Part shown: piece after piece, positions 1-64,000 of the stretch
Layout: every line of letters starts with the position of its first letter
Position numbering within the stretch: position 1 is the stretch's first letter
Assembly (NCBI GenBank): GCA_964626755.1
Contig: CAZVGO010000016.1
Coordinates: 6,886 to 70,885 of the forward strand
Length of the DNA stretch: 64,000 nucleotides
Reading direction: 5' to 3'
From: an uncultured Anaerolineaceae bacterium
GTDB taxonomy: Bacteria; Chloroflexota; Limnocylindria; Limnocylindrales; CSP1-4
Translations under genes and position numbers: made by a program
The notes under the pieces: model-generated
Databases searched by the model: none
What the model saw: only the letters and a program-made list of their open reading frames with translations
What the model was told of the DNA's origin: nothing

Positions 1-186
1 GCTGAACCCGCGCGGCCTCGCCCATCACCGCGACCGCTTTGTCAAGGCGATGCGCGCTTGGTACGCGGAGGGCAAGCCGCTCGGCAACTGGACGATCCCA
101 TACCTGCTCCGCCACACGGCATACCACGTGCTCGACCACGCCTGGGAGATGCAGGACCGGGACCTGACGGACGCCTCCGCCGGATG
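1..186 (+). CDS. 3'-terminal fragment of a CDS that begins upstream of the window; hypothetical (DinB/YfiT-like C-terminus?)
   Basis: Frame 1 translates without stops from position 1 to TGA at 184-186: ...WTIPYLLRHTAYHVLDHAWEMQDRDLTDASAG*. Codon usage matches high-GC coding. No domain recognised with confidence. Confidence 0.4.
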
Positions 187-528
187 ACCGCTAGGCGCGA
201 AACAGCGCCGGCGTTGCGGTGGGAGAGCACGCGGTCCCAGGGGCGCGTTGCGGTCGCGCCGAGTCCCGCTGCATCACCGCAGGTCAATCCACAGGTATGG
301 CCGTCGGCTGACTTCCTCGACGATCTCTCCGTCCGGCAGCCGGAAGCGGCTCGCTGCGAGTCTTCTGACACGTTCAGCCGGGCGGTCGACTCACTCGTCC
401 GGGTACTCGTCGTGACGGAGATCGCCCTTACCGGACCGGAGTAACGGTCGGCCGGCTTCTCCTACGGCTCTGGCCGACCCAGCGCCGTCAGGTCGAGCAG
501 AGCTCATTTCTCGTACAGCATGGCGAAA

Positions 529-547
529 TTGGCACCGCATACCGGAT
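529..547 (-). repeat. 19-nt imperfect direct repeat of the 3' end of tRNA-Glu (att-like remnant)
   Basis: ttggCaccgcataccggat at 529..547 versus ttggTaccgcataccggat at 1722..1740 (acceptor 3' strand, CCA and T-stem 3' half of the tRNA-Glu). 18/19 identical and in the same orientation. Confidence 0.6.
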
Positions 548-717
548 GCTTGTCGGTTTGTCTCAGGCCGCCCACGACGCTCAGGTGCGACTGGCGGGAG
601 TCAGATGGGCGGCATGGATCACTCGCCATAATGGTTCAGATAAGGGTGCACCCGCGCCCGTAGTCCATCAGCTGGCCCCCCCGCCTGGACGACGCCTTCC
701 TTCCATCCCAGCGTGCG

Positions 718-1692
718 TCAGGCCGGGCCGGTCATCCAGTCCCCAACCAGCTCGACGTAGGTCTGCGGCGCCTCCACCGGCAGCAGGTGACCGATGCCTT
801 CCACGACCCGGAACTCCCAGGCGGGGTACAGCTCCATGAGCTCGTCCGCGAGGCGGCGCGGGAGGGCGCGATCCTGATCGCCCCACAGCACCAGCGTCGG
901 AGCCTCGATGCGCGCCAGCTCCGCGCGGACCATCCCCTCGTCGACGGTCAGGGCGGCGAGCACCGAGACGGCGGCCTGGATGGCGCCGTCGATCCGCCAC
1001 GGCACACGATAGCGCTCGATCTCCTCGTCGACCAGGGACAGCAGGGCCGGCGAGATGCGGGAGGCATCGGTCCCCATGCGGGCCATGGCTTCGGTCAGCT
1101 GCGGATCGGTCGGGTCGTGGCGCCAGCGGCGCCACAGGCCGGTCTTCAGGCGGATGCCGGCCCGCATCGGGATCCGGGCGAGCCGCGGCGCCAGCCCCAG
1201 CGCGAGGCGCCAGGCCCAAGCGAAGCGCGGCGGATCCGGGCGCCCGGGAAGCGCCGGACTGGTCAGGACGAGGCGCGCCACGCGCTCGGGCTGCCGTGCG
1301 GCGAAGAGCGCGCTCACCAGCGCGCCCATCGAGTGGCCGTGGAGCACCACTCGCTCCAGGTCGAGGGCCTGGCACAGGTCGGCCAGGAAGCGGGCGCCGT
1401 GGTCCGCCCGCCCGGCACGCGGATCGAGCGGCCGGGTGCGACCGGCGCCGGGCAGGTCCGGCGCGATCACCGTGCCGTGGACGGCGAGCGGTCGGATGAC
1501 GTCCATCCACGACCACGAGCCGGCGCCCAGCGGATGCACCAGGAGGTGTGGCGGCGCATCGCGGGGAGCGCCTGCCGCATCGGTCCGCAGGTAGTGGACC
1601 CGGACTCCACCGATGTCGGCGACCTGGCTGATCACCCCCGTCCAGCGCTCGGAACGCTCGCCCCAGTCATACCCGTGCCTGACCCTGACCAT
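718..1692 (-). CDS. alpha/beta hydrolase fold protein
   Basis: 324-aa ORF. Nucleophile elbow HGHSMGALV. N-terminal HPLGAGSWSW segment typical of alpha/beta hydrolases. Confidence 0.8.
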   Translation of the reverse strand: MVRVRHGYDWGERSERWTGVISQVADIGGVRVHYLRTDAAGAPRDAPPHLLVHPLGAGSWSWMDVIRPLAVHGTVIAPDLPGAGRTRPLDPRAGRADHGARFLADLCQALDLERVVLHGHSMGALVSALFAARQPERVARLVLTSPALPGRPDPPRFAWAWRLALGLAPRLARIPMRAGIRLKTGLWRRWRHDPTDPQLTEAMARMGTDASRISPALLSLVDEEIERYRVPWRIDGAIQAAVSVLAALTVDEGMVRAELARIEAPTLVLWGDQDRALPRRLADELMELYPAWEFRVVEGIGHLLPVEAPQTYVELVGDWMTGPA

Positions 1693-1722
1693 GAGGGCAC
1701 GTTAGCGCGAGATGTTGTGTCT

Positions 1723-1799
1723 TGGTACCGCATACCGGATTCGAACCGGTGATCTCCGCCTTGAGAGGGCGGTGTCCTGGGCCTCTAGACGAATGCGGC
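1723..1799 (-). tRNA. tRNA-Glu (anticodon CUC)
   Basis: Reverse complement reads GCCGCATTCGTCTAGAGGCCCAGGACACCGCCCTCTCAAGGCGGAGATCACCGGTTCGAATCCGGTATGCGGTACCA. Acceptor stem, D-loop TCTAGAGG, anticodon loop CTCTCAA, T-loop GGTTCGAATCC and CCA are all present. Confidence 0.85.
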
Positions 1800-1855
1800 T
1801 TGGGTGACCGGCCGGAATGGTACCAAGCCTCCGCGTGAAGCCGCAACCGCGCGAC

Positions 1856-2745
1856 CTACAGGCGGTGCGTCTCGAGGAACCCGCGGATCGACTCGGCCAC
1901 CTGCAGGTAGCCGTGCTCGGCAAGGACCAGGCCGTAGTGCGAGTGCGCCCCGAACGGCTCGTAGTCCGCGCCGAGCCAGTCAGCGAGCCTCTCCGAGCCG
2001 CCCTCCGGAACGTGACGGTCCAGTCCCGCTCCGATGACGAGCTTCGGGATCCCGCCGAACACCGTCCGGTCGACGGACACGCCCTGGAGCATCTGCCGGC
2101 GCGCGGCCCCGGACTCGTGCGGCTTCTGGCCGAGGAGATGCTGGATCCGCAGCACGTCCCCGATCGTCAGGTCGCGATGGTCGCGCTGGAGCTTCTCGGG
2201 CAGTGTCGCCCAGCCGATCGTGGCCTTGCCGTAGACGTCCGGGATTTCGCGCAGCTCGTGTGTACGCGGGGACATCCGGAGGTCGCGCGGCAGCTCCGAC
2301 GAGAGCAGGATCAGCGCGGAGATCGGGAGGCGCTCGGCGGCTTTCATCGCGAGCAGGCCGCCCATCCCGTGGCCGACAGCGACTGTCGTCGGGCCGAGTC
2401 GCGCCATCGCCGCGACCACGTCCTCCGTATAGGTCTCGAACGACAGCTCGGCCGGGTCCGCCGTCTGCGACCAGAAGTGGTTGCGCAGGTTGAGGGCATG
2501 ACCCTCCCAGCCGCGGCCTGCGAAGAAGCCGAGGAAGCGCTCCCAGACCCACGATCCTGCGAGCTCGCCGTGGACGAACAGGATCGGCTTTCGTCGCGAG
2601 CGGCGCTCGGGCAGCCACGACTCGATATACAGGCCGCGGTCGTGGATCTCGATCTCGTCCTTCCGGACCGGTCGGCCGTTGACCGCGGGGGCCTGGGCGC
2701 GGGCGAGGATCTGGTCGGGAGTCGTCTCGGGCATCCGGTTCACCA
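1856..2745 (-). CDS. alpha/beta hydrolase (start trimmed to MVNRM; the upstream Arg/Gly-rich extension of the 659-aa ORF looks spurious)
   Basis: ILFVHGELAGSWVWERF, followed by the nucleophile elbow GHGMGGLLA. The extension in the ORF track is low-complexity and overlaps the next gene. Confidence 0.75.
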
Positions 2746-4056
2746 TTCGTGGGGGTTGATCAGCAAGCCGGTCAGGGGCTTGGGATAGAAGTAGGTCGAC
2801 TTCTGGGGCATCACGTCGCGGTCCGCGGCCACGGCGACGATCGATGCGACGGGAGTCGGCTCGAGGAGGAAGGCGGCGTCGGCGGCCGTTGGATCGTCCA
2901 TGCCCCGGTCGACAAGTCCGAGGGCCTCCACAGCCGACTTCGTGTAGCTCACCCGGTCGCCGGCGCCGACCGCACCCGGGTCGATCCCGAACAGCCGCTC
3001 CAGTGCGACGCCGAGGAGCGTCACGTCCAGGCCGCGGAGCGCCGCGCCGCCCGGCGGCAGCGATGACTCGAATGCCTCCTTGCGCGCGGTCAACATCGCG
3101 CCGCCGGACCTCGTCCACAGCCCGAAGCGCCCCCGCCCGCCCGGCCCGGAGGCGGCCCCGAAGGCCTCGCTGAGGGCCTCGCGCGATGCGGGCTCCACGT
3201 CGAACAGGACCGCCGCCGCCTCGCGGGCGTCGGCGGTCCCGAGGCCGCGCACCAGCCGGTGTGTCGGCAGGACCGTGAGCGGCTCGGAGGCCGCATCGAG
3301 GAACAGCATCAGGAGGTAGTCGAACGGGGGATCCTCCTCGCACGACCGGGCCATCCGGCGCTCGTCCCGATAGCGCAGGGCGGTCTCGTAGCGGTGGTGG
3401 CCGTCGGCGATCGTGATCGGGCCCGCACCCGCCAGGCCGGCCAGCTTCGTCGCCGGGCCGCCCACCCCGGAGTCGTCCGTTACGGTCCACAGCCGGTGTC
3501 GAACGCCGTCGTCGTCCCTGACCTCGATGTCCGGTGGCGTCGCCGCAGCGGCCTCGAGGAGTCGCTTGGCAGTTCCCGTCGGGTCGCGGTACAGGCCAAC
3601 CACGGGACTCGTGTTCACGCCGGTGGCCCGGAGGAGGCGGTAGCGATCCTCCTTCGGGGCATCGAGGGTGCGTTCGTGGGGCAGCACGGAGCCCTCGCCC
3701 GGCGCCTCGAGGCGGAGCCGGCCGAAGAACCCGCGCTGGGTCCGTTCCGTGGCGGTTCCGGGCACGACGTAGGTCTGCTCGTAGACATAGATCGAGGGCC
3801 GCGCGTCCTTGTGGAGCGTCCCGTCCGACCGCCACGTGGCGAGCGTCCGGGCCGCCCGCCGGTAGCGCTCCTCGGCTTCCTCGCCGGCTTCCGCCTCGGG
3901 CAGGTCGAGCCGGACGACGTTTCGGGGGTGCCGGCCGAGGAGACGGCGCTGCTCATCCGGGGAGATGACGTCGTACGGCGGGCTGAGGACGAGCGACAGG
4001 TCCCCCACGGCCTCGGGGCGGAAGCGGAGCGCGCGAAACGGGCGGACGTGGGGCAC
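2740..4056 (-). CDS. DUF1015 family protein
   Basis: 438 aa with the characteristic IADGHHR motif and overall DUF1015 architecture. Confidence 0.8.
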   Translation of the reverse strand: MPHVRPFRALRFRPEAVGDLSLVLSPPYDVISPDEQRRLLGRHPRNVVRLDLPEAEAGEEAEERYRRAARTLATWRSDGTLHKDARPSIYVYEQTYVVPGTATERTQRGFFGRLRLEAPGEGSVLPHERTLDAPKEDRYRLLRATGVNTSPVVGLYRDPTGTAKRLLEAAAATPPDIEVRDDDGVRHRLWTVTDDSGVGGPATKLAGLAGAGPITIADGHHRYETALRYRDERRMARSCEEDPPFDYLLMLFLDAASEPLTVLPTHRLVRGLGTADAREAAAVLFDVEPASREALSEAFGAASGPGGRGRFGLWTRSGGAMLTARKEAFESSLPPGGAALRGLDVTLLGVALERLFGIDPGAVGAGDRVSYTKSAVEALGLVDRGMDDPTAADAAFLLEPTPVASIVAVAADRDVMPQKSTYFYPKPLTGLLINPHEW

Positions 4057-4229
4057 GGGCTCCTCGGGTGGGCCGCCGCCAAGGGAGCGGGGACGCGCTC
4101 ATAAGGGGCGGGGTGCCGGGGCATCGTACGATAGCCGGCGGACGGGACGCCACCCTCCGCGCAACTTTTCGACGGGTCGGGGCGTCGGGGATGCCGACCG
4201 ACCCTGCCGTACCCTGCCCAGGAGGGCTT

Positions 4230-6758
4230 GTGCTCCGCTCCGCGTCGATCGCGACTCCCGGTCCAGGCTCCAGGCGGGCGCGGAGCGCCCTCGTCGCGCT
4301 CGCGGCGGGCCTGCTGCTCCTGGGTCAGGTCTGCCTGCCGGTTCGTGCCGCGGAAGCCCTCGTCGTGGACGCGGCGGTCATGCTCGACGGCCACGCCCGG
4401 GCCGGTTCGTGGATGGCGATCAATGTCCATCTCGTGAACGACGGTCCGGCGCTCGTGGGCGAGTTGCGGCTCTCCGGCGGGGCGACGGGCCGGACCCGCT
4501 TCGGCATCCCGGTCGACCTGCCCACGACGTCCGGCAAGGACTACGTGCTCTATGCCCAGCCACCCCAGTTCGGGGGCACGATCGACGTGACGCTTGTCGC
4601 GGACGGCCAGACGGTCGTGAAGAAGACCGTCACGTTCACGGTCCACGACCCGGGCCAGCTCGTCGTGGGCGTGGTTGCCGAGCGGCCGGAGCGGATCGTG
4701 CCGAAGCTCGACCTCCTGCCTTCGGCCAACGGGGCGCTGCCGGCCGTCGTCACCCTCGGGATCGAGGATCTGCCCGAACGCGTCGAGGCGTGGGCGCCGA
4801 TCGACCGCCTGATCTGGCAGGACGTTGACGCCAACCTGATGTCCGCGGGCCAGATCTCGGCGCTGCGCGGGTGGCTCGCCGCCGGCGGGCGCCTGATCGT
4901 GGCGGGGGGAACAGCCGGACCGGCCGTCCTGTCCGCCTTCCCGGACGACCTCCTCCCCTACCGACCCACGGCCACGCTGGACATCCCCCCGGCAAGCATC
5001 GCCGGGCTCATCGGTCAGCTCCCCGCGGACGCGGCCGACCTGCCGGCGCTCGGCGGCGAGCTCGTTCGCGGCCGGGCCCTCGCGACGAGCGGCGACCGGG
5101 TGATCGCCGCGGAGGCGTCCTACGGCAGCGGGATCGTGACCGTGCTCGGGTTCGACCCGTCGACGAGCTGGATCGCCGACTCGCGCGAGACCGACTCCTT
5201 CTGGCGCGGCTTCCTCCCGCCCCGACAGGGCAGCGCCATCGTCACCGGCGACGACGGCCAGCTCGTGAGCGCCGTCTCCCAGCTTCCCGAGCTGGCCCTG
5301 CCTTCGATCGCCGGCCTCCTCGCCCTCCTGTTCGGCTACATCCTGCTCATCGGGCCGGTCAACTACCTGGTCCTCAAGCGGCTCGACCGGCGTGAGTGGG
5401 CGTGGGTCACGATGCCCGTCCTCATCGCCGCCTTTGTCGCCGGCTCGTACGGTCTCGGCGCCGCGGTGCGCGGCCTCGACGTGATCCTCAACGAGGTTGC
5501 GATCGTCCGCGGGGCGCCTGACGCGACCGAAGGGACCGCCCAGGTCTACCTCGGGGTCTTCTCCCCCTCCCGCGGGACCTACCAGATCGAGGTCCAGGGC
5601 GGGGCGCTTCTGTCCTCGACGCTGACGGGCGACTTCGTAAACAGCGGGGATGGGGGCGGGCTCGACGTCCTGCAGGGCGATCCGGCCCGGATCCGCGACC
5701 TGGTCGTGGGTTTCGGGTCGCTCCGAACCGTGAGGGCGGAGACCACCGCCGTCGTCCCGCGCATCACCGCCGACCTCCGCCTGGTCGAGGGCACCCTGAG
5801 GGGCACGATCACAAACCTGTCCGACCAGCCCCTCGAGAAGCCGGCGATCGTGCTCGGCGGATCCGTCGCGGTCCTCAAGGACCTCGCGCCCGGCGCCTCG
5901 CAGACGGTCTCGCTGGTGCTGCGGCGCAACAACAACTTCGGCGAGTCGCTGTCGAACAAGATCCTCGGCGCCGTGTTCTTCGGCGACCCAACCGGCACCT
6001 CGAGGAACACCCAGCGCAACATCGTCCGCCACGCGGTGATCGACCAGCTGACGTTCGACCCGACCTTCGGCCCGACCGGCCAGCTCCCGGCCGAGAACCC
6101 GGTCCTGCTCGCGTGGGGCAGCCGCCAGGTTCTCGACGTGACGGTCTCCGGCCAGGAGCCGCGCCGGACCGGCAATGTCCTGTTCTACATCCCGCTGTTG
6201 ATGCGGGTCCAGGGCGCCACCGCATTCGACACGGACCTGATCCGGAGCAGCGTCGTCGAGATGGACTCCCAGTTCTTCAGCAAGGATCCCGCCTCGCTGA
6301 GCATGGGCCGGGGATCGGTGACGATGGCCTACCGGCCCATCGCCTTCGAGGGCCGGCTGACGGCCAAGCGGGTGATCATCGGAATGGGCTTCGGAGGCGA
6401 CATCGCGATCGGCGGCGGCCAGCCCAAGGGGCTCGAGCCCATGAAGCCCCAGCCATGCCGCGACGAGCCGGCCGATGATCCCGATTGCGCGGAGCCCGAG
6501 CCGATCGCCTGCGACCCGAACACCCAGGACTGCGGCCGGTTCTTCGACGGCATCCCGGAGGTCGAGGTGTTCGACCGGACGGGCGCCGGGAGCTGGGTGC
6601 GGATGAAGCACCTGGCGATGGGGAGCACGTACGATCTGGCCGATCCGGAGCGCTACGTCGACCCGGCCAGCGGGACACTCCTCATCCGGTTCGTCAACGA
6701 CAAGCAGGAAGGCGTCGGGTTCTCGTTCCAGGTCCGGATCGAAGGAGACGTCAGTTGA
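4230..6758 (+). CDS. large secreted/membrane protein (~842 aa) with a central TM hairpin and a C-terminal Cys-rich module. First gene of the ABC-2/MoxR operon.
   Basis: GTG at 4230 preceded by GGAGGG. N-terminal signal/TM LVALAAGLLLLGQVCLPVRAAEA. Hydrophobic pair around LALPSIAGLLALLFGYILLIGPVNYLVL...WVTMPVLIAAFVAGSYGLGAA. Six Cys in the last ~110 aa. No family recognised. Confidence 0.6.
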   Translation: MLRSASIATPGPGSRRARSALVALAAGLLLLGQVCLPVRAAEALVVDAAVMLDGHARAGSWMAINVHLVNDGPALVGELRLSGGATGRTRFGIPVDLPTTSGKDYVLYAQPPQFGGTIDVTLVADGQTVVKKTVTFTVHDPGQLVVGVVAERPERIVPKLDLLPSANGALPAVVTLGIEDLPERVEAWAPIDRLIWQDVDANLMSAGQISALRGWLAAGGRLIVAGGTAGPAVLSAFPDDLLPYRPTATLDIPPASIAGLIGQLPADAADLPALGGELVRGRALATSGDRVIAAEASYGSGIVTVLGFDPSTSWIADSRETDSFWRGFLPPRQGSAIVTGDDGQLVSAVSQLPELALPSIAGLLALLFGYILLIGPVNYLVLKRLDRREWAWVTMPVLIAAFVAGSYGLGAAVRGLDVILNEVAIVRGAPDATEGTAQVYLGVFSPSRGTYQIEVQGGALLSSTLTGDFVNSGDGGGLDVLQGDPARIRDLVVGFGSLRTVRAETTAVVPRITADLRLVEGTLRGTITNLSDQPLEKPAIVLGGSVAVLKDLAPGASQTVSLVLRRNNNFGESLSNKILGAVFFGDPTGTSRNTQRNIVRHAVIDQLTFDPTFGPTGQLPAENPVLLAWGSRQVLDVTVSGQEPRRTGNVLFYIPLLMRVQGATAFDTDLIRSSVVEMDSQFFSKDPASLSMGRGSVTMAYRPIAFEGRLTAKRVIIGMGFGGDIAIGGGQPKGLEPMKPQPCRDEPADDPDCAEPEPIACDPNTQDCGRFFDGIPEVEVFDRTGAGSWVRMKHLAMGSTYDLADPERYVDPASGTLLIRFVNDKQEGVGFSFQVRIEGDVS

Positions 6759-7714
6759 GCGTGATCGTCAGGACCGAGGGGCTCGTCAAGCGATACGACC
6801 GGACGCTCGCCGTCGCGGGCATCGACCTCTCGATCGAGGAGGGCGAGATCTTCGGGCTCGTCGGCCCGAACGGGGCCGGCAAGACCACGACCCTGCGGAT
6901 CCTGGCCACGCTCCTGGAGCCGACGGCGGGCGACGCGGAGATCGCCGGGGAGTCCGTCCGGCGGAACCCGTCAGCGGTCCGGCGCGTCCTCGGTTTCATG
7001 CCGGACGTGTTCGGGGTGTACGACGACATGAAGGTCTGGGAGTACCTCGATTTCTTCGCCCGGTGCTACGGAATCCCGGCCCCCCGGCGCCGCCAGATGA
7101 TCGGCGACCTGCTCGAGCTGGTCGATCTCGCCGACAAGCGCGAGAGCTACGTCCAGGGCCTGTCGCGCGGGATGCAGCAGCGGCTGTGCCTCGCCCACAC
7201 CCTCGTTCACGACCCCAGGGTGCTGGTCCTCGACGAGCCGGCCTCCGGGCTGGACCCGCGGGCCCGGGTGGAGCTGCGCGAGCTCCTCCGCGAGCTCCGC
7301 AACCTCGGCAAGACGATCGTCATCAGCAGCCACATCCTGCCGGAGCTTGAGGAGCTCTGCACGAGCGTGGCCATTGTCGACCGCGGCGCCGTCCTGGCCC
7401 ACGGGAAGGTCGCCGACATCGAGCGCCGGCTGCGGGCCGGGGCGGTCCTCCGGGTTCGGGTGGTCGGCGGCCACGCGGCGATCGAGGCGGCTCGCGCCCA
7501 TTTCGCGGCCGACCCGCGAGTCGCCTCCGCGGCGATCCTCGACGACGGTACGGTGGAGCTCGGGTTCCGCGGCGACGACGCCCAGTCGGCCCGGCTCCTC
7601 GCCGCGGCGGTCGGGGCGGGTATCGAGATCTCCAGCTTCGCCCGGGCCGCGAGCGACCTCGAGGAGCTGTTCCTCCAGGTGACCGCGCGCGAGCCCGTTA
7701 CGGCCGTGGCATGA
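6755..7714 (+). CDS. ABC transporter ATP-binding protein (ABC-2 type)
   Basis: Walker A GPNGAGKTT, signature LSRGMQQRL, Walker B VLVLDEPASGLD. TTG/GTG start overlaps the upstream stop, with GAAGGAG upstream. Confidence 0.85.
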   Translation: MSVIVRTEGLVKRYDRTLAVAGIDLSIEEGEIFGLVGPNGAGKTTTLRILATLLEPTAGDAEIAGESVRRNPSAVRRVLGFMPDVFGVYDDMKVWEYLDFFARCYGIPAPRRRQMIGDLLELVDLADKRESYVQGLSRGMQQRLCLAHTLVHDPRVLVLDEPASGLDPRARVELRELLRELRNLGKTIVISSHILPELEELCTSVAIVDRGAVLAHGKVADIERRLRAGAVLRVRVVGGHAAIEAARAHFAADPRVASAAILDDGTVELGFRGDDAQSARLLAAAVGAGIEISSFARAASDLEELFLQVTAREPVTAVA

Positions 7715-7724
7715 GGGCGACGCG

Positions 7725-8948
7725 ATGAGCGACAGTCTTCCGATGACCGCTCCCCTGCCGTCCGACGACGAGGTGAGCCCCACCGTGGAGCTCGACCGGG
7801 CCGCCGGCGTGGCGCCCGCGGCCACCCAGGTTGTCCGCACGCGTCGCCGGCTCGGCCGGCCGCGCCCCGCGCTCCGCGACGGACTCCGCACCGCGTTCGC
7901 GGGCTTCACCGCGATCGGGGTGAAGGAGCTGCGGGGCCGGATGCGCGGCCGGCGCGCGTTCGTGATCCTGACGGTCTACCTGCTCCTGCTGGCCACGTTC
8001 GCGTGGATGATGGAGATGATCCTCGAGCAACGCTTCGGGCGCGGCCTGGCCGGCTCGGCCGCCTTCGCGTCGGCCCAGATCGGGGCCGGGATCTTCACCG
8101 CCCTGCTGATGCTCGAGACGCTGCTCGTCGTCGCACTGGCGCCGGCGTTCACCGCCGGTGCGATCAGCCTCGAGCGCGAGAAGCAGACGCTGGACCTGCT
8201 CGCGACGACGCCGATCTCGTCGCTCTCGATCGTCGTCGGCAAGCTCCTCAGCGCGCTGACCTACCTGTTCATCCTGATCTTCGCCTCGATCCCGATGACG
8301 GCAGTCGTGTTCGTGTTCGGCGGGGTGTCCCCGGACGACGTCGTGCGCGGCTACGTCGTGCTCTTCGCGACGGCCATCGGGCTGGGATCAGTTGGCCTGT
8401 TCTTCTCCGCGCTCATGAAGCGGACCCAGGCGGCAACGATCGCCACGTACTTCGGGGTCCTGTTCGTGACCCTCGGCTCGTTCTTCATCTTCTACTTCTG
8501 GAACACGATGACCGACGGCTCCGGCACGATCGGGCGCGGCTTCGGCCCGTTCCAGGGCCGGCCGCCCGAGGCGCTCGTCTATCTCAACCCCTATTACGCC
8601 CAGGCGGATGTCATCTGCGGCGTGGAGAACGGCTTCGGCGACTGGTGCTCGCAGATCGCCTACGTCACGGATCGGTCGATGTTCGGCGGGCCGTTCTCAC
8701 CGCCGGTGGTCCAGCCCGTGCCGCAGCCCGGCATCGATGCGGGACTCGGCCGGGGGGTCATCAACGACGTCGTCCCGCAGCCGTTCGGCGTGGTCCGTGA
8801 CAGCTTCTGGCCGAAGAGTGCGATCTCCTGGCTGGTGCTGTCGGTCGTCCTCCTCTTCGCCTCCGTCCAGCTCGTCAGTCCAACCCGTCGCTGGCGCCCG
8901 CAGCTTCCGGGCTTCCTGCGCCGCTCGTCCCGGAGGAACCCTGCGTGA
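7725..8948 (+). CDS. ABC-2 family transporter permease
   Basis: 407 aa with multiple hydrophobic helices. Starts 10 nt after the ATPase gene. Confidence 0.75.
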   Translation: MSDSLPMTAPLPSDDEVSPTVELDRAAGVAPAATQVVRTRRRLGRPRPALRDGLRTAFAGFTAIGVKELRGRMRGRRAFVILTVYLLLLATFAWMMEMILEQRFGRGLAGSAAFASAQIGAGIFTALLMLETLLVVALAPAFTAGAISLEREKQTLDLLATTPISSLSIVVGKLLSALTYLFILIFASIPMTAVVFVFGGVSPDDVVRGYVVLFATAIGLGSVGLFFSALMKRTQAATIATYFGVLFVTLGSFFIFYFWNTMTDGSGTIGRGFGPFQGRPPEALVYLNPYYAQADVICGVENGFGDWCSQIAYVTDRSMFGGPFSPPVVQPVPQPGIDAGLGRGVINDVVPQPFGVVRDSFWPKSAISWLVLSVVLLFASVQLVSPTRRWRPQLPGFLRRSSRRNPA

Positions 8949-10858
8949 TCTCGCGACTCGCCGCCCGGATCCCGGTTCGCCGCCGGCGCGTCCCGTCCGG
9001 GCCCGACGCCCGCCGGTACGTCCCGGCCGATCCCCGCGCATTGGCCGGGCCGCTTGATCCCGAGCTCGAGCGGATCCGGTCCGGTCTTCGACCCCACGCC
9101 CGGCGGCTCTGGCTCCGCCGGATCGTCCGGCGCGCATTCATCGCCCTGGCGGTCGTCGCCGGCGCGGAGCTCGTTCCCTGGACGGCGGCCCGGATCTTCC
9201 CGATCGAGATGGCTCCGGCCATCGGGGCAGGCCTGCCGGTCCTCGGGCTGATCGGTCTCGCGATCGCGGCCATCGTCGCTCGTCCGTCACTCGGCGAGAC
9301 GGCCCTTGCCGTCGACGCCGAGGGCCACCTTGGGGACCGCGTGACGAGCGCACTCGCGCTCGCCGCGGCCGTGCCGGCAGCGAGCGGCCCCGCGGGACCG
9401 GACGACGACCTCGACGACGGGCGCCCGGTCGACGAAGCGGGCGTAGAGCGCCGCTTCGTCCGGCGCCAGCGGCGTGACGCTCTCCACTCGCTCCGGCTGG
9501 CCCCGGTCAACCTGTTCCGGCCCCGCCTGTCGCGGAACCCCGCGCTGGCGTCGTTCGCGGCGGCCCTGCTCCTCGTCCCGGTGCTGCTCCTGCCGAATGT
9601 GCAGGACGCCCGGATTGCAGACAGCCGCCGGGTGCGCGAGGAAGCGACCCGCCAGGCCGACCGGATCGACGAGACCGCAAAGGACCTCGAGGGCAAGGGG
9701 GCAAACGCGGACGACCCGCGGACCCGGCTCGCCAAGGAGCTTCGCGACCTCGCCAGGCAGCTCCGAGATCGCCCCGCCGACCTCGACGTGAACCTCGCCA
9801 AGCTCGGCAGCGTGGAAGGCAACCTTCGGGCCCAGCTCGATCCGGCCAATGAGCAACGCGCGTCGTCGCTGACGGCCCTCAGCCGCGCGCTGTCCCGCAC
9901 TGCGACCGGCCAGCCGAGCGCGAACCAGGACGGCGACCCGAAGCAGGCGGCGGAGGATCTCGACAAGCTCAAGGACAAGGTCGACTCGATGACGCCCGAA
10001 GAGCGGCGGGAGCTGGCGCGACAGCTGACCGAGCTGCAGTCGATGGCCAGCCAGGCTGACGGCGCCGCCGGGCAGGCCCTGCGCGACGCCGCTCAGAGCC
10101 TCGGGCAGGGCGATACGGCCGGCGCGAAGGCGGCCCTCGACAAGCTGGGCGACGCCCTCGAGGGCGCCGAGACCAAGGTCGACGTCAACCGCGACCTGTC
10201 GGCCGCTGCGTCGCGCCTCCAGGATGCCCGCCGGAACCTGGCCAACTCGGGGCAACCTGGTCAGCCGGGGCAGCCCGGGCAGCCGGGCCAGCCGGGGCAG
10301 CCGGGCCAGCCGGGCCAGCCGGGGCAACCGGGGGCGAGTGGTCAGCCCGGTCAGGGCCAGGGTCAGCCGGGTGCGAGCGGTCAACCCGGCCAGGGGCAGG
10401 GTCAAGGCCAGGGTCAGGGCCAAGGCCAGGGTCAAGGCCAAGGCCAGGGTCAAGGCCAGGGGCAGGGCCAGGGTCAGAGCCAGGGCGGCACGCTCGGCGG
10501 TGGAGGTTCGAACGCAACTCACCTCGGCACCGGCTCGAGCTCCGGGAAGCCGGGCGGCCCGGTCAACCCCAACAAGCCAAGCACGGTCGGTGAGGACCTC
10601 GGAAGCGTCTTCGCGCCGTTCGATCGGGTCGGCCGGCCGGGCGATCCCTCGTACGTCGCGGGCACGGGCGGCGACGGGCAGACTCAGCAGGGCAACACCC
10701 CCGGCCCGGGCGTGAACAACGGGGCCTTCGTCCCGTACCAGCAGGTCTACACGGACTTCCACGACTTCGCCCTGACGACGCTGGACCGGAACTACGTCCC
10801 GCTCTCCGTCAAGGACTTCGTCAGGGATTACTTCACGTCGCTCGACCCGTCGAACTGA
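8945..10858 (+). CDS. membrane protein with N-terminal TM helices, a long coiled-coil region, a collagen-like (GQP)n/(GQ)n repeat and a C-terminal globular domain
   Basis: GTG start overlaps the upstream TGA. TM segments AFIALAVVAGAELVPW and LPVLGLIGLAIAAIVA. Charged heptad-like region from ~aa 200-430. GQPGQPGQPGQP...GQGQGQGQ tract. Confidence 0.6.
   Translation: MISRLAARIPVRRRRVPSGPDARRYVPADPRALAGPLDPELERIRSGLRPHARRLWLRRIVRRAFIALAVVAGAELVPWTAARIFPIEMAPAIGAGLPVLGLIGLAIAAIVARPSLGETALAVDAEGHLGDRVTSALALAAAVPAASGPAGPDDDLDDGRPVDEAGVERRFVRRQRRDALHSLRLAPVNLFRPRLSRNPALASFAAALLLVPVLLLPNVQDARIADSRRVREEATRQADRIDETAKDLEGKGANADDPRTRLAKELRDLARQLRDRPADLDVNLAKLGSVEGNLRAQLDPANEQRASSLTALSRALSRTATGQPSANQDGDPKQAAEDLDKLKDKVDSMTPEERRELARQLTELQSMASQADGAAGQALRDAAQSLGQGDTAGAKAALDKLGDALEGAETKVDVNRDLSAAASRLQDARRNLANSGQPGQPGQPGQPGQPGQPGQPGQPGQPGASGQPGQGQGQPGASGQPGQGQGQGQGQGQGQGQGQGQGQGQGQGQGQSQGGTLGGGGSNATHLGTGSSSGKPGGPVNPNKPSTVGEDLGSVFAPFDRVGRPGDPSYVAGTGGDGQTQQGNTPGPGVNNGAFVPYQQVYTDFHDFALTTLDRNYVPLSVKDFVRDYFTSLDPSN
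10249..10487 (+). repeat. hexanucleotide/trinucleotide tandem repeat tract (ggncag ccg)n / (ggncag)n encoding GQP/GQ repeats
   Basis: Directly visible tandem units ggtcagccg, gggcagccc, gggcagccg..., then ggccagggtcaaggccag.... About 240 nt. Confidence 0.8.
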
Positions 10859-10899
10859 CGGGCCTCTCGACCACCGCGACCCGTAACCGGAGGACCTCG

Positions 10900-11916
10900 A
10901 TGGCAGCCTCGACCAAAGTCGCCGGTTCGGCGCCCCATATCGCCCCGGAGCTCTTCGCAGAGCGGGCGCAGGCGATCGAGCGCGAGGTGGCGAACGTCAT
11001 CGTCGGCCAGCGAGAGCTCGTCCGGCACACGCTGACCTGCCTGCTCGCCAACGGCCACGCCCTCCTCGAGGGCGTGCCCGGACTGGGCAAGACGATGCTC
11101 GTCCGGACGATCGCGGACGTGATCGACTGCACCTTCAACCGGATCCAGTTCACGCCGGACCTCATGCCGGCCGACATCACCGGCACGAACATCCTGATCG
11201 AGGAGGGCGGCAGCCGGGTCTTCCGCTTCCAGCCCGGGCCGATCTTCGCCAACCTCGTGCTCGCCGACGAGATCAACCGGGCGACCCCGAAGACCCAGTC
11301 CAGCCTGCTCGAGGCCATGCAGGAGCACCAGGTCACGGTCGCCCGCCAGCGCTATCCGCTCGATCCGCCGTTCTTCGTCCTCGCGACCCAGAACCCGCTC
11401 GAGATGGAGGGCACGTACCCGCTGCCGGAGGCCCAGCTGGACCGGTTCCTGTTCAAGGTCATGGTCCCCTTCCCGACCGAAGACGATCTCGTCCAGATCG
11501 TCGACCGGACGACCGGATCCGACACGGCCGCCGCCACGAAGGTCTGCTCGGCGGCCGAGATCGTCGAGATGCAGCGCCTGGCACGAGCGGTTCCGATCGC
11601 GCCTCATGTCACGGCGTACGCGGTCAGCGTCCTGTCGGCAACGCATCCGGATCAGCCCCGGGCGCCCGAGCTCGTTCGCGAGTACGTCCGCTACGGCGGC
11701 TCGCCGCGCGGTGCCCAGGCGCTCGTGACCGCGGGCAAGATCGGCGCGCTGCTGGACGGCCGGTTCAACGTCTCGATCGACGACATCCGGGCCGTCGCCA
11801 TGCCGGCGCTGCGTCACCGGATCATCCTCAATTTCGAGGGCGAGGCCGAGGGAATCACCTCCGAGGCGATCATCCGGACGATTCTCGAGTCGGTCGCGGC
11901 CCCCACCGTCGAATAG
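10900..11916 (+). CDS. moxR: MoxR-family AAA+ ATPase
   Basis: Walker A LLEGVPGLGKTML. MoxR hallmark FNRIQFTPDLMPADITGT. Walker B LVLADEINRATPKTQSSLLEAMQE. 338 aa. Confidence 0.9.
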   Translation: MAASTKVAGSAPHIAPELFAERAQAIEREVANVIVGQRELVRHTLTCLLANGHALLEGVPGLGKTMLVRTIADVIDCTFNRIQFTPDLMPADITGTNILIEEGGSRVFRFQPGPIFANLVLADEINRATPKTQSSLLEAMQEHQVTVARQRYPLDPPFFVLATQNPLEMEGTYPLPEAQLDRFLFKVMVPFPTEDDLVQIVDRTTGSDTAAATKVCSAAEIVEMQRLARAVPIAPHVTAYAVSVLSATHPDQPRAPELVREYVRYGGSPRGAQALVTAGKIGALLDGRFNVSIDDIRAVAMPALRHRIILNFEGEAEGITSEAIIRTILESVAAPTVE

Positions 11917-11918
11917 CC

Positions 11919-12893
11919 ATGACCCATCCCGGCGAGCGCGGCGCCTCCGTGGTGGAGGGCGGGGATGCCATCGCGCGGGGCGCCGATCGCAAGGTCTTCC
12001 TGCCCAACAACGTTGACCCGACGGTCTTCGACGAGGGTTTCCTCCGCCAGCTCGAGCGACTCCTCCTGCTGATGAAGGCGCCCGTCCGGGGCGGCCTCAA
12101 GGGCGGCCGGCGGAGCGTCAAGCGCGGCCAGTCTGTCGAGTTCGCCGACTACCGCGACTACTCGCTCGGCGACGACCTCCGGCAGCTCGACTGGAACGTC
12201 TACGCCCGCCTCGAGAAGCTGTTTGTGAAGCTGTTCGTCGAGGAGGAGGACGTCACCGTCACGTTCATCGTCGACGCGTCGGCCTCGATGGCCGCGGGCC
12301 GCCCGCCGAAGCTCCTCTTCGCCCAGCGGGCGGCCGCCGCGCTCGGCTATATCGCCCTCGCTTCAGAGGACCGGGTGGCCATCACTGTCCTGACCGGGCG
12401 GGTCGGCCGGCGGCACTCGTCGATACGCGGCAGCGGCCGCGTGTTCCGGCTCCTGGCGAACTTGTCCGGAATCTCCGCTACGGACAGCCCCACGGACCTT
12501 CTCGCCGCCGCGCGGCACGCCGCCGCGCAGCTCACCGGCCGGGGCGTCGTGGTCCTCATCTCCGACCTGCTCGACCCGAACGCCGAGCGGGTCGTGCGCG
12601 AGCTCGCGGCGACGAACTCCGAGTTGATCATCCTCCACGTGCTCTCGCCGGACGAGCTGGACCCGAAACTCGAGGGCGACCTCCGTCTCGTCGACTCGGA
12701 GACGGGCGAGGGCATCGACGTCACGGTCGACCTGGCGACGATCGACGGCTACAAGGCCCGCCTTGCGTCGTGGCAGGAGGGCCTCGCCGACCTCGCGGCC
12801 AAGCGCCGCGCGAGCTATGTTCCGCTCCCGAGCGACCTCCCGCTCGCCGACCTCGTGTTCGCCGAGCTCCGCCGGCGCCGGGTCCTGGGGTGA
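11919..12893 (+). CDS. DUF58 domain protein (MoxR-associated, VWA-like fold)
   Basis: DYRDYSLGDDLRQLDWNVYARLEKLFVKLFVEEED motif block typical of DUF58. Starts 2 nt after moxR. Confidence 0.85.
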   Translation: MTHPGERGASVVEGGDAIARGADRKVFLPNNVDPTVFDEGFLRQLERLLLLMKAPVRGGLKGGRRSVKRGQSVEFADYRDYSLGDDLRQLDWNVYARLEKLFVKLFVEEEDVTVTFIVDASASMAAGRPPKLLFAQRAAAALGYIALASEDRVAITVLTGRVGRRHSSIRGSGRVFRLLANLSGISATDSPTDLLAAARHAAAQLTGRGVVVLISDLLDPNAERVVRELAATNSELIILHVLSPDELDPKLEGDLRLVDSETGEGIDVTVDLATIDGYKARLASWQEGLADLAAKRRASYVPLPSDLPLADLVFAELRRRRVLG

Positions 12894-12918
12894 GGCGGCC
12901 TCAGGTCGTGGGGCTCTA

Positions 12919-15084
12919 ATGCCGTTCGCGACCCCGCTCGCGCTGCTCGGGCTGCTGTTCATTCCGCTCGTCATCGCGATGTACCTGCTCAAGCTGCGGC
13001 GCAACGAAGCGGTCGTGCCGTCGACGCTCCTGTGGCACAAGCTGGTTGCGGACGTCGAGGCAAACGCGCCGTGGCAGCGGCTCCGACGCAGCCTCCTGCT
13101 GCTCCTCCAACTGCTCCTGGTCCTCGCCCTCGCCCTGCTCGCCGCTCGCCCGTTCCTCGAGCGCCCGGCAGGACTCGCCCGGGACCTGGTCCTCGTCGTC
13201 GACGCGTCGGCCAGCATGGGCGCGACGGACCTCACGCCGAACCGGCTCGAGGCCGCGAAGGCCGCGGCCATCGACGCGCTGCGCGAGCTGCCGACCGGCG
13301 GCAAGGTGAGCGTCATCGCAGCCGGCCGGACCGCGCGGATCGTCGCGACCGGCTCAACCGATCTCGCCCGAGTCCGCCAGGCGATCGCCTCGATCCAGGT
13401 CACGGCATCGAACGGCGACCTGGGTGACGCGTTGACACTCGCGTCCGCCCTCGCCGCGCGGTCCGGTGACGCCGAGATCCTCGTCGCCACCGACGCCGCC
13501 CTCGCCAGTGTCCCGACGCGACGAGTCGAGGCGCCGGTGCGGGTCATCCAGGTTGGCCGCGAGCGGAAGAACCAGGCGATCGTCGCGCTCGCGATCCGGA
13601 CCGCCCCGTCGGGGCTGACCAAATCGGCGTTCGTGAGCGTCGCGAATCTCGACATCGAGTCGGCTCGCCGGCGGATCGAGGTGTACGGCGACGGCGTGCT
13701 GCTCGAGGCCCGCAACGTGTTCATGGACCCCCAGCAGCGGGCCGACGTCGTCATCGACGACATCACCCAGCAGAACACGCGCCGGGTCGACGTCATCGAG
13801 GTCCGTCTCGTGGCGGATTCCGGCTCCGGCACGACGGGCGCACCGCCGGACCAGCTCGCCTCGGACGATCGGGCGTGGGCCATCGTCCCATCGGACGAGC
13901 TCCGCCAGATCCTCCTCGTCAGCGAGGGCGACCCGTACCTCGAGACGGCCCTGAGCTACCTGCCGAACACCGAGCTCTACGGCCGGGCGCCGAAGGACTA
14001 CGACACCACGACCGGGCTCGAAGAGTTCGAGCTGATCATCTTCGAGAACTTCCTGCCCCGGGTCATGCCCGACACGGCCGTCCTCGCCATCGCGCCGCCC
14101 CGGACCGGGCCGCTCGGTGAGGTCACCGGCAACCTCGTCAACCCCGGCATCGGCTCGCTCAACCCGGAGGAGCCGATCCTCCGCTATGTCGACCTGTCGA
14201 CGATCCACATCGGCGAGGCGAAGGAGCTGGTGCTCCCGGACTGGGCGCGGACGGTGATCCCGGGGCCGGGCGGCGCACCGCTGCTCTACGCGGGCGAGCG
14301 GGCCGGGCAACGCGCGGCGGTTCTCGCATTCGAGCCGCGCAAGTCCGACCTTCCACTCCAGGTCGCGTTCCCGATCATGCTGGCCAACCTCACCGGCGAG
14401 CTGCTCGGCGGATCCGGCGCGCCGACCGAGGCGGTCACGCCCGGCTCCCCGGTGACGCTGCCGATCCCCACGGGAGCCGCCGGCGTCCAGGTGACTCGGC
14501 CGGACGGCACAACAACGGACCTCGTCCCGGGGACCGTCGGCGGTACCGCGGTCACGTACTCGCAGACGGACCTGCTCGGCGTGTACACCGTCACGCCCAT
14601 CGCCGCGCCGGCTCCGTCCGGCTCCCCTGCCCCATCCGCCGACCCGGCGAGCCCCCGGCCCACCCCGAGTGCCGGTCCGTCCCCCAGCCGGACGCCGATC
14701 CCGGCCGACCCGAACGCGCCGCTCCGCTTCGCGGTCGACCTGTTCGACGTCGCCGAATCGAACATCGCTCCGGGCTCGGTCAACGCGCTCGTCGCCCTCG
14801 GCGGCGGCGCTCCGTCGGCCGCTCCGAGCGGCTCGACACCACCGGGCGGTGCGGTGCCGGATCCTTCGCCGGCGCCGACGGCCGAGCCGTCCGGAACGCC
14901 GGCACCGGCCGTGGCGGCGCCTGCCGACCGGCCGCCGGCCCGTGACGAGCTCTGGGCGCCGATCCTCCTGCTCGTCCTCCTCGTCCTCTGCGTCGAGTGG
15001 GCGGTCTACCAGCGTGACGCGCTCATCCGTCTGTGGCGCGGCCTGGGCGGGCGGTTGGGCCGCCGACCGGCGGGAGGCGGCTGA
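12919..15084 (+). CDS. VWA domain protein with BatA-like N-terminal membrane domain and C-terminal TM anchor
   Basis: N-terminus MPFATPLALLGLLFIPLVIAMYLLKLRRN (aerotolerance BatA N-domain pattern). VWA MIDAS-like LVLVVDASASMGATD. Pro/Ser-rich linker. C-terminal TM LWAPILLLVLLVLCVEWAV. Confidence 0.8.
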   Translation: MPFATPLALLGLLFIPLVIAMYLLKLRRNEAVVPSTLLWHKLVADVEANAPWQRLRRSLLLLLQLLLVLALALLAARPFLERPAGLARDLVLVVDASASMGATDLTPNRLEAAKAAAIDALRELPTGGKVSVIAAGRTARIVATGSTDLARVRQAIASIQVTASNGDLGDALTLASALAARSGDAEILVATDAALASVPTRRVEAPVRVIQVGRERKNQAIVALAIRTAPSGLTKSAFVSVANLDIESARRRIEVYGDGVLLEARNVFMDPQQRADVVIDDITQQNTRRVDVIEVRLVADSGSGTTGAPPDQLASDDRAWAIVPSDELRQILLVSEGDPYLETALSYLPNTELYGRAPKDYDTTTGLEEFELIIFENFLPRVMPDTAVLAIAPPRTGPLGEVTGNLVNPGIGSLNPEEPILRYVDLSTIHIGEAKELVLPDWARTVIPGPGGAPLLYAGERAGQRAAVLAFEPRKSDLPLQVAFPIMLANLTGELLGGSGAPTEAVTPGSPVTLPIPTGAAGVQVTRPDGTTTDLVPGTVGGTAVTYSQTDLLGVYTVTPIAAPAPSGSPAPSADPASPRPTPSAGPSPSRTPIPADPNAPLRFAVDLFDVAESNIAPGSVNALVALGGGAPSAAPSGSTPPGGAVPDPSPAPTAEPSGTPAPAVAAPADRPPARDELWAPILLLVLLVLCVEWAVYQRDALIRLWRGLGGRLGRRPAGGG

Positions 15085-17999
15085 TGGGCATCGCGTTTGA
15101 CGCGCCCTTCGCTCTGCTCCTCCTGCCGCCGGCCATCCTGTTCACGCTCCTGCTCCACCTCGGGGCGCGGCGGCGGCTCGGCGCCGGGCGCCGGCGGGCG
15201 GCGCTCGTCGTCAGGTCGTTCCTCATCGCCGCGCTCGTCCTGGCCCTGGCGGGGTTCCAGCTCGTCCTGCCGGTCGATCGCCTCGCGACCGTGTTCGTCC
15301 TCGACCTCTCCGACTCGGTCGGGACGGCCGGCCGCGAGGAGGCCGTCCAGTTCGTCCGCGACAGCCTGCACGAGATGCCGGAGGGCGACGTCGCCGGGAT
15401 CGTCGCATTCGGCAAGGACGCGCTCGTCGAGCGCCTGCCGTCCGACCTCGCCGAAATCGACCGGGTCCGCTCGACGCCGGTCAAGGCGGCCACGGACATC
15501 GGCGCGGCGCTCCGGCTGGCGACGGCACTCTTCCCCGATGACACCCAGAAGCGGATCGTGCTGCTGTCGGACGGCAACGACACGACCGGCGCCGGGCAGA
15601 CGGAGGCGGCCCTGTCGGCGGCCCGCGGCGTCCAGGTCGAGACCCGCGTCGTCGGCCTCGAGGGCCGCGACGAGGTCCTCGTCGAGCGTCTCCAGACGCC
15701 CTCGACCGCCCGCCTCGGCGAGGAGATCGAGGCGACCGTCGAGATCCGCTCGACCGTCGCCCAGCCAGCGACCGTTCGCCTGTTCGCCGACGGCACGATC
15801 GTCGGAACCGAGCGCGTCGACCTCGTCGCCGGCGTCAACCGGATCACATTCCGGGTCAAGCCGACCGAGCCCGGGTTCCACACGTTCCGCGCGGTCGTCG
15901 AAGCGGCCCAGGACACGTTCAGCCAGAACAACCGGGGCGACTCGAACACCATCGTCAAGGGCGAGCCCCGGATCCTCGTCCTCGCGGGCGACGAAACGGT
16001 CGCGGCCGAGCTCGTCGCCGCGCTCGAGACGGAGCGCCAGCAGGTCGACTCGATCATCCCCGAGGCGCTGCCCAACGACCTCGCCGGCCTGGCCACGTAC
16101 GACAGCATTGTCCTCGTCGACGTCCCGCGGATCCGCCTGTCCGACCGGCAGCTCGGGCTCCTCCAGGTGTACGTCCGCGATCTCGGCCGCGGCCTCGTCA
16201 TGGTCGGCGGCTCGAAGAGCTTCGGGGCGGGTGGCTACACGAAGACACCGCTCGAGGAATCGCTCCCGGTCGACATGGGCGTCAAGGACCGCCAGAAGCA
16301 GCCAGACGTTGCGCTGGTCGTCGTCATCGACAAGTCCGGCTCGATGGACGCCTGCCACTGCAACACGTTCGAGGGCGGGCCCGGCGGCGGCACCGGAATG
16401 GGTGGCACGCGCAAGGTCGACATCGGGAAGGAAGCGATCCTCCGGGCAGCGGCGGCGATGACCGCCGCCGACGAGCTCGGGGTCGTCGCGTTCGACCAGG
16501 ACGCCCACTGGGTGGTCCGGACCCAGCCGCTCGGGCAGGTCGGCAACCTGGCCGGCCAGATCGCCGGCATCCAGCCGCTCGGCAACACGAACATCTTCGC
16601 CGGCCTCGACCAGGCCGTGCAGTCGCTCGAGACGGCCCGCGCGACCCGCCGTCACATCATCCTCCTGACCGACGGCTGGTCGTCGTCCGGTCAGTACGCC
16701 GACATCATCAAGCGGATGAAGGCGGCCGGGATCACCCTCTCGACGGTCGGGGCGGGCGGCGGCTCGAACCCGTTCCTCGAGGGCCTCGCCAGGGACGGCG
16801 GTGGCCGGTTCTACGAGGCCGCGAATCCCGCCAGCATCCCCGACATCTTCCTCAAGGAGACACAGCAGGTCGCCGGCCAGCAGATCATCGAGGAGGCGTT
16901 CCACCCGATCCAGACGAGCAACTCGCCGATCCTGCGCGGCCTGGACCAGGGCTTCCCGCAGCTCCTCGGGTACAACGGCACGACCGCGAAGTCGGCGGCC
17001 CAGACCGTGCTCGTCACCGCCCGCGACGACCCGCTCCTCGCCCAGTGGCAGTACGGCCTCGGCCGGTCGGTCGCCTGGACGTCCGACTCGACCGGGCGCT
17101 GGGCCCGCAACTGGGTGGCGTGGGACGGCTTCTCGAAGTTCTTCAGCCAGCTCGTCGGCTGGACGTTCCCGGGCGAGGAGACCGGCGGCATCGAGGCGTC
17201 GTTCGTGACCCAGGGCCAGTCGACGACCCTGCGCGTCGAGAGCGTCGGCGACGACGGCTCGCCGCGCGACTTCTACGCGACCCGGGCGGTCATCGTCGGC
17301 CCGGACCTCGAGCCCCTCGACAAGGCGCTCGTCCAGGTCGCGCCCGGCGTCTACGAGGTACCGCTCGGCGAGGTCGATCCGGGCGCATATGCGCTGCGCA
17401 TCTCGCAGACGCGGCCGGGCTCCGCGGCCCTGGGGCGAACGGTCGGGCTCGTGGCGCCGACCGCGGCCGAGTACCGGCTCCTCGGCGCGAACCAGGCGCT
17501 CCTCGCCACGCTCCGATCAGCCACCGGCGGCCGGGCGATCGAACTGCCAGAGGAGCCGTGGCGGCACGACCTCGCGACGACGAACTCGTTCACCCAGCTG
17601 TGGCCGCTGCTGCTCATCCTTGCGCTCCTGGTGTGGCCACTCGACATCGCGCTGCGCCGCGTGTCGCTCGGCCGGCGCGAGCTCGCCGACGCGCGGCGGG
17701 CGGTTGGCACGTGGCGACAGGGCCGTCGGTTTGCCCGGCGGACGGCGCCGGTCGAGGGAATGCTCGCGGCTCGCGAGCGGGCCGGCGGGGCGAGTGCCCG
17801 GGCGGCGCTGCTGCGGCCCGAGTCGGCGCCGCCGGTCCCTGTGGCGCCGGCAACCGCCTCACCGTCTCCCGCGAAAGGCCCGGCAGGGCCCGCGCGGCCC
17901 GCGCCTGCGTCTCCAGCGCCGGCGGCACCGACGGAGCCGGCTCCCACCGACACGTTGACTCGGCTGCGCGAAGCGAAGAAGCGCGCGCGGGGCGAGTGA
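15084..17999 (+). CDS. membrane protein with two VWA domains (BatB-like) and a C-terminal TM plus Ala/Pro-rich tail
   Basis: ATG overlaps the upstream TGA. First VWA VFVLDLSDSVGTAG...VLLSDGNDT. Second VWA VVVIDKSGSMDACHC...ILLTDGWSS. TM LWPLLLILALLVWPLDIAL. Confidence 0.8.
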   Translation: MGIAFDAPFALLLLPPAILFTLLLHLGARRRLGAGRRRAALVVRSFLIAALVLALAGFQLVLPVDRLATVFVLDLSDSVGTAGREEAVQFVRDSLHEMPEGDVAGIVAFGKDALVERLPSDLAEIDRVRSTPVKAATDIGAALRLATALFPDDTQKRIVLLSDGNDTTGAGQTEAALSAARGVQVETRVVGLEGRDEVLVERLQTPSTARLGEEIEATVEIRSTVAQPATVRLFADGTIVGTERVDLVAGVNRITFRVKPTEPGFHTFRAVVEAAQDTFSQNNRGDSNTIVKGEPRILVLAGDETVAAELVAALETERQQVDSIIPEALPNDLAGLATYDSIVLVDVPRIRLSDRQLGLLQVYVRDLGRGLVMVGGSKSFGAGGYTKTPLEESLPVDMGVKDRQKQPDVALVVVIDKSGSMDACHCNTFEGGPGGGTGMGGTRKVDIGKEAILRAAAAMTAADELGVVAFDQDAHWVVRTQPLGQVGNLAGQIAGIQPLGNTNIFAGLDQAVQSLETARATRRHIILLTDGWSSSGQYADIIKRMKAAGITLSTVGAGGGSNPFLEGLARDGGGRFYEAANPASIPDIFLKETQQVAGQQIIEEAFHPIQTSNSPILRGLDQGFPQLLGYNGTTAKSAAQTVLVTARDDPLLAQWQYGLGRSVAWTSDSTGRWARNWVAWDGFSKFFSQLVGWTFPGEETGGIEASFVTQGQSTTLRVESVGDDGSPRDFYATRAVIVGPDLEPLDKALVQVAPGVYEVPLGEVDPGAYALRISQTRPGSAALGRTVGLVAPTAAEYRLLGANQALLATLRSATGGRAIELPEEPWRHDLATTNSFTQLWPLLLILALLVWPLDIALRRVSLGRRELADARRAVGTWRQGRRFARRTAPVEGMLAARERAGGASARAALLRPESAPPVPVAPATASPSPAKGPAGPARPAPASPAPAAPTEPAPTDTLTRLREAKKRARGE

Positions 18000-18001
18000 C
18001 A

Positions 18002-18763
18002 GTGCGTCGACTTGCGGTCCTGTTCGCCGCGGCGCTCGCGCTCGCCGGTTGTGGCAGCGCTGCCGTCCCGTCACCGTCGGGATCCGACGAGCCCTCTGTC
18101 GAGCCATCGATTGAGTTGCCGCTCGATCCCGGCGTCCTTGGCCTGACCTGTGGCGACGGCATCAACTTCCATCCGTCGCTCCTCGCGGTTCCTGGGCAGG
18201 CGCAGAACGATCCGGACGCCGCCGCGGCCGCGCTGCGGGCAGAGATCGTCGGGGCGGCGTCTGAGCTGGGGCTCCCACGAAGCGGGTGGGTCCGTGTCGC
18301 GCAGCTTGCCGACAGGGTGCAGTTCGTGGCTCCGGACAACGATGGCGACGGCTGGGTCGTCGTCGGCCTGATGGCACGCGACGGCAGGTGGACTCTCGAT
18401 CTCATGGGCGAGTGCCAACCCGAGGTCGTCCTGCCGGCCGGTGTCGGACGCGCCGAGTGGCGGCTCGACCCGGCGTTCCCTGCCCCCGCAGCGGGCGATC
18501 GGCAGATCCACGTGTTGATCAACGAGCGAGCCTGCGCCAGCGGCCAGTCGCCGGAGGGCCGCGTTCTGCCGCCAATGGTCACGTCGAGCCCGACGGCGAT
18601 GACCATCGCGATCCTCGTCACCAATCGCCCCGGCGGCCAGGACTGCCCGGGCAACCCGGACCTTCCGATGACCGTCGACCTACCGGAGCCCCTCGGCGGG
18701 CGGCCACTGCTCGACGGTGCGGTGTTCCCGCCGAGGGACGTCACTCAGCCCGCAAGCGGCTGA
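18002..18763 (+). CDS. lipoprotein, hypothetical (paralogue A)
   Basis: Lipobox LALAGC after a hydrophobic signal. GTG start overlaps the upstream stop. Shares conserved blocks with the next gene. Confidence 0.6.
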   Translation: MRRLAVLFAAALALAGCGSAAVPSPSGSDEPSVEPSIELPLDPGVLGLTCGDGINFHPSLLAVPGQAQNDPDAAAAALRAEIVGAASELGLPRSGWVRVAQLADRVQFVAPDNDGDGWVVVGLMARDGRWTLDLMGECQPEVVLPAGVGRAEWRLDPAFPAPAAGDRQIHVLINERACASGQSPEGRVLPPMVTSSPTAMTIAILVTNRPGGQDCPGNPDLPMTVDLPEPLGGRPLLDGAVFPPRDVTQPASG

Positions 18764-18764
18764 C

Positions 18765-19514
18765 ATGGAGCGGCACCGCGCTCCATGGCTTGTAGTGTTC
18801 CGCTTGCTGGCAATTGCTGCGATGGCCGGCGGTTGCGCCCTGGTCCCGACACAAGGTCCGGCCACCCCGCCGCCAGGTGACCTGCCGGCCGTTGCCCTGA
18901 GTTGCGGCGGTGACCATGTCTTCGGGCCCGAGGCGCTGACGATCGTCGGCGAGGCGCATCTCGACGTTGATGCGCCCGGGAAAGCGCTGAGAGCTTTTCT
19001 CGCGTCGCCCGAAGGCGCGCCCTTCGTGACACCCAGCTGGGTCCGGGTGTCCGAGATGGCGGATCGCGTGCAGTTCATCGGTCGCCGCCCGAACGACGAA
19101 GGCTGGCTCGTCGTCAACTTCGTCGCCCGCGATGGGAACTGGGTGCTGGACCTGGCTGCCGAGTGCAAGCCGCGGGTCGTGCTCGGGGGCGGCCTCGGCC
19201 CGGCCGACTGGTGGATCGATCCCGCCGGCCCGCCACTCGGCCGCGAGGCGACCGAATTCGATGCCCTCGTCCTCGAGCGAGCCTGTGCCGGTGGCCAGTC
19301 GTCGGACGGCAGGATCGCGCCGCCGTTTGTCCTCTACGAAGAGGACACGGTCGTGCTGACATTCGGGGTCGTCCTGAAACCGGGTGGCCAGAGGTGTCCA
19401 GGTCACCCACCCGGCAGCTACCACGTCACGCTCGATGAGCCGATCGGCGACCGCTGGCTGCTCGACGGGGGCGTCTTCCCGCCCCGCGACGCAACCACGC
19501 CACCAAGCCCCTAG
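18765..19514 (+). CDS. lipoprotein, hypothetical (paralogue B)
   Basis: Signal with MAGGC lipobox. Shared blocks with 18002..18763: RVQF, DGW.VV, ARDG.W.LDL, EC.P.VVL, ERACA.GQS.DGR, CPG.P, LLDG.VFPPRD. Confidence 0.6.
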   Translation: MERHRAPWLVVFRLLAIAAMAGGCALVPTQGPATPPPGDLPAVALSCGGDHVFGPEALTIVGEAHLDVDAPGKALRAFLASPEGAPFVTPSWVRVSEMADRVQFIGRRPNDEGWLVVNFVARDGNWVLDLAAECKPRVVLGGGLGPADWWIDPAGPPLGREATEFDALVLERACAGGQSSDGRIAPPFVLYEEDTVVLTFGVVLKPGGQRCPGHPPGSYHVTLDEPIGDRWLLDGGVFPPRDATTPPSP

Positions 19515-19515
19515 G

Positions 19516-21501
19516 TCACCTGCCGGCCAGGGCCCGAATTCTCTCCACCGACCCGGGATCGTCGAGCGCGGACAGGTCGCCCGGGTCGAGCCCGAGAAAC
19601 GCGGCCCGGATCACCCGGCGCATGACCTTGCCGGAGCGCGTCTTCGGCAGCGACGGCACGATCTCCACGACGTCCGGCTTCAGCGCCTTGCCGAGCTCGC
19701 GGACGACCTGGGCGGCGATCGACGCGCGGAGGTCCGGCCCGTCCGTCTCGCCCCGCCGCAGGACGCAGAACACGGCGATCGACTCGCCCTTGACCTCGTG
19801 CGGCAGTCCGACCGCCGCCGCCTCAATGACGGACGGGTGCGCGACAGCGGCCGACTCGACCTCGGCCGGCCCCACCCGCTTGCCGGCGATCTTGAGGGTG
19901 TCGTCCGATCGGCCCTGGATGAACCAGTAGCCGTCCTCGTCGACGAGCGCCCAGTCACCGTGGACCCAGACGCCGGGGATGCGCGACCAGTACGTCTCGA
20001 GGTAGCGCTCCGGGTCGCCCCAGAAGCCGCGGGTCATGCCGGGCAGCGGCTGGCGGATGACGAGCTCACCGACTACGCCGCGCACCGAGCTGCCCTCGCT
20101 GTCGACAACATCCGCTGCAACACCAACGTTCGGCCCACCGAACGCGCACGGCCGGACCGGCGTCAGCAGGTTTCCCGCGACGATCCCGCCCGAGACCTCG
20201 GTCCCACCGCTGTAGTTGACGATCGGAAGGCGACCCTCCCCCACCTCGCGGAAGTACCACCACCAGGGATCGGGGTTCCATGGCTCGCCGGTCGAGCCGA
20301 GAACGCGAAGCGACGAGCGGTCATGTGAACGGACCGGCTCAACGCCGTGGCCCATCAGCGCGCGGATGACCGTCGGGCTGAGGCCGAGATGCGTGACCCG
20401 GTGGCGCTCGACGATCGCCCACAGCCGGTCGGGACCCGGAAAGTCCGGCGTGCCTTCGTAGATCACGAGGCGGGCCCCGAGGAGCAGCGATCCCGAGATC
20501 GCCCACGGCCCCATCATCCAGCCGAGGTCGGTGAACCAGAAGAGCGCGTCACCCGGACCCAGGTCGAAGCAGTGGGCGAGGTCCTGGGCGCCCTTGATCG
20601 GGAAGCCGCCGTGGACGTGGATCGCGCCCTTTGGCCGGCCGGTCGTGCCAGACGTGTAGATGACCATGTATGGCGCCTCCGGATCGGTCGCGAGGCGATC
20701 CGGGGCGGGCACCTTGGCGGCCGCGGCAACGGCGTCATCCCACCAGACGTCCCGTCCGATCGTCCACGGCGTCTCGATCGCCTCGCCGAGCCGGCGTACG
20801 ACGACGACGCGGCGGACGGAGGGCGATTCTGCGACCGCCTCGTCGACCGTGGACTTGAGCGGGACGAAGCCGCCCCGCCGGCGAAACCCGTCGGTGGTCA
20901 CGACGACCGTCGCCGCGCAGTCGTTGAGTCGCGAGGCGATTGCGGTCGGGCCATAGCCGGAGAAGATCGGCGTGTAGATCGCCCGCAGCAGCCCGAGTGC
21001 GAGGACGCTGACGACCGTCTCGACGAGCATCGGCAGGCAGATCCCAACCCGGTCACCCTCGCCCACGCCCAGCTGTTCGAACGCGGCGGCGGCCCGGTCG
21101 ACGCGCGTGCGCAACTCGGCGTTCGTGAGGCGCACCACCTCGCCGTCCTCGCCTTCCCAGGCGAGCGCCTCGCCATCCGGGTCGCGGTCCGCTCGCGGGT
21201 CGATCGCCGCGGCCGCGTAGTTGAACGCGCCGCCGCTCCACCAGCGCGACCACTCCGGGCCCCGTGACGCGTCGAGGGCGCGGGTGGGCCTGCGCTGCCA
21301 CGCGATCTCGAGATCGTCCGCCGCGGCACCCCAGAACCACGCGGGGTCGTCCTCGGCCCGGCGCTGAAGCGCCTCGAGGTCGGGAACGCCGGTGGCTCGG
21401 ACGAACCGCGCCAGGCGGCTCCGTTCGAGCTGTTCAGGAGCCGGGCGCCAGGCGGCGTCGGGGACGTCGCGGCCGAAGACCGGCCAGTCGGAGCGGGCCA
21501 C
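19516..21501 (-). CDS. AMP-dependent synthetase/ligase (acetyl-CoA synthetase-like)
   Basis: 661 aa. AMP-binding motif YTSGTTGRPKG, acetyl-CoA synthetase-like N-terminus, and C-terminal block LPKTRSGKVMRR. Confidence 0.85.
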   Translation of the reverse strand: MARSDWPVFGRDVPDAAWRPAPEQLERSRLARFVRATGVPDLEALQRRAEDDPAWFWGAAADDLEIAWQRRPTRALDASRGPEWSRWWSGGAFNYAAAAIDPRADRDPDGEALAWEGEDGEVVRLTNAELRTRVDRAAAAFEQLGVGEGDRVGICLPMLVETVVSVLALGLLRAIYTPIFSGYGPTAIASRLNDCAATVVVTTDGFRRRGGFVPLKSTVDEAVAESPSVRRVVVVRRLGEAIETPWTIGRDVWWDDAVAAAAKVPAPDRLATDPEAPYMVIYTSGTTGRPKGAIHVHGGFPIKGAQDLAHCFDLGPGDALFWFTDLGWMMGPWAISGSLLLGARLVIYEGTPDFPGPDRLWAIVERHRVTHLGLSPTVIRALMGHGVEPVRSHDRSSLRVLGSTGEPWNPDPWWWYFREVGEGRLPIVNYSGGTEVSGGIVAGNLLTPVRPCAFGGPNVGVAADVVDSEGSSVRGVVGELVIRQPLPGMTRGFWGDPERYLETYWSRIPGVWVHGDWALVDEDGYWFIQGRSDDTLKIAGKRVGPAEVESAAVAHPSVIEAAAVGLPHEVKGESIAVFCVLRRGETDGPDLRASIAAQVVRELGKALKPDVVEIVPSLPKTRSGKVMRRVIRAAFLGLDPGDLSALDDPGSVERIRALAGR

Positions 21502-21550
21502 GGCCGGATGCTAGCACCGGGGTCGTTCGGGAGCCGGGGGCAACGGTCGG

Positions 21551-21559
21551 TGCTAGCCT
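21551..21559 (+). promoter_or_regulatory. extended -10 element TGcTAGCCT, 6 nt upstream of the GTG start (leaderless architecture)
   Basis: ggTGcTAGCCT followed after 6 nt by GTG at 21566. The same motif recurs at 24187 and 35211. Confidence 0.4.
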
Positions 21560-21565
21560 CGGGGC

Positions 21566-22015
21566 GTGCGGACCGTTCTCTTCGTCGTCGTGCTCGCCGC
21601 CCTTGCGACCGGTTGCACCACGATCACAGGGACACCGCCGGCGCCCACGCCGGCCGACTTTCCGGGGATCGCCGCCGCCCTCGCCCGGCACGGCGTCGCA
21701 ATCGGCAACGTCGTGTCCGGCGACCCCGGCTGCGACGACGCGAACCTCGTGCCCACGGCGATCCGGTTCGAAGCTGCCGGGCTTGACCAGCCGGCCCCCA
21801 CCCGCGCCTACATCTACATCTTCCGCAGCCGGGCGACGTTCGACCGACTCCTCCGCGACGTCGCCCGGTGCGCCGGTGCCTTCGTCACGGACGAGGAGGG
21901 CGAGCCGCGGATCGCCGTCTCGCCGTACGTGCTGACCGGGCCGGGGCCGTGGCCGCCCGCGTTCCGGGAGGCCGTGGAGGCAGGCCTGAAGGAGGCCGCC
22001 GGAACGGGAGGATAG
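21566..22015 (+). CDS. lipoprotein, hypothetical
   Basis: Signal plus lipobox LATGC. 149 aa. Confidence 0.5.
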   Translation: MRTVLFVVVLAALATGCTTITGTPPAPTPADFPGIAAALARHGVAIGNVVSGDPGCDDANLVPTAIRFEAAGLDQPAPTRAYIYIFRSRATFDRLLRDVARCAGAFVTDEEGEPRIAVSPYVLTGPGPWPPAFREAVEAGLKEAAGTGG

Positions 22016-22155
22016 CCCGATCGGCCCCGATTCCCCGATCGGGCGGGGCAAATGACGATCGTCCGGGTCGCCGACCGGGACCGCTCGACCTTCCCATGAC
22101 CCACGGGACCTCCGGGCCAGGGTGACGCCAGGCCCCGGAGCCGACGCTTCCGGGC

Positions 22156-22971
22156 ATGGACCCCCGTCGCCGTCACCGGCGATTCCTTGCGCCTGCCTTC
22201 GCCGTCGCGCTCGCCCTCGAGCTGTCGCTCGTCGCGGTCGCGATCGGCCCGGCGACGCCCGCGCGTCCGGCCCCGGCCCAGGCCGCGGCCGCCGTAGCCG
22301 CGCGACCCGACGTAGTCGGCGGTCCGCACGACCAGGGTGTCGAGCATCCGGCGGACCGGCTCACGATCTTCCGGGGCGGCACTCCCCGCTGGCTGACGAC
22401 GACCAAGCCCGCCCCCGTCGCACGGCCCGTCGTCAGGAACGTTCCGACGCCAGCCTCCGCGGTGCCGAACGTCGCGGTTGCCGCGACGGCACCGGATCCA
22501 GCGGTCGCTCCGAAGCCCGCCAAGGCCGCGGCCCCGGTCAAGACAACAGCGCCGGCCGCCAAGACCCCCGCGTCGTACCGGGGCAAGAACCACCTCTGGA
22601 TCCCGGCGCTCGGGGTCAACCGCTCGGTGTCGTTCTACGCCTGCTCGCGTTCGACCGCGCTCGCGAACGTTGTCTACCGCTGGGGTTGCGCCGGAAGCAA
22701 CAACGTGTACCTGATGGGCCACGCCCACTCGGTGTTCCGCTCGCTCCACAACGCATACGTCAATGGGCGGCTTCGGAAGGGGATGCAGGTCATCTACGCC
22801 GACGGCAACGGCCGGGTCACGCGCTACAAGATTTCGTACTGGAAGGTCGTCTCGCCCGTCGGCGCCGGTTGGGCCTTCGCCGCGCAGGCCAGCCCGAGCA
22901 TGACGCTCCAGACCTGCGTCGGCAAGAACAGCCAGTACCGGCTGGTCGTGCGTCTCGTGAAGAGCGGCTAG
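22156..22971 (+). CDS. sortase-family transpeptidase-like protein (class E/F-like)
   Basis: N-terminal TM, Ala/Pro-rich linker, then a catalytic domain with His (YLMGHAHSVF), Cys motif TLQTC and downstream Arg (YRLVVRLV). Confidence 0.6.
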   Translation: MDPRRRHRRFLAPAFAVALALELSLVAVAIGPATPARPAPAQAAAAVAARPDVVGGPHDQGVEHPADRLTIFRGGTPRWLTTTKPAPVARPVVRNVPTPASAVPNVAVAATAPDPAVAPKPAKAAAPVKTTAPAAKTPASYRGKNHLWIPALGVNRSVSFYACSRSTALANVVYRWGCAGSNNVYLMGHAHSVFRSLHNAYVNGRLRKGMQVIYADGNGRVTRYKISYWKVVSPVGAGWAFAAQASPSMTLQTCVGKNSQYRLVVRLVKSG

Positions 22972-24134
22972 ACCACCCGCAAGTCGAGGATCTTCCGGGC
23001 GATCACCAGGCGCTGGATCTGGCTCGTGCCCTCGCCGAGCTCGGTCAGCTTCGCGTCACGCAGGTAGCGCTCCACCTTGTACTCCTCGACGTAGCCGTAC
23101 CCGCCGTGGACCTGGATCCCGGCGTTCGTCGCCCGCGAGCTGACCTCCGACGCGAACAGCTTCGCCTCGGCGGCGGCGAGGCCGTAGTCACGCCCCTGGT
23201 CCTTGAGCCAGGCGGCCCTATACACGAGCTGTCGCGCCGCCTCGATCTCCGTGGCCATGTCCGCGATCAGGAACGCGACGCCCTGGAAGCTACCGATCGG
23301 CCGGCCGAACTGCTCCCTCGTGCGGGCATACGGCACGGACGCGTCGAGCGCTGCCTGGGCGAGGCCGAGAGCCAGGGCGCCGATCGAGATCCGGCCCCCG
23401 TCGAGGATCTTGAGGAACGTCCGGAACCCGGTCCCCTGCTCACCGAGCATGTTCGCCGCCGGGACCCGCGCGCCATCGAACAGGAGCTCGCCGGTCGCCG
23501 ACGCGTGGAGGCCCATCTTCTCCTCGAGGCGCCCCACGCTGAAGCCGGGCGTCTCCGCCGGCACGATGAACGCGCTGATCTCCGCCTCGCCCTTGTCGGT
23601 CGTCCCGGTTCGGGCGGTGACGACATACGTGCCCGCCTGGCCGGCGTTCGTGATGAATCTCTTGCCGCCGTCGAGCACCCAGCAGCCGCCGTCGGACCCG
23701 TCCTCGAACCGCGCGGTCGTGCGCGTGCCACCCGCGTCCGAGCCGGCGCCAGGCTCGGTCAGCCCGTACGCGCCGAGGACCTCTCCGGATGCCATTGGGA
23801 CGAGGAACTGCTTCTTCTGCTCGGGACTGCCGGCGAGGTGAAGCGGCCCGCAGCCGAGGCTGGTGTGGGCGGCGACGATCAACCCGAGCGATCCCCACAC
23901 CCGGCCGATCTCCTCGATCGCGATCGCGTAGGCGAGGGTGTCCATCCCGGCCCCACCCTCGTCCTCCGGGATCGGAATGCCGAGCCAGCCCATCTCGCCG
24001 AGCTGCCGGACGATCTCGGCCGGGAATCTCCGCTCACGTTCGTGGCGGTCGACGACGGGCGCGACCTCGTTGGCGAGGAAGTCGCGAATCGTGTCGCGCA
24101 GGAGAGCGTGCTCGGTGGAGAGGTCGTAGTCCAT
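22968..24134 (-). CDS. acyl-CoA dehydrogenase
   Basis: 388 aa with classic ACAD blocks: GAYGLTEPGAGSD, GGKRFITNAG, QVHGGYGYVEEY, LTELGEGTSQIQRLVIAR. Confidence 0.9.
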   Translation of the reverse strand: MDYDLSTEHALLRDTIRDFLANEVAPVVDRHERERRFPAEIVRQLGEMGWLGIPIPEDEGGAGMDTLAYAIAIEEIGRVWGSLGLIVAAHTSLGCGPLHLAGSPEQKKQFLVPMASGEVLGAYGLTEPGAGSDAGGTRTTARFEDGSDGGCWVLDGGKRFITNAGQAGTYVVTARTGTTDKGEAEISAFIVPAETPGFSVGRLEEKMGLHASATGELLFDGARVPAANMLGEQGTGFRTFLKILDGGRISIGALALGLAQAALDASVPYARTREQFGRPIGSFQGVAFLIADMATEIEAARQLVYRAAWLKDQGRDYGLAAAEAKLFASEVSSRATNAGIQVHGGYGYVEEYKVERYLRDAKLTELGEGTSQIQRLVIARKILDLRVV

Positions 24135-24186
24135 TGGCGCGAGGGTAACGCACCCGGCCGCCCTGGTCAGCGGCGCACCGGGTCCG

Positions 24187-24196
24187 GTGCTAGCCT
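24187..24196 (+). promoter_or_regulatory. extended -10 element TGcTAGCCT, 6 nt upstream of the GTG start (leaderless architecture)
   Basis: ccggTGcTAGCCTtcgcggGTG. The GTG at 24203 is the ORF start. Confidence 0.4.
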
Positions 24197-24202
24197 TCGC
24201 GG

Positions 24203-24925
24203 GTGCCCGAGCAACACGTCACTGCCGGCGCCGACACCGCTCCGCGTCCCGGCAGATACGCGGGCGCAAACGGCGGACAGGCAACGCTCGGCGCCTCGCC
24301 CTCGTCGCTGCGCAGGGAGATCCTCGTCCGCCTCCGCCACGACGGCCCCGGCTCGCCCGATCAGCTCGCCACCCGCATCGGCGCAAGCCGGACCGGTATC
24401 CTCCAGCAGCTGAGGGCCCTCGAGGCCGCGCACCTCGTCTCGCGCCAGACCGTTCGCCACGGTGTCGGCCGGCCACGCCACGTGTACGACGTCACGCCGG
24501 ACGCCCAGGATCTCTTCCCGTCGAACTACGACGGGCTGGCCGCGGGGCTGCTCGAGGCCATCGGCGTCGTCGGTGGCGAGAACCTCGTCGAGGAGGTGTT
24601 CGCGGCCCGACGCCGGCAGATCGGGGAACGCGTCCGTCGCAAGTTGGCCGAGCGGGTCGGCCACGACGCGCCGCTGTCGGCCCGCGTCCGGGAGCTGGCG
24701 GTCATCCAGGACGAGCAGGGCTACCTCGCCGAGACGACCCTCGAGCCGGACGGGACGATCCGGCTACGCGAGCACAACTGCGCGATCTACCACGTCGCGC
24801 AGGGGGCGGCCGCGGCGTGCCAGGCGGAGCTCGACCTCTTCCGGGAGATCCTCGGCGCGAAGGTCGTGCGCGAGACGCACATCGCGTCGGGCGACCGCTG
24901 CTGTACCTACCGCATCGCTGAGTAG
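24203..24925 (+). CDS. HTH transcriptional regulator (ArsR-like winged helix, COG2345-type), divergent from the acyl-CoA dehydrogenase gene
   Basis: wHTH segment LRREILVRLRHDGPGSPDQLATRIGASRTGILQQLRALEAAHLV. C-terminal Cys-rich tail CAIYH...CQAE...DRCCTYR. Confidence 0.65.
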   Translation: MPEQHVTAGADTAPRPGRYAGANGGQATLGASPSSLRREILVRLRHDGPGSPDQLATRIGASRTGILQQLRALEAAHLVSRQTVRHGVGRPRHVYDVTPDAQDLFPSNYDGLAAGLLEAIGVVGGENLVEEVFAARRRQIGERVRRKLAERVGHDAPLSARVRELAVIQDEQGYLAETTLEPDGTIRLREHNCAIYHVAQGAAAACQAELDLFREILGAKVVRETHIASGDRCCTYRIAE

Positions 24926-24929
24926 CGGC

Positions 24930-25982
24930 CTAGGCTTCCTCGCGCTCGACGACCGTGCGCCGCGCCGGGAGCCGGCTGGACGCGGTGACGTCCGTCACGT
25001 TCGGAACGAACGACGCCGCGAGGGACGTCTCGGCGACGAGCCTCTGGTCCTCCGGCGACAGGATCCCGAGCCGGCCGAGCTGGGCGAGCTCGTCACGGAT
25101 GTACGTCTTGAGGAGCTCCGGGCCGTCGGTGTTGATCGTGAACCGGACCTCGTTTCGGCGGAGCGTGTCGAAGATCCAGCGGAATTCGTCCCAGCCGGAC
25201 ACGACGCGGGTGTTGAGATTCGATGTCGGGCAGATCTCGAGGACGATCCCCCGCTCCCGGATCATCTCCATCGCGCGCGGGTCGTAGGCGGCCTTCACGC
25301 CGTGCCCGATCCGGTCGGGTTCGAGCAGCTCGACGACCCGGGCGATCTCGTCGACCGGGCCCGCCTCACCGGTATGCACCGTCAGCCCGAGGCCGAACTG
25401 GCGCGCCCGTCGGAAGAGCCTCCGGTAATCGGCCACCCGGAACGTCGCCGATTCGGGGCCCGCGATGTCGATCCCGATGACGCCCCGATCGCGCCACCCG
25501 ATCGCCTTCTCCGCGATGATCTCGTTGAGCTCGTACGGAAAGGCTCGGTCGAGGCAGAAGATCAGGCCGGGCTTTACCGGATATTCGAGGGTCGCCCTGT
25601 CCATCCCGCGCACGGCTGCCGCGATGATGTGGTCGAGGTCCTGCTCGCCGCCCCGGTTCCGCTTCATCGGGTTGAACCGGAGCTCCATCGTCGTGACGTT
25701 GTTCTTCCGGTATCCGCCGCCGACGACCTCGTAGACGCTCCGTTCGACGGCCAGCGGCGAGCTCTGGATGAGCTCGGTCCAGTGGAAGAGCTGGAGGTAC
25801 CCGTCGAACGACCGCGATCTCGGGGAGACCGTGATCATGTCCCGGAATTCCCAGTAGTCCTTCGTCGGGAGCTTGATCCCCTGGGCGTGGGCGATGCCCC
25901 ACATGATCGCCGGGGTCACCGCGCCGCCGAGGTGGCAGTGGAGCTCCGCCAACGGGACCTTCCGGGAGAGCGCGCGCACCAT
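24930..25982 (-). CDS. add: adenosine deaminase family protein
   Basis: ELHCHLGG metal-binding motif at the N-terminus, HTGE, and TINTDGPEL near the C-terminus. Confidence 0.85.
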   Translation of the reverse strand: MVRALSRKVPLAELHCHLGGAVTPAIMWGIAHAQGIKLPTKDYWEFRDMITVSPRSRSFDGYLQLFHWTELIQSSPLAVERSVYEVVGGGYRKNNVTTMELRFNPMKRNRGGEQDLDHIIAAAVRGMDRATLEYPVKPGLIFCLDRAFPYELNEIIAEKAIGWRDRGVIGIDIAGPESATFRVADYRRLFRRARQFGLGLTVHTGEAGPVDEIARVVELLEPDRIGHGVKAAYDPRAMEMIRERGIVLEICPTSNLNTRVVSGWDEFRWIFDTLRRNEVRFTINTDGPELLKTYIRDELAQLGRLGILSPEDQRLVAETSLAASFVPNVTDVTASSRLPARRTVVEREEA

Positions 25983-26020
25983 GATCTGAGGATAGCCCGA
26001 ACCGGAGCCGCCGGCCGACG

Positions 26021-26617
26021 TCAGTCGCAGAGAAAGAAGTACTTGGACCCTGGGTGGCGGACGAGCTGGAGGACCGCCCCGCCTTCCGTAACGACGATGG
26101 CGGTGTCCGGCGAATTCAGCGTGAACCGGGCATTGGCGCTGTTGACGAGATCAAGCGACTCGGGATCGATCATGCCCACCGGGTCCCAGAAGCTGCCGTC
26201 GATGTCGATTCCACTGCCGAGGCCGCAATGGCCGAGGGTGAATTCGCCAGTCGGCGCCGACAGGCGTGGCGATTGGGGGCTCACCTCGACGATCGCGCTC
26301 GGGATGTTCTCCCAGGCGACGGTGGCGCCATCGACCTCGATCTGGATGTTCAATGACATCCGCCCGTCGCTGAACTCGACCCAGATGCCGCCGATCCACA
26401 CGCCTCGCTCGGAGCCAGGACAGGGGCCGTCGCACTGCTTTCGGCTGACCGCGACGTACGAGGGCGTCGTCCCGGGCAGGTTGACCGCGACGGCAGCGAG
26501 GGCCTGTTCGCACTGCGCCGCCAGGAGACCGACGCACGCCGTCGGCATCCGGCTCGGCGGCGTCGAGGGTCCGGTTGACGGCGACGTCGCGCCGCATGCC
26601 GCCAGGGTGACCGCCAA
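26021..26617 (-). CDS. hypothetical lipoprotein (start uncertain)
   Basis: LAACG lipobox right at the predicted TTG start. The n-region RTTRSGRACLLIL is present upstream in frame but lacks an ATG/GTG/TTG start, so a CTG start or an annotation problem is possible. Confidence 0.45.
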   Translation of the reverse strand: MAVTLAACGATSPSTGPSTPPSRMPTACVGLLAAQCEQALAAVAVNLPGTTPSYVAVSRKQCDGPCPGSERGVWIGGIWVEFSDGRMSLNIQIEVDGATVAWENIPSAIVEVSPQSPRLSAPTGEFTLGHCGLGSGIDIDGSFWDPVGMIDPESLDLVNSANARFTLNSPDTAIVVTEGGAVLQLVRHPGSKYFFLCD

Positions 26618-26653
26618 GATCAGCAGGCAGGCGCGGCCGGACCGTGTCGTGCG

Positions 26654-27706
26654 TCAGCCCGCCAGCGGGACGACGCGGCCTTCCGCGTCGAGGGTTGCCT
26701 GGCCGCGGAGTCGCTTGAGCTCGGCGCCGGGGACCTGGTCGCGGGCGTGATAACTCGACCGCACGAGCGGCCCGGACTCGACGTGCCGGAAGCCGAGCGC
26801 GAGGGCTTCGGTCTTCATCTCGGCGAACTCGTCCGGGTGGTAGTAGCGCTCGAGCGGGAGGTGGTTCGGCGAGGGGCGCAGGTACTGCCCGATCGTCAGG
26901 ATGTCGCAGTCGACCTGGCGCAGCGCGACGAATGCCGCCGACAGCTCGTCGCGCGTCTCGCCCAGGCCAACCATCAGGGAGCTCTTCGTATGCACGGCGT
27001 ACGGGATCTCGGCGGCGTATGTCCTGGCCCGCTCGAGCACTCCCAACGTCCGGTCCCAGCGAGCCCTCTTGCGGACGGGCTTCTGGAGTCGCTCGACGGT
27101 CTCGAGGTTGTGGTTGAGGATGTCCGGCTGCGCCGCCATGACCGCCCGGAGCGGCGCCTCCTCCCCGTTGAAGTCGGGGATGAGGACTTCGACGCCCATT
27201 CCGGGCACCGCATCGCGTAGCCGCCGAATCGTGTCGGCGAACACGTGCGCGCCGCCGTCCCGCAGGTCGTCGCGGGCGACGCTCGTGACGACGACGTGCT
27301 CGAGGCCGAGTTGCGAGATCGCCTCGGCCACGCGCCGCGGCTCGTCCTCGTCGAACCACGTGGGCCGGCCCGTCTTCACGTTGCAGAACCCGCAGGCCCG
27401 GGTGCACGTGTCGCCGAGGATCATGATCGTGGCGGTTCGCTGGTCCCAGCACTCCCCGATGTTCGGGCAGTGGGCCTCCTCGCAGACCGTGTTCAGGTTG
27501 AGCCCGCGGAGCAGCCCCTTCAGCTCGTGGTAGTTGTTGCCGGACGGGATCCGGGCGCGGATCCAGTCGGGGTGGCGGCGGAGGGCAGTCGAGCCGTCGG
27601 CGGCCGTCTGGCCGGCCGACCCGCCGCCGAGGGCGATCGTCAGCGGTTCGGCCGCCCCGTGGGCGTGGCCGCCCGGCGGCGTGTACATCGTGAGCTCGCG
27701 GGCCAT
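26654..27706 (-). CDS. lipA: lipoyl synthase
   Basis: CEEAHCPNIGEC and CTRACGFCNV radical-SAM/auxiliary cluster motifs. 350 aa. Confidence 0.92.
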   Translation of the reverse strand: MARELTMYTPPGGHAHGAAEPLTIALGGGSAGQTAADGSTALRRHPDWIRARIPSGNNYHELKGLLRGLNLNTVCEEAHCPNIGECWDQRTATIMILGDTCTRACGFCNVKTGRPTWFDEDEPRRVAEAISQLGLEHVVVTSVARDDLRDGGAHVFADTIRRLRDAVPGMGVEVLIPDFNGEEAPLRAVMAAQPDILNHNLETVERLQKPVRKRARWDRTLGVLERARTYAAEIPYAVHTKSSLMVGLGETRDELSAAFVALRQVDCDILTIGQYLRPSPNHLPLERYYHPDEFAEMKTEALALGFRHVESGPLVRSSYHARDQVPGAELKRLRGQATLDAEGRVVPLAG

Positions 27707-27769
27707 GGCCGGAGTGTAGTCAGGGAACGCCGAAGGTGTCGCGCAGCCGGTCTCGGGGTCGCGCCGCCT

Positions 27770-29251
27770 TCAGTAGATCGGGGTGTTCGGTCCCACCGAC
27801 TCGAGCCACGACTTGATGTCGCGCAGCAGCGCAGCGCCGCTCGCGCCGTCGTTGGCGCGGTGATCCACGCCGAGAACCATGTTCATCACCGATCGGATCG
27901 CGATGACCTCGCCGTCCGGGGTCGCGACGACGACCGGGCGCCGGGTGATCGCCTCCATCGTCACGATCCCGACCTCCGGGACGTTGAGGATCGGCATGAC
28001 GAGGTTCGTGCCGAGGTAGCCGGTGTTATCGATGGTGAACGTGCCACCGCCGAAGTCGTCGACCTTGAACTTGCCGATCTTGGCCCGCGAGGCGACGTCT
28101 GCGATCGCGGTGTTGAGCCCGTGGATTGACAGCTGGTCGGCGTCGCGGATGACCGGCACGATCAGGCCCTCGTCGACGGCGACGGCCACCCCGACGTTGA
28201 TCCGGCGCTTCGCGAGCAGGCCCTGCTCCGTCCAGTGCGCGTTGAACGTCGGGCTCTGCTTGAGCGCCTCGGCCACGGCCTTCACGACGAACGGCACGTA
28301 GCTGAGCGACATGCCCTCCTTCGCCTGGTAGTCGCGCTTCGCCCGATCGCGGAACGCGACAAGGGGCGTTGCGTCGACCTCCATCTGGACGTACGCATGG
28401 GGCGCCAGGAGCGCCTTCGTCATCTGCGCGGCAATGCCCTTGCGCATCTGGGTCATGGGCACGAGGACCTCGTCCGCGCCGGCCGGGAACTCGATACGCT
28501 GACCGGCCGGAGCTGCGGGCCGGCCTGACGTGGCCGCGGCCGGCGTTGATGGCGCAGGTTGCGCGGGGGCCGCGGTCTGAGCCACCGCCGGAGCCGACGC
28601 GGCGGCCGCGGACTGGCCGTTGACCGGTTGGCCCGTGCGCTGCGATTCCACGAAGTTCGTGACGTCGTCGCGGGTGATCCGGCCACCACCGCCGGTCCCG
28701 ACGATCTGAGCCGCGGTGAGGCCGTGCTCCCGGAGGAGTCGCCGGACCGCGGGGGTCATCCGGGCGTCGGCGCTACCGGGCGCCTCGGTGGCCGTGGCCG
28801 TCGGAGGAGCGGCCGCCGACGCAGCTGCACGCTCGGGGGCGGCACGTTCGGGTCGCTCGTCGGACCCGGCCGGTCCCTGAGCCGGTCCCTGAGCCGCCGA
28901 CGCGGTCACTGGCTCGGCCGGCGCGGCTTCCTTCGCGGCCGGGGGCGCTTCCTTCTCCGTCGCGACCGCTGCAGCCTTGGGCGGAGCATCCGCCGCCGCG
29001 CTGCCGCCGGCCTCGTCGGCGGTCTCGATGACCGCGATCTCGGCATTGTTCGGGACGGTCGCGCCTTCCTCGACGAGGATCTCCGTGAGCACGCCCTCGA
29101 ACGGCGAGGGCACCTCGGCGTTGACCTTGTCGGTGATTACCTCGAGGAGCGGCTCGTACTTGGCGACCTTGTCGCCGGGCTTCTTGAGCCACTTGCCGAT
29201 CGTCCCCTCGGCAACGCTCTCGCCGAGCTGGGGCATCGTCACCTTGGCCAC
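27770..29251 (-). CDS. dihydrolipoamide acyltransferase E2 component of a 2-oxoacid dehydrogenase complex
   Basis: GTG start with GGAGGA upstream. Lipoyl domain EVITDKVNAEV. Ala/Pro linkers. E3-binding PAVRRLLREHGL. Catalytic motif MNMVLGVDHRANDGA. Confidence 0.9.
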   Translation of the reverse strand: MAKVTMPQLGESVAEGTIGKWLKKPGDKVAKYEPLLEVITDKVNAEVPSPFEGVLTEILVEEGATVPNNAEIAVIETADEAGGSAAADAPPKAAAVATEKEAPPAAKEAAPAEPVTASAAQGPAQGPAGSDERPERAAPERAAASAAAPPTATATEAPGSADARMTPAVRRLLREHGLTAAQIVGTGGGGRITRDDVTNFVESQRTGQPVNGQSAAAASAPAVAQTAAPAQPAPSTPAAATSGRPAAPAGQRIEFPAGADEVLVPMTQMRKGIAAQMTKALLAPHAYVQMEVDATPLVAFRDRAKRDYQAKEGMSLSYVPFVVKAVAEALKQSPTFNAHWTEQGLLAKRRINVGVAVAVDEGLIVPVIRDADQLSIHGLNTAIADVASRAKIGKFKVDDFGGGTFTIDNTGYLGTNLVMPILNVPEVGIVTMEAITRRPVVVATPDGEVIAIRSVMNMVLGVDHRANDGASGAALLRDIKSWLESVGPNTPIY

Positions 29252-29336
29252 TGGTGCGTTCCTCCGGCTTCTTGCGGGCCTAGTGTCGCGCATCCGGCCG
29301 GCGCACGCCCGATGCCTCGCCCGGTATCGTCGCCAC

Positions 29337-30503
29337 ATGCCCAAGGCCCGCACCGAGCCGGCAGTGTCGACGACCTGGCTCAGGATCGCATCGCTCCGTC
29401 TCGACCGCCAGCACATCACGAAGCGCCTGCCGGCCCGGCGCCTCCTCGACGTCGTCGATGACCACGTTGCGATCCAGGCCCAGGTGATGAGTGCGGCCGA
29501 GCTCCAGCTGAACGCCCGGCTCGACGGTCTGCGGCGGGACGACGTCCGCGATGCCCTCTGGCAGAAACGGACGCTAGTCAAGACGTGGGCGATGCGCGGG
29601 GCGCTTCACCTCATGACGGCGAAGGGCCTGTGGGACTTCGTGGCGGCGGCGCCGACCCGAGGCGGCTGGGAAACCGGCGCGTGGCTCCGCTACTTCGAGG
29701 TCACGCTCGACGAGCTGCGAGCGCTCATGGCTGCGATCGAGGAGGTACTCGATGACGAGCCCCGGACGCGGGCCGAGTTGATCGCCGGCGTCGCCGAGCG
29801 CACCGGCCAGCGCGGGAAGCGCGACCTTGCCGCGAAGCTCGCCTCGGGCTGGGGCACGTTCCTCAAGCCGCCGGCCCAGCGGGGCCACCTGGTCCAGGGG
29901 CCGCAAGCGGGCCAGAACGTCACGTTCGTGAAGCCGGCCGACTGGCTCGGCGTGAAGCCGCCTGAGCCCGTCGATCCGTACGTCGCACTCGGCGGGTTGG
30001 TGGGGCGCTTCCTAAAGCTCTTCCCTGGCGCCGGGCGCGACGGCGTGGCACGCTGGTGGGGAGCGTCGCCGAGCCGAATCGGGAAGGCGGTGAAAGCCGC
30101 GCAGCTCCCGATCGCGGAGATCGACGTCGAGGGGTCACGTGGCTGGGCGCTCGCGGATGACGTCGCGGCAATCGAGCGTGCGACCGAACCCGTCGGCGTT
30201 CGACTCCTTCCGAACTTCGATGCCTACGTCAACGACCTGCCACGGCGCGTCGACGCGCTGCTCCCCGTGGAGCACCACGATCGCATCCACCGTGTCGCGG
30301 GCTGGGTGAGCCCCGTGGTGATCGTCGACGGCCGCGTCGCCGGAACTTGGGAGATCGGCGGCGGCAAGAAGGGGGTCGTCGAGGTCGTGCCGTTCGGTCG
30401 ATGGCGCGGCGGTGCGCGCCAGGAGCTCGCAGCAGAAGCGGATCGGATCGCGGCGTTTCTCGACAGGCCTCTGGCAGTGTCGATCGGACCCGTAGCCGGC
30501 TAG
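29337..30503 (+). CDS. YcaQ-like winged-helix DNA-binding domain protein (DUF1006, putative crosslink-repair glycosylase family)
   Basis: 388 aa from ATG 29337. Overall YcaQ pattern (WAMRGALH, LLPNFD). Sits on the opposite strand inside the dehydrogenase cluster. Confidence 0.65.
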   Translation: MPKARTEPAVSTTWLRIASLRLDRQHITKRLPARRLLDVVDDHVAIQAQVMSAAELQLNARLDGLRRDDVRDALWQKRTLVKTWAMRGALHLMTAKGLWDFVAAAPTRGGWETGAWLRYFEVTLDELRALMAAIEEVLDDEPRTRAELIAGVAERTGQRGKRDLAAKLASGWGTFLKPPAQRGHLVQGPQAGQNVTFVKPADWLGVKPPEPVDPYVALGGLVGRFLKLFPGAGRDGVARWWGASPSRIGKAVKAAQLPIAEIDVEGSRGWALADDVAAIERATEPVGVRLLPNFDAYVNDLPRRVDALLPVEHHDRIHRVAGWVSPVVIVDGRVAGTWEIGGGKKGVVEVVPFGRWRGGARQELAAEADRIAAFLDRPLAVSIGPVAG

Positions 30504-30853
30504 GTCGAATGGTCGGCCCGGTAGCGCTCGTACAGGCGCGCCAGAAGGGCATCCAGATCGTGCGCGAGATCGTCGTCGAGGGTCGGGAACGTGAACGCCG
30601 CCTTGCCCGAGCGGCGCTTGAGCAGCGCAGCCGACGTGCCCGTCAGAGCATCGGGATACGTGTCCGCGACCAGGAGGTAGAGGCTCACGTAGCTCTTGCC
30701 CGACTTGACGCTGGCGAAGTAGTCGTGCGCCTTGGCGCCCGGCCAGCGAAGCGACGGAATACCGTAGATCGTGGCCGGCTCGAGCTCCCGCCGGTACGGC
30801 TCGAGCATCGACCAGATGCGCGCCTCGATGGCGGCAAGGTCCGGACCGGCCAC
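30500..30853 (-). CDS. DUF1801 (YdhG-like) domain protein, paralogue 3
   Basis: KAAFTFPTLDDDLAHDLDALLARL block, homologous to the two upstream paralogues. Confidence 0.6.
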   Translation of the reverse strand: MAGPDLAAIEARIWSMLEPYRRELEPATIYGIPSLRWPGAKAHDYFASVKSGKSYVSLYLLVADTYPDALTGTSAALLKRRSGKAAFTFPTLDDDLAHDLDALLARLYERYRADHST

Positions 30854-30854
30854 C

Positions 30855-31172
30855 TCAGGTGCCGGCGCGCCGGTGGGCCATCCCGTGTTCGACCCGCTTC
30901 GCCGCGCCCCAGGCAGGGTTGCCTGCCGTTCGCTCGTGGCCGGTCCTGGTCAGTGCCTCGAGCTCCGCGAACAGCCCCTCGTCGACGGTCGTGAAGTTGA
31001 AGCAGGACTTGCCCTGCATCCGCCGCTTGAGCTCGGGCGAGACGGAGTCGAGCAACGACGGCTCGACGTACACCGGCATCAGGTAGTACCCGTCGCTCGA
31101 CACGTGCATCTGCCGTCCGTACGGCTCGGGGATCGACTTCAGGCGTTCGAAGGCACTGGGAAGGTTGGTCAC
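30855..31172 (-). CDS. DUF1801 (YdhG-like) domain protein, paralogue 2
   Basis: KSCFNFTTVDEGLFAELEALT block. Confidence 0.6.
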   Translation of the reverse strand: MTNLPSAFERLKSIPEPYGRQMHVSSDGYYLMPVYVEPSLLDSVSPELKRRMQGKSCFNFTTVDEGLFAELEALTRTGHERTAGNPAWGAAKRVEHGMAHRRAGT

Positions 31173-31564
31173 GACGCTCGGTCACGCTTGCCGGAGCGCT
31201 CGGCGTCGACCGCCTCGGCCACCTTTCGGAACCCGGGGATTCCTCGCGCGCTGAGGTCGGCGAGCTCGCGGAAGAGCGCCTCGTCGATGGTCGCGAAGTT
31301 GAAGCACGACTTGCCCTGCATCCGCTTCCTGAGCGCCGGCGAGACGGATCTGTTGAGCTCCGGCGAGGCGTAGACCGGCATCAGGTGGAAGCTGACGTAG
31401 CGCTTGCCGAGCCGCGTGCCGGCGACGTAGCCCCAGGGCTTGCCCTCGAGCCCGGGGACCTCGACGGTGATCCCCTCCGGCGTGTCCTTCGTGACGGCAA
31501 GCCCGCTCCGATTCGACCTCACGATCGCCCGGAGCCGATCGTGCACGGCGCCGAGATCGGCCAT
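31169..31564 (-). CDS. DUF1801 (YdhG-like) domain protein, paralogue 1
   Basis: KSCFNFATIDEALFRELADL block. 4-nt overlap with paralogue 2. Confidence 0.6.
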   Translation of the reverse strand: MADLGAVHDRLRAIVRSNRSGLAVTKDTPEGITVEVPGLEGKPWGYVAGTRLGKRYVSFHLMPVYASPELNRSVSPALRKRMQGKSCFNFATIDEALFRELADLSARGIPGFRKVAEAVDAERSGKRDRAS

Positions 31565-31588
31565 GAGAATCCCTCCCGTGGTGCGTCC

Positions 31589-32572
31589 CTAGTACGCGGC
31601 CAGCTTGCGGATCGAGTCGGCGATCTTCTCCGGGCTCACCATGAACCAGTCCTCGAGGACGTGGTTGTACGGCACCGCCGGGACGTCCGGTCCCGCGACG
31701 CGGACGACCGGGCCGTCGAGGTAGTCGAACGCCTCCTCGGCGACCGTCGCGGCGACCTCCGCCCCGTAGCCGCCGAACCGGTTGTCCTCGTACACGACGA
31801 GGCACTTGCCGGTCTTCCGGACCGAGTCGAGGAGCGTCTCCTTGTCGAGCGGCCGGAGCGTGCGCAGGTCGACGACTTCGACGCTGATCCCCTCCTCGGC
31901 GACCCGGTCGGCCGCCTCGAGCGCGTAGTGCGCCATCAGCCCGTAAGCGACGACCGACAGCTGCGTCCCGGGGCGGGTCACGGCGGCCCGGCCGAGCGGC
32001 ACGACGTACTCGCCGTCCGGGACGTCGCCGCGGACCGATCGGTACATCTTCTTGTGCTCGAAGTACAGCACAGGGTCGTCGTCGCGGACCGCCGAGCGGA
32101 GCAGGCCTTTCGCGTCGTACGGCGTCGACGGCACGACCACCTTGAGACCCGGAACGTGGGTGAAGTACGCCTCGACCGATTGCGAGTGGTAGAGCGCCCC
32201 GTGAACGCCGCCACCGTACGGGGCGCGGATCGTCATCGGCACGCTGTAGCCGTTGTTCGACCGGTAGCGCATCCGGGCAGCCTCGGACACGATCTGGTTG
32301 AACGCCGGGAAGATGAAGTCGGCGAACTGGATCTCGGCTACCGGCCGCAGACCGTTGACGGCGGCCCCGATCGACGCGCCGACGATCATCGACTCGGTCA
32401 GCGGGGTGTCGATCACGCGGTCCTCGCCGAACTCGGCCCACAGGCCATCGGTGGCAAGGAAGACGCCGCCCTTCTTGCCGACGTCCTCGCCGAGGACGAT
32501 GATCGACTCGTCCCGGCGCATCTCCTCCGCCAGGCCCTCGCGGATCGCCTCGATGAACGTCCTGGCCGGCAT
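31589..32572 (-). CDS. 2-oxoacid dehydrogenase E1 component beta subunit
   Basis: Start MPARTFIEAIREGL. Transketolase-like C-terminal blocks. ATGA overlap with the alpha subunit gene. Confidence 0.9.
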   Translation of the reverse strand: MPARTFIEAIREGLAEEMRRDESIIVLGEDVGKKGGVFLATDGLWAEFGEDRVIDTPLTESMIVGASIGAAVNGLRPVAEIQFADFIFPAFNQIVSEAARMRYRSNNGYSVPMTIRAPYGGGVHGALYHSQSVEAYFTHVPGLKVVVPSTPYDAKGLLRSAVRDDDPVLYFEHKKMYRSVRGDVPDGEYVVPLGRAAVTRPGTQLSVVAYGLMAHYALEAADRVAEEGISVEVVDLRTLRPLDKETLLDSVRKTGKCLVVYEDNRFGGYGAEVAATVAEEAFDYLDGPVVRVAGPDVPAVPYNHVLEDWFMVSPEKIADSIRKLAAY

Positions 32573-33660
32573 CAGTCCGACTCCCCGCCGGCGGGCTTCT
32601 CGTCCGCGTGTCCACCGAAGCCCCACGGCGGCGGCGTCTCCGACGGCCACTCCTCGGCGTAGACCCATTTCATCGCGGTCGAGGGCTCCGGGTCCGGCTG
32701 CGATTCGGCGTACTCGGTGGCGTCGTCCACGACGGTCGTGATCTCCGCCGTGAGGCGCGTCTCGATCGCCTTCGTCAGGATGCCGGCCGTGGCGAGCTGT
32801 TCGCGGAAGCGCGGCAACGGGTCATGGCTCTTGCCCGCGGCGAGGTCCTCCTCGGAGCGGTACTTCGACTGCTGGTCGTCGCTCGAGTGGCCGGTCAGCC
32901 GGGTTACCTTGGCCTCGATGAACGTGGGGCCCTCGCCCGCCCGGGCCCGGGCGACGGCCTCCTTCGTGGCCTTGTAGCAGGCCAGCACGTCGCTGCCGTC
33001 GACGACGACGCCGGGCATCCCGTAGCCCGAGGCGCGGTCCGCGACGTCCTCGACCGACAGCTCGAGGGACGCGGGCACGCTGATCGCGTAGCCGTTGTTC
33101 TCGACGACGAACACGAACGGCAGCTTGTGGATCGCCGCGAAGTTCAGCCCCTCGTGGACGTCGCCCTGGTTCGACGATCCCTCGCCCATGATCGTCATCG
33201 CCACCTCGCCGGTCTTCCGGATCTTCGCCGCGAGCGCGATCCCAACCGCATGGAGGAGCTGGGTGGCGACGGGCGACGAGACCGACACGAGGTTGTGCTC
33301 GCGGCTGCCGTAGTGGCCGGGCATCTGCCGCCCACCCGACGACGGGTCGCCGGCGGTGGCGTACTGGGCGGTCATGATGTCCCGGGCGGACATTCCGAAC
33401 GTCAGGCAGGTCGCGATAGACCGGTAGTACGGGGCGATCCAGTCCTTGCCTTTCTCGAGCGCCCAGGCGATGCCGACCTGCGCCCCCTCGTGACCCTGGC
33501 CGCTGATGACGAACGGGATGCGGCCGGCCCGGTTGAGGATCCACATCCGCTCGTCGACAGCCCGCGCGAGCGCCACGAGGCGGTACATCTCGACGAGCTG
33601 CTCGTCGGACAGGCCGACTGCCTCGCCGAGGTGGGTGACTTTCTTGTCGCTCACGGCCAT
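32572..33660 (-). CDS. 2-oxoacid dehydrogenase E1 component alpha subunit (TPP-dependent)
   Basis: Start MAVSDKK, preceded by AGGAGG. TPP-binding motif GEGSSNQGDVHEGLNFAA. Confidence 0.9.
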   Translation of the reverse strand: MAVSDKKVTHLGEAVGLSDEQLVEMYRLVALARAVDERMWILNRAGRIPFVISGQGHEGAQVGIAWALEKGKDWIAPYYRSIATCLTFGMSARDIMTAQYATAGDPSSGGRQMPGHYGSREHNLVSVSSPVATQLLHAVGIALAAKIRKTGEVAMTIMGEGSSNQGDVHEGLNFAAIHKLPFVFVVENNGYAISVPASLELSVEDVADRASGYGMPGVVVDGSDVLACYKATKEAVARARAGEGPTFIEAKVTRLTGHSSDDQQSKYRSEEDLAAGKSHDPLPRFREQLATAGILTKAIETRLTAEITTVVDDATEYAESQPDPEPSTAMKWVYAEEWPSETPPPWGFGGHADEKPAGGESD

Positions 33661-33700
33661 CGGGCGAATCGTGCCTCCTGTGGGGAGCTCGGCGTCCGGC

Positions 33701-35143
33701 TCAGAAGTTGATCGACCTGCCGTCGACCGCCATCGCCGCCTCGCCGAGCACCTCGGAGAGCGTCGGGTGCGGGTGGGTCGCGGCACCGATCTCCCACGCG
33801 GTCGCGTCGAGCTCGAACGCGAGCGAGGCCTCGGAAACGAGATCGGTCACGTGCGGGCCGATGAGGTGGACGCCGAGGGTGTCGTCCTTCTCGGCGTGGG
33901 CGATGATCTTTACGAATCCCTCGTACTCGCCGCCGATGATGGCCTTGGCGATCGCCTGGAACGGGACCTTTCCGATCTTCACGGGCAGCCCCTGCTCCTG
34001 GCACTGCTGCTCGGTCAGGCCGATCGACGCGATCTCGGGCCGGCAGTATGTGGCCCGGGGCTGCTTGACGTAGTCGATCTCCGGCACGTCCTTCTCGCCG
34101 GCGATCGTGTGGGCCGCAACGATCCCTTCGTGGGCCGCCGTGTGGGCCAGCCATAGCCCGCCCACGACGTCACCGATCGCGTACACGTGCGGCTCCTTCG
34201 TCCGCATCCGGCCGTTGACCTTGATGATCCCCTTGTCGGTGTCGACCTTGGTCGTCTCGAGCCCGATCTCCTCGAGGTTCGCCGCCCGGCCGGTGGCGAC
34301 CAGCAGCATCTCCGCCCGGACTTCCTGGGGATCCTTGCCGTCCGGCCCGACCATCAGGCAGATCCCGTCCTTCTCGACGCTCACCTTGGCGGGGTCGAAC
34401 CGGGCATTGGTCATGACCGTCATCCCGCGCCGGGTGAAGCTCCGCTCCAGGGCCTGGCTGATGTCCTTGTCCTCGAGGGGCACGATCGCCGGGGCGTACT
34501 CGAGCAGGGTCACCTTGACGCCGACGTCATGGAAGAACGAGGCGAACTCGACGCCGACCGCGCCCGCGCCCACGACCACGATGTCCTTCGGCAGCCTCGT
34601 CATCGTCAGGACGTCGTCGCTGGTCACGATCCGCTTGCCGTCGGGCTCGAGCCCGGGCAGCGACTTGACCCGGGACCCGGTGGCGACGATGACGTCCGTG
34701 GCCTGGAGGACGCGCTCCCCTCCCCCGCCCGGCTTGCCGTCCTCGCCGGCCTGGGCGACGCGGACGTTCGTCGGCCCGTCCAGCCGGCCGCGGCCCTGGA
34801 CCCAGGCGACCTTGTTCTTGTCGACAAGGGTCTTGAGGCCGGTCCACATGCGCTTCACGACCTGGTCGCGGCGCGCCGCCATTTGCGGGTAGTCGACCCC
34901 CGGCTCGCCGGACAGCGTGACGCCGTAGTCCTTCGCGTGGCGGACGCGGTCGACGAAGGCGGCCGATTCGAGCAAGGCCTTCGTCGGGATGCAGCCCCGA
35001 TGGAGGCACGTCCCGCCGATCTTGTCCTCGTCGACGAGCGCGACACGGAGGCCCAGCTGGGCCGCCCGGAACGCGGCGGTATACCCGCCCGTGCCAGCGC
35101 CCAGCACCACGAGATCGAAGTCGTTCGAAGAGCCGACGGCCAT
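33701..35143 (-). CDS. lpdA: dihydrolipoyl dehydrogenase (E3)
   Basis: FAD-binding GAGTGGY. Redox disulfide GGTCLHRGCIPTK. C-terminal interface HAHPTLSE. Confidence 0.9.
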   Translation of the reverse strand: MAVGSSNDFDLVVLGAGTGGYTAAFRAAQLGLRVALVDEDKIGGTCLHRGCIPTKALLESAAFVDRVRHAKDYGVTLSGEPGVDYPQMAARRDQVVKRMWTGLKTLVDKNKVAWVQGRGRLDGPTNVRVAQAGEDGKPGGGGERVLQATDVIVATGSRVKSLPGLEPDGKRIVTSDDVLTMTRLPKDIVVVGAGAVGVEFASFFHDVGVKVTLLEYAPAIVPLEDKDISQALERSFTRRGMTVMTNARFDPAKVSVEKDGICLMVGPDGKDPQEVRAEMLLVATGRAANLEEIGLETTKVDTDKGIIKVNGRMRTKEPHVYAIGDVVGGLWLAHTAAHEGIVAAHTIAGEKDVPEIDYVKQPRATYCRPEIASIGLTEQQCQEQGLPVKIGKVPFQAIAKAIIGGEYEGFVKIIAHAEKDDTLGVHLIGPHVTDLVSEASLAFELDATAWEIGAATHPHPTLSEVLGEAAMAVDGRSINF

Positions 35144-35210
35144 CGGCCGGATGGTAGCGCGTTCCCGATGGGTGCGGGAACGGCGGGGCCGGCTCCGGGC
35201 CTTCCGGGCG

Positions 35211-35220
35211 GTGCTAGATT
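35211..35220 (+). promoter_or_regulatory. extended -10 element TGcTAGATT, ~10 nt upstream of the plsY ATG
   Basis: ggTGcTAGATTgaccgccacgATG. Confidence 0.35.
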
Positions 35221-35230
35221 GACCGCCACG

Positions 35231-35881
35231 ATGGATTTGCCGGGTGCCCTGCGGGTTCTCCTCCTGGTCGGGCTGGCGTACGTGTCCGGCTCGGTCCCGA
35301 TGAGCGTGATCGTGGCCCGCCTGTCGGGCGGGGTGGACCCGCGGACGGTCGGCTCGGGGCGGACCGGCGGGACGAACGCGCTGCGGGCCCTCGGCCGGAG
35401 GCGGGCGGCCGTGGTGGTGATCGGCGACGTGCTGAAGGGGGCGCTGCCAGTGCTCCTCGCGCGCTGGCTCGGCGCGGGGCCGGTCGTCGAGGTCATGTGC
35501 GCGCTGGCCGCGGTCCTCGGCTCGTCGCGCTCGATGTTCCTCGGGTTCGGGGGCGGCCGGGGCGTCGGTACCGGCGTCGGGACGATGCTCGTGATCCAGC
35601 CGCTCGCCGTGGTCCTCGCCGCGCCCGTGTTCATCGGCGTGATCGTCGTCACCCGGTACGTCTCGCTCGGGTCGCTGCTGGCAGCCGTGGCGATAGTGTT
35701 CTGGATGGTCGTCCTGTGGGTGGCCACGAACGGGGCGTTCCCGATCATCTACCCGATCTACGCGGCCGTCGGGGCCGGGCTCATCTGGCTCGCCCACGCC
35801 GACAACATCGAACGGCTGCTCCACGGCAAGGAGCGCAAGTTCGATCTCACGCTGCTCGGCGGGCGCGGCCAGGGCGGCTGA
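35231..35881 (+). CDS. plsY: glycerol-3-phosphate acyltransferase PlsY
   Basis: 216 aa polytopic membrane protein with the GSGRTGGTNALRALG motif (PlsY GSGNxGxTN-like). Confidence 0.85.
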   Translation: MDLPGALRVLLLVGLAYVSGSVPMSVIVARLSGGVDPRTVGSGRTGGTNALRALGRRRAAVVVIGDVLKGALPVLLARWLGAGPVVEVMCALAAVLGSSRSMFLGFGGGRGVGTGVGTMLVIQPLAVVLAAPVFIGVIVVTRYVSLGSLLAAVAIVFWMVVLWVATNGAFPIIYPIYAAVGAGLIWLAHADNIERLLHGKERKFDLTLLGGRGQGG

Positions 35882-36047
35882 GGGCTGAGGGTGGCGCTGA
35901 GAACACCACCTGAGAACACCCCCCCCTTCGTCCATGCCCATCGCCTGCATGAGCGCGTCGTCGGGGCCCCGCACATGCGCTTGACGGGCATACGACGAGG
36001 GGGGTGTTTCGGCGAAGCCTGGGCTGGTGGGGCCGAGAATCGAACGA

Positions 36048-36070
36048 CCCGGGCCGGCTGACGGCCCGGG
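36048..36070. terminator. GC-rich perfect hairpin (8-bp stem) between convergent plsY and the zinc-ribbon gene; candidate bidirectional terminator
   Basis: cccgggcc-ggctgac-ggcccggg. Lies between two convergent 3' ends. Confidence 0.4.
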
Positions 36071-36126
36071 TCGTGGGTATCACGCTGTTTCCCTCGAGTC
36101 CCCGTTGGACCCGTACCGAGAGGAGA

Positions 36127-36534
36127 TCAGCCGCCGCGCATGCTCCGGAAGCAGTCGCTGCAATAGACGGGCTTGCCGCTCGTCGGGCGGAAGGGTACCT
36201 GGGCCTCGCGGCCGCAGTTCGAGCAGGTGGCCGAGAACATCTCGCGGGGACCGCGATCGCGGGCGCCGTAGCCCCCGCCACCGCCACCACCGCCGCCGCC
36301 GCCGCCACTGTAGCCGCCGGCGCTGTAGCCGCCGCCGGCACCGTAGCTGCCGTATCCACCACCGCCGCCGCTGCCGCCGCCGTCACCGCCCCGGGCGGCC
36401 TTGCGGCTCGCTCGGCACGAGGGGCACCGGCGCGGCTCGGTGAAGCCACGCTGCGCGTAGAAATCCTGCTCGGAAGCGGTGAAGACGAACTCCTGTCCGC
36501 AATCCGCGCAGGTCAGATTCTTGTCGTTGTACAC
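36127..36534 (-). CDS. zinc-ribbon protein with two CxxC pairs at each end, separated by a Gly/Tyr/Ser-rich low-complexity linker
   Basis: N-terminus CADCG...CPSCR. Linker GGDGGGSGGGGGYGSYGAGGGYSAGGYSGGGGGGGGGGGGYG. C-terminus CSNCG...CSDCF. GTG start with GAGAGGAG SD. Confidence 0.6.
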   Translation of the reverse strand: MYNDKNLTCADCGQEFVFTASEQDFYAQRGFTEPRRCPSCRASRKAARGGDGGGSGGGGGYGSYGAGGGYSAGGYSGGGGGGGGGGGGYGARDRGPREMFSATCSNCGREAQVPFRPTSGKPVYCSDCFRSMRGG

Positions 36535-36543
36535 GAAACCAAA

Positions 36544-36600
36544 ACTCCTCTCGGTAGCCGCGCGATCCCTCCGGGTTTTCTCGCGTCAGCCGTGAGAGGA
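36544..36600 (-). promoter_or_regulatory. 5'-UTR hairpin: anti-SD CUCCUCUC pairs with SD GAGAGGAG of the zinc-ribbon gene, separated by a 41-nt loop
   Basis: On the mRNA strand: CUCCUCUC-(41 nt)-GAGAGGAG-(9 nt)-GUG. 8-bp perfect complementarity sequesters the ribosome-binding site. Confidence 0.35.
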
Positions 36601-36744
36601 GTCCGAGTCGTCGTCTAGCTACTGAATTCTGTAGTCACGGGACGCTTCCCGCGACATTGCCGCCGCGAGTTTACGCGGTCGGATCACGCGTGTACAGCCC
36701 CACCATTCCGTACCGGACCGCACATCGGCAACACGGCGTGGCGC

Positions 36745-38250
36745 TCAGTCCGGTCGGGCCCAGCCCAGCGACCGCTCGACGGCCCGGCGCCAGCCCCGCA
36801 GCAGCCGCTCCCGCCGGGCGGGGTCCATCGCCGGCTCGAACCGCCGGTCGAGGGCCCAGTTCGCCGCGACGTCGGCCGGGTCGCGCCAGAAGCCGACCGC
36901 CAGGCCGGCGAGGCAGGCCGCCCCAAGGGCGGTCGTCTCGGCCACGACCGGCCGCTCGACCGGGACGTCGAGGATGTCCGCCTGGAACTGGAGCAGCGTG
37001 TCGTTGACCGCCGCGCCGCCGTCGACGCGGAGCGCCTGCAGCCGGCTGCCCGCGTCGGCATCCATCGCATCGAGCACGTCGCGGACCTGGTAGGCGATCG
37101 ACTCGATCGTCGCCCGGGCGATCTCCGCGAGGCCGGTCCCGCGGGTCAGGCCGAGCAGGGCGCCACGGGCATCCGGATCCCAGTGCGGCGCGCCGAGGCC
37201 GACGAACGCGGGGACGAGGTAGACACCGCCCGTGTCCTCCACCCCCGCGGCGAGGAGCTCGACGTCACTGGAGCTGCCGATGGCCTTGAGTCCGTCGCGG
37301 AGCCACTGGACCGCCGCGCCGGCCACGAATACGGAGCCCTCCAGCGCGTACGCGGGCGGCTCGTCCGGGCCGAGCTGCCACAGGACGGTGGTCAGCAGGC
37401 CGTGTGCGGAGGCGACGGGGGTCGGACCGGTGTTCAGCAGCAGGAACGCGCCGGTCCCGTACGTGTTCTTCGCCTCGCCCGGCGCGAAGCACGCCTGGCC
37501 GAACGTCGCCGCCTGCTGGTCACCGGCGATCCCGCCGATCGGGACCGCCGCCCCGAACAGCGACTCGTCGGTCTCACCGAACAGCCCGGAGCTCGGGCGG
37601 ACCTCCGGGAGCATCGCCCGGGGCACACCGACGAGGTCGAGGAGCTCGTCGTCCCAGGCGAGGTGGTGGATGTCGAACAGGAGCGTCCGGCTCGCGTTCG
37701 ACACGTCCGTCGCGTGGACCCGGCCGCCGGTCAGCCGCCAGAGGAGGAACGAGTCCACGGTGCCGAAGGCGAGCTCGCCGCGCTCCGCCCGGGCCCGCAG
37801 CCCTGGATCCGAGTCGAGGATGTGGCGGATCTTCGGTCCGGAGAAGTACGCGTCGAGCGGCAGCCCCGTGCGGGCCCGAAAGAGCGGCTCGTGGCCGGCG
37901 TCGCGGAGGGCGGCACAGAACGGCGCACTGATCCGGCTCTGCCAGACGATCGCGTCGGCGACGGGGCGGCCGGTGTCGCGTTCCCAGACGACCGTCGTCT
38001 CGCGCTGGTTCGTCAGTCCGATGGCGGCGAGCCGGCCGGGCCCGCCGGCTCGTTCGACGACCTCGCGGGCGACGGCGAGCTGACTCTCCCAGATCGCCTC
38101 GGGGTCATGGGTGACGTGTCCCGGCGCCGGGTAGCGCTGCTCGAACTCGCGGGACGCGCTCGCGACGGCCCGCCCGGCCCGGTCGAACGCGATCGCCCGC
38201 GAGGAGGTCGTCCCCTGGTCGAGCGCCAGGACGAGATCGGGGGCGGCCAA
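36745..38250 (-). CDS. glpK: glycerol kinase
   Basis: 501 aa. N-terminus [17 protein letters not shown]-terminal FGGY-family blocks. Confidence 0.9.
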
Positions 38251-38266
38251 GGCGCGGCGCCCGCCG

Positions 38267-39967
38267 TCAGGCGGGCTCGACGGCCGGGGCGGTGGCCATG
38301 GCCCGCTCGGTCGCCGGCGGCACGTCGAACTCGCGCCTCGCCGCTGCGAGGAACCCGGTCACCTCGCGCGCCTGCCGCTCCCTGTTCCAGCCGAGCTCGC
38401 CACCCAGGATCTCCGCGGCTCGCGGGGCGATCGACGCGGCCCGATCCGGGCGCTCCTGGGCAAGGCGCGTCCGGCGGGCGAGGACGTCGTCGAGCGACAG
38501 TGCCAGCTCGTTCCGCGCTGCCCAGGCGACCTCGGCCTCGAGGTGCTCGACGTCCGGAGCGAGGCGCTTCAGCAGGCCGTGCTCCTTGCCGAGGGCCACG
38601 ACCCCGCGCGCCTCCGATCCGTGGCGGGCGGCGAGCCTCGCCGCGACCGCGCCGTCGAACCCGTGATCCGAGGCGAGCCGCTGCGCGAGCGCGTCGAGCT
38701 CCGAACGCGGCAGTGCCCCCACGAGCTGCAGCTCCGCCGTCGCGCTCCGCCGCCGTCGCGACTCGTCCCGACCCAGCGCGGCGTCGATGGCGTCCCGGGC
38801 CATCACCCGGTACGTCGTGTACTTGCCGCCGGTCACCCGGACGAGGCCGTTCGGCTCGGTCGTCACCCGGTGCTCCCTCGAGGCCTTGACGGTCGAGCCG
38901 GCCGAGCCGCTGACGGCGAGTGGCCGGAGGCCCGCGTATGTCCCGAGGACGTCGCCCCGGGACAGGTCGACGTCGAGTGTCCGGTTCACGGCGTCGAGCA
39001 GCTCGTCGACGTCGTCGGACGTCGCCGAGGGCCGGTCGACCGGGCCGTCATAGGCGGCGTCGGTCGTGCCGATCAGCCAGTGCCCCGGCCACGGGACGAG
39101 GAACACGATCCTGCCGGGGACGCGGATCGTCAGCCCGGTCCGGCTCGGGATCCGCTCGCGCCGGACGACGAGGTGGGCGCCCTTGCTCGGCAGGACCCGC
39201 GCGCCGCCGCCGAGCGCGGCGTCGGGGCGGGCGGTCCAGACCCCGGTGGCGTCGACGACCCGGTCGGCCTCGATCTCGATGTCGGTGCCGCCGACGAGAT
39301 CGCGTGCCCGCACGCCGACGACACGGCCCGCCCGCTCGATGGCTCCGGTGGCGCGGACCCGCGTCGCGGCCGTGGCGCCCTCCCGGATCGCGGTTCGCAG
39401 GACGGCGAGCGTGTACCGGGCGTCGTCCTCGACTCCGTCGTGGTAGACGATCGACCCACGCAGCCCGTCCCGGCGGAGGACGGGCGTCCATTCGAGTGTC
39501 TGCTCTCGTCCGAGGTGACGGGCGAACCCGCCCTCTCGCCGCGAGCCGAGCAGGTCGTACAGCAGGATTCCCGACCCGTAGAACGCCCGGTGGACGAGCG
39601 GCAGCCCGTAGATCGGGAACAGCAGCGGCTCGAGCCGGACGAGGTGGGGCGCCAGGCGGAGTAACCTCGCTCGCTCGGCAAGCGCCTCGAACACGAGGCC
39701 GAAGCGGAACTGCTCGAGGTAACGCAGCCCGCCGTGGATCAGCCGCGAGGACCGGCTCGACGTGCCGCTCGCGATGTCGTCCTGCTCGATCAGGCCCACC
39801 CGGAGCCCACGGCTCGCGGCATCGAGGAGTGCCCCGCTCCCGACGATCCCGCCACCTACCACGAGCACGTCGAGCCGCTCCGACGTGAGCCTCTCGAGCG
39901 CGGTCCGCCGGTCGTCGAGCGCGCTCACGGCGGCCCGGTCCGCCGGGTGATCCGCCACAGGACCCAC
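38267..39967 (-). CDS. glpD: FAD-dependent glycerol-3-phosphate dehydrogenase
   Basis: [43 protein letters not shown]. 566 aa. Confidence 0.88.
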
Positions 39968-40152
39968 GCGGTGCCGCCGATCAGCACGACGATCGCGATC
40001 GGCAGGCGGTCGAACAGGTCGCGGACGGGCGGCACGAACGTGGCCAGCGCGGCGACGCCGAGCACTCCACCAACGACGAGGGTTGCGAGCAGCCCGACCT
40101 CACGGATCTCATCGCGCCAGCGCGCCTCGCGCGCCGGCCCAGGGTCAGCCAC
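39925..40152 (-). CDS. small hypothetical membrane protein (2 TM); overlaps the predicted glpD start
   Basis: 75 aa. Hydrophobic segments LLATLVVGGVLGVAALATF and [15 protein letters not shown]. No homology recognised; could be spurious. Confidence 0.25.
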   Translation of the reverse strand: MADPGPAREARWRDEIREVGLLATLVVGGVLGVAALATFVPPVRDLFDRLPIAIVVLIGGTAWVLWRITRRTGPP

Positions 40153-40966
40153 GATCGGCCGCCGGTGGGATGCCGATCGGGGCCACGAGAACGCGGCCGG
40201 CGAGGGCCTTACCGCGCTTGGCGAGGAGCCCGGTCTTCGGTCGGTGGAAGGTCACGGTGAGGTCCGCCCGGACGACGGGATCGGACGGCTCGCCGGACGA
40301 GAGGTCGATCGCGGTGGGCGTATCGACCGCGACGACCGGGATTCCCGCCTCGCGGGCCCTCCGGATGGCCTCCACGGCGCTCCGGATCGGTTCCCGGAGC
40401 GCGCCCCGGACGCCCGTGCCGAGCAGTGCGTCGACGACGACCGATGCCTTCTCTATCCCCTGGCCGAGGATCGCCACGTCCCGGGCAACCGGCGCATGAA
40501 CACGCGTGACCCGGTGATCGGCGTCGAGGCGGTCCCAGTTCCGCGCGGCGTCGAGGCTTTTCGGGCGCGCCTCCGGGGCGACGAACGCGACGACGACGTT
40601 CGCGCCGGCCCGCGCGAGCCGCCGCGCGGCGACGAACCCGTCGCCCCCGTTGTTGCCGGGTCCGGCGAGGATGAGGATGGGCCCGCGACCCCAGCGGTCC
40701 TGATCGACGGCGAGCGCCTTGACCGCGGCCGCAACCGCCGTTCCGGCATGCTCCATCAGGCGCGAGCCGGGCACGCCGAGTGCCTGCGCCCGACGATCGG
40801 CGCCGCTCATCGCCTCCGCCCCGATCGGCGCACGAGCGGCGGCCTCGGCCCAGCGTTCGCGGAGGCCGCGGAGGTCGAGGTCGAACAGCCCTGGATCGTC
40901 CGCGGGCAGCGGCTGGCCGACGGTGTCGCCGGTCCGGTCCTCGGTGGCGGATCGAGGCGTTCCCAT
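40145..40966 (-). CDS. nnr: NAD(P)H-hydrate epimerase (YjeF N-terminal domain)
   Basis: LAGPGNNGGDGFVAARRLARAGANVVV motif of the YjeF_N family. 273 aa, no dehydratase domain. Confidence 0.8.
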   Translation of the reverse strand: MGTPRSATEDRTGDTVGQPLPADDPGLFDLDLRGLRERWAEAAARAPIGAEAMSGADRRAQALGVPGSRLMEHAGTAVAAAVKALAVDQDRWGRGPILILAGPGNNGGDGFVAARRLARAGANVVVAFVAPEARPKSLDAARNWDRLDADHRVTRVHAPVARDVAILGQGIEKASVVVDALLGTGVRGALREPIRSAVEAIRRAREAGIPVVAVDTPTAIDLSSGEPSDPVVRADLTVTFHRPKTGLLAKRGKALAGRVLVAPIGIPPAADRG

Positions 40967-41005
40967 GCGAGCAAGCGTAGCCGAGGCGGTTCGCCGGGGC
41001 GACCC

Positions 41006-41971
41006 TCAGGTGAGTGGAAGGCGCGCGGTCCGCGGCCTCGTGGTGTGGAGCTCGACGAGGCCGTCGCCCGCGAGCGCCGTGAGGGCATCGCGGATCGCCT
41101 CGGCGCCGTGCATGCCGAGCGGGTGGGCGATGGTCGTCCAGCCCTCGTCCGCGGCGACCCTCAGCTGCTCGAGGATCCGGCCGCGCAACCAGCGCGAGGT
41201 GGTCTCGAAGCGATGCGCGGGCGGGCGCCGTTTCGCGCTCGGCGCGAGATCCGGAGGCGTCGCTGCGTAACGGCACCGGCTGCGGGCGGGGCACGCGGCG
41301 CAGTCGGGCCGGCGGGGCCGGCAGAACGTCGCGCCGACGTCCATCAGCGCGTGTGTCCAGTCTGCGGGTCGGTCGGGCGGCACGATCGAGTCGGCGAACA
41401 CCTGGAGGGCGGCTTCGGCGAGGCCGTCGGCCCCACCGGCGACCCGGCCAAGCACGCGCCGGACGTTCGTGTCGACAGCTCCGACGGGCCGGCCGAATGC
41501 GATCGCGGCGACCGCGCGGGCGGTGTACGGGCCGACGCCGGGGAGCCGCTCGAGGGCCGCCACGTCGTCCGGCACGCGACCGCCGTGCTGCTCGACGATT
41601 GCCCGCGCCGCGCGCCACAGGTTGAGCGCCCGGCGGTTGTACCCGAGGCCTTGCCAGGCGCGGAGAACATCGGCCGGCGTCGCGGCGGCGAGGGCGTGAA
41701 CGGTCGGGAACGCGGCGATGAACGGGCCCCACTTCTCGACGACGCGGGAGATCTGGGTCTGCTGGGCCATCGCCTCGGACACGAGGATCGCCCACGGGTC
41801 ACGGCTGGCACGGAACGGGAGCGCGCGGGCCCGGGCGCCGTACCAGGCGAGGATCGCGGCGCGGAGCTCGGTGTCGATCGCGACGGCCACGGGCGAACGA
41901 TAACCGCGCATCACCGCGCACGCGCCTCGGCGACCAGGCCGCGCATCCCCTCGACCGACGCCCAGAGCCAC
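41006..41971 (-). CDS. mutY: A/G-specific adenine DNA glycosylase (MutY/Nth superfamily, HhH-GPD with 4Fe-4S)
   Basis: HhH LPGVGPYTARAVAAIAFG. Catalytic VDTNVRRVLGR. Cys cluster CRPRRPDCAACPARSRC. Confidence 0.8.
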   Translation of the reverse strand: MALGVGRGDARPGRRGACAVMRGYRSPVAVAIDTELRAAILAWYGARARALPFRASRDPWAILVSEAMAQQTQISRVVEKWGPFIAAFPTVHALAAATPADVLRAWQGLGYNRRALNLWRAARAIVEQHGGRVPDDVAALERLPGVGPYTARAVAAIAFGRPVGAVDTNVRRVLGRVAGGADGLAEAALQVFADSIVPPDRPADWTHALMDVGATFCRPRRPDCAACPARSRCRYAATPPDLAPSAKRRPPAHRFETTSRWLRGRILEQLRVAADEGWTTIAHPLGMHGAEAIRDALTALAGDGLVELHTTRPRTARLPLT

Positions 41972-42233
41972 TCCGGCAGGTAGGTCACGGCGTAGATGAA
42001 CTCGTAGGTCTCCTTCTCAAACTCGATCGAACAGACCGCGCGATTCGAGGAGGCCAGCCTTACCGGGCGGGTGACGAGGTGCCTCGGCGCGTGCTCAACC
42101 GACCCCGACCATACGCGTCAGATAGCCTGACCAGCCCCTCGTGGCCCGAGAGGAGCCTCGGGCCCGCCATTCCAGGTTGGACTTGTTCGACAGGGCTGGA
42201 ATTGCGTCTCGTCCCGCCCCACCGCGCGGCGAG

Positions 42234-43688
42234 TCAGACGCCGATGTTGATCATCACGTGCTTGACGACGGTGTAGTCCTCGATCGCGTAGGCCGACTGG
42301 TCCTTGCCGTAGCCGGATTCCTTGAACCCACCGTGCGGCATCTCCGAGGCCATCGTGAAATGCTCGTTGATCCAGACGGTCCCGAACTGGAGGTACTTCG
42401 CGGCGCGCATCGCCTTGCCGATGTCGCGGGTGAAGACGGAGGCGGCGAGCCCGAAGCGGACGTCGTTCGCCCACTTGAGGGCCGTCTCCTCATCGGAGAA
42501 CCGCTGGACCGTGATGACCGGCCCGAACACCTCGTCCTGGACGATCTCGCTCTTCTGGTCGGGGCCCGCAATGATCGTCGGCTCGTAGTAGGCGCCCGGA
42601 CGATCCGGCCGGTTGCCGCCGAGAATGACCTCGGCGCCCTTGCGAGCCCGGTCGACCATCTTCTCGACCTTGTCAGCCTGCGACTTGGCGATCAGCGAGC
42701 CCATCTCGATCTGGTCACCCTCGGCCGGGTCGCCCCACTTGATCGTCTTGACCTGCTCGGAGAGTGCACCGAGGAACCGGTCGTAGATCTTCGGGCCGGC
42801 AATGACCCGCGTCGCGGCCGTGCAGTCCTGACCGGCGTTCCAGTAACCGGCGGATCGAAGGGTCTCGGCTGCCAGATCGGCGTCGGCGTCGTCGAAGATG
42901 ACGACGGGCGCCTTGCCGCCGAGCTCGAGATGGAGTCGCTTGACCGTGTCGGCCGCGATCCTCGCGATTCGCTTGCCGGTCTCCGTGTCGCCGGTCAGTG
43001 AGATCATCCCGATCTTCGGGTGGCCCACGAGCTCGTCGCCGATCTCGTCGCCGGTCCCCGTGAGGACGTTGATGACGCCGGACGGGAAGATGTCCGCCGC
43101 CAGCTCGGCGAGACGGAGCGCGGTCAGCGGCGTCCGGGCCGACGGCTTGAGAACGACGGTGTTGCCCGCCGCAAGCGCCGGGCCGAGCTTCCAGCCGGCC
43201 ATGTAGAGCGGGTAGTTCCACGGGGCGATCGAGGCGACGACCCCGACCGGATCGCGCCTGATGATCGAGGTATGACCGGCCAGGTATTCGTTGGCCGCCT
43301 TGCCCTCCATCACCCGGGCGGCTCCGGCGAAGAACCGGACGTTGTCTGCCGTGGCCCCCATCTCGTCGATTGCCGCGCCGACGGGTTTGCCCGCGTTCTG
43401 CGCCTCGAGACGGCCCAGCTCCTCGGCGTTCGCGTCGATGGCAGCGGCCATCTTCAGCAGCATCTCGCTGCGGTCCTTGGGGGTCGTGTGGCGCCAGGTC
43501 TCCTCGAAGGCCCGGTCGGCGGCCTGCACGGCTCGGTCCACGTCCTCCTTGGCGCTGCGCTGGATCTTCGCGATCACCTGCCCGTCGGCCGGGTTTTCGA
43601 CGTCGATCGTCTTGCCCGACGCCGAGTCGACCCACTGGCCACCGATGAACTGCTGGTACGTCTTCACCCGCTCGAGGGTCTCGGTCAC
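42234..43688 (-). CDS. NAD-dependent aldehyde dehydrogenase
   Basis: GTG start with GGAGGA SD. ELGGKAP, catalytic Cys region GQDCTAATR, FGPV, and C-terminal EESGYGKD-like block. Confidence 0.88.
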   Translation of the reverse strand: MTETLERVKTYQQFIGGQWVDSASGKTIDVENPADGQVIAKIQRSAKEDVDRAVQAADRAFEETWRHTTPKDRSEMLLKMAAAIDANAEELGRLEAQNAGKPVGAAIDEMGATADNVRFFAGAARVMEGKAANEYLAGHTSIIRRDPVGVVASIAPWNYPLYMAGWKLGPALAAGNTVVLKPSARTPLTALRLAELAADIFPSGVINVLTGTGDEIGDELVGHPKIGMISLTGDTETGKRIARIAADTVKRLHLELGGKAPVVIFDDADADLAAETLRSAGYWNAGQDCTAATRVIAGPKIYDRFLGALSEQVKTIKWGDPAEGDQIEMGSLIAKSQADKVEKMVDRARKGAEVILGGNRPDRPGAYYEPTIIAGPDQKSEIVQDEVFGPVITVQRFSDEETALKWANDVRFGLAASVFTRDIGKAMRAAKYLQFGTVWINEHFTMASEMPHGGFKESGYGKDQSAYAIEDYTVVKHVMINIGV

Positions 43689-43909
43689 GTGGTGGTCCTC
43701 CCCTTCTCTGGTGGGAGGATTGTGCGCCGGGTGGCGCCGGGACGCCAACGCCGGGGCGGCTGACGCGACGGGCGCCGTTGCGTGGGCGCCCTCACGCCGG
43801 CAGGGCCTCGCGGTGGACCGACTGGCCGGTGACGGCCACCCGCTCGATCAGGTCGGCAGCGCGAGCTGTCATCGGTCCTCACTGCTGATCGGTGAGCGAC
43901 TACCCGTTC

Positions 43910-45175
43910 TCACTGGAGATAGCGGATCCAGAGGTACGCGGTCGAGATCACGAGCGAGGCCCATACGACGCCCACTCCGTAACGGAAGAACTGCATGAAG
44001 GTGATGGGGTGGCCATCGCGCGCGGCCAGATTCGCAACGACGATGTTCGCGGAGGCGCCGACGATGGTCAGATTGCCGCCGAGGCATGCACCGAGCGCGA
44101 GCGACCACCAGAGTGGGTCCGCGCTGAGACCGCTCTCGATGAGTCGTTGGACGACAGGGATTGCCGTCGCCGTGTACGGGATGTTGTCGACGATGCCGGA
44201 TGCCAGGGCAGAGAGCCACAGAAGGCCGATCGCCGCCAGGTCAAGCCGGCCGGCGGTGGCCGTTGCGAGTGCGTCGGCGACGCCACCGAGGATCCCGACG
44301 TGGACCACCGCTTCGACCAGCATGAACAGGCCGACGAAGAAGAACAGAGTGTTCCACTCGATATCCCGGAGCGCTTCGTGTGGATCGAGGGGGCCCACGA
44401 TCATCAACACGGTCGCGCCGAGCAGGGCGACGGTCGCCGCCTCGAGGCCGATGGCCGAGTGGGCCAGGAAGCCGGCGATCGTCAGCCCGAGTACTGCCAG
44501 GGCGCGGAACATGAGCGCTCGGTCCTTGATGGCGGCGGCGGGATCCAGCGCGGCGAGGACGTCGAGGCGACTGGCGTCGTCCTCCATCGTTCGCCCGAAC
44601 ACCAGCCACATGATCACCAGGAAGACGCCGAGGATGACGAGGACGACGGGCGCAAGGTTGACCAGGAAGTCGACAAAGTCGAGGCCGGCAGCCGAGCCGA
44701 TGAGGATGTTGGGTGGGTCGCCGATCAGGGTCGCCGTCCCACCGATGTTCGAGGCCAGGATCTGGCTGATCAGGTACGGGAACGGCGACACCCTGAGCAT
44801 CCGCGCGATCGACAGGGTGACCGGCGTCAACAGCACGACCGTCGTCACGTTGTCGAGCAGCGCCGAGAGGCCCGCGGTCAGGAGCGACAGGATGATCAGC
44901 AGCCGGAAAGGCTGACCACGCGAAAGGCGGATCGCATAGCCGGCCACGTACTCGAAGAACCCCGTCTTGCTGAGCCCGCCCGCCAGCACCATCATCCCGG
45001 CCAGCAGGAAGATCACGTTGAAGTCGATGGCCGCGAAGGCCTCTTCCTGATCGATGACTCCGAGGGCAACGACGAGCAGGCCGCCGAGCAGGGCGATCAG
45101 GGTCCGGTCGAAGCGCTCTGAGGCGATCAGCGCATAGACGACGAGGAAGATCCCGCCGGCAAGAAAGACGTCCAT
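43910..45175 (-). CDS. ArsB/NhaD-superfamily anion permease
   Basis: 421 aa, 10+ TM helices. LDNVTTVVLLTPVTL and IGGTATLIGDPPNILIGS blocks, repeated in the second half. Confidence 0.8.
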   Translation of the reverse strand: MDVFLAGGIFLVVYALIASERFDRTLIALLGGLLVVALGVIDQEEAFAAIDFNVIFLLAGMMVLAGGLSKTGFFEYVAGYAIRLSRGQPFRLLIILSLLTAGLSALLDNVTTVVLLTPVTLSIARMLRVSPFPYLISQILASNIGGTATLIGDPPNILIGSAAGLDFVDFLVNLAPVVLVILGVFLVIMWLVFGRTMEDDASRLDVLAALDPAAAIKDRALMFRALAVLGLTIAGFLAHSAIGLEAATVALLGATVLMIVGPLDPHEALRDIEWNTLFFFVGLFMLVEAVVHVGILGGVADALATATAGRLDLAAIGLLWLSALASGIVDNIPYTATAIPVVQRLIESGLSADPLWWSLALGACLGGNLTIVGASANIVVANLAARDGHPITFMQFFRYGVGVVWASLVISTAYLWIRYLQ

Positions 45176-45391
45176 CGTCAGTCCGCCACGGACGCGCGCG
45201 GGTGCGCGGTCAGGCGGGCTGGAAGCTCATCGGCGACGGAGCGAAGCGGCGAGCTGCGGGACGGGTCTGGGCTCGGCCTCATTCACCCCGGCCGTCGCCG
45301 GCCGCCACCACCAGCGACGTGCGCCCGAGGCTCACGTTCTTCGTCTCACGTGCATCCATGATCGGCACAGGATACATGGGCTCCGGCACCG

Positions 45392-46168
45392 TCAGGCGGC
45401 GACCGGATCGCCCCTCCGGGAGGCGGCGTACCACGGGATCGCCAGCCGCTCGATGAACATCACGGCCGTGAAGAGCGCGACGCTCAGGGCCGCGGTCAGG
45501 AGCACCGCCGCGAACACGAGGTCCGTCCGGAACGCGTTCTGCGATAGCTGCATCCAGATCCCCAGCCCCTCGTACGCGCCGACGTACTCGCCGAACACAG
45601 CGCCGATCACCGCGTACGTCACCGCGATCCGCAACCCCGTGAACAGGGACGGCAAAGCGGCCGGCCAGCGGAGCTTTCGGAAGACCTGGCGCGGGGTCGC
45701 GCCCATCGACCGGAGGAGGTCGCTCGCTTCGCCCGTCGCGGCCGCGAGTCCGTCGAGGAGCGCGATCGTCACCGGGAAGAACGTCACGAGCACGACCATG
45801 AGGACCTTCGGGGCGAGCCCGAACCCGAACCACAGGACAAGCAGCGGGGCGATGGCCACGACCGGCATGGTCTGCGATGCGACGAGGATCGGCCCCACGG
45901 CCCGGCGAACCACGGCGAACCGGTCCATGACCACCGCCGCGCCGATCGACAGCCCGATCGAGATCGCCAGGCCGACGAACGTCTCCCACAGGGTCGGCAG
46001 CGCGTGGCGAACGGCGTCGGCCCTGAAGAGCCACAGCTGCTCGACGATCCGGGACGGCGCGGGAAGCACGATCGGGCTCACCGCCGCCACCCTGCAGTAA
46101 GCCTCCCACAGTCCGAGAAGCACGGCGACGAGAAGCACGGGCGGCCCCAGGCGCGACGCGAGCCTCAC
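45392..46168 (-). CDS. ABC transporter permease (NitT/TauT-type, SsuC/TauC-like)
   Basis: 258 aa. EAA-like loop region GATPRQVFRKLRWPAALPSL. 6 TM. Confidence 0.85.
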   Translation of the reverse strand: MRLASRLGPPVLLVAVLLGLWEAYCRVAAVSPIVLPAPSRIVEQLWLFRADAVRHALPTLWETFVGLAISIGLSIGAAVVMDRFAVVRRAVGPILVASQTMPVVAIAPLLVLWFGFGLAPKVLMVVLVTFFPVTIALLDGLAAATGEASDLLRSMGATPRQVFRKLRWPAALPSLFTGLRIAVTYAVIGAVFGEYVGAYEGLGIWMQLSQNAFRTDLVFAAVLLTAALSVALFTAVMFIERLAIPWYAASRRGDPVAA

Positions 46169-47185
46169 GGGAGGTAGTCGTTCGTGAACAGCGCCGCGTA
46201 GTCGGGCGGCCCGGTCAGCGCCTTTCCGGCGGCGTCAACGAGCAGACCCTCCTCGTACAGAAAGCCCGAGTAGCCCTGCCACTTCTCGAGCGTCTGGCGG
46301 CCGACCCGCCCCTGACCGTCGACGTAAGCGCCGCCGTCGGCGAGGAACCGTGCGCTGGCCAGCGGCAGGTCCGGATTCGAATCGAAGACTCCCGGATTCT
46401 CATCGACCAGCGTCGCCGCCGCGCGATCCGGATCGTTTGCCGCAAGCTCGAACCCGCGCACCGTCGCGGCAACGAACCGCTTGGCGAGCTCGGGCTCGCG
46501 AGCGAGCCAGTCGGCATCGCAGGCGAGAACGACCTGGTAGAAGTCCGGGAAGCCGAAGTTGGTGAAGGCGAATTGCCGCAGCGCGATGCCGCGCTGCTCG
46601 GCCTCGATCCCCTCCCAGGCGGTGAACACGATCACGAAGTCCGCCCGCTTCGCAAAGAGTGCCTCGTACGCCGCGGTGTCGAGCACGACCGATTTGAAAT
46701 CGCCCGTGCCGCCGTCGGCTTCGATCACCGCCCGGACGGTCGGCTCCTCGTTCGGATAGCCGAAGCCGGCATAGATCTTCCCGTCGAGCTCGCGCGGCCG
46801 GCTGATCCCGGAATCGGCGAGGACCGCGATCTCCTGGGCCGTGTGCTGGAGGATCGCCATGACGGACTTGATGTTTATCCCGGCCGCCACCCCGAACGTC
46901 ATCGAGTCCTGGAAGCTGATCCCGCATTCCGCTTGATGAGCGGCGAGCAGCGCCTCGGGCGTCGTGCCCGTGTAGGGAAGCACCCTGAGCTCGATCCCGG
47001 CTTCGGCATACCAGCCCTCGTGGCGGGCGACGAAGAACCCGGTGTGGTTCGTGTTGGGTGTCCAGTCAAGGGCCAGGCGCACCGTGGCAGGGCGCGGGCT
47101 GGGGCTCCCCTGGCCGATGCCGCAGGCGGTCGCAACGAATGCGACGACCGCTGCGACGGCGAGGAAGCGATGGAGGCGATTCACT
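46165..47185 (-). CDS. ABC transporter substrate-binding lipoprotein (NMT1/SsuA-like)
   Basis: Putative GTG start (VNRLHRF) with AACGGAG upstream. Lipobox VATAC. NMT1-like body. 4-nt overlap with the permease. Confidence 0.75.
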
Positions 47186-47368
47186 GACTCGGGCTCCGTT
47201 TCGAGAACGAAAGACGCCGCCCCGGGGGTTACGGGCGGCATCGAGTCAGCTTGGCCTGCTTCCTTCGCTGGTATGAGCCAGATCAGGTTCGGCGGGTCTG
47301 TGGCCTGGGCCACACTCTCAGCGCGCGGGCGCTCCCCGGAGGCGATATTCGGTTGTTCGGCGAGTCTA

Positions 47369-48199
47369 TCACCGGCCCGCGAAGCGCTCCCGCAGCCAGC
47401 CGATGACCTCGTCGATCACCGCCCCTCCCTCGGGCTCGTTGTGCATCTCGTGGCGGAGGCCGGGGTACGTTCGCCGGGTGACGGCGGGCACCTCGCCGAG
47501 AGGGGCGCTGGCGCTCGTGGGGACGAGCCGGTCGGCCTCACCGTGGATCACGAGGGTGGGTACGCGAAGGCCACCGAGCGCCGCCCGGCAGCGGGCCTGC
47601 TCGCGGAGGAACTCCAGCCCGAGGCGGGTGGTCGTCAGATGGTGGTTGAGGGGGTCGGCGAGGTACCGGACGCCGACCTGCGGGTCGCGCGACAGGACGG
47701 CCGTGTCGAGGGCGTTCCTGACCGGCAGGGTCGGGATGGCGACGCCGAGGACGCGGGCGAGGGCGCGCTTCCAGGCCGGCACATCGGCGTCGAGCGCGGG
47801 TGCGGAGAGAACGAGCGCGTCGAGCTTCGGGTCGGTCAGGGCGTACCCGAGCGCCACGAGCCCCCCGAGCGAGTGGCCGTACAACACAACTGGTCCGCCG
47901 GCGGCCGCGGTGTGCGTCGCGGCGAGCCGCTCGGCCAGGTCGTCGTGGAAGCGCGACCAGCGGTCGACCCAGGCGCGCCGTCCGCCGGACGCCCCGAACC
48001 CGCGCTGGTCGTAGGCGTAGACGTCGATGCCCGCCTCGGCAAGTTGAGCCCCGACGTGCTCGTACCGCCCGCTGTGCTCGCCGAGCCCGTGGACGAGCAG
48101 GAGCGTGGCCCACGGCCGGCCGCCGTCCGGAACCGGCCAGTGCCTCGTCGCGAGCTCGGTGCCGTCCGCGACCGTGACGCGGCCGTCCGTCGCGGTCAC
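47369..48199 (-). CDS. alpha/beta hydrolase (lysophospholipase/monoacylglycerol lipase-like)
   Basis: LLLVHGLGEHSGRY, nucleophile elbow GHSLGG, C-terminal HEMHNE. GTG start overlaps the upstream stop; the N-terminal part of the 428-aa ORF is low-complexity. Confidence 0.75.
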   Translation of the reverse strand: MTATDGRVTVADGTELATRHWPVPDGGRPWATLLLVHGLGEHSGRYEHVGAQLAEAGIDVYAYDQRGFGASGGRRAWVDRWSRFHDDLAERLAATHTAAAGGPVVLYGHSLGGLVALGYALTDPKLDALVLSAPALDADVPAWKRALARVLGVAIPTLPVRNALDTAVLSRDPQVGVRYLADPLNHHLTTTRLGLEFLREQARCRAALGGLRVPTLVIHGEADRLVPTSASAPLGEVPAVTRRTYPGLRHEMHNEPEGGAVIDEVIGWLRERFAGR

Positions 48200-49206
48200 T
48201 CGCCTACCCGCACGACCCAACGGCCGCGGGCCCGGCCGGCGACGATCGCATCGAGCGCGCCGTCCAGCGTGTCGAGCGTCACCTCGGCCACGTCCCCACC
48301 GAGGCCGCGGGGCCGGTACTCGCCGGCGAGCCTGTTCCAGAGCGCCCGGCGCTCTTCGATCGGCACAGGGACGGAGTTCATCCCGAGCACGGCCACGCCG
48401 CGCAGGATGAACGGCAGGACCGTCGAGCTGAAACCGGGTCCGCCCGCGTTCCCGACGGACGCGATCGCTCCACCCGGCATCAACGTGCTGAGGAGATACG
48501 GCATCGCCGGCCCACCCACGGCATCGATCGCGCCCGCCCAGCGCGACGATTCGAGCGGCCGCGGACTGGCGGTCATCTCCTCGCGGTCGACGAACCCCGC
48601 CGCGCCGAGGGCCCGGAGCCGGTCGTGCTCGTCCGCCTTGCCGGTCGCGGCCCATGCCTCATAGCCGCGCGCGGCGAGGATCCCGAGCCCCGTCGTCCCC
48701 ACACCGCCGGATGCGCCGGTGACGAGCACCGGCCCAGCGTCCGGGCGCAGCCCGCGGGCCTCGAGCGCGGCGACGCTCATCGCGGCCGTGAACCCCGCGG
48801 TGCCGATGGCCATCGCGTCGCGCGCCGACAGGTTCGCCGGCAGCGGCACGACCCAGCCCGCCGGGACCCGCTGGTATTCGGCGTAGCCGCCGTGGCGCGA
48901 CACGCCCAGGTCGTAGCCGTGGGCAAGAACCGCATCGCCCGGACGGATCGACGAGTCGTCGCTCGACACGACCTCGCCGGCCAGGTCGATCCCGGGGATG
49001 AGCGGGCTGATCCGGGCGACCCTGCCGTCGAACCGGGTCGCGAGCCCGTCCTTGAAGTTCACGCCGGACCAGTCGACCCGGACGACGACCTCGCCCGCAG
49101 GCAGGTCGTCGGGAGTCAGGTCGCGGACCCCGCGCTCGACCCGGTCGTCGAGCCGTTCCGCGACGTATGCCCGGAAGGTCGCGGGAGCAGTCGCGGCTCC
49201 CGTCAC
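48196..49206 (-). CDS. MDR-family quinone oxidoreductase (YhdH/AcuI-like)
   Basis: VRVDWSGVNFKDGLA, and GASGGVGTTGLGILAARG nucleotide-binding motif. Confidence 0.8.
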   Translation of the reverse strand: MTGAATAPATFRAYVAERLDDRVERGVRDLTPDDLPAGEVVVRVDWSGVNFKDGLATRFDGRVARISPLIPGIDLAGEVVSSDDSSIRPGDAVLAHGYDLGVSRHGGYAEYQRVPAGWVVPLPANLSARDAMAIGTAGFTAAMSVAALEARGLRPDAGPVLVTGASGGVGTTGLGILAARGYEAWAATGKADEHDRLRALGAAGFVDREEMTASPRPLESSRWAGAIDAVGGPAMPYLLSTLMPGGAIASVGNAGGPGFSSTVLPFILRGVAVLGMNSVPVPIEERRALWNRLAGEYRPRGLGGDVAEVTLDTLDGALDAIVAGRARGRWVVRVGE

Positions 49207-50954
49207 GATCGCCCGCAGGCCTCCCGCGCCCCGCGGTTCGCCACCCACAGCGAGTGCCTCGCCTCCTCCATCCGGTCGAGGGGCCCGAATGCCTCCTCGG
49301 CAACCGCTTTCTCGACGGCCGCGGACACCTGCGCCCCGAGCTCGCGCGCCCATTTCCGACCGCGCCAGCCCGCGTGCAGGCTGAGCACCCGCGACAGGAT
49401 GAAGCCGAGCGCGAGAAAGCCGACCAGCAAGGCGAACGGAATCGGCACGCGACCGACGATCGGCAGCGTGAAGGCGTCGACCGGCGAGCCAAGGAGGATC
49501 GCGACCACGAGCCACGCAACGCTCAGGACGACGCCGAAGGTCGCAAGCGTCTGGACGATGCCGATCACCGGCCACAGCCGGCTGCTCGGCGGGTCGAGCG
49601 GTCCGTGCTCCGCGATCGCGCCGTCCACGGCCCCCCGGAGGCGGCCACTGACCCGCGGCGCGTCGAGCGTCGCGGCGAGCACCGGGCGGATCGTTGCCGG
49701 CGCCTCGCGGAGCGGGCCGTCGGTCATGGCGCGGAGAGCCCCGATCGCCGGTGCGAGCGACCCGCGCCGGTGCCACGAGGAGAGGAACCGCTGCGGGTCC
49801 GCGACCCGGGCCTGCCGCCCGCTCGCCTTGTAGGCGCGCCCGAGAAGCCAGCCGATCGGACCGGCGCCGGCCGGCCGGGCAGCGACCCGGGTCGCCGCGA
49901 TCGCCTGGCGCTGGGCCGCCGGGATGTCGATCAGCCGGAGGATCTCGTGGTTGGCGGCCTTGATCGCCCGGGCGCGTGCGTCCGCGTCGAGCAACGGCCT
50001 GGCCTCGGCGTTCGGATCGATGCCGGCCTGCTGGGCGAGGTCGTCGAGGGCGGCCCGGATCGATGCGGCGATCCTCCCCGCCACGATCTTCTTGGCGTCG
50101 ACCTGCTCGGCGAGCCAGCCCCGGACCGGCTCCGTCTGTCCGATGACAGCCGCGGTCGCGACGACCTGCGGGTTGACCGCTCCCACCGCGACGTCCTCGC
50201 GGAGCGACCTGTCGAGGTCTCGCCGCACGCGTTCCGTGGACGCGCCAAGCCGGTCGGTCTTGTTCAGCACGACGAGCTGGCGGTCCAGCCGGGGAAGCCA
50301 GTGGCGGAGGAATTCATCGTGGAGGACGGCGTCGCGGTACTTCTCGTGATCGGTGACCCAGATGACGCCGTCCACGCGGGGCAGGAGCTCCTCTACCCGG
50401 GCGCGATTCGCGGGCTCGATGGAGTCCAGGTCGGGCAGGTCGAGGAGCGCGACGCTGCCGAGGCGGCTGTCCTCGTGGCGGAGCACGGTGGTCGTCCCGA
50501 GCCAGCCCAGCAGGGCGTCGATCTCCCCGCCGGCGCTCCGCGGCACCCAGCCGACGGGCTTGTCGGTCGTGGGTCGCCGGGCGGACGCCTCGCTGACGCT
50601 GCCTCCGGCGAGGGCGTTGAGCAGCGTCGACTTGCCGACACCCGTGCCGCCGACGAGCGCCACCACGGAGAGGTCCGACGGAAAGCCGAGGCGCTGGTCC
50701 GCATCGACGCGGACGCTCTCCGCCTCCCCGACAGCGAGATGGAGCCGGCGTCCCGCGGAGACGCCCTCGTCGAGCCGGGCGAGGCAGACGGCGATTCCGC
50801 GCGTCGCGGCGGGACGGCCGACCGTCCAGGAGAGAAATCCCGGCTCCTCCGGTGCCGCAACCCGGGCGCCCGGAGACATCGGCGCCCGCGGATCGACGGC
50901 GCCGTTGTCGGGCGCGTCCTGTCCGATCCCGGTCCGAGGCTGGGTGGCAGTCAC
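49203..50954 (-). CDS. dynamin-like GTPase with C-terminal hydrophobic hairpin (partner 2 of a pair)
   Basis: G1 GGTGVGKSTLLNAL, G3 LLDLPDLDS, G4 LNKTDR. Hydrophobic segments LATFGVVLSVAWLVVAILLG and IPFALLVGFLALGFIL near the C-terminus. Confidence 0.7.
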   Translation of the reverse strand: MTATQPRTGIGQDAPDNGAVDPRAPMSPGARVAAPEEPGFLSWTVGRPAATRGIAVCLARLDEGVSAGRRLHLAVGEAESVRVDADQRLGFPSDLSVVALVGGTGVGKSTLLNALAGGSVSEASARRPTTDKPVGWVPRSAGGEIDALLGWLGTTTVLRHEDSRLGSVALLDLPDLDSIEPANRARVEELLPRVDGVIWVTDHEKYRDAVLHDEFLRHWLPRLDRQLVVLNKTDRLGASTERVRRDLDRSLREDVAVGAVNPQVVATAAVIGQTEPVRGWLAEQVDAKKIVAGRIAASIRAALDDLAQQAGIDPNAEARPLLDADARARAIKAANHEILRLIDIPAAQRQAIAATRVAARPAGAGPIGWLLGRAYKASGRQARVADPQRFLSSWHRRGSLAPAIGALRAMTDGPLREAPATIRPVLAATLDAPRVSGRLRGAVDGAIAEHGPLDPPSSRLWPVIGIVQTLATFGVVLSVAWLVVAILLGSPVDAFTLPIVGRVPIPFALLVGFLALGFILSRVLSLHAGWRGRKWARELGAQVSAAVEKAVAEEAFGPLDRMEEARHSLWVANRGAREACGRS

Positions 50955-50965
50955 GGCGCGTCTCG

Positions 50966-52873
50966 TCAGCGTCCCAGCGACCAGCGCGGGCGAGCCCGCG
51001 GCGCGGCCGCAAGCCCCGCCGGGTCAAGCCTGCCCGCGGGCTCTTCGTCCAGCACGAGCCGGGGAGGGGCCGGCATCATCACCGGCCTGGCCGAGATCGA
51101 GACGGCCGGGGGGAGCGTGCGGAGCTCATCGGCCATCAATCGGATCTCCGCCGACAGGCCACGCAGCCGGTCAGGCGCGGGAACGCGTGCGTCGAACCGC
51201 GCCAGCTCCTCGCGGAACGTCTCGCCCAGGGCCTCGATCAGGCGGTAGCGGGCGCGGCTGATCATCTCGACGAGGGCCGCCTCGCCGAACAGCGCGGACA
51301 GGAGCCGCTGGTTGAGGAACCCTGTGACCGCCGCGATCCCGACCTCGGCGCCGGTGAGTCCACCGGTGTGCGAGAACGTCGCGAGCATCACCCCGATCCC
51401 CGCGGTATTCACGCCGACGCTGGCGCCCTTGGCGAGCGTCCGCTTCGGGCCGCCGGTCCGCCGGACGTCCTCGGCGATCGACGCGAGCCATTCGTCCAGG
51501 CGCACGGCCAGGCGCTTGTCGAGATCCTCGGCAGGGCTCCACGCCGCGGGATCCTTGTCGAGGACTGCGCGCGCGGCGGGCTCCTCCGACCACGCGGCGG
51601 CGGCCCGCCGGATCGCCTCCGTGACCCGCACCTGGGTGAGCGATTTGAGGTCGGCGATCGTCTGCTCCCGGACCTCCGCGACCGGGGCCGTGGGAGCGCC
51701 CCGGAAGAGTTGCGTGAACGAGGACCGGACCTTGCCGATCCCGCTCGAGAACGCCTTCGTGATCTCGTCCGCGCCGACGAAGTCCTGCCACTGTCGGAGG
51801 GCTTCGGCCCGGAGGAACGAGCCCCGGGCGAGCTCGTCCCGCAGCACCCCGAGCTCGCGCTCGAACGCCTCGGTCGCGAGACGCCGCAATCGGTCCGAAT
51901 CGATCGCCGCGTGGTCGAGATCCTCGGAGATCGTGCGGAGCTGCGGCTCGAGGTTGGCGAGCGAGCCCGCGAGCGCACGGGAGGCGAGCTCGAGGCGCGC
52001 CTCGCGGTGCTTCGCGAGGCCGTCGATCCGGTCGATCAGCGGGTGGACGGCCTTCCGGTCGAGGCCGTCGATCTTCGCCTCCAGCGCTCCCTCCTCGACG
52101 CCGACGAGGTCGATCTCCGTCCGTCCCTCGAGCCCCGCGTCGCGGAGGAGGCGGCGAAGGTCCTCGAGGACCACGGCCCGTTCCTCGGAGTCCGTGGGCA
52201 TCCGGTTGACGAGCACGACGAGCGGCAAGCCGCGGTCCCCCACTCGACCGAGGACCTCCCACGGAACGCGATCCGCGTACCGGGTCGCGGTCGTGACGAA
52301 CACCGCGAGATCGGCCGCCTCGACGAGGCGATCGGTCAGCTCGCGGTTGGCGTGCTCGACGGAGTCGACGTCCGGCGCGTCGACGAGGACCACCCCGGCC
52401 CGGGCCGACGTATCTTCGGCGATGAGGATCCGCTGCCGGTCGATCCCGGCGAGTGGCCCGCCCTCCGCGGTGAGCTCGGCCGGGTCGCCCGGACGGGCGA
52501 ACGCCACGAGCTTCCGCGTCGTCGGCCGCAGGACGCCGGTGGCGCTGATGTTCCGGTTGGCCAGCGCGTTGAACAGCGACGACTTGCCGGCTCCGGTCGG
52601 TCCAACCAGCAGGATGAGGATCGGCGCGTCGAGGCCGCGGGCGCGCGGCCGGACGTGACGGACGACATGCTCGGCGAGCTGCTCCGTTCGGCGCCGCGCG
52701 GAGTGGTTCGAGTTCGGCACATCGCGGGCGCGGTCGGCGAGGTCGCCGATCCGGTCCACGAGGTCGACGAGGACGTCCTGGTACGTGCCGCCGCCGCCGG
52801 ATCCCGGGCCGCGCACGGGCGCCCGGTTCGGCGAGACTCCGGTCGCGCCTCCTGAGCGTCGCTCGCGCCTCAT
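50966..52873 (-). CDS. dynamin-like GTPase with C-terminal hydrophobic hairpin (partner 1; start trimmed to MRRERR)
   Basis: G1 GPTGAGKSSLFNAL, G3 LVDAPDVDS, G4 VNRM. TM-like GVNTAGIGVMLATF and GIAAVTGFL. The upstream 243 codons of the ORF are Ser/Arg-rich and overlap the divergent HK gene. Confidence 0.65.
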   Translation of the reverse strand: MRRERRSGGATGVSPNRAPVRGPGSGGGGTYQDVLVDLVDRIGDLADRARDVPNSNHSARRRTEQLAEHVVRHVRPRARGLDAPILILLVGPTGAGKSSLFNALANRNISATGVLRPTTRKLVAFARPGDPAELTAEGGPLAGIDRQRILIAEDTSARAGVVLVDAPDVDSVEHANRELTDRLVEAADLAVFVTTATRYADRVPWEVLGRVGDRGLPLVVLVNRMPTDSEERAVVLEDLRRLLRDAGLEGRTEIDLVGVEEGALEAKIDGLDRKAVHPLIDRIDGLAKHREARLELASRALAGSLANLEPQLRTISEDLDHAAIDSDRLRRLATEAFERELGVLRDELARGSFLRAEALRQWQDFVGADEITKAFSSGIGKVRSSFTQLFRGAPTAPVAEVREQTIADLKSLTQVRVTEAIRRAAAAWSEEPAARAVLDKDPAAWSPAEDLDKRLAVRLDEWLASIAEDVRRTGGPKRTLAKGASVGVNTAGIGVMLATFSHTGGLTGAEVGIAAVTGFLNQRLLSALFGEAALVEMISRARYRLIEALGETFREELARFDARVPAPDRLRGLSAEIRLMADELRTLPPAVSISARPVMMPAPPRLVLDEEPAGRLDPAGLAAAPRARPRWSLGR

Positions 52874-53129
52874 CGCGAAGGTCGGGTTAACCGCCTCGGC
52901 CACCGCTCCTCCTCCTGCCGCCGCCAGAACCTGGCGGTCCGCCCAGCGACGCGTCTCCCGCGCATCGGGGGAGCGATCTTCGCATGCGTCGGCCGCCCAC
53001 GCCACCCCCGATCCTTCGATCGGCGCTGCACCCGCGTATCGCCGGTTGCGGCGCGCGTGCGCGGCGGTGCCGCCCCGCACCGTCGGCAGCGGCGCGGCCG
53101 GGGCGATGGCCGCTGCTACGATCTGGGTG

Positions 53130-54380
53130 ATGTCAGCCGCGGGCGACGAGCGACGCAAGGCCGCGGTCCCCCACGCCCTCCGATCCACCCAGACGGCGGA
53201 GCTGATCCTCGACATCGCGACAGCCGCGGCCGGGGAGCTCGACCTGGACCAGATCCTGCTCGAGACCCTCGACCGCCTTCGGACGGTACTCCCGCTGACC
53301 GGCGGATCGATCGCCCTCGTCGAGGGCGACGACCTCGTCCTCCGGGCTGCGATCGGGCCGTTCGCGGCCGCCGCGCACGGGCAGCGGCTCCGGCGCGGTC
53401 GGTCGCGGAGCTGGGGCGTCATCGAGACGCTCGAGCCGTACCTCAGCGGCGACCTCCAGGCCGCCGGGCTCCACGTCAAGACAACGGGCGCGGAGGACGT
53501 GATTCGGTCGTGGCTGGCGGTGCCGATCGTGCGGCGTGGCCAGGGCATCGGCCTGCTCGAGATCGACTCGACCAACATCGCCGCGTTCGACCAGGGGGAC
53601 ATCGAGCTCCTGACGACGGTCGTCCGAGCCCTTGCCGGACCCGTCGAGCTGGCCAGCCGCTACGCGGAGGAGCGACGAGCCAACGCACTGCGCGAGGCGT
53701 TCATCGGCGTGATCAGCCACGAGCTCCGGACGCCGATCACGACGATCTACGGTCTTAGCAAGATGCTTCGCCAGCGGCTGGACACTCTCGCGCCGGAGGT
53801 TCGGGACCAGCTGGTCGGCGACATCGAGGCGGAATCCGATCGCCTCTACCGGCTCGTCGAGGACCTGCTCGTGCTCAGCCGCGCGGAGCGCGGCAATGTC
53901 GAGATCGCCAACGATCCCATCGTCCTCGCCCACGTCTTGCGCCGGGCGATCGACGGGGAGGCCCTCCGGTGGCCGACCCGCGACTTCTCACTCGAGGTCG
54001 ACCGCCAGGTGCCCCTCGTGCTCGGCGAGGAGACGTACGTCGAGCAGGCCGTCCGCAACCTGCTCTCGAACGCCGCGAAGTACAGCGAGCCGGGCTCAAC
54101 TATCACGGTCCGGCTCGAGTGGGCCGAGGACGAGGTCGTCGTCCGGGTCCTCGACGAGGGGATCGGGATCGCCCCGGAGGATGCCGAGCACGTGTTCGAG
54201 CTGTTCTTCCGGACGCCTCGCGCGTCGCGCCAGGCCGCCGGCGCGGGGATAGGGCTGTTCGTATGCCGCCAGCTCATCGAGGCGATGGGCGGCCGGATCT
54301 GGGCCCGTCCGCGCGACGAGGGCGGCACGGAGGTGGGCTTCGCCCTGCCGGCCCAGGCGGAGGTCGGACCGGACGCCTAG
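53130..54380 (+). CDS. GAF-domain sensor histidine kinase (cytoplasmic, no adjacent response regulator)
   Basis: GAF region, H-box ISHELRTPITTI, N-box LLSNAAKYSEPG, G-boxes DEGIGI and GAGIGL. Confidence 0.85.
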   Translation: MSAAGDERRKAAVPHALRSTQTAELILDIATAAAGELDLDQILLETLDRLRTVLPLTGGSIALVEGDDLVLRAAIGPFAAAAHGQRLRRGRSRSWGVIETLEPYLSGDLQAAGLHVKTTGAEDVIRSWLAVPIVRRGQGIGLLEIDSTNIAAFDQGDIELLTTVVRALAGPVELASRYAEERRANALREAFIGVISHELRTPITTIYGLSKMLRQRLDTLAPEVRDQLVGDIEAESDRLYRLVEDLLVLSRAERGNVEIANDPIVLAHVLRRAIDGEALRWPTRDFSLEVDRQVPLVLGEETYVEQAVRNLLSNAAKYSEPGSTITVRLEWAEDEVVVRVLDEGIGIAPEDAEHVFELFFRTPRASRQAAGAGIGLFVCRQLIEAMGGRIWARPRDEGGTEVGFALPAQAEVGPDA

Positions 54381-55615
54381 CGGCTGAGCGTCTCTCGCAT
54401 ACGAATGACAACGACCAGCCCGGAGATCGCGGTGATCCCGGCCACGGCGCCGATGGCGCTCGACATCCCGAACCGGTCAGCCAGGACGCCGGCGACGATC
54501 GCCCCCGCAACGAATCCCAGGTCCCGCCACAGGCGGTAGACGCCGATCGCCGATCCGCGCCACGCGGGAGCCGCGACGTCGGCGATCGCGGCGAGCAGGG
54601 TTGGGTAGACCATCGCGGTGCCGAGGCCGAGGACGGCCGCGGCGACAATCCAGACCGGGAACGAGGACCCGGCCGCGATTGCCGCGATCGCGGCCGCCTG
54701 GACCAGCATCCCGGCGACGATCAGGCCCTTCCGGCCGATCCGGTCGGACAGCGCACCGGTGCCGACCTGGGCGATGCCCCAGACCGCCGGATAGGTGGCC
54801 GCGAGGACCCCGATCTCCCCTACCCCGAGCCCGGCTGCCGCGTAGTAGAGCGGGAGCAACCCCCACGCCATGCCGTCGTTGAGGTTGTTGACGAGCCCGG
54901 CCTGGGAGGCGGCCGACAGGTTCCGATCGCGCAGCGTCGTCCGCCAGAAGACCTCGCGCCACCTGTGCGACCCGCTCCTCGATCGTTGTCCGCGCTCGAC
55001 CTCGACGTGACCGCTGGTGTCGCGGACGAGGAGCACGGACAGCCCGAGCCCGAGGCCGGCGTACGCGAGCCCGAGCAGGAACGGTCCTGGCCGAAGCCCG
55101 GCCTCGGCCGCGATGAAGCCGGTCGCCAGGGCGGTCAGCGCGACCGCGCCGTAGCCGGCCGCCTCGTTCAGGCCCATTGCGAAGCCGCGCCGCGCCGGCC
55201 CGACGAGGTCGATCTTCATGACGACGGTCATCGACCAGCTCAGTCCCTGGTTGACACCGAGCAGCACATTTGCCGCGATCACCCATTCCCACGACGGCGC
55301 CCAGATGAGCAGGAGCGGGACCGGCAGCCCAACGAGCCAGCCGGCCACAAGAACGGGCTTGCGGCCGTACCGGTCCGCGAAGGCGCCCGCGGCGACGTTC
55401 GCGCCGGCCTTCGTCAGTCCGAACGCGACGATGAACGTCAGCGCGGCCGTGAAGCCGGTGAGCCCGAAAACATCCGTCGCCAGCAGCGGCAGGACCGTCC
55501 GTTCCTGGCCGACCATCCCGCCGACGAGCGCGTTGACCGCGACGAGGAGCGCGAACTGGCCGGCGTTGCTTCCCAGTCCGAGCCGCGGGGAGATCTGCGT
55601 GCCGCTAGAGGTCAC
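54377..55615 (-). CDS. MFS transporter
   Basis: 412 aa, 12 TM. Motif A-like AFADRYGRKPV and ALSDRIGRKG in the two halves. Confidence 0.85.
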   Translation of the reverse strand: MTSSGTQISPRLGLGSNAGQFALLVAVNALVGGMVGQERTVLPLLATDVFGLTGFTAALTFIVAFGLTKAGANVAAGAFADRYGRKPVLVAGWLVGLPVPLLLIWAPSWEWVIAANVLLGVNQGLSWSMTVVMKIDLVGPARRGFAMGLNEAAGYGAVALTALATGFIAAEAGLRPGPFLLGLAYAGLGLGLSVLLVRDTSGHVEVERGQRSRSGSHRWREVFWRTTLRDRNLSAASQAGLVNNLNDGMAWGLLPLYYAAAGLGVGEIGVLAATYPAVWGIAQVGTGALSDRIGRKGLIVAGMLVQAAAIAAIAAGSSFPVWIVAAAVLGLGTAMVYPTLLAAIADVAAPAWRGSAIGVYRLWRDLGFVAGAIVAGVLADRFGMSSAIGAVAGITAISGLVVVIRMRETLSR

Positions 55616-55671
55616 CGCGCGAGGATAGCGAGGGCCGCCCGCGGGCCCGGGGTAGGATCCCGCCTCGTCAC

Positions 55672-55746
55672 TGGCGAGTGGCCGAGAGGTAAGGCGCTTG
55701 ACTCTGGATCAGGAGATCGAAGGTTCGAATCCTTCCTCGCCAGCCA
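55672..55746 (+). tRNA. tRNA-Gln (anticodon CUG)
   Basis: TGGCGAGTGGCCGAGAGGTAAGGCGCTTGACTCTGGATCAGGAGATCGAAGGTTCGAATCCTTCCTCGCCAGCCA. Acceptor TGGCGAG/CTCGCCA, anticodon loop CTCTGGA, T-loop TTCGAAT, discriminator G and CCA. Close to E. coli tRNA-Gln. Confidence 0.85.
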
Positions 55747-55789
55747 AACCACAGCATCTGGGTCTGACCAGCCTCGCTGCGGGTCGGCG

Positions 55790-55900
55790 ACGTCCGTCCA
55801 GACGGGACGCTTCATGTCATGGGCAAGGGCGCCAAAGAGCGGATCGTGCCGATCGGCTCGAGCGCCCGGCGGGCGCTCGCCCGGAGCGGGCGCAGGTCAC
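55790..55900 (+). pseudogene. tyrosine recombinase/integrase remnant (~40 codons), immediately 3' of tRNA-Gln
   Basis: Translates DVRPDGTLHVMGKGAKERIVPIGSSARRALARS, matching the conserved GKGxKERxVPL block of XerC/XerD/phage integrases. It is truncated by the convergent BNR gene. Confidence 0.5.
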
Positions 55901-57144
55901 GCCGGCCAGTCGACGAGTCCCGTCCAGATGGCGAGGCGCGTCTGGGCTCCATCGGACGTCTGGCCGATCACGATGACCCGGTTGGGCTGCACCGGGCTCT
56001 GGATCAGGGCGAGGATGTCGAGGTTGCGGATCGCCACCGGCGCGCCCCACGCGGACTCGCCCGGTCCACGAAGCCAGACGAGGCCCGTCGACTGATTTGG
56101 GTCCGGGCCGGGCTGGCCGGTGCCGGCGGCGACGGAGCCGCCTCCGACGACGAGGTGGTGGCGGACGCGGGCTTCGTCACCTGCCGGGGGCTGCTCGACC
56201 GGTCGCCAGTCGGCAGCCGTCTCATCCGCCGTCCACCCCTCGACCCGGATCGGCGCATCAGCGACGGCGGTCCACCCGAAGGCCACGAATCCACCTTCCA
56301 CGCGGTCGATTGCCGTCACATCGGCTCGTTCAATGCCCCGCGGCGGATCAACCGGCTGCCACGCCGTTCCGTCGACGCTGAGCCACCACGCGGACGCCAC
56401 GGGCCCGCAAACATGCCCGCACCCGGACCCCCACGCGAGGAGTCCGCCGGCCACCGGAAGAATGTGCGTAGGGTACCCCTCCGCGTTGTTGACGATCTTT
56501 GCAGCCGCCTGCCACGTCCTGCCGTCGACCGACGACCATGACCGCAAGCCGTTGAAGCTCATGTACGCGTCGCTTCCGACGGCGAGGACGCCGCCGTCGG
56601 TGACCAGCAACACGCTTATCGCCGCGTCGGCCGCGGACTGCGGCGTGGTCTGCGTCCAGCCCCCGGCGTCGCGTATCCAGATCGACGCCTGGACCCGGTC
56701 GCCTTGTCCGACATAGCCGGCAGCGATGGTTCCGAATTGCGAGGAGGACGCGGCCAGGACAGTGCCCCTCGTGGCGTTCGGAGGGAGAAAGACGGGACCG
56801 GCCGTCCGCCACTCGAGTCCGTCCGCCGACTCCCAGATGGCCGGCAGTTCGCAGCCCTCCGCGGCCGACACGCAGCCAAGGGCAAGGAACCGGTCCCCGG
56901 CGGAGACGACCGATTGGAAGACGCCGTCACCCAGCCCGCTCTGCGGCGGCAGCTGCTGCCACTCGGCGAGACCGCCCGGAGGCGGTGCCTCAGGGGAGAC
57001 GGGGGCGACCGAGCCGGTGATTGCGGGGCTCGACAGTCGAGAGGCTGCGGGCGACGTCGTGGGGCTCAGTGCCACGCTGCACGCTGCCGGCACGAGGCCG
57101 AGCGCCACTGCCACGATCTGGCGCGCCATGCGGGGACGATTCAT
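55897..57144 (-). CDS. BNR/Asp-box repeat lipoprotein (beta-propeller), paralogue A
   Basis: Signal plus lipobox VPAAC. Repeated S-x-D-x-G-x-T-W Asp-boxes (WESADGLEWRT, WSSVDGRTWQA, WLSVDGTAWQP). Confidence 0.6.
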   Translation of the reverse strand: MNRPRMARQIVAVALGLVPAACSVALSPTTSPAASRLSSPAITGSVAPVSPEAPPPGGLAEWQQLPPQSGLGDGVFQSVVSAGDRFLALGCVSAAEGCELPAIWESADGLEWRTAGPVFLPPNATRGTVLAASSSQFGTIAAGYVGQGDRVQASIWIRDAGGWTQTTPQSAADAAISVLLVTDGGVLAVGSDAYMSFNGLRSWSSVDGRTWQAAAKIVNNAEGYPTHILPVAGGLLAWGSGCGHVCGPVASAWWLSVDGTAWQPVDPPRGIERADVTAIDRVEGGFVAFGWTAVADAPIRVEGWTADETAADWRPVEQPPAGDEARVRHHLVVGGGSVAAGTGQPGPDPNQSTGLVWLRGPGESAWGAPVAIRNLDILALIQSPVQPNRVIVIGQTSDGAQTRLAIWTGLVDWPA

Positions 57145-58478
57145 ACCGCCCAGTCGACGAGACCCGTCCAGATGACGTGGCGCGTCAGCGATCCGTCGAA
57201 TATCTGGCCGAACACGATGACCCGGTTTGGCTGTGTCGGGCTCTGGATCAGTGCGAAGATCGCCACGTCTGGAATCGCCGCTGGCGCGCGCCAGGTTGTT
57301 TCGCCGGGTCCGCGCAGCCAGACGAGGCTCCCCGGCTGGCCCGGGTCCGGACCGACCTGGCCGGTGCCGGCGGCGACGGACCCGCCTCCGACGACGAGGT
57401 GGTCGACGACTCGGGCGTTATCCGGTGCCGGCGGCGGATCGACCGATCGCCACGCACCGGCCGTCTCATCCGCCGCCCACGCCTTGACTTGCATCGGCGC
57501 ATCTGCGAGGGGGTATTCCCCGAAGGCCGCGAAACCACCGTCCGTGCGATCCATCGCCGTCACCCAGACATCCTCGAGGCCCGGCGGCGGATCGGCCGGC
57601 TGCCAGTCCGTTCCGTCGACGCTGAGCCACCACGCGGAAGGGACGGGCGGGCAAATGGCGCACGCGTGTCCCCACGCGAGGAAGGCGCCGTCCAATGGGA
57701 GCAGGTTCGTCGGGGAGCCACCCTGGTCGCCCGCGATCGGTGGACCCGCCTGCCACGTCGTGCCGTCCGCCGACCACCAGGCCCTGAAGCCGCCGAAGGT
57801 CGGAAACACCTGGCTCCCGACGGCGATGACGCGGTCGTTCGTGGCCAGCAACGCGGTGACCGTGGAATCGGCCGCCGACGGCGGCGAGAACTGAGTCCAG
57901 CCGCCGCCGTCGCGAAGCCAAATGGATGCCTGGCTCCGGTCGCCCTGTCCGACACTGCCCACCGCCAGGGTGCCGAATCGCGACAACGACACAGCAGAGA
58001 TCGTGCCCCGCGTGGCGGTGGGAGGGAGAGAGACGGGACCGGCCGTCCGCCACGCGATCCCTTCGGCCGACTCCCAGATGGCCGGCAGATCGCAGCGCTC
58101 CGCATTGACGATGCAGCCAAGGCCGAAGAACCGGTCCCCCACGGTGACAACCGAGTGGACCACCCCGCCGGCGAGCCCGTCTTGCGGCGGGAGCTGCTGC
58201 CATTCGGCGAGACCGGCCGGAGGCGGTTGCGATGGGTCCGGGACGAGCGAGCCGGACACCGCGGGGCTCGACGGTCGGGCGGTCGCGGGCGACGTCGTGG
58301 GGCTCGGTGCCACGCTGCACGCGGCCTGCCCGAAGCCGAGCGCCAGTGCGACGATCACGCGCACGAAGCGACCCGTCGATCTCGTCATTGGCCCCTCGGC
58401 CCTCCGGAAGGAAGGTACCACCCCGGTATCGCGCCACCTCTCCCGTAGACTGCCGCCGATGAACCACACGCCCGACAC
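57141..58478 (-). CDS. BNR/Asp-box repeat lipoprotein (beta-propeller), paralogue B
   Basis: Lipobox GQAAC. Asp-boxes WESAEGIAWRT, WWSADGTTWQA, WLSVDGTDWQP. 4-nt overlap with paralogue A and collinear with it. Confidence 0.6.
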   Translation of the reverse strand: MSGVWFIGGSLRERWRDTGVVPSFRRAEGPMTRSTGRFVRVIVALALGFGQAACSVAPSPTTSPATARPSSPAVSGSLVPDPSQPPPAGLAEWQQLPPQDGLAGGVVHSVVTVGDRFFGLGCIVNAERCDLPAIWESAEGIAWRTAGPVSLPPTATRGTISAVSLSRFGTLAVGSVGQGDRSQASIWLRDGGGWTQFSPPSAADSTVTALLATNDRVIAVGSQVFPTFGGFRAWWSADGTTWQAGPPIAGDQGGSPTNLLPLDGAFLAWGHACAICPPVPSAWWLSVDGTDWQPADPPPGLEDVWVTAMDRTDGGFAAFGEYPLADAPMQVKAWAADETAGAWRSVDPPPAPDNARVVDHLVVGGGSVAAGTGQVGPDPGQPGSLVWLRGPGETTWRAPAAIPDVAIFALIQSPTQPNRVIVFGQIFDGSLTRHVIWTGLVDWAV

Positions 58479-58730
58479 GTTCCGGACGGTGATGGGCCAC
58501 TTCGTGACCGGCGTCGGTCGTCACAGCGGTAGACGCTCACCGGCCACAGGGCATTACAGTCAACGCGCCTCAGCTCCGTCTCGCTCGAGCCCCCGCTCGT
58601 GATGGTCGCCCTCGATCGGCGCCGGTTCATCACTCCTACGGTTCGTCACGCGGGCCGCTTCGCGGTCAACATCCTGGCCGAGGACCAGCAGGCGCTCTCG
58701 GACTGCTTTGCGGGCGCGGACGTGACCCTA
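58449..58730 (+). pseudogene. flavin reductase-like (FMN-binding split barrel) gene remnant with two apparent frameshifts
   Basis: Frame A gives MNHTPDTFRTVMGHFVTGVG. Frame B gives ...GITVNA. Frame C gives SSVSLEPPLVMVALDRRRFITPTVRHAGRFAVNILAEDQQALSDCFAG. Together these rebuild the conserved flavin-reductase N-terminal half. The C-terminal half is absent or overlapped by the convergent gene. Confidence 0.45.
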
Positions 58731-60119
58731 TCGTTGCCCGACGAACTCTCCGGCCGGCGAAAAGACGAGCGTCTCGTGCTCCGGGTCTTCGCAGGACGGC
58801 TCGCAGATGGCGACGTCGGCGACGAGCCGGCCGCGTTCGTCGACCGCGAGGTGGGTCGCGCGGGTGTGCTCCCCGAGTCCGACGGGCCAGCCGCGGACGA
58901 CCGCGCCCGCAGCATCGATCGCGGTGAGCGAGCCTTCCGCGAGTGCCACGTAGAGGGTCCCGTCGGGCCCGAATGCGGGGCGGATGAGACCGGCGCACGG
59001 CACGTCGCCCATCCGGCACGGGGTCTCCACCTCGCCACCGAGTGGCACCGGCCAGCCGCGCGCGACGTCGCCGTCCAGATCGAGGACGATGGCGTGATCC
59101 TGACCATCGGAGATCGGAAGAAGGAATACGAGTCGTCCGCCCGGAGCGAGCTCCGGCGCCACCGGCGACGGCAGCTCGTAGGGCCACCCGTCGGCGTTCG
59201 TGCCGTCGGCGAGGAGTCGCCACGCGTTGCCGGACGTGCTCGTAAACGCGATCGACCCATCGCCAAGGATGACCCCGTGTGACGCGGCGCCGACCGATCC
59301 GCGTGGCCAGCCCGGACGGACGGCACCGTCCTCGCCGTACATGGCAAATTCGGTCCTCGCGGCAGCCAGCTCGATCCTCGGCTCGACGCCTTCGTAGCCC
59401 CAGGCGAGAGTCCGACCGTCCGACCCAATCGCGAAGCCTCGGCAGCCGTTGCCGCCGATCCCATCGACCCCGGGCGGATCGCCCGGGAACGGCTGAGGCC
59501 ATCCGGCGACGCGGCGACCTTCGGGCGTCAGGACGTGGAGGCGCGCTGCGGTCTCGTCCGCGACTGCGACGACGATCGTCCCGTTGGGCTTGATGGCAAG
59601 GGACGAGCCTTCATCCCCGCAGCCAACCGTAAAGCGGTTCTCGTAGACGGATGCCGTCGAGCCCGGCAGCGAGAGCGGCCAGCCGGCGACCGCGTTCGCC
59701 CCGACATCGAAGGCGTGAACGAGCATGCCGTCCGGACTGTCGCACGCGGCATAGGCCACGCCGCCCGGCGACTTTGCCGTCCCGCGGCACCGCCCGGGCA
59801 GGAGGACGGGCCAGCCAGGCTCGTCACCGGCCGGTTCCGGGACCTAGGTGACGCGGCACGCATCGTCGCCCGAGCAGTCGAGGGCGTGCCACTCGACGCC
59901 GTCGGTCGGGAACCCGTTGGTCGGCAAGGCGGCCGACGGGGTCGGCAGCGAGCCCGAGGGAGACACTTCGAGTGTCGCTGCGGGCGATGCCGACGATGGT
60001 GGAGGCCCGGACGGTCCCGGGCGGACCGATGGCGCAGGCGCGACCGTGCACGATGCGAGCAGGGCAGCAAGCAGGATCGTCCCGACCCTGATACGGCGGG
60101 AGGGCGGGGCCGAAGGCAT
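58728..60119 (-). pseudogene. GWP-repeat beta-propeller lipoprotein interrupted by an in-frame TAG at 59844..59846
   Basis: 59847..60119 encodes a signal plus lipobox (ILLAALLASCTVAP) and linker. After the TAG the same frame continues, VPEPAGDEPGWPVLL..., into the 343-aa ORF with repeated GWP motifs. Confidence 0.55.
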
Positions 60120-60409
60120 ACGACGGACCTCGTGGGGCGTGCGAACGCTGATGAGACGCGCAAACCCCGGTCAGCGTGGCACGGATGCGCGACGGCTATT
60201 GGGGCGAGGCTAACTAACGCTAGAGGTCCAGTCTTGTCTGGTCGCCCTTCGTCGTGCGTCGCCGCCTCGGCTCGTCTCCAGCCTTTCGGCTGCCTTCGAT
60301 AGCCGGGTACGAGCTGAACTTACAGGTTTGCCCAGTGTCGAACTGGACGGTTGCCATGTGCCGTCGGCCCTGGCACGTAGGTCGCCCTTGCGCGACTCGA
60401 GGGCCGCGG

Positions 60410-61510
60410 TCACAACATCGTCGATCGGAGGAACCGGCAGGCCCGCAGGGTGACCCACTTGCTGGGGTGTCCCTGGGGCTCGAAGTCGACCCAGGTCTTG
60501 CCGTTGTAGGCGTACTCGTTGCGCCATCGTCCCTGCCCGTCCTGCTTCGCGAGCAGCCACTCGGTAACCCGTTGAAGGCGCGCGTCTCCGCCGTATCCCA
60601 GCTCGGCCAGGACCTCGGCGTTCTGGAGGACGTCTGTCACGTAGGCCGACGGGAAGCCGAGCCTGAACCAGGAACGGTTGGGCTTCGTGTTGCCCCAGCC
60701 CGCGGGGTAGTCGGCATCGGCCGGATCGCGGCTCAGCAGGAAGCCCACGCCCTGCTCGATGGCCCGCGCTACGAGCGGCGAGCGCTCGGCCATGGGAATC
60801 CGGGCCAGGCCGCCGATCGCCTTGACCGCACCCCAGGCGCAGGGCAGCTTCTCGTTGGCGGCGCACGCGAAGCCCGGACCGCAGGTCCCGGAAGCGTACC
60901 AGCGCTCCATGCCCTCCCCTGTGATCGCCCGCGCCTGCCAGTCGGCCGCGGCAGCGAGCCGTTCATCGCCAAGCCAGCCGAAGCCGATCAGGGCCCGCAG
61001 CAGGTTGCCGTTGAGGCAATGGATGACCGCGGACAGCGGCGGTGGGTCGTCGCCTGCCCTTCCGGACGCACCGAAGCCGCCGCTGGCGGCGGGCGTATGG
61101 TCGAGGACGTAGTTGCAGGCGCGCCGCACGCGCTCATCGCGTCCGTCCGCGCCGAGCTGGTCGAGGAAGATCACCTGCCACACGGTGCCCCGGTACTTGG
61201 TCGCGTACCCGGGTCCGGGCTTCTCCCACCAGCCGTCCGGGTGCTGACCCGCCAGGATCGCGGCGATCGGGTCGGCGGCCATCGCGGCCCGTTGACTCTC
61301 CACGACCTCCCGGTCATCCGCAGGACGGTCGAGCAGCTGCACGAGCGCCAGGTGGCGCACGGCCGGGTTGGCTGGATCGAGCAGCCAGTCCGTGGGGTCG
61401 GCACGGAGCGCCCTGCGCCACCCGGCCACGGCCGGCGGTTCGACGGGGGTTTCGCCCTCGGGCGGATGCGCCGGCATGTTCGGACTGCAGGATCGGATCG
61501 CCATCGACAA
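60410..61510 (-). CDS. hypothetical protein, possibly alpha/alpha-toroid (prenyltransferase/terpene-cyclase-like) fold
   Basis: 366 aa, Trp-rich with repeated aromatic/Gly blocks (QHPDGWWEK, GTCGPGFACAANEKLPCAWG). Family assignment is uncertain. Confidence 0.4.
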   Translation of the reverse strand: MSMAIRSCSPNMPAHPPEGETPVEPPAVAGWRRALRADPTDWLLDPANPAVRHLALVQLLDRPADDREVVESQRAAMAADPIAAILAGQHPDGWWEKPGPGYATKYRGTVWQVIFLDQLGADGRDERVRRACNYVLDHTPAASGGFGASGRAGDDPPPLSAVIHCLNGNLLRALIGFGWLGDERLAAAADWQARAITGEGMERWYASGTCGPGFACAANEKLPCAWGAVKAIGGLARIPMAERSPLVARAIEQGVGFLLSRDPADADYPAGWGNTKPNRSWFRLGFPSAYVTDVLQNAEVLAELGYGGDARLQRVTEWLLAKQDGQGRWRNEYAYNGKTWVDFEPQGHPSKWVTLRACRFLRSTML

Positions 61511-61666
61511 CCTCCAGGCGAACGCTAGCCACTGCGAGTGTGGGGCGGCGAGTGCCGAACGTCGTTCGGGCGCGGGCCGTTCGGCCGCCCCGCGGGTCGC
61601 GACGAGGGCCCATAGGCGTTCTGGCGGGCGAATTCGGGCGGTTCGGGCCTTCCGCGCGAGGGGGCC

Positions 61667-62773
61667 ATGGGGTATGGGTTGGTTGTGTCAGCACCCCGGA
61701 TTCGCCGCACGTTCCTCGCGTTCGCTGTCGTCTCGACACTGCTGGCGAGCTGCACCGGGGCTTCCACGGTCACGCCCCCTCCGCGGCCCACTGCGCCCAG
61801 CGCCGTCGTGTCCGCCAGCCCCGGGCCCTCGCCGACGGCCAGCGCGACGCTTGCTCCGTCGGCGAGCCCCAACCCGCCGCCATTGGGGCCTGGTGACAGC
61901 GCCTATGTCTCGGTCGTCGTCGCGACGGGGTGGCGCGAGCCAGGCTCGGCCCGGCTGGTGGACGCGCCTGCGCTGGCGCAACCGGTGTCGATCCGCGAGT
62001 GGCTTGGGTCCCTGAGCCGGGCCGACCAGGAGGGCCTGATTGGCCGCGCGGACACGCAGATGCTCCTCGGTGAGCCCGTGCGGGTGACCGAGGTCCGTGG
62101 CAGCTGGATCCGGGTCACGGTGCCCGCCCAGTCGACGCCGCTCGACCCGCTCGGCTATCCCGTCTGGATGCCCGCCCGGCAGCTGACGGCCACCGCGCCC
62201 CCGGCCACGACGACCAGGGCCACGGTCACGACGCCGACGGCCTGGCTCGAGGATGGCGGTGGTCGTCGCCAGCTGGAGCTGAGCTTCGGAACCCGGCTGC
62301 CGGTGGTGTCGAGCGGCGACGGTCGGATCGAGGTGTCTCTGCCGGACGGCCGCCGGCTGTGGATCCCGTCTGCGGCCGTCGCCGTTGGCCCCGCCGAGAG
62401 GCCCGCTCGAGCACCCACGGCGACGTCGATCGTCGAGACGGCCCGTGGGTTCCTCGGGACCCGCTACCTGTGGGCGGGGACGTCCGGCTTCGGCTTCGAC
62501 TGCTCGGGCCTCGTCTACGCCGTGTACCGGCTGCACGGGATCGACCTGCCGCGCGACAGCGCCCCGCAGTCGACTGCTGGACATGCGGTGGCCAGGGCGG
62601 ACCTCCGTGCGGGCGACCTCGTGTTCTTCGGGAGTGGCGGCCGCGTCCGCCACGTCGCGATCTACGCAGGCGGGGGCAGGATCATCGAGTCGCCGTTCGT
62701 GGCCGGCGAGATCCGCGAAGCGGAGCTCGCCGGCCGGGAGGGGTACGTCGGCGCTCGGCGCGTGCTGCCGTAG
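61667..62773 (+). CDS. NlpC/P60 family peptidoglycan endopeptidase lipoprotein with SH3-like N-terminal domains
   Basis: Lipobox LLASCTG. Catalytic Cys motif FDCSGLVYAVY. Downstream His HVAIYAGGGRIIESP. Confidence 0.85.
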   Translation: MGYGLVVSAPRIRRTFLAFAVVSTLLASCTGASTVTPPPRPTAPSAVVSASPGPSPTASATLAPSASPNPPPLGPGDSAYVSVVVATGWREPGSARLVDAPALAQPVSIREWLGSLSRADQEGLIGRADTQMLLGEPVRVTEVRGSWIRVTVPAQSTPLDPLGYPVWMPARQLTATAPPATTTRATVTTPTAWLEDGGGRRQLELSFGTRLPVVSSGDGRIEVSLPDGRRLWIPSAAVAVGPAERPARAPTATSIVETARGFLGTRYLWAGTSGFGFDCSGLVYAVYRLHGIDLPRDSAPQSTAGHAVARADLRAGDLVFFGSGGRVRHVAIYAGGGRIIESPFVAGEIREAELAGREGYVGARRVLP

Positions 62774-62828
62774 CGCGCGCCCGATCTATGACCAGGCAAC
62801 GGCACGGGCGCCGGCGGACGTTGAGTCG

Positions 62829-63781
62829 TCAGCTCAGGAGCTCGTCGAGGCTGACGAGCGCGAAGCCCGCCTCCCGGAGGCCGGCCACGATCCGCGGCAG
62901 CGCCTCGTAGGTCTCGTAGCCCCCGAGATGCATCAGGACGATGGATCCGCCCTGCGCCCGGTCGAGGACTTTCGCCACGATCTGATCGGCGGTCGGACCG
63001 GGCGGGTCGTTCTTGATCGGCCGCCAATCGATCGTGTCGATGTCCCAGGTGACCGTGTATCGGTAGCCCGCCGCGCCGACCGCAGCGAGGACGTCGGCGT
63101 CGTAGCCGCCGTTGGGCGGTCGGAAGAACGGCCGCAGATCCTGCGAGCAATACGGCGCAATCGCGGCTTCGGTCCGTCGTAGCTCATCCCGGATCTCGGC
63201 CGCGGTCAGCGTCCGGAAGTCGCGGTGCGTGTACGAGTGGTTGCCGAGCGTGAAGAGCTCGGGGTGCGCCTCGACGATCGCCAGCACCTGGCGGCCGGCG
63301 TCCGTGTTCGGGTTGTCGGCCATGGCGCCGGTCATGTAGATCGAGGCGTGGACGTCATGCTCGACGAGCCAATTCACGATCGCGAGCGCGTCGCCGACGC
63401 GACCACCCATGTCGAGCGTGAGCGCGACTTCGAGGCCGGATCTCGAGCCGTGGGTGATCAGGCGACTCGACACGGGCGTCGGAGTCGGCGTGGGCGTCGG
63501 CCGCTCGGTTGGCGTTGGTGTGGGCGCCGCGGTCGGGCGGGGCGTCTGTGTCGGGGTGGGCGTCGGGCTGGGCGCGGGCGAGGGGGACGCGGTGGGCGTG
63601 GGAGCGGCTGTCGCCGACGGTGCCACCGACGCGGTGATTGCGGGCGTGCTCGAAACCGTGGGCACGACGGTCGCGGGCGGAGACGCGGCGGGCCCGATTG
63701 AGCAGCCGACCACGGATGTCGTGGCGGCCAGGATCGCAAGCGCCCGCCAGGCGCGCCGCCGGATCGTGGACAGATGAGCCA
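62829..63781 (-). CDS. polysaccharide deacetylase (NodB homology domain) lipoprotein with Pro/Thr-rich linker
   Basis: Signal/lipobox VVGCS. Linker TPTPTQTPRPTAAPTPTPTERPTPTPTPTP. NodB motifs TLDMGG, HSYTHRDF, LMHLGG. Confidence 0.85.
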
Positions 63782-64000
63782 TCAGCCCAAGGCTAGGCGC
63801 CCGAACGCCTGCCAGCCACGGCGAAACGGCAGGAATCGGTGGGTCAAACAGCCTCTTCACGATAGAGAAGTCGGCGGCCGACCGCGCGGGGCAACAACCG
63901 GCTCGGCTACCGACTATTGACCTGCCCGGAAGGGGCCGTTCGGCAGGCGAATCCCTCAGTCAGATTGAGACAGTTCTGGCTGAGATGGCGTACCTGGCCC

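Follow-up and report, generated by a model that had tools for sequence, protein, structure and literature searches.

A composite scar at a tRNA-Gln gene probably joins a nearly erased integrative element to a rearranged chromosomal fragment

Analysing a 64-kb stretch of DNA (64,000 nt, hereafter the window), we find that the locus beginning at a tRNA-Gln gene is probably a composite scar. In this reading, to which we give a probability of about 75%, a nearly erased integrative element lies next to a rearranged chromosomal fragment, and the two do not form a coherent island. The lipoprotein and flavin reductase genes of the locus are best read, from their sequence and context, as a displaced and broken piece of ordinary chromosome and not as cargo of the element. 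An earlier note on this DNA had described the locus as a degraded island; the integrase remnant and the tRNA-Gln integration site of that description stand, whereas its assignment of the lipoprotein and flavin reductase genes to the island does not.

Results

An integrase remnant follows an intact tRNA-Gln gene

ARAGORN and Rfam (RF00005, 66.8 bits) identify a tRNA-Gln gene with the anticodon CTG at 55672-55746 on the plus strand. The gene is intact and encodes its CCA, as Islander expects for one end of a putative element. A spacer common to integrase-bearing relatives (55747-55770, plus strand) comes next and ends at a 5′ deletion junction at about 55767-55771. It leads into an internal remnant of a Xer-like tyrosine recombinase/integrase on the plus strand (55771-55883, 113 nt), recognised by NCBIfam, Pfam and BLASTP. 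The frame from 55768 (+) translates as PASLRVGDVRPDGTLHVMGKGAKERIVPIGSSARRALAR, and a stop codon (55765-55767) stands directly before it. About 37 codons survive, close to the roughly 40 of the earlier note.

Searching NCBIfam with the remnant, we obtained tyrosine-recombinase models only (NF001399, E=4.1e-7; XerC, 2.1e-6; XerD, 2.5e-6). Phage_integrase was the sole Pfam match (E=0.024), and a PDB search with the peptide led to XerD. The remnant is identical at 34/38 positions to residues 156-193 of a full-length 302-aa integrase in L092 (pairwise BLASTP, 3e-22) and 97% identical to the protein P0042, and its DNA (55771-55883) shows 88.5% nucleotide identity to L093. The earlier proposal of a tRNA-Gln followed by a plus-strand tyrosine-recombinase remnant is thus borne out, and the peptide that it had suggested checking against integrase HMMs scores with recombinase families alone.

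Most of the integrase gene is gone. Window positions 55671-55767 correspond to positions 97-195 of L090, and positions 55771-55864 to 778-871; this split alignment indicates that about 582 nt of the 5′ part of the integrase are missing in the window. Mapping the deletion against both L090 and L092, we found a 6-nt microhomology (GTCYGA) at the junction. The catalytic set is incomplete, as residues 156-193 (the Lys hairpin region) are kept and the rest of the gene is absent, and we predict from the sequence that the fragment is non-functional. The neighbouring convergent lipoprotein gene had been thought to overwrite the integrase. There is no overlap: the remnant ends 12-15 nt past the stop codon of that gene, lipoA.

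The relatives speak to the origin of the remnant. Downstream of tRNA-Gln, the contigs L090, L092 and L097 each carry a longer or complete version of this integrase, read in the direction of the tRNA. L093 and L095 have the integrase gene amid four direct repeats of a tRNA fragment, accompanied by IS and orphan genes. Many truncated copies occur among the 591 integrase homologues. To the left of tRNA-Gln there is partial synteny with L092: in both, a hydrolase and an ADH lie about 6.5 kb upstream. Scanning viral contigs with the reconstructed integrase gave no match.

We see hardly any chance that the peptide is a housekeeping xerC/xerD-type remnant or a chance match instead of a piece of a mobile-element integrase. 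Its best profiles are indeed XerC/XerD-type rather than phage integrase families, and the full-length gene in L092 is followed by a housekeeping-looking ung gene, with no attR within 11 kb. However, a full-length relative scores 173 bits against an XerC cut-off of 335 and is therefore not an XerC equivalog. The position next to the tRNA-Gln 3′ end, seen in three relatives, the copies within the four-repeat arrays and the many truncated homologues also speak against a housekeeping gene, and an E-value of 4e-7 together with the identity to P0042 rules out a chance match.

The 3′ part of tRNA-Gln appears to be an attachment site

The candidate att core is a 47-nt sequence that runs from the anticodon loop to the tRNA 3′ end (55700-55746, plus strand; GACTCTGGATCAGGAGATCGAAGGTTCGAATCCTTCCTCGCCAGCCA). 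This 47-mer occurs once in the 64-kb window. The identical 47-mer occurs four times each in L093 and L095, as direct repeats of the tRNA-Gln 3′ end, and it is also present in L092, L094, L096 and L026; a diverged form is found in L090, L097 and L098. Judging by these sequences, tRNA-Gln appears to be the attB/attL site of a family of Xer-like integrase elements, and it appears to be a genuine integration site or hotspot in this lineage. In L098, the att fragment and the integrase adjoin a cyclase gene, and a related cyclase flanks the lipoprotein cluster (see below) in L081, which hints at a recurrent association of some kind.

A direct repeat of the tRNA-Gln 3′ end had been expected further downstream. 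Performing 47-mer, 25-mer and 17-mer searches, we found no displaced tRNA-Gln fragment (attR) in the whole 64 kb. Only 8.3 kb are visible 3′ of the tRNA, so an attR could lie beyond position 64000. The site at 63808-63818 that the earlier note had put forward was rejected, being one of 72 chance-level matches.

The adjoining block is a fragment of a conserved chromosomal cluster

Using blastn, we find that 2,845 bp of the window (55882-58726, minus strand) are colinear with a conserved flavin reductase/lipoprotein cluster. The block holds the 5′ part of the flavin reductase gene, lipoB and lipoA. It shows 84% identity to L081 (positions 7058-9906) and to L082, 73% to L084 and 70% to L085 and L086. 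L081 and L082 belong to one sample series with L093 and L094, and a single sample yielded both L082 and L094. The neighbourhood of flavin reductase, lipoprotein(s) and fumarase recurs in L081, L082, L084, L085, L086 and L099, and the cluster is kept among relatives from 84% nucleotide identity down to 57% amino acid identity. No tRNA, integrase or att copy was found within 6-10 kb of the cluster in the relatives, and none of the other genes flanking their cluster is found in the window. A gene order that relatives keep at a distance from tRNA genes and att sites comes close to what the earlier note had itself named as evidence against an island.

Two intact genes make up most of the block. lipoA (55897-57144, minus strand) encodes a 415-aa putative lipoprotein that is 100% identical to P0001 and is predicted to form a beta-propeller. 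lipoB (57141-58388, minus strand; P0006, repeat families D1-D4) encodes a 415-aa paralogue. The two are 64% identical in protein and about 77% in DNA at a spacing of 1241-1244 nt, and the lipoB stop codon overlaps the lipoA start codon in ATGA. The pair had been called tandem BNR/Asp-box lipoproteins. The tandem paralogy is confirmed, and the propeller model and the Asp-box-like motifs agree in part with the BNR/Asp-box label, but no Pfam BNR model matches either protein: at E≤1, lipoA has no family at all and lipoB has one spurious TB match. Homologues give at most a faint match to PF25852 (DUF6242_C). The AlphaFold (AF2) model of lipoA (pLDDT 81) is an all-beta propeller, with Foldseek neighbours that include sortilin Vps10p, sialidases and Ycf48, and also Kelch and GH43 proteins, at TM-scores of 0.3-0.55. 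W-x-S-x-D-G-x-x-W motifs are invariant across the lipoprotein family, which is limited to about 40 sequences from Limnocylindrales-like genomes.

Upstream of lipoB lies a flavin reductase (PF01613) pseudogene (58461-58727, plus strand), detected by tblastn in three frames (58459-58515, 58511-58567 and 58569-58727), by DNA alignment and by a partial Pfam match (25.1 bits vs a cut-off of 27). Two nt are deleted near 58515 and one is inserted near 58567, which confirms the two frameshifts described earlier; the 3′ end is truncated as well. The last homologous codon corresponds to residue 132 of 216 in L081, equivalent to residue 90 of 175 in L085; the missing C-terminal part comes to about 43-84 residues, a third to half of the protein, according to the homologue used. 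Compared with the full-length L081 protein, the piece at 58569-58727 is 96% identical and the other two are 79% and 74% identical. The dN/dS of the surviving piece against a relative is 0.05, which indicates that the inactivation is recent and not old, contrary to the old decay proposed earlier. From this value, the gene appears to have been under strong purifying selection until recently. The dN/dS of lipoA against its L081 orthologue is 0.50, and the intact lipoproteins range from 0.44 to 0.62.

A GWP-repeat gene with a nonsense codon borders the block

Beyond the block lies a gene for a GWP-repeat (PQQ-like beta-propeller) lipoprotein (58728-60119, minus strand), recognised by its translation and by a homologue in L088. 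PDB matches of the protein are PQQ-type and designed propellers (E=1e-11). As had been noticed before, the gene is split by an in-frame TAG (59844-59846, codon 92), which parts the lipoprotein signal from the propeller; in the intact homologue of L088 (512 aa), the coding frame continues over this position. A metagenome scan with the GWP protein returned two short contigs that confirm the nonsense codon and give no synteny. We rejected TAG as a sense codon (pyrrolysine), because the same gene terminates in TAG and nothing else hints at recoding.

The junctions are sharp

Homology of the block to relatives stops sharply at both ends. The left junction (55882-55885) lies just past the lipoA stop codon. 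At the right junction (58726/58727), the flavin reductase truncation point abuts the stop codon of the GWP gene within 1-2 nt, a position that could be off by about 30 nt. We put down to chance a short apparent extension of homology past this junction (...PDELSG... in the window vs ...RDEFCG... in flavin reductase): on the opposite strand, the same stretch codes for what looks like the native final beta-strand of the GWP protein (cf. L088).

The window comes from a metagenome-assembled contig, and its junctions are read from the assembly. The source, and the abrupt end of homology at both junctions, would suit an assembly artefact in which these junctions are chimeric joins of different regions or strains. 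We regard this as very improbable, since chimeric joins would have to have formed at two places 2.85 kb apart, neither of them with a shared repeat. Moreover, the truncated gene carries extra frameshifts while its neighbours are intact, as expected of decay after truncation, and comparison with L090 and L092 reveals an independent deletion within the integrase remnant. The intact genes next to the lesions also indicate that the lesions are not general assembly noise.

Searching for informative relatives, we found no close relative that has tRNA-Gln and the lipoprotein cluster on one contig, so the fragment may have come to lie beside the scar by a translocation or by two large deletions. No empty-site relative with syntenic flanks at tRNA-Gln was found. 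Scanning genome contigs with the adjacent MFS transporter yielded 80 loci (60-77% identity, many phyla), none of them syntenic; L026 alone among these has a tRNA-Gln, in a different context.

Tetranucleotide composition is not atypical (z <1.2). GC3 drops from 0.90-0.93 left of the tRNA to 0.82-0.87 right of it. The lower GC3 would also suit a more recently acquired right flank.

These data bear on the idea of a single old integrative element that starts at tRNA-Gln and reaches at least to 60119, with the lipoprotein, flavin reductase and GWP genes as co-decaying cargo. The tRNA with its integrase remnant, two pseudogenes inside 4.5 kb, the somewhat lower GC3 to the right and a narrow, tandemly expanded lipoprotein family, as is often the case for accessory genes, all agree with it. 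We nevertheless consider it unlikely. The order of flavin reductase, lipoprotein and, in part, fumarase is conserved in relatives, where no tRNA, integrase or att copy lies within 6-10 kb, and the window has a mere fragment of this cluster, cut inside a gene. The lack of an attR in the 64 kb and the ordinary tetranucleotide usage point the same way, as do the intact lipoA and lipoB genes with dN/dS <1 and the strong purifying selection that acted on flavin reductase until recently.

Discussion

What each part is, where the junctions fall, which att repeats relatives carry and in what conserved context the cluster occurs elsewhere are all observed directly. From these observations we propose a history of the composite scar; the order and mechanism of its rearrangements (illegitimate recombination or deletion) are what we infer. 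tRNA-Gln(CTG) would be an attachment site for Xer-like tyrosine-recombinase elements common in Limnocylindrales-type Chloroflexota, and this family is, or was, presumably integrating actively. Recombination would take place in the last 47 nt of the tRNA, which run from the anticodon loop through CCA. The integrase gene would sit directly 3′ of the tRNA and point the same way. The lineage of the window probably once hosted such an element and has since lost nearly all of it. The 5′ half of the integrase would have gone in a deletion of about 580 nt at the 6-nt microhomology. A second break, at 55882-55885, would have taken everything 3′ of codon ~193, leaving an inert 113-nt internal fragment, and would have fused this scar to a 2.85-kb fragment of a chromosomal cluster in which flavin reductase and a lipoB-lipoA operon are divergently oriented. 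Flavin reductase would have been truncated by a third break (58726/58727), next to the stop codon of the unrelated GWP gene. The lipoB-lipoA operon, having retained its promoter region, would have stayed intact, while the truncated flavin reductase probably gained its two frameshifts afterwards and the GWP gene its nonsense codon independently.

It is quite doubtful that the tRNA-Gln hotspot captures and shuffles fragments of chromosomal clusters, so that the lipoprotein operon arrived as cargo of a composite element and the att fragment and integrase of L098 are another trace of this. If true, a fast-evolving, lineage-specific family of surface proteins would be mobilisable between Limnocylindrales genomes.

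Read as a composite scar, the feature is an ordinary trace of genome rearrangement, of a known kind, and its value is mainly for annotation. An integrase fragment of 37 codons can be recognised reliably, and a tRNA, an integrase scar and pseudogenes together do not by themselves delimit an island; the neighbours here are displaced chromosomal genes. As a by-product, we describe a putative integration system for a poorly studied class, Limnocylindria (Chloroflexota), with a Xer-like integrase family, a tRNA-Gln(CTG) target and a 47-nt att core. This could aid the annotation of mobile elements and, in principle, the building of genetic tools.

Comparison with known systems

Among beta-propellers, lipoA and lipoB resemble the BNR/Asp-box proteins (sialidases, sortilin Vps10p, Ycf48) in a predicted multi-bladed propeller with W-x-S-x-D-G-x-x-W at blade positions, and these proteins rank among the top Foldseek neighbours. 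They differ in having no Pfam BNR match and TM-scores of just 0.3-0.55. Their motif is one residue shorter than the classical Asp-box, S-x-D-x-G-x-T-W.

Like XerC and XerD (PF00589; TIGR02224/TIGR02225), the integrase remnant aligns to model positions ~149-198 of 295-300, the region of the beta-hairpin (GKGxKER-VP) with the catalytic Lys, and its full-length relatives of about 290-305 aa span the entire XerC model. Unlike XerC and XerD, these relatives score far below the equivalog cut-offs and are tRNA-associated, and the copy in the window is without both Arg residues, the His-x-x-Arg motif and the Tyr nucleophile of tyrosine recombinases.

In Islander, as outlined by Hudson, Lau and Williams (2015, PMC4383910), an island in a tRNA gene consists of a tyrosine integrase, a regenerated tDNA and a displaced 3′ tDNA fragment. 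The window differs in having no displaced fragment, functional integrase or identifiable cargo, and its genes next to the remnant form a piece of a conserved chromosomal cluster. The end of an island is therefore unmappable here, and the locus would fail the Islander filters as outlined there. The likeness lies in the intact tRNA at one end, in the integrase remnant directly 3′ of it, oriented as in relatives, and in an att core that consists of the 3′ part of the tDNA from the anticodon loop onwards. Such a core would place the locus in the class that PMC4383910 tabulates as 'anticodon centered attP site'. Finally, the tandem arrays in L093 and L095 match a situation that Islander also records, with 4 entries under 'Tandems >= 3' alongside 3,919 islands (PMC4383910).

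An integrase remnant beside tRNA-Gln

The window has a G+C content of ~72%, and the nearest relatives of its genes lie in metagenome-assembled Candidatus Limnocylindrales/Chloroflexota genomes. Both ARAGORN and Rfam place one copy of tRNA-Gln(CTG) on the plus strand at 55672-55746. An earlier note had proposed a degraded genomic island here, starting from an integrase-like peptide after the tRNA. We find this peptide to be genuine. The plus-strand frame from 55768 reads PASLRVGDVRPDGTLHVMGKGAKERIVPIGSSARRALAR. Searching it against 24,736 Pfam models gave Phage_integrase as the sole match (E=0.024, profile positions 43-81 of 172), and all five NCBIfam matches were tyrosine recombinases (best NF001399, E=4.1e-7; XerC, 2.1e-6; XerD, 2.5e-6) at model positions ~149-198 of 295-300. 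The PDB matches were XerD and XerC-like chains only, and the PHROGs matches were integrase families only. The 47-residue fragment found one database protein, P0042, which is 97% identical and annotated XerC. The tRNA and the integrase scar are what the note took them for.

In the related contig L090, tRNA-Gln(CTG) is followed after ~95 nt by an integrase in the same orientation, of which the N-terminal SAM-like domain and the first part of the catalytic domain are present. This copy is itself frameshifted and cut, ending after ...KERIVPIG; therefore, the integrase has decayed independently in the two lineages. Since the alignment to L090 jumps from 97-195 (window 55671-55767) to 778-871 (window 55771-55864; 93.6% identity), ~582 nt of the integrase 5' half are missing from the window. 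The microhomology GTCYGA is common to both endpoints of this deletion. Homology of the integrase-derived bases to another contig, L093, extends to 55883.

Joining the L090 and window sequences into one reconstructed protein and searching with it, we found 591 homologues, many of ~290-305 aa and many truncated. In the contig L092, a full-length 302-aa integrase lies 141 nt past tRNA-Gln(CTG) on the same strand, and L097 shows the same arrangement. The window peptide is identical to residues 156-193 of the L092 integrase at 34 of 38 positions (pairwise E=3e-22). This integrase spans the whole XerC model but reaches only 173 bits where the cut-off is 335; it is Xer-like, not XerC. A second, more divergent tyrosine-recombinase gene lies convergently just downstream in L092 (11541-12458) and L097 (10949-11998); in L092, a ung gene sits between the two.

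The hydrolase-ADH pair ~6.5 kb upstream of tRNA-Gln is common to the window and L092, and the left side of the tRNA therefore looks like backbone. The MFS transporter gene beside the tRNA (54377-55615) has homologues (60-77% identical) in Actinomycetota, Proteobacteria, Myxococcota, Gemmatimonadota and others. The gene neighbourhoods of these homologues are not conserved, a pattern that suggests spread by frequent horizontal transfer.

Tandem copies of the tRNA-Gln 3' end in relatives

The contigs L093 and L095 carry a frameshifted integrase copy, together with four direct repeats (L093 9769-16183; L095 5981-12396) of the 47-nt 3' end of tRNA-Gln, which reaches from the anticodon loop to CCA. 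The repeats are spaced by 3367, 1376 and 1625 nt. Three repeats are identical to window 55700-55746, one of these over 46 nt, and the fourth has a single mismatch. Orphan genes and a BtrH_N/DUF4872 gene lie between the repeats, and an rve_3 transposase fragment lies just past the last. The array is one of tandem decayed mini-elements, and the relatives make tRNA-Gln a demonstrable integration hotspot. The integrase occurs in the first segment only, copies 1 and 3 have left flanks that are mutually homologous, and L093 has a further 15-nt remnant of the tRNA 3' part at 17449.

In the 64-kb window, the 47-mer occurs only once, and shorter tRNA-Gln probes with mismatches gave nothing meaningful. 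The attR candidate suggested at 63808-63818 is one among 72 equal-quality matches, against 43 expected by chance, and we discard it.

The genes beside the scar belong to a lineage-conserved cluster

The tandem paralogues lipoA (55897-57144) and lipoB (57141-58388) are 64% identical, with overlapping stop and start codons, and have ~40 homologues in total among 5.8 billion proteins. The relatives with context are L081/L082/L083 (81% aa), L084 (77%), L099 and L085/L086 (57%). Every one carries 1-4 tandem lipoprotein copies divergent from an intact Flavin_Reduct gene, with the fumarase gene next wherever the contig reaches (partial at the L099 contig end). No tRNA, integrase or att copy was found on these cluster contigs. 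In DNA, window 55882-58726 and L081 7058-9906 are colinear and 84% identical, and the homology ends sharply on both sides. The left end lies 12-15 nt beyond the lipoA stop codon, meeting the last integrase-derived bases. On the right, the block breaks off within the flavin reductase gene, whose final homologous codon corresponds to L081 residue 132 of 216 (equivalent to L085 residue 90 of 175). The convergent GWP-repeat lipoprotein gene has its TAG stop (58728-58730) 1-2 nt away from this point. The other cluster-flanking genes of the relatives (cyclase, hydrolase, enoyl-CoA hydratase and fumarase) were not found in the window. The genes adjoining the scar thus do not appear to be island cargo.

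In L098, a DZR/guanylate-cyclase/AAA_16 gene with 68% DNA identity to the L081 cyclase that flanks the flavin reductase is followed directly by a 61-nt 3' tRNA-Gln fragment (not the full tRNA) and a 279-aa integrase (9875-10840); the element family and this neighbourhood may be linked.

Both lipoprotein genes are intact, with dN/dS of 0.44-0.62; they are fast-evolving yet constrained, and the values suggest fast-evolving surface proteins. L081, the closest relative, has four tandem copies (7430-12373; 405, 415, 287 and 410 aa), the window two and L085/L086 one. The note had labelled them BNR/Asp-box propellers. An AlphaFold2 model from 34 homologues (pLDDT 81, pTM 0.79) is all-beta, with ~27 strands behind a disordered 50-residue lipoprotein linker. 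At E~1e-7 to 1e-5, Foldseek matched it to many PDB propellers, among them sortilin Vps10p, sialidases and Ycf48 as well as Kelch, CylK and GH43, with TM-scores of only 0.3-0.55. The W-x-S-x-D-G-x-x-W motifs, invariant in the family alignment, resemble the Asp-box, although the classical motif is one residue longer. Predicted beta-propeller lipoproteins with Asp-box-like turns is a fair description; Pfam found no BNR repeat, and membership of the BNR family is at most putative.

Two pseudogenes

The flavin reductase remnant runs through three frames (58459-58515, 58511-58567 and 58569-58727), with the two frameshifts that the note had described, namely the loss of 2 nt (GGCGT--CGGTC) and the gain of 1 nt (AACGCGCCTCAGC vs AACGCG-CTGAGC). 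The third piece shares 96% identity with the L081 protein, and its dN/dS is 0.05; therefore, strong constraint acted on the gene over most of the period since the two lineages diverged, and the gene was inactivated recently.

The GWP gene (58728-60119) encodes a good lipoprotein signal (LLASC) and seven GWP-containing repeats, with sequence similarity to PQQ-type and designed beta-propellers (E down to 1e-11). It is indeed split by an in-frame TAG at codon 92 (59844-59846), a position across which an intact 512-aa homologue in L088 is coding. Just beyond the flavin reductase truncation, plus-strand 58727-58760 reads ...LSLPDELSGRR, with faint likeness to the ...PGRDEFCGAS of the relatives; the minus strand here codes for the GWP protein's C-terminal strand. 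The likeness is probably chance, but it leaves a possible uncertainty of about 30 nt in the position of the right junction.

A probable composite of three parts at one locus

Tetranucleotide distance in 3-kb windows across 55-61 kb lies between z=-1.7 and +1.1 relative to the window mean. Over 47381-64000, GC3 is 0.90-0.93 in genes left of tRNA-Gln and 0.82-0.87 in all genes to its right (lipoA/B, GWP, prenyltransferase-like, NlpC/P60 and deacetylase); tetranucleotide usage is not atypical. This step in GC3 is modest and not decisive; it could reflect gene class or a somewhat more recent arrival. Right of the scar runs a series of cell-envelope genes: a 366-aa protein (60410-61510) with a sub-threshold squalene-hopene-cyclase C-terminal match (prenyltransferase-like alpha/alpha toroid), an NlpC/P60-SH3 peptidase and a polysaccharide deacetylase lipoprotein (62829-63860). 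A short imperfect tandem repeat of GGGCGTCGG-type units at 63474-63584 encodes, on the minus strand, the Pro/Thr-rich linker (PTPTPT...) of the last.

The observation in the note is confirmed, and its island interpretation is partly supported: the tRNA, the scar and the hotspot in relatives stand, while the 4.4-kb stretch as one element does not. The stretch most probably consists of three separate things: an almost erased element at tRNA-Gln, a displaced fragment of the lineage-conserved cluster truncated at both ends, and an unrelated GWP gene with a nonsense mutation. The cluster block may have moved here, or two larger deletions may have joined the tRNA locus to a once more distant cluster. 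The three mapped breakpoints resemble products of illegitimate recombination at short microhomologies rich in G+C; that the junctions are instead an assembly chimera is unlikely.

The locus is a feature of known kind in a little-studied lineage. The signs used by Islander, a method for genomic islands at tRNA genes, are a regenerated tDNA, displaced 3' fragments and a tyrosine integrase (PMC4383910). Only 4 entries are placed under 'Tandems >= 3' there, beside 3,919 islands (PMC4383910). By these signs, the four-repeat pattern in L093 and L095 marks tandem integrations at a tRNA gene.
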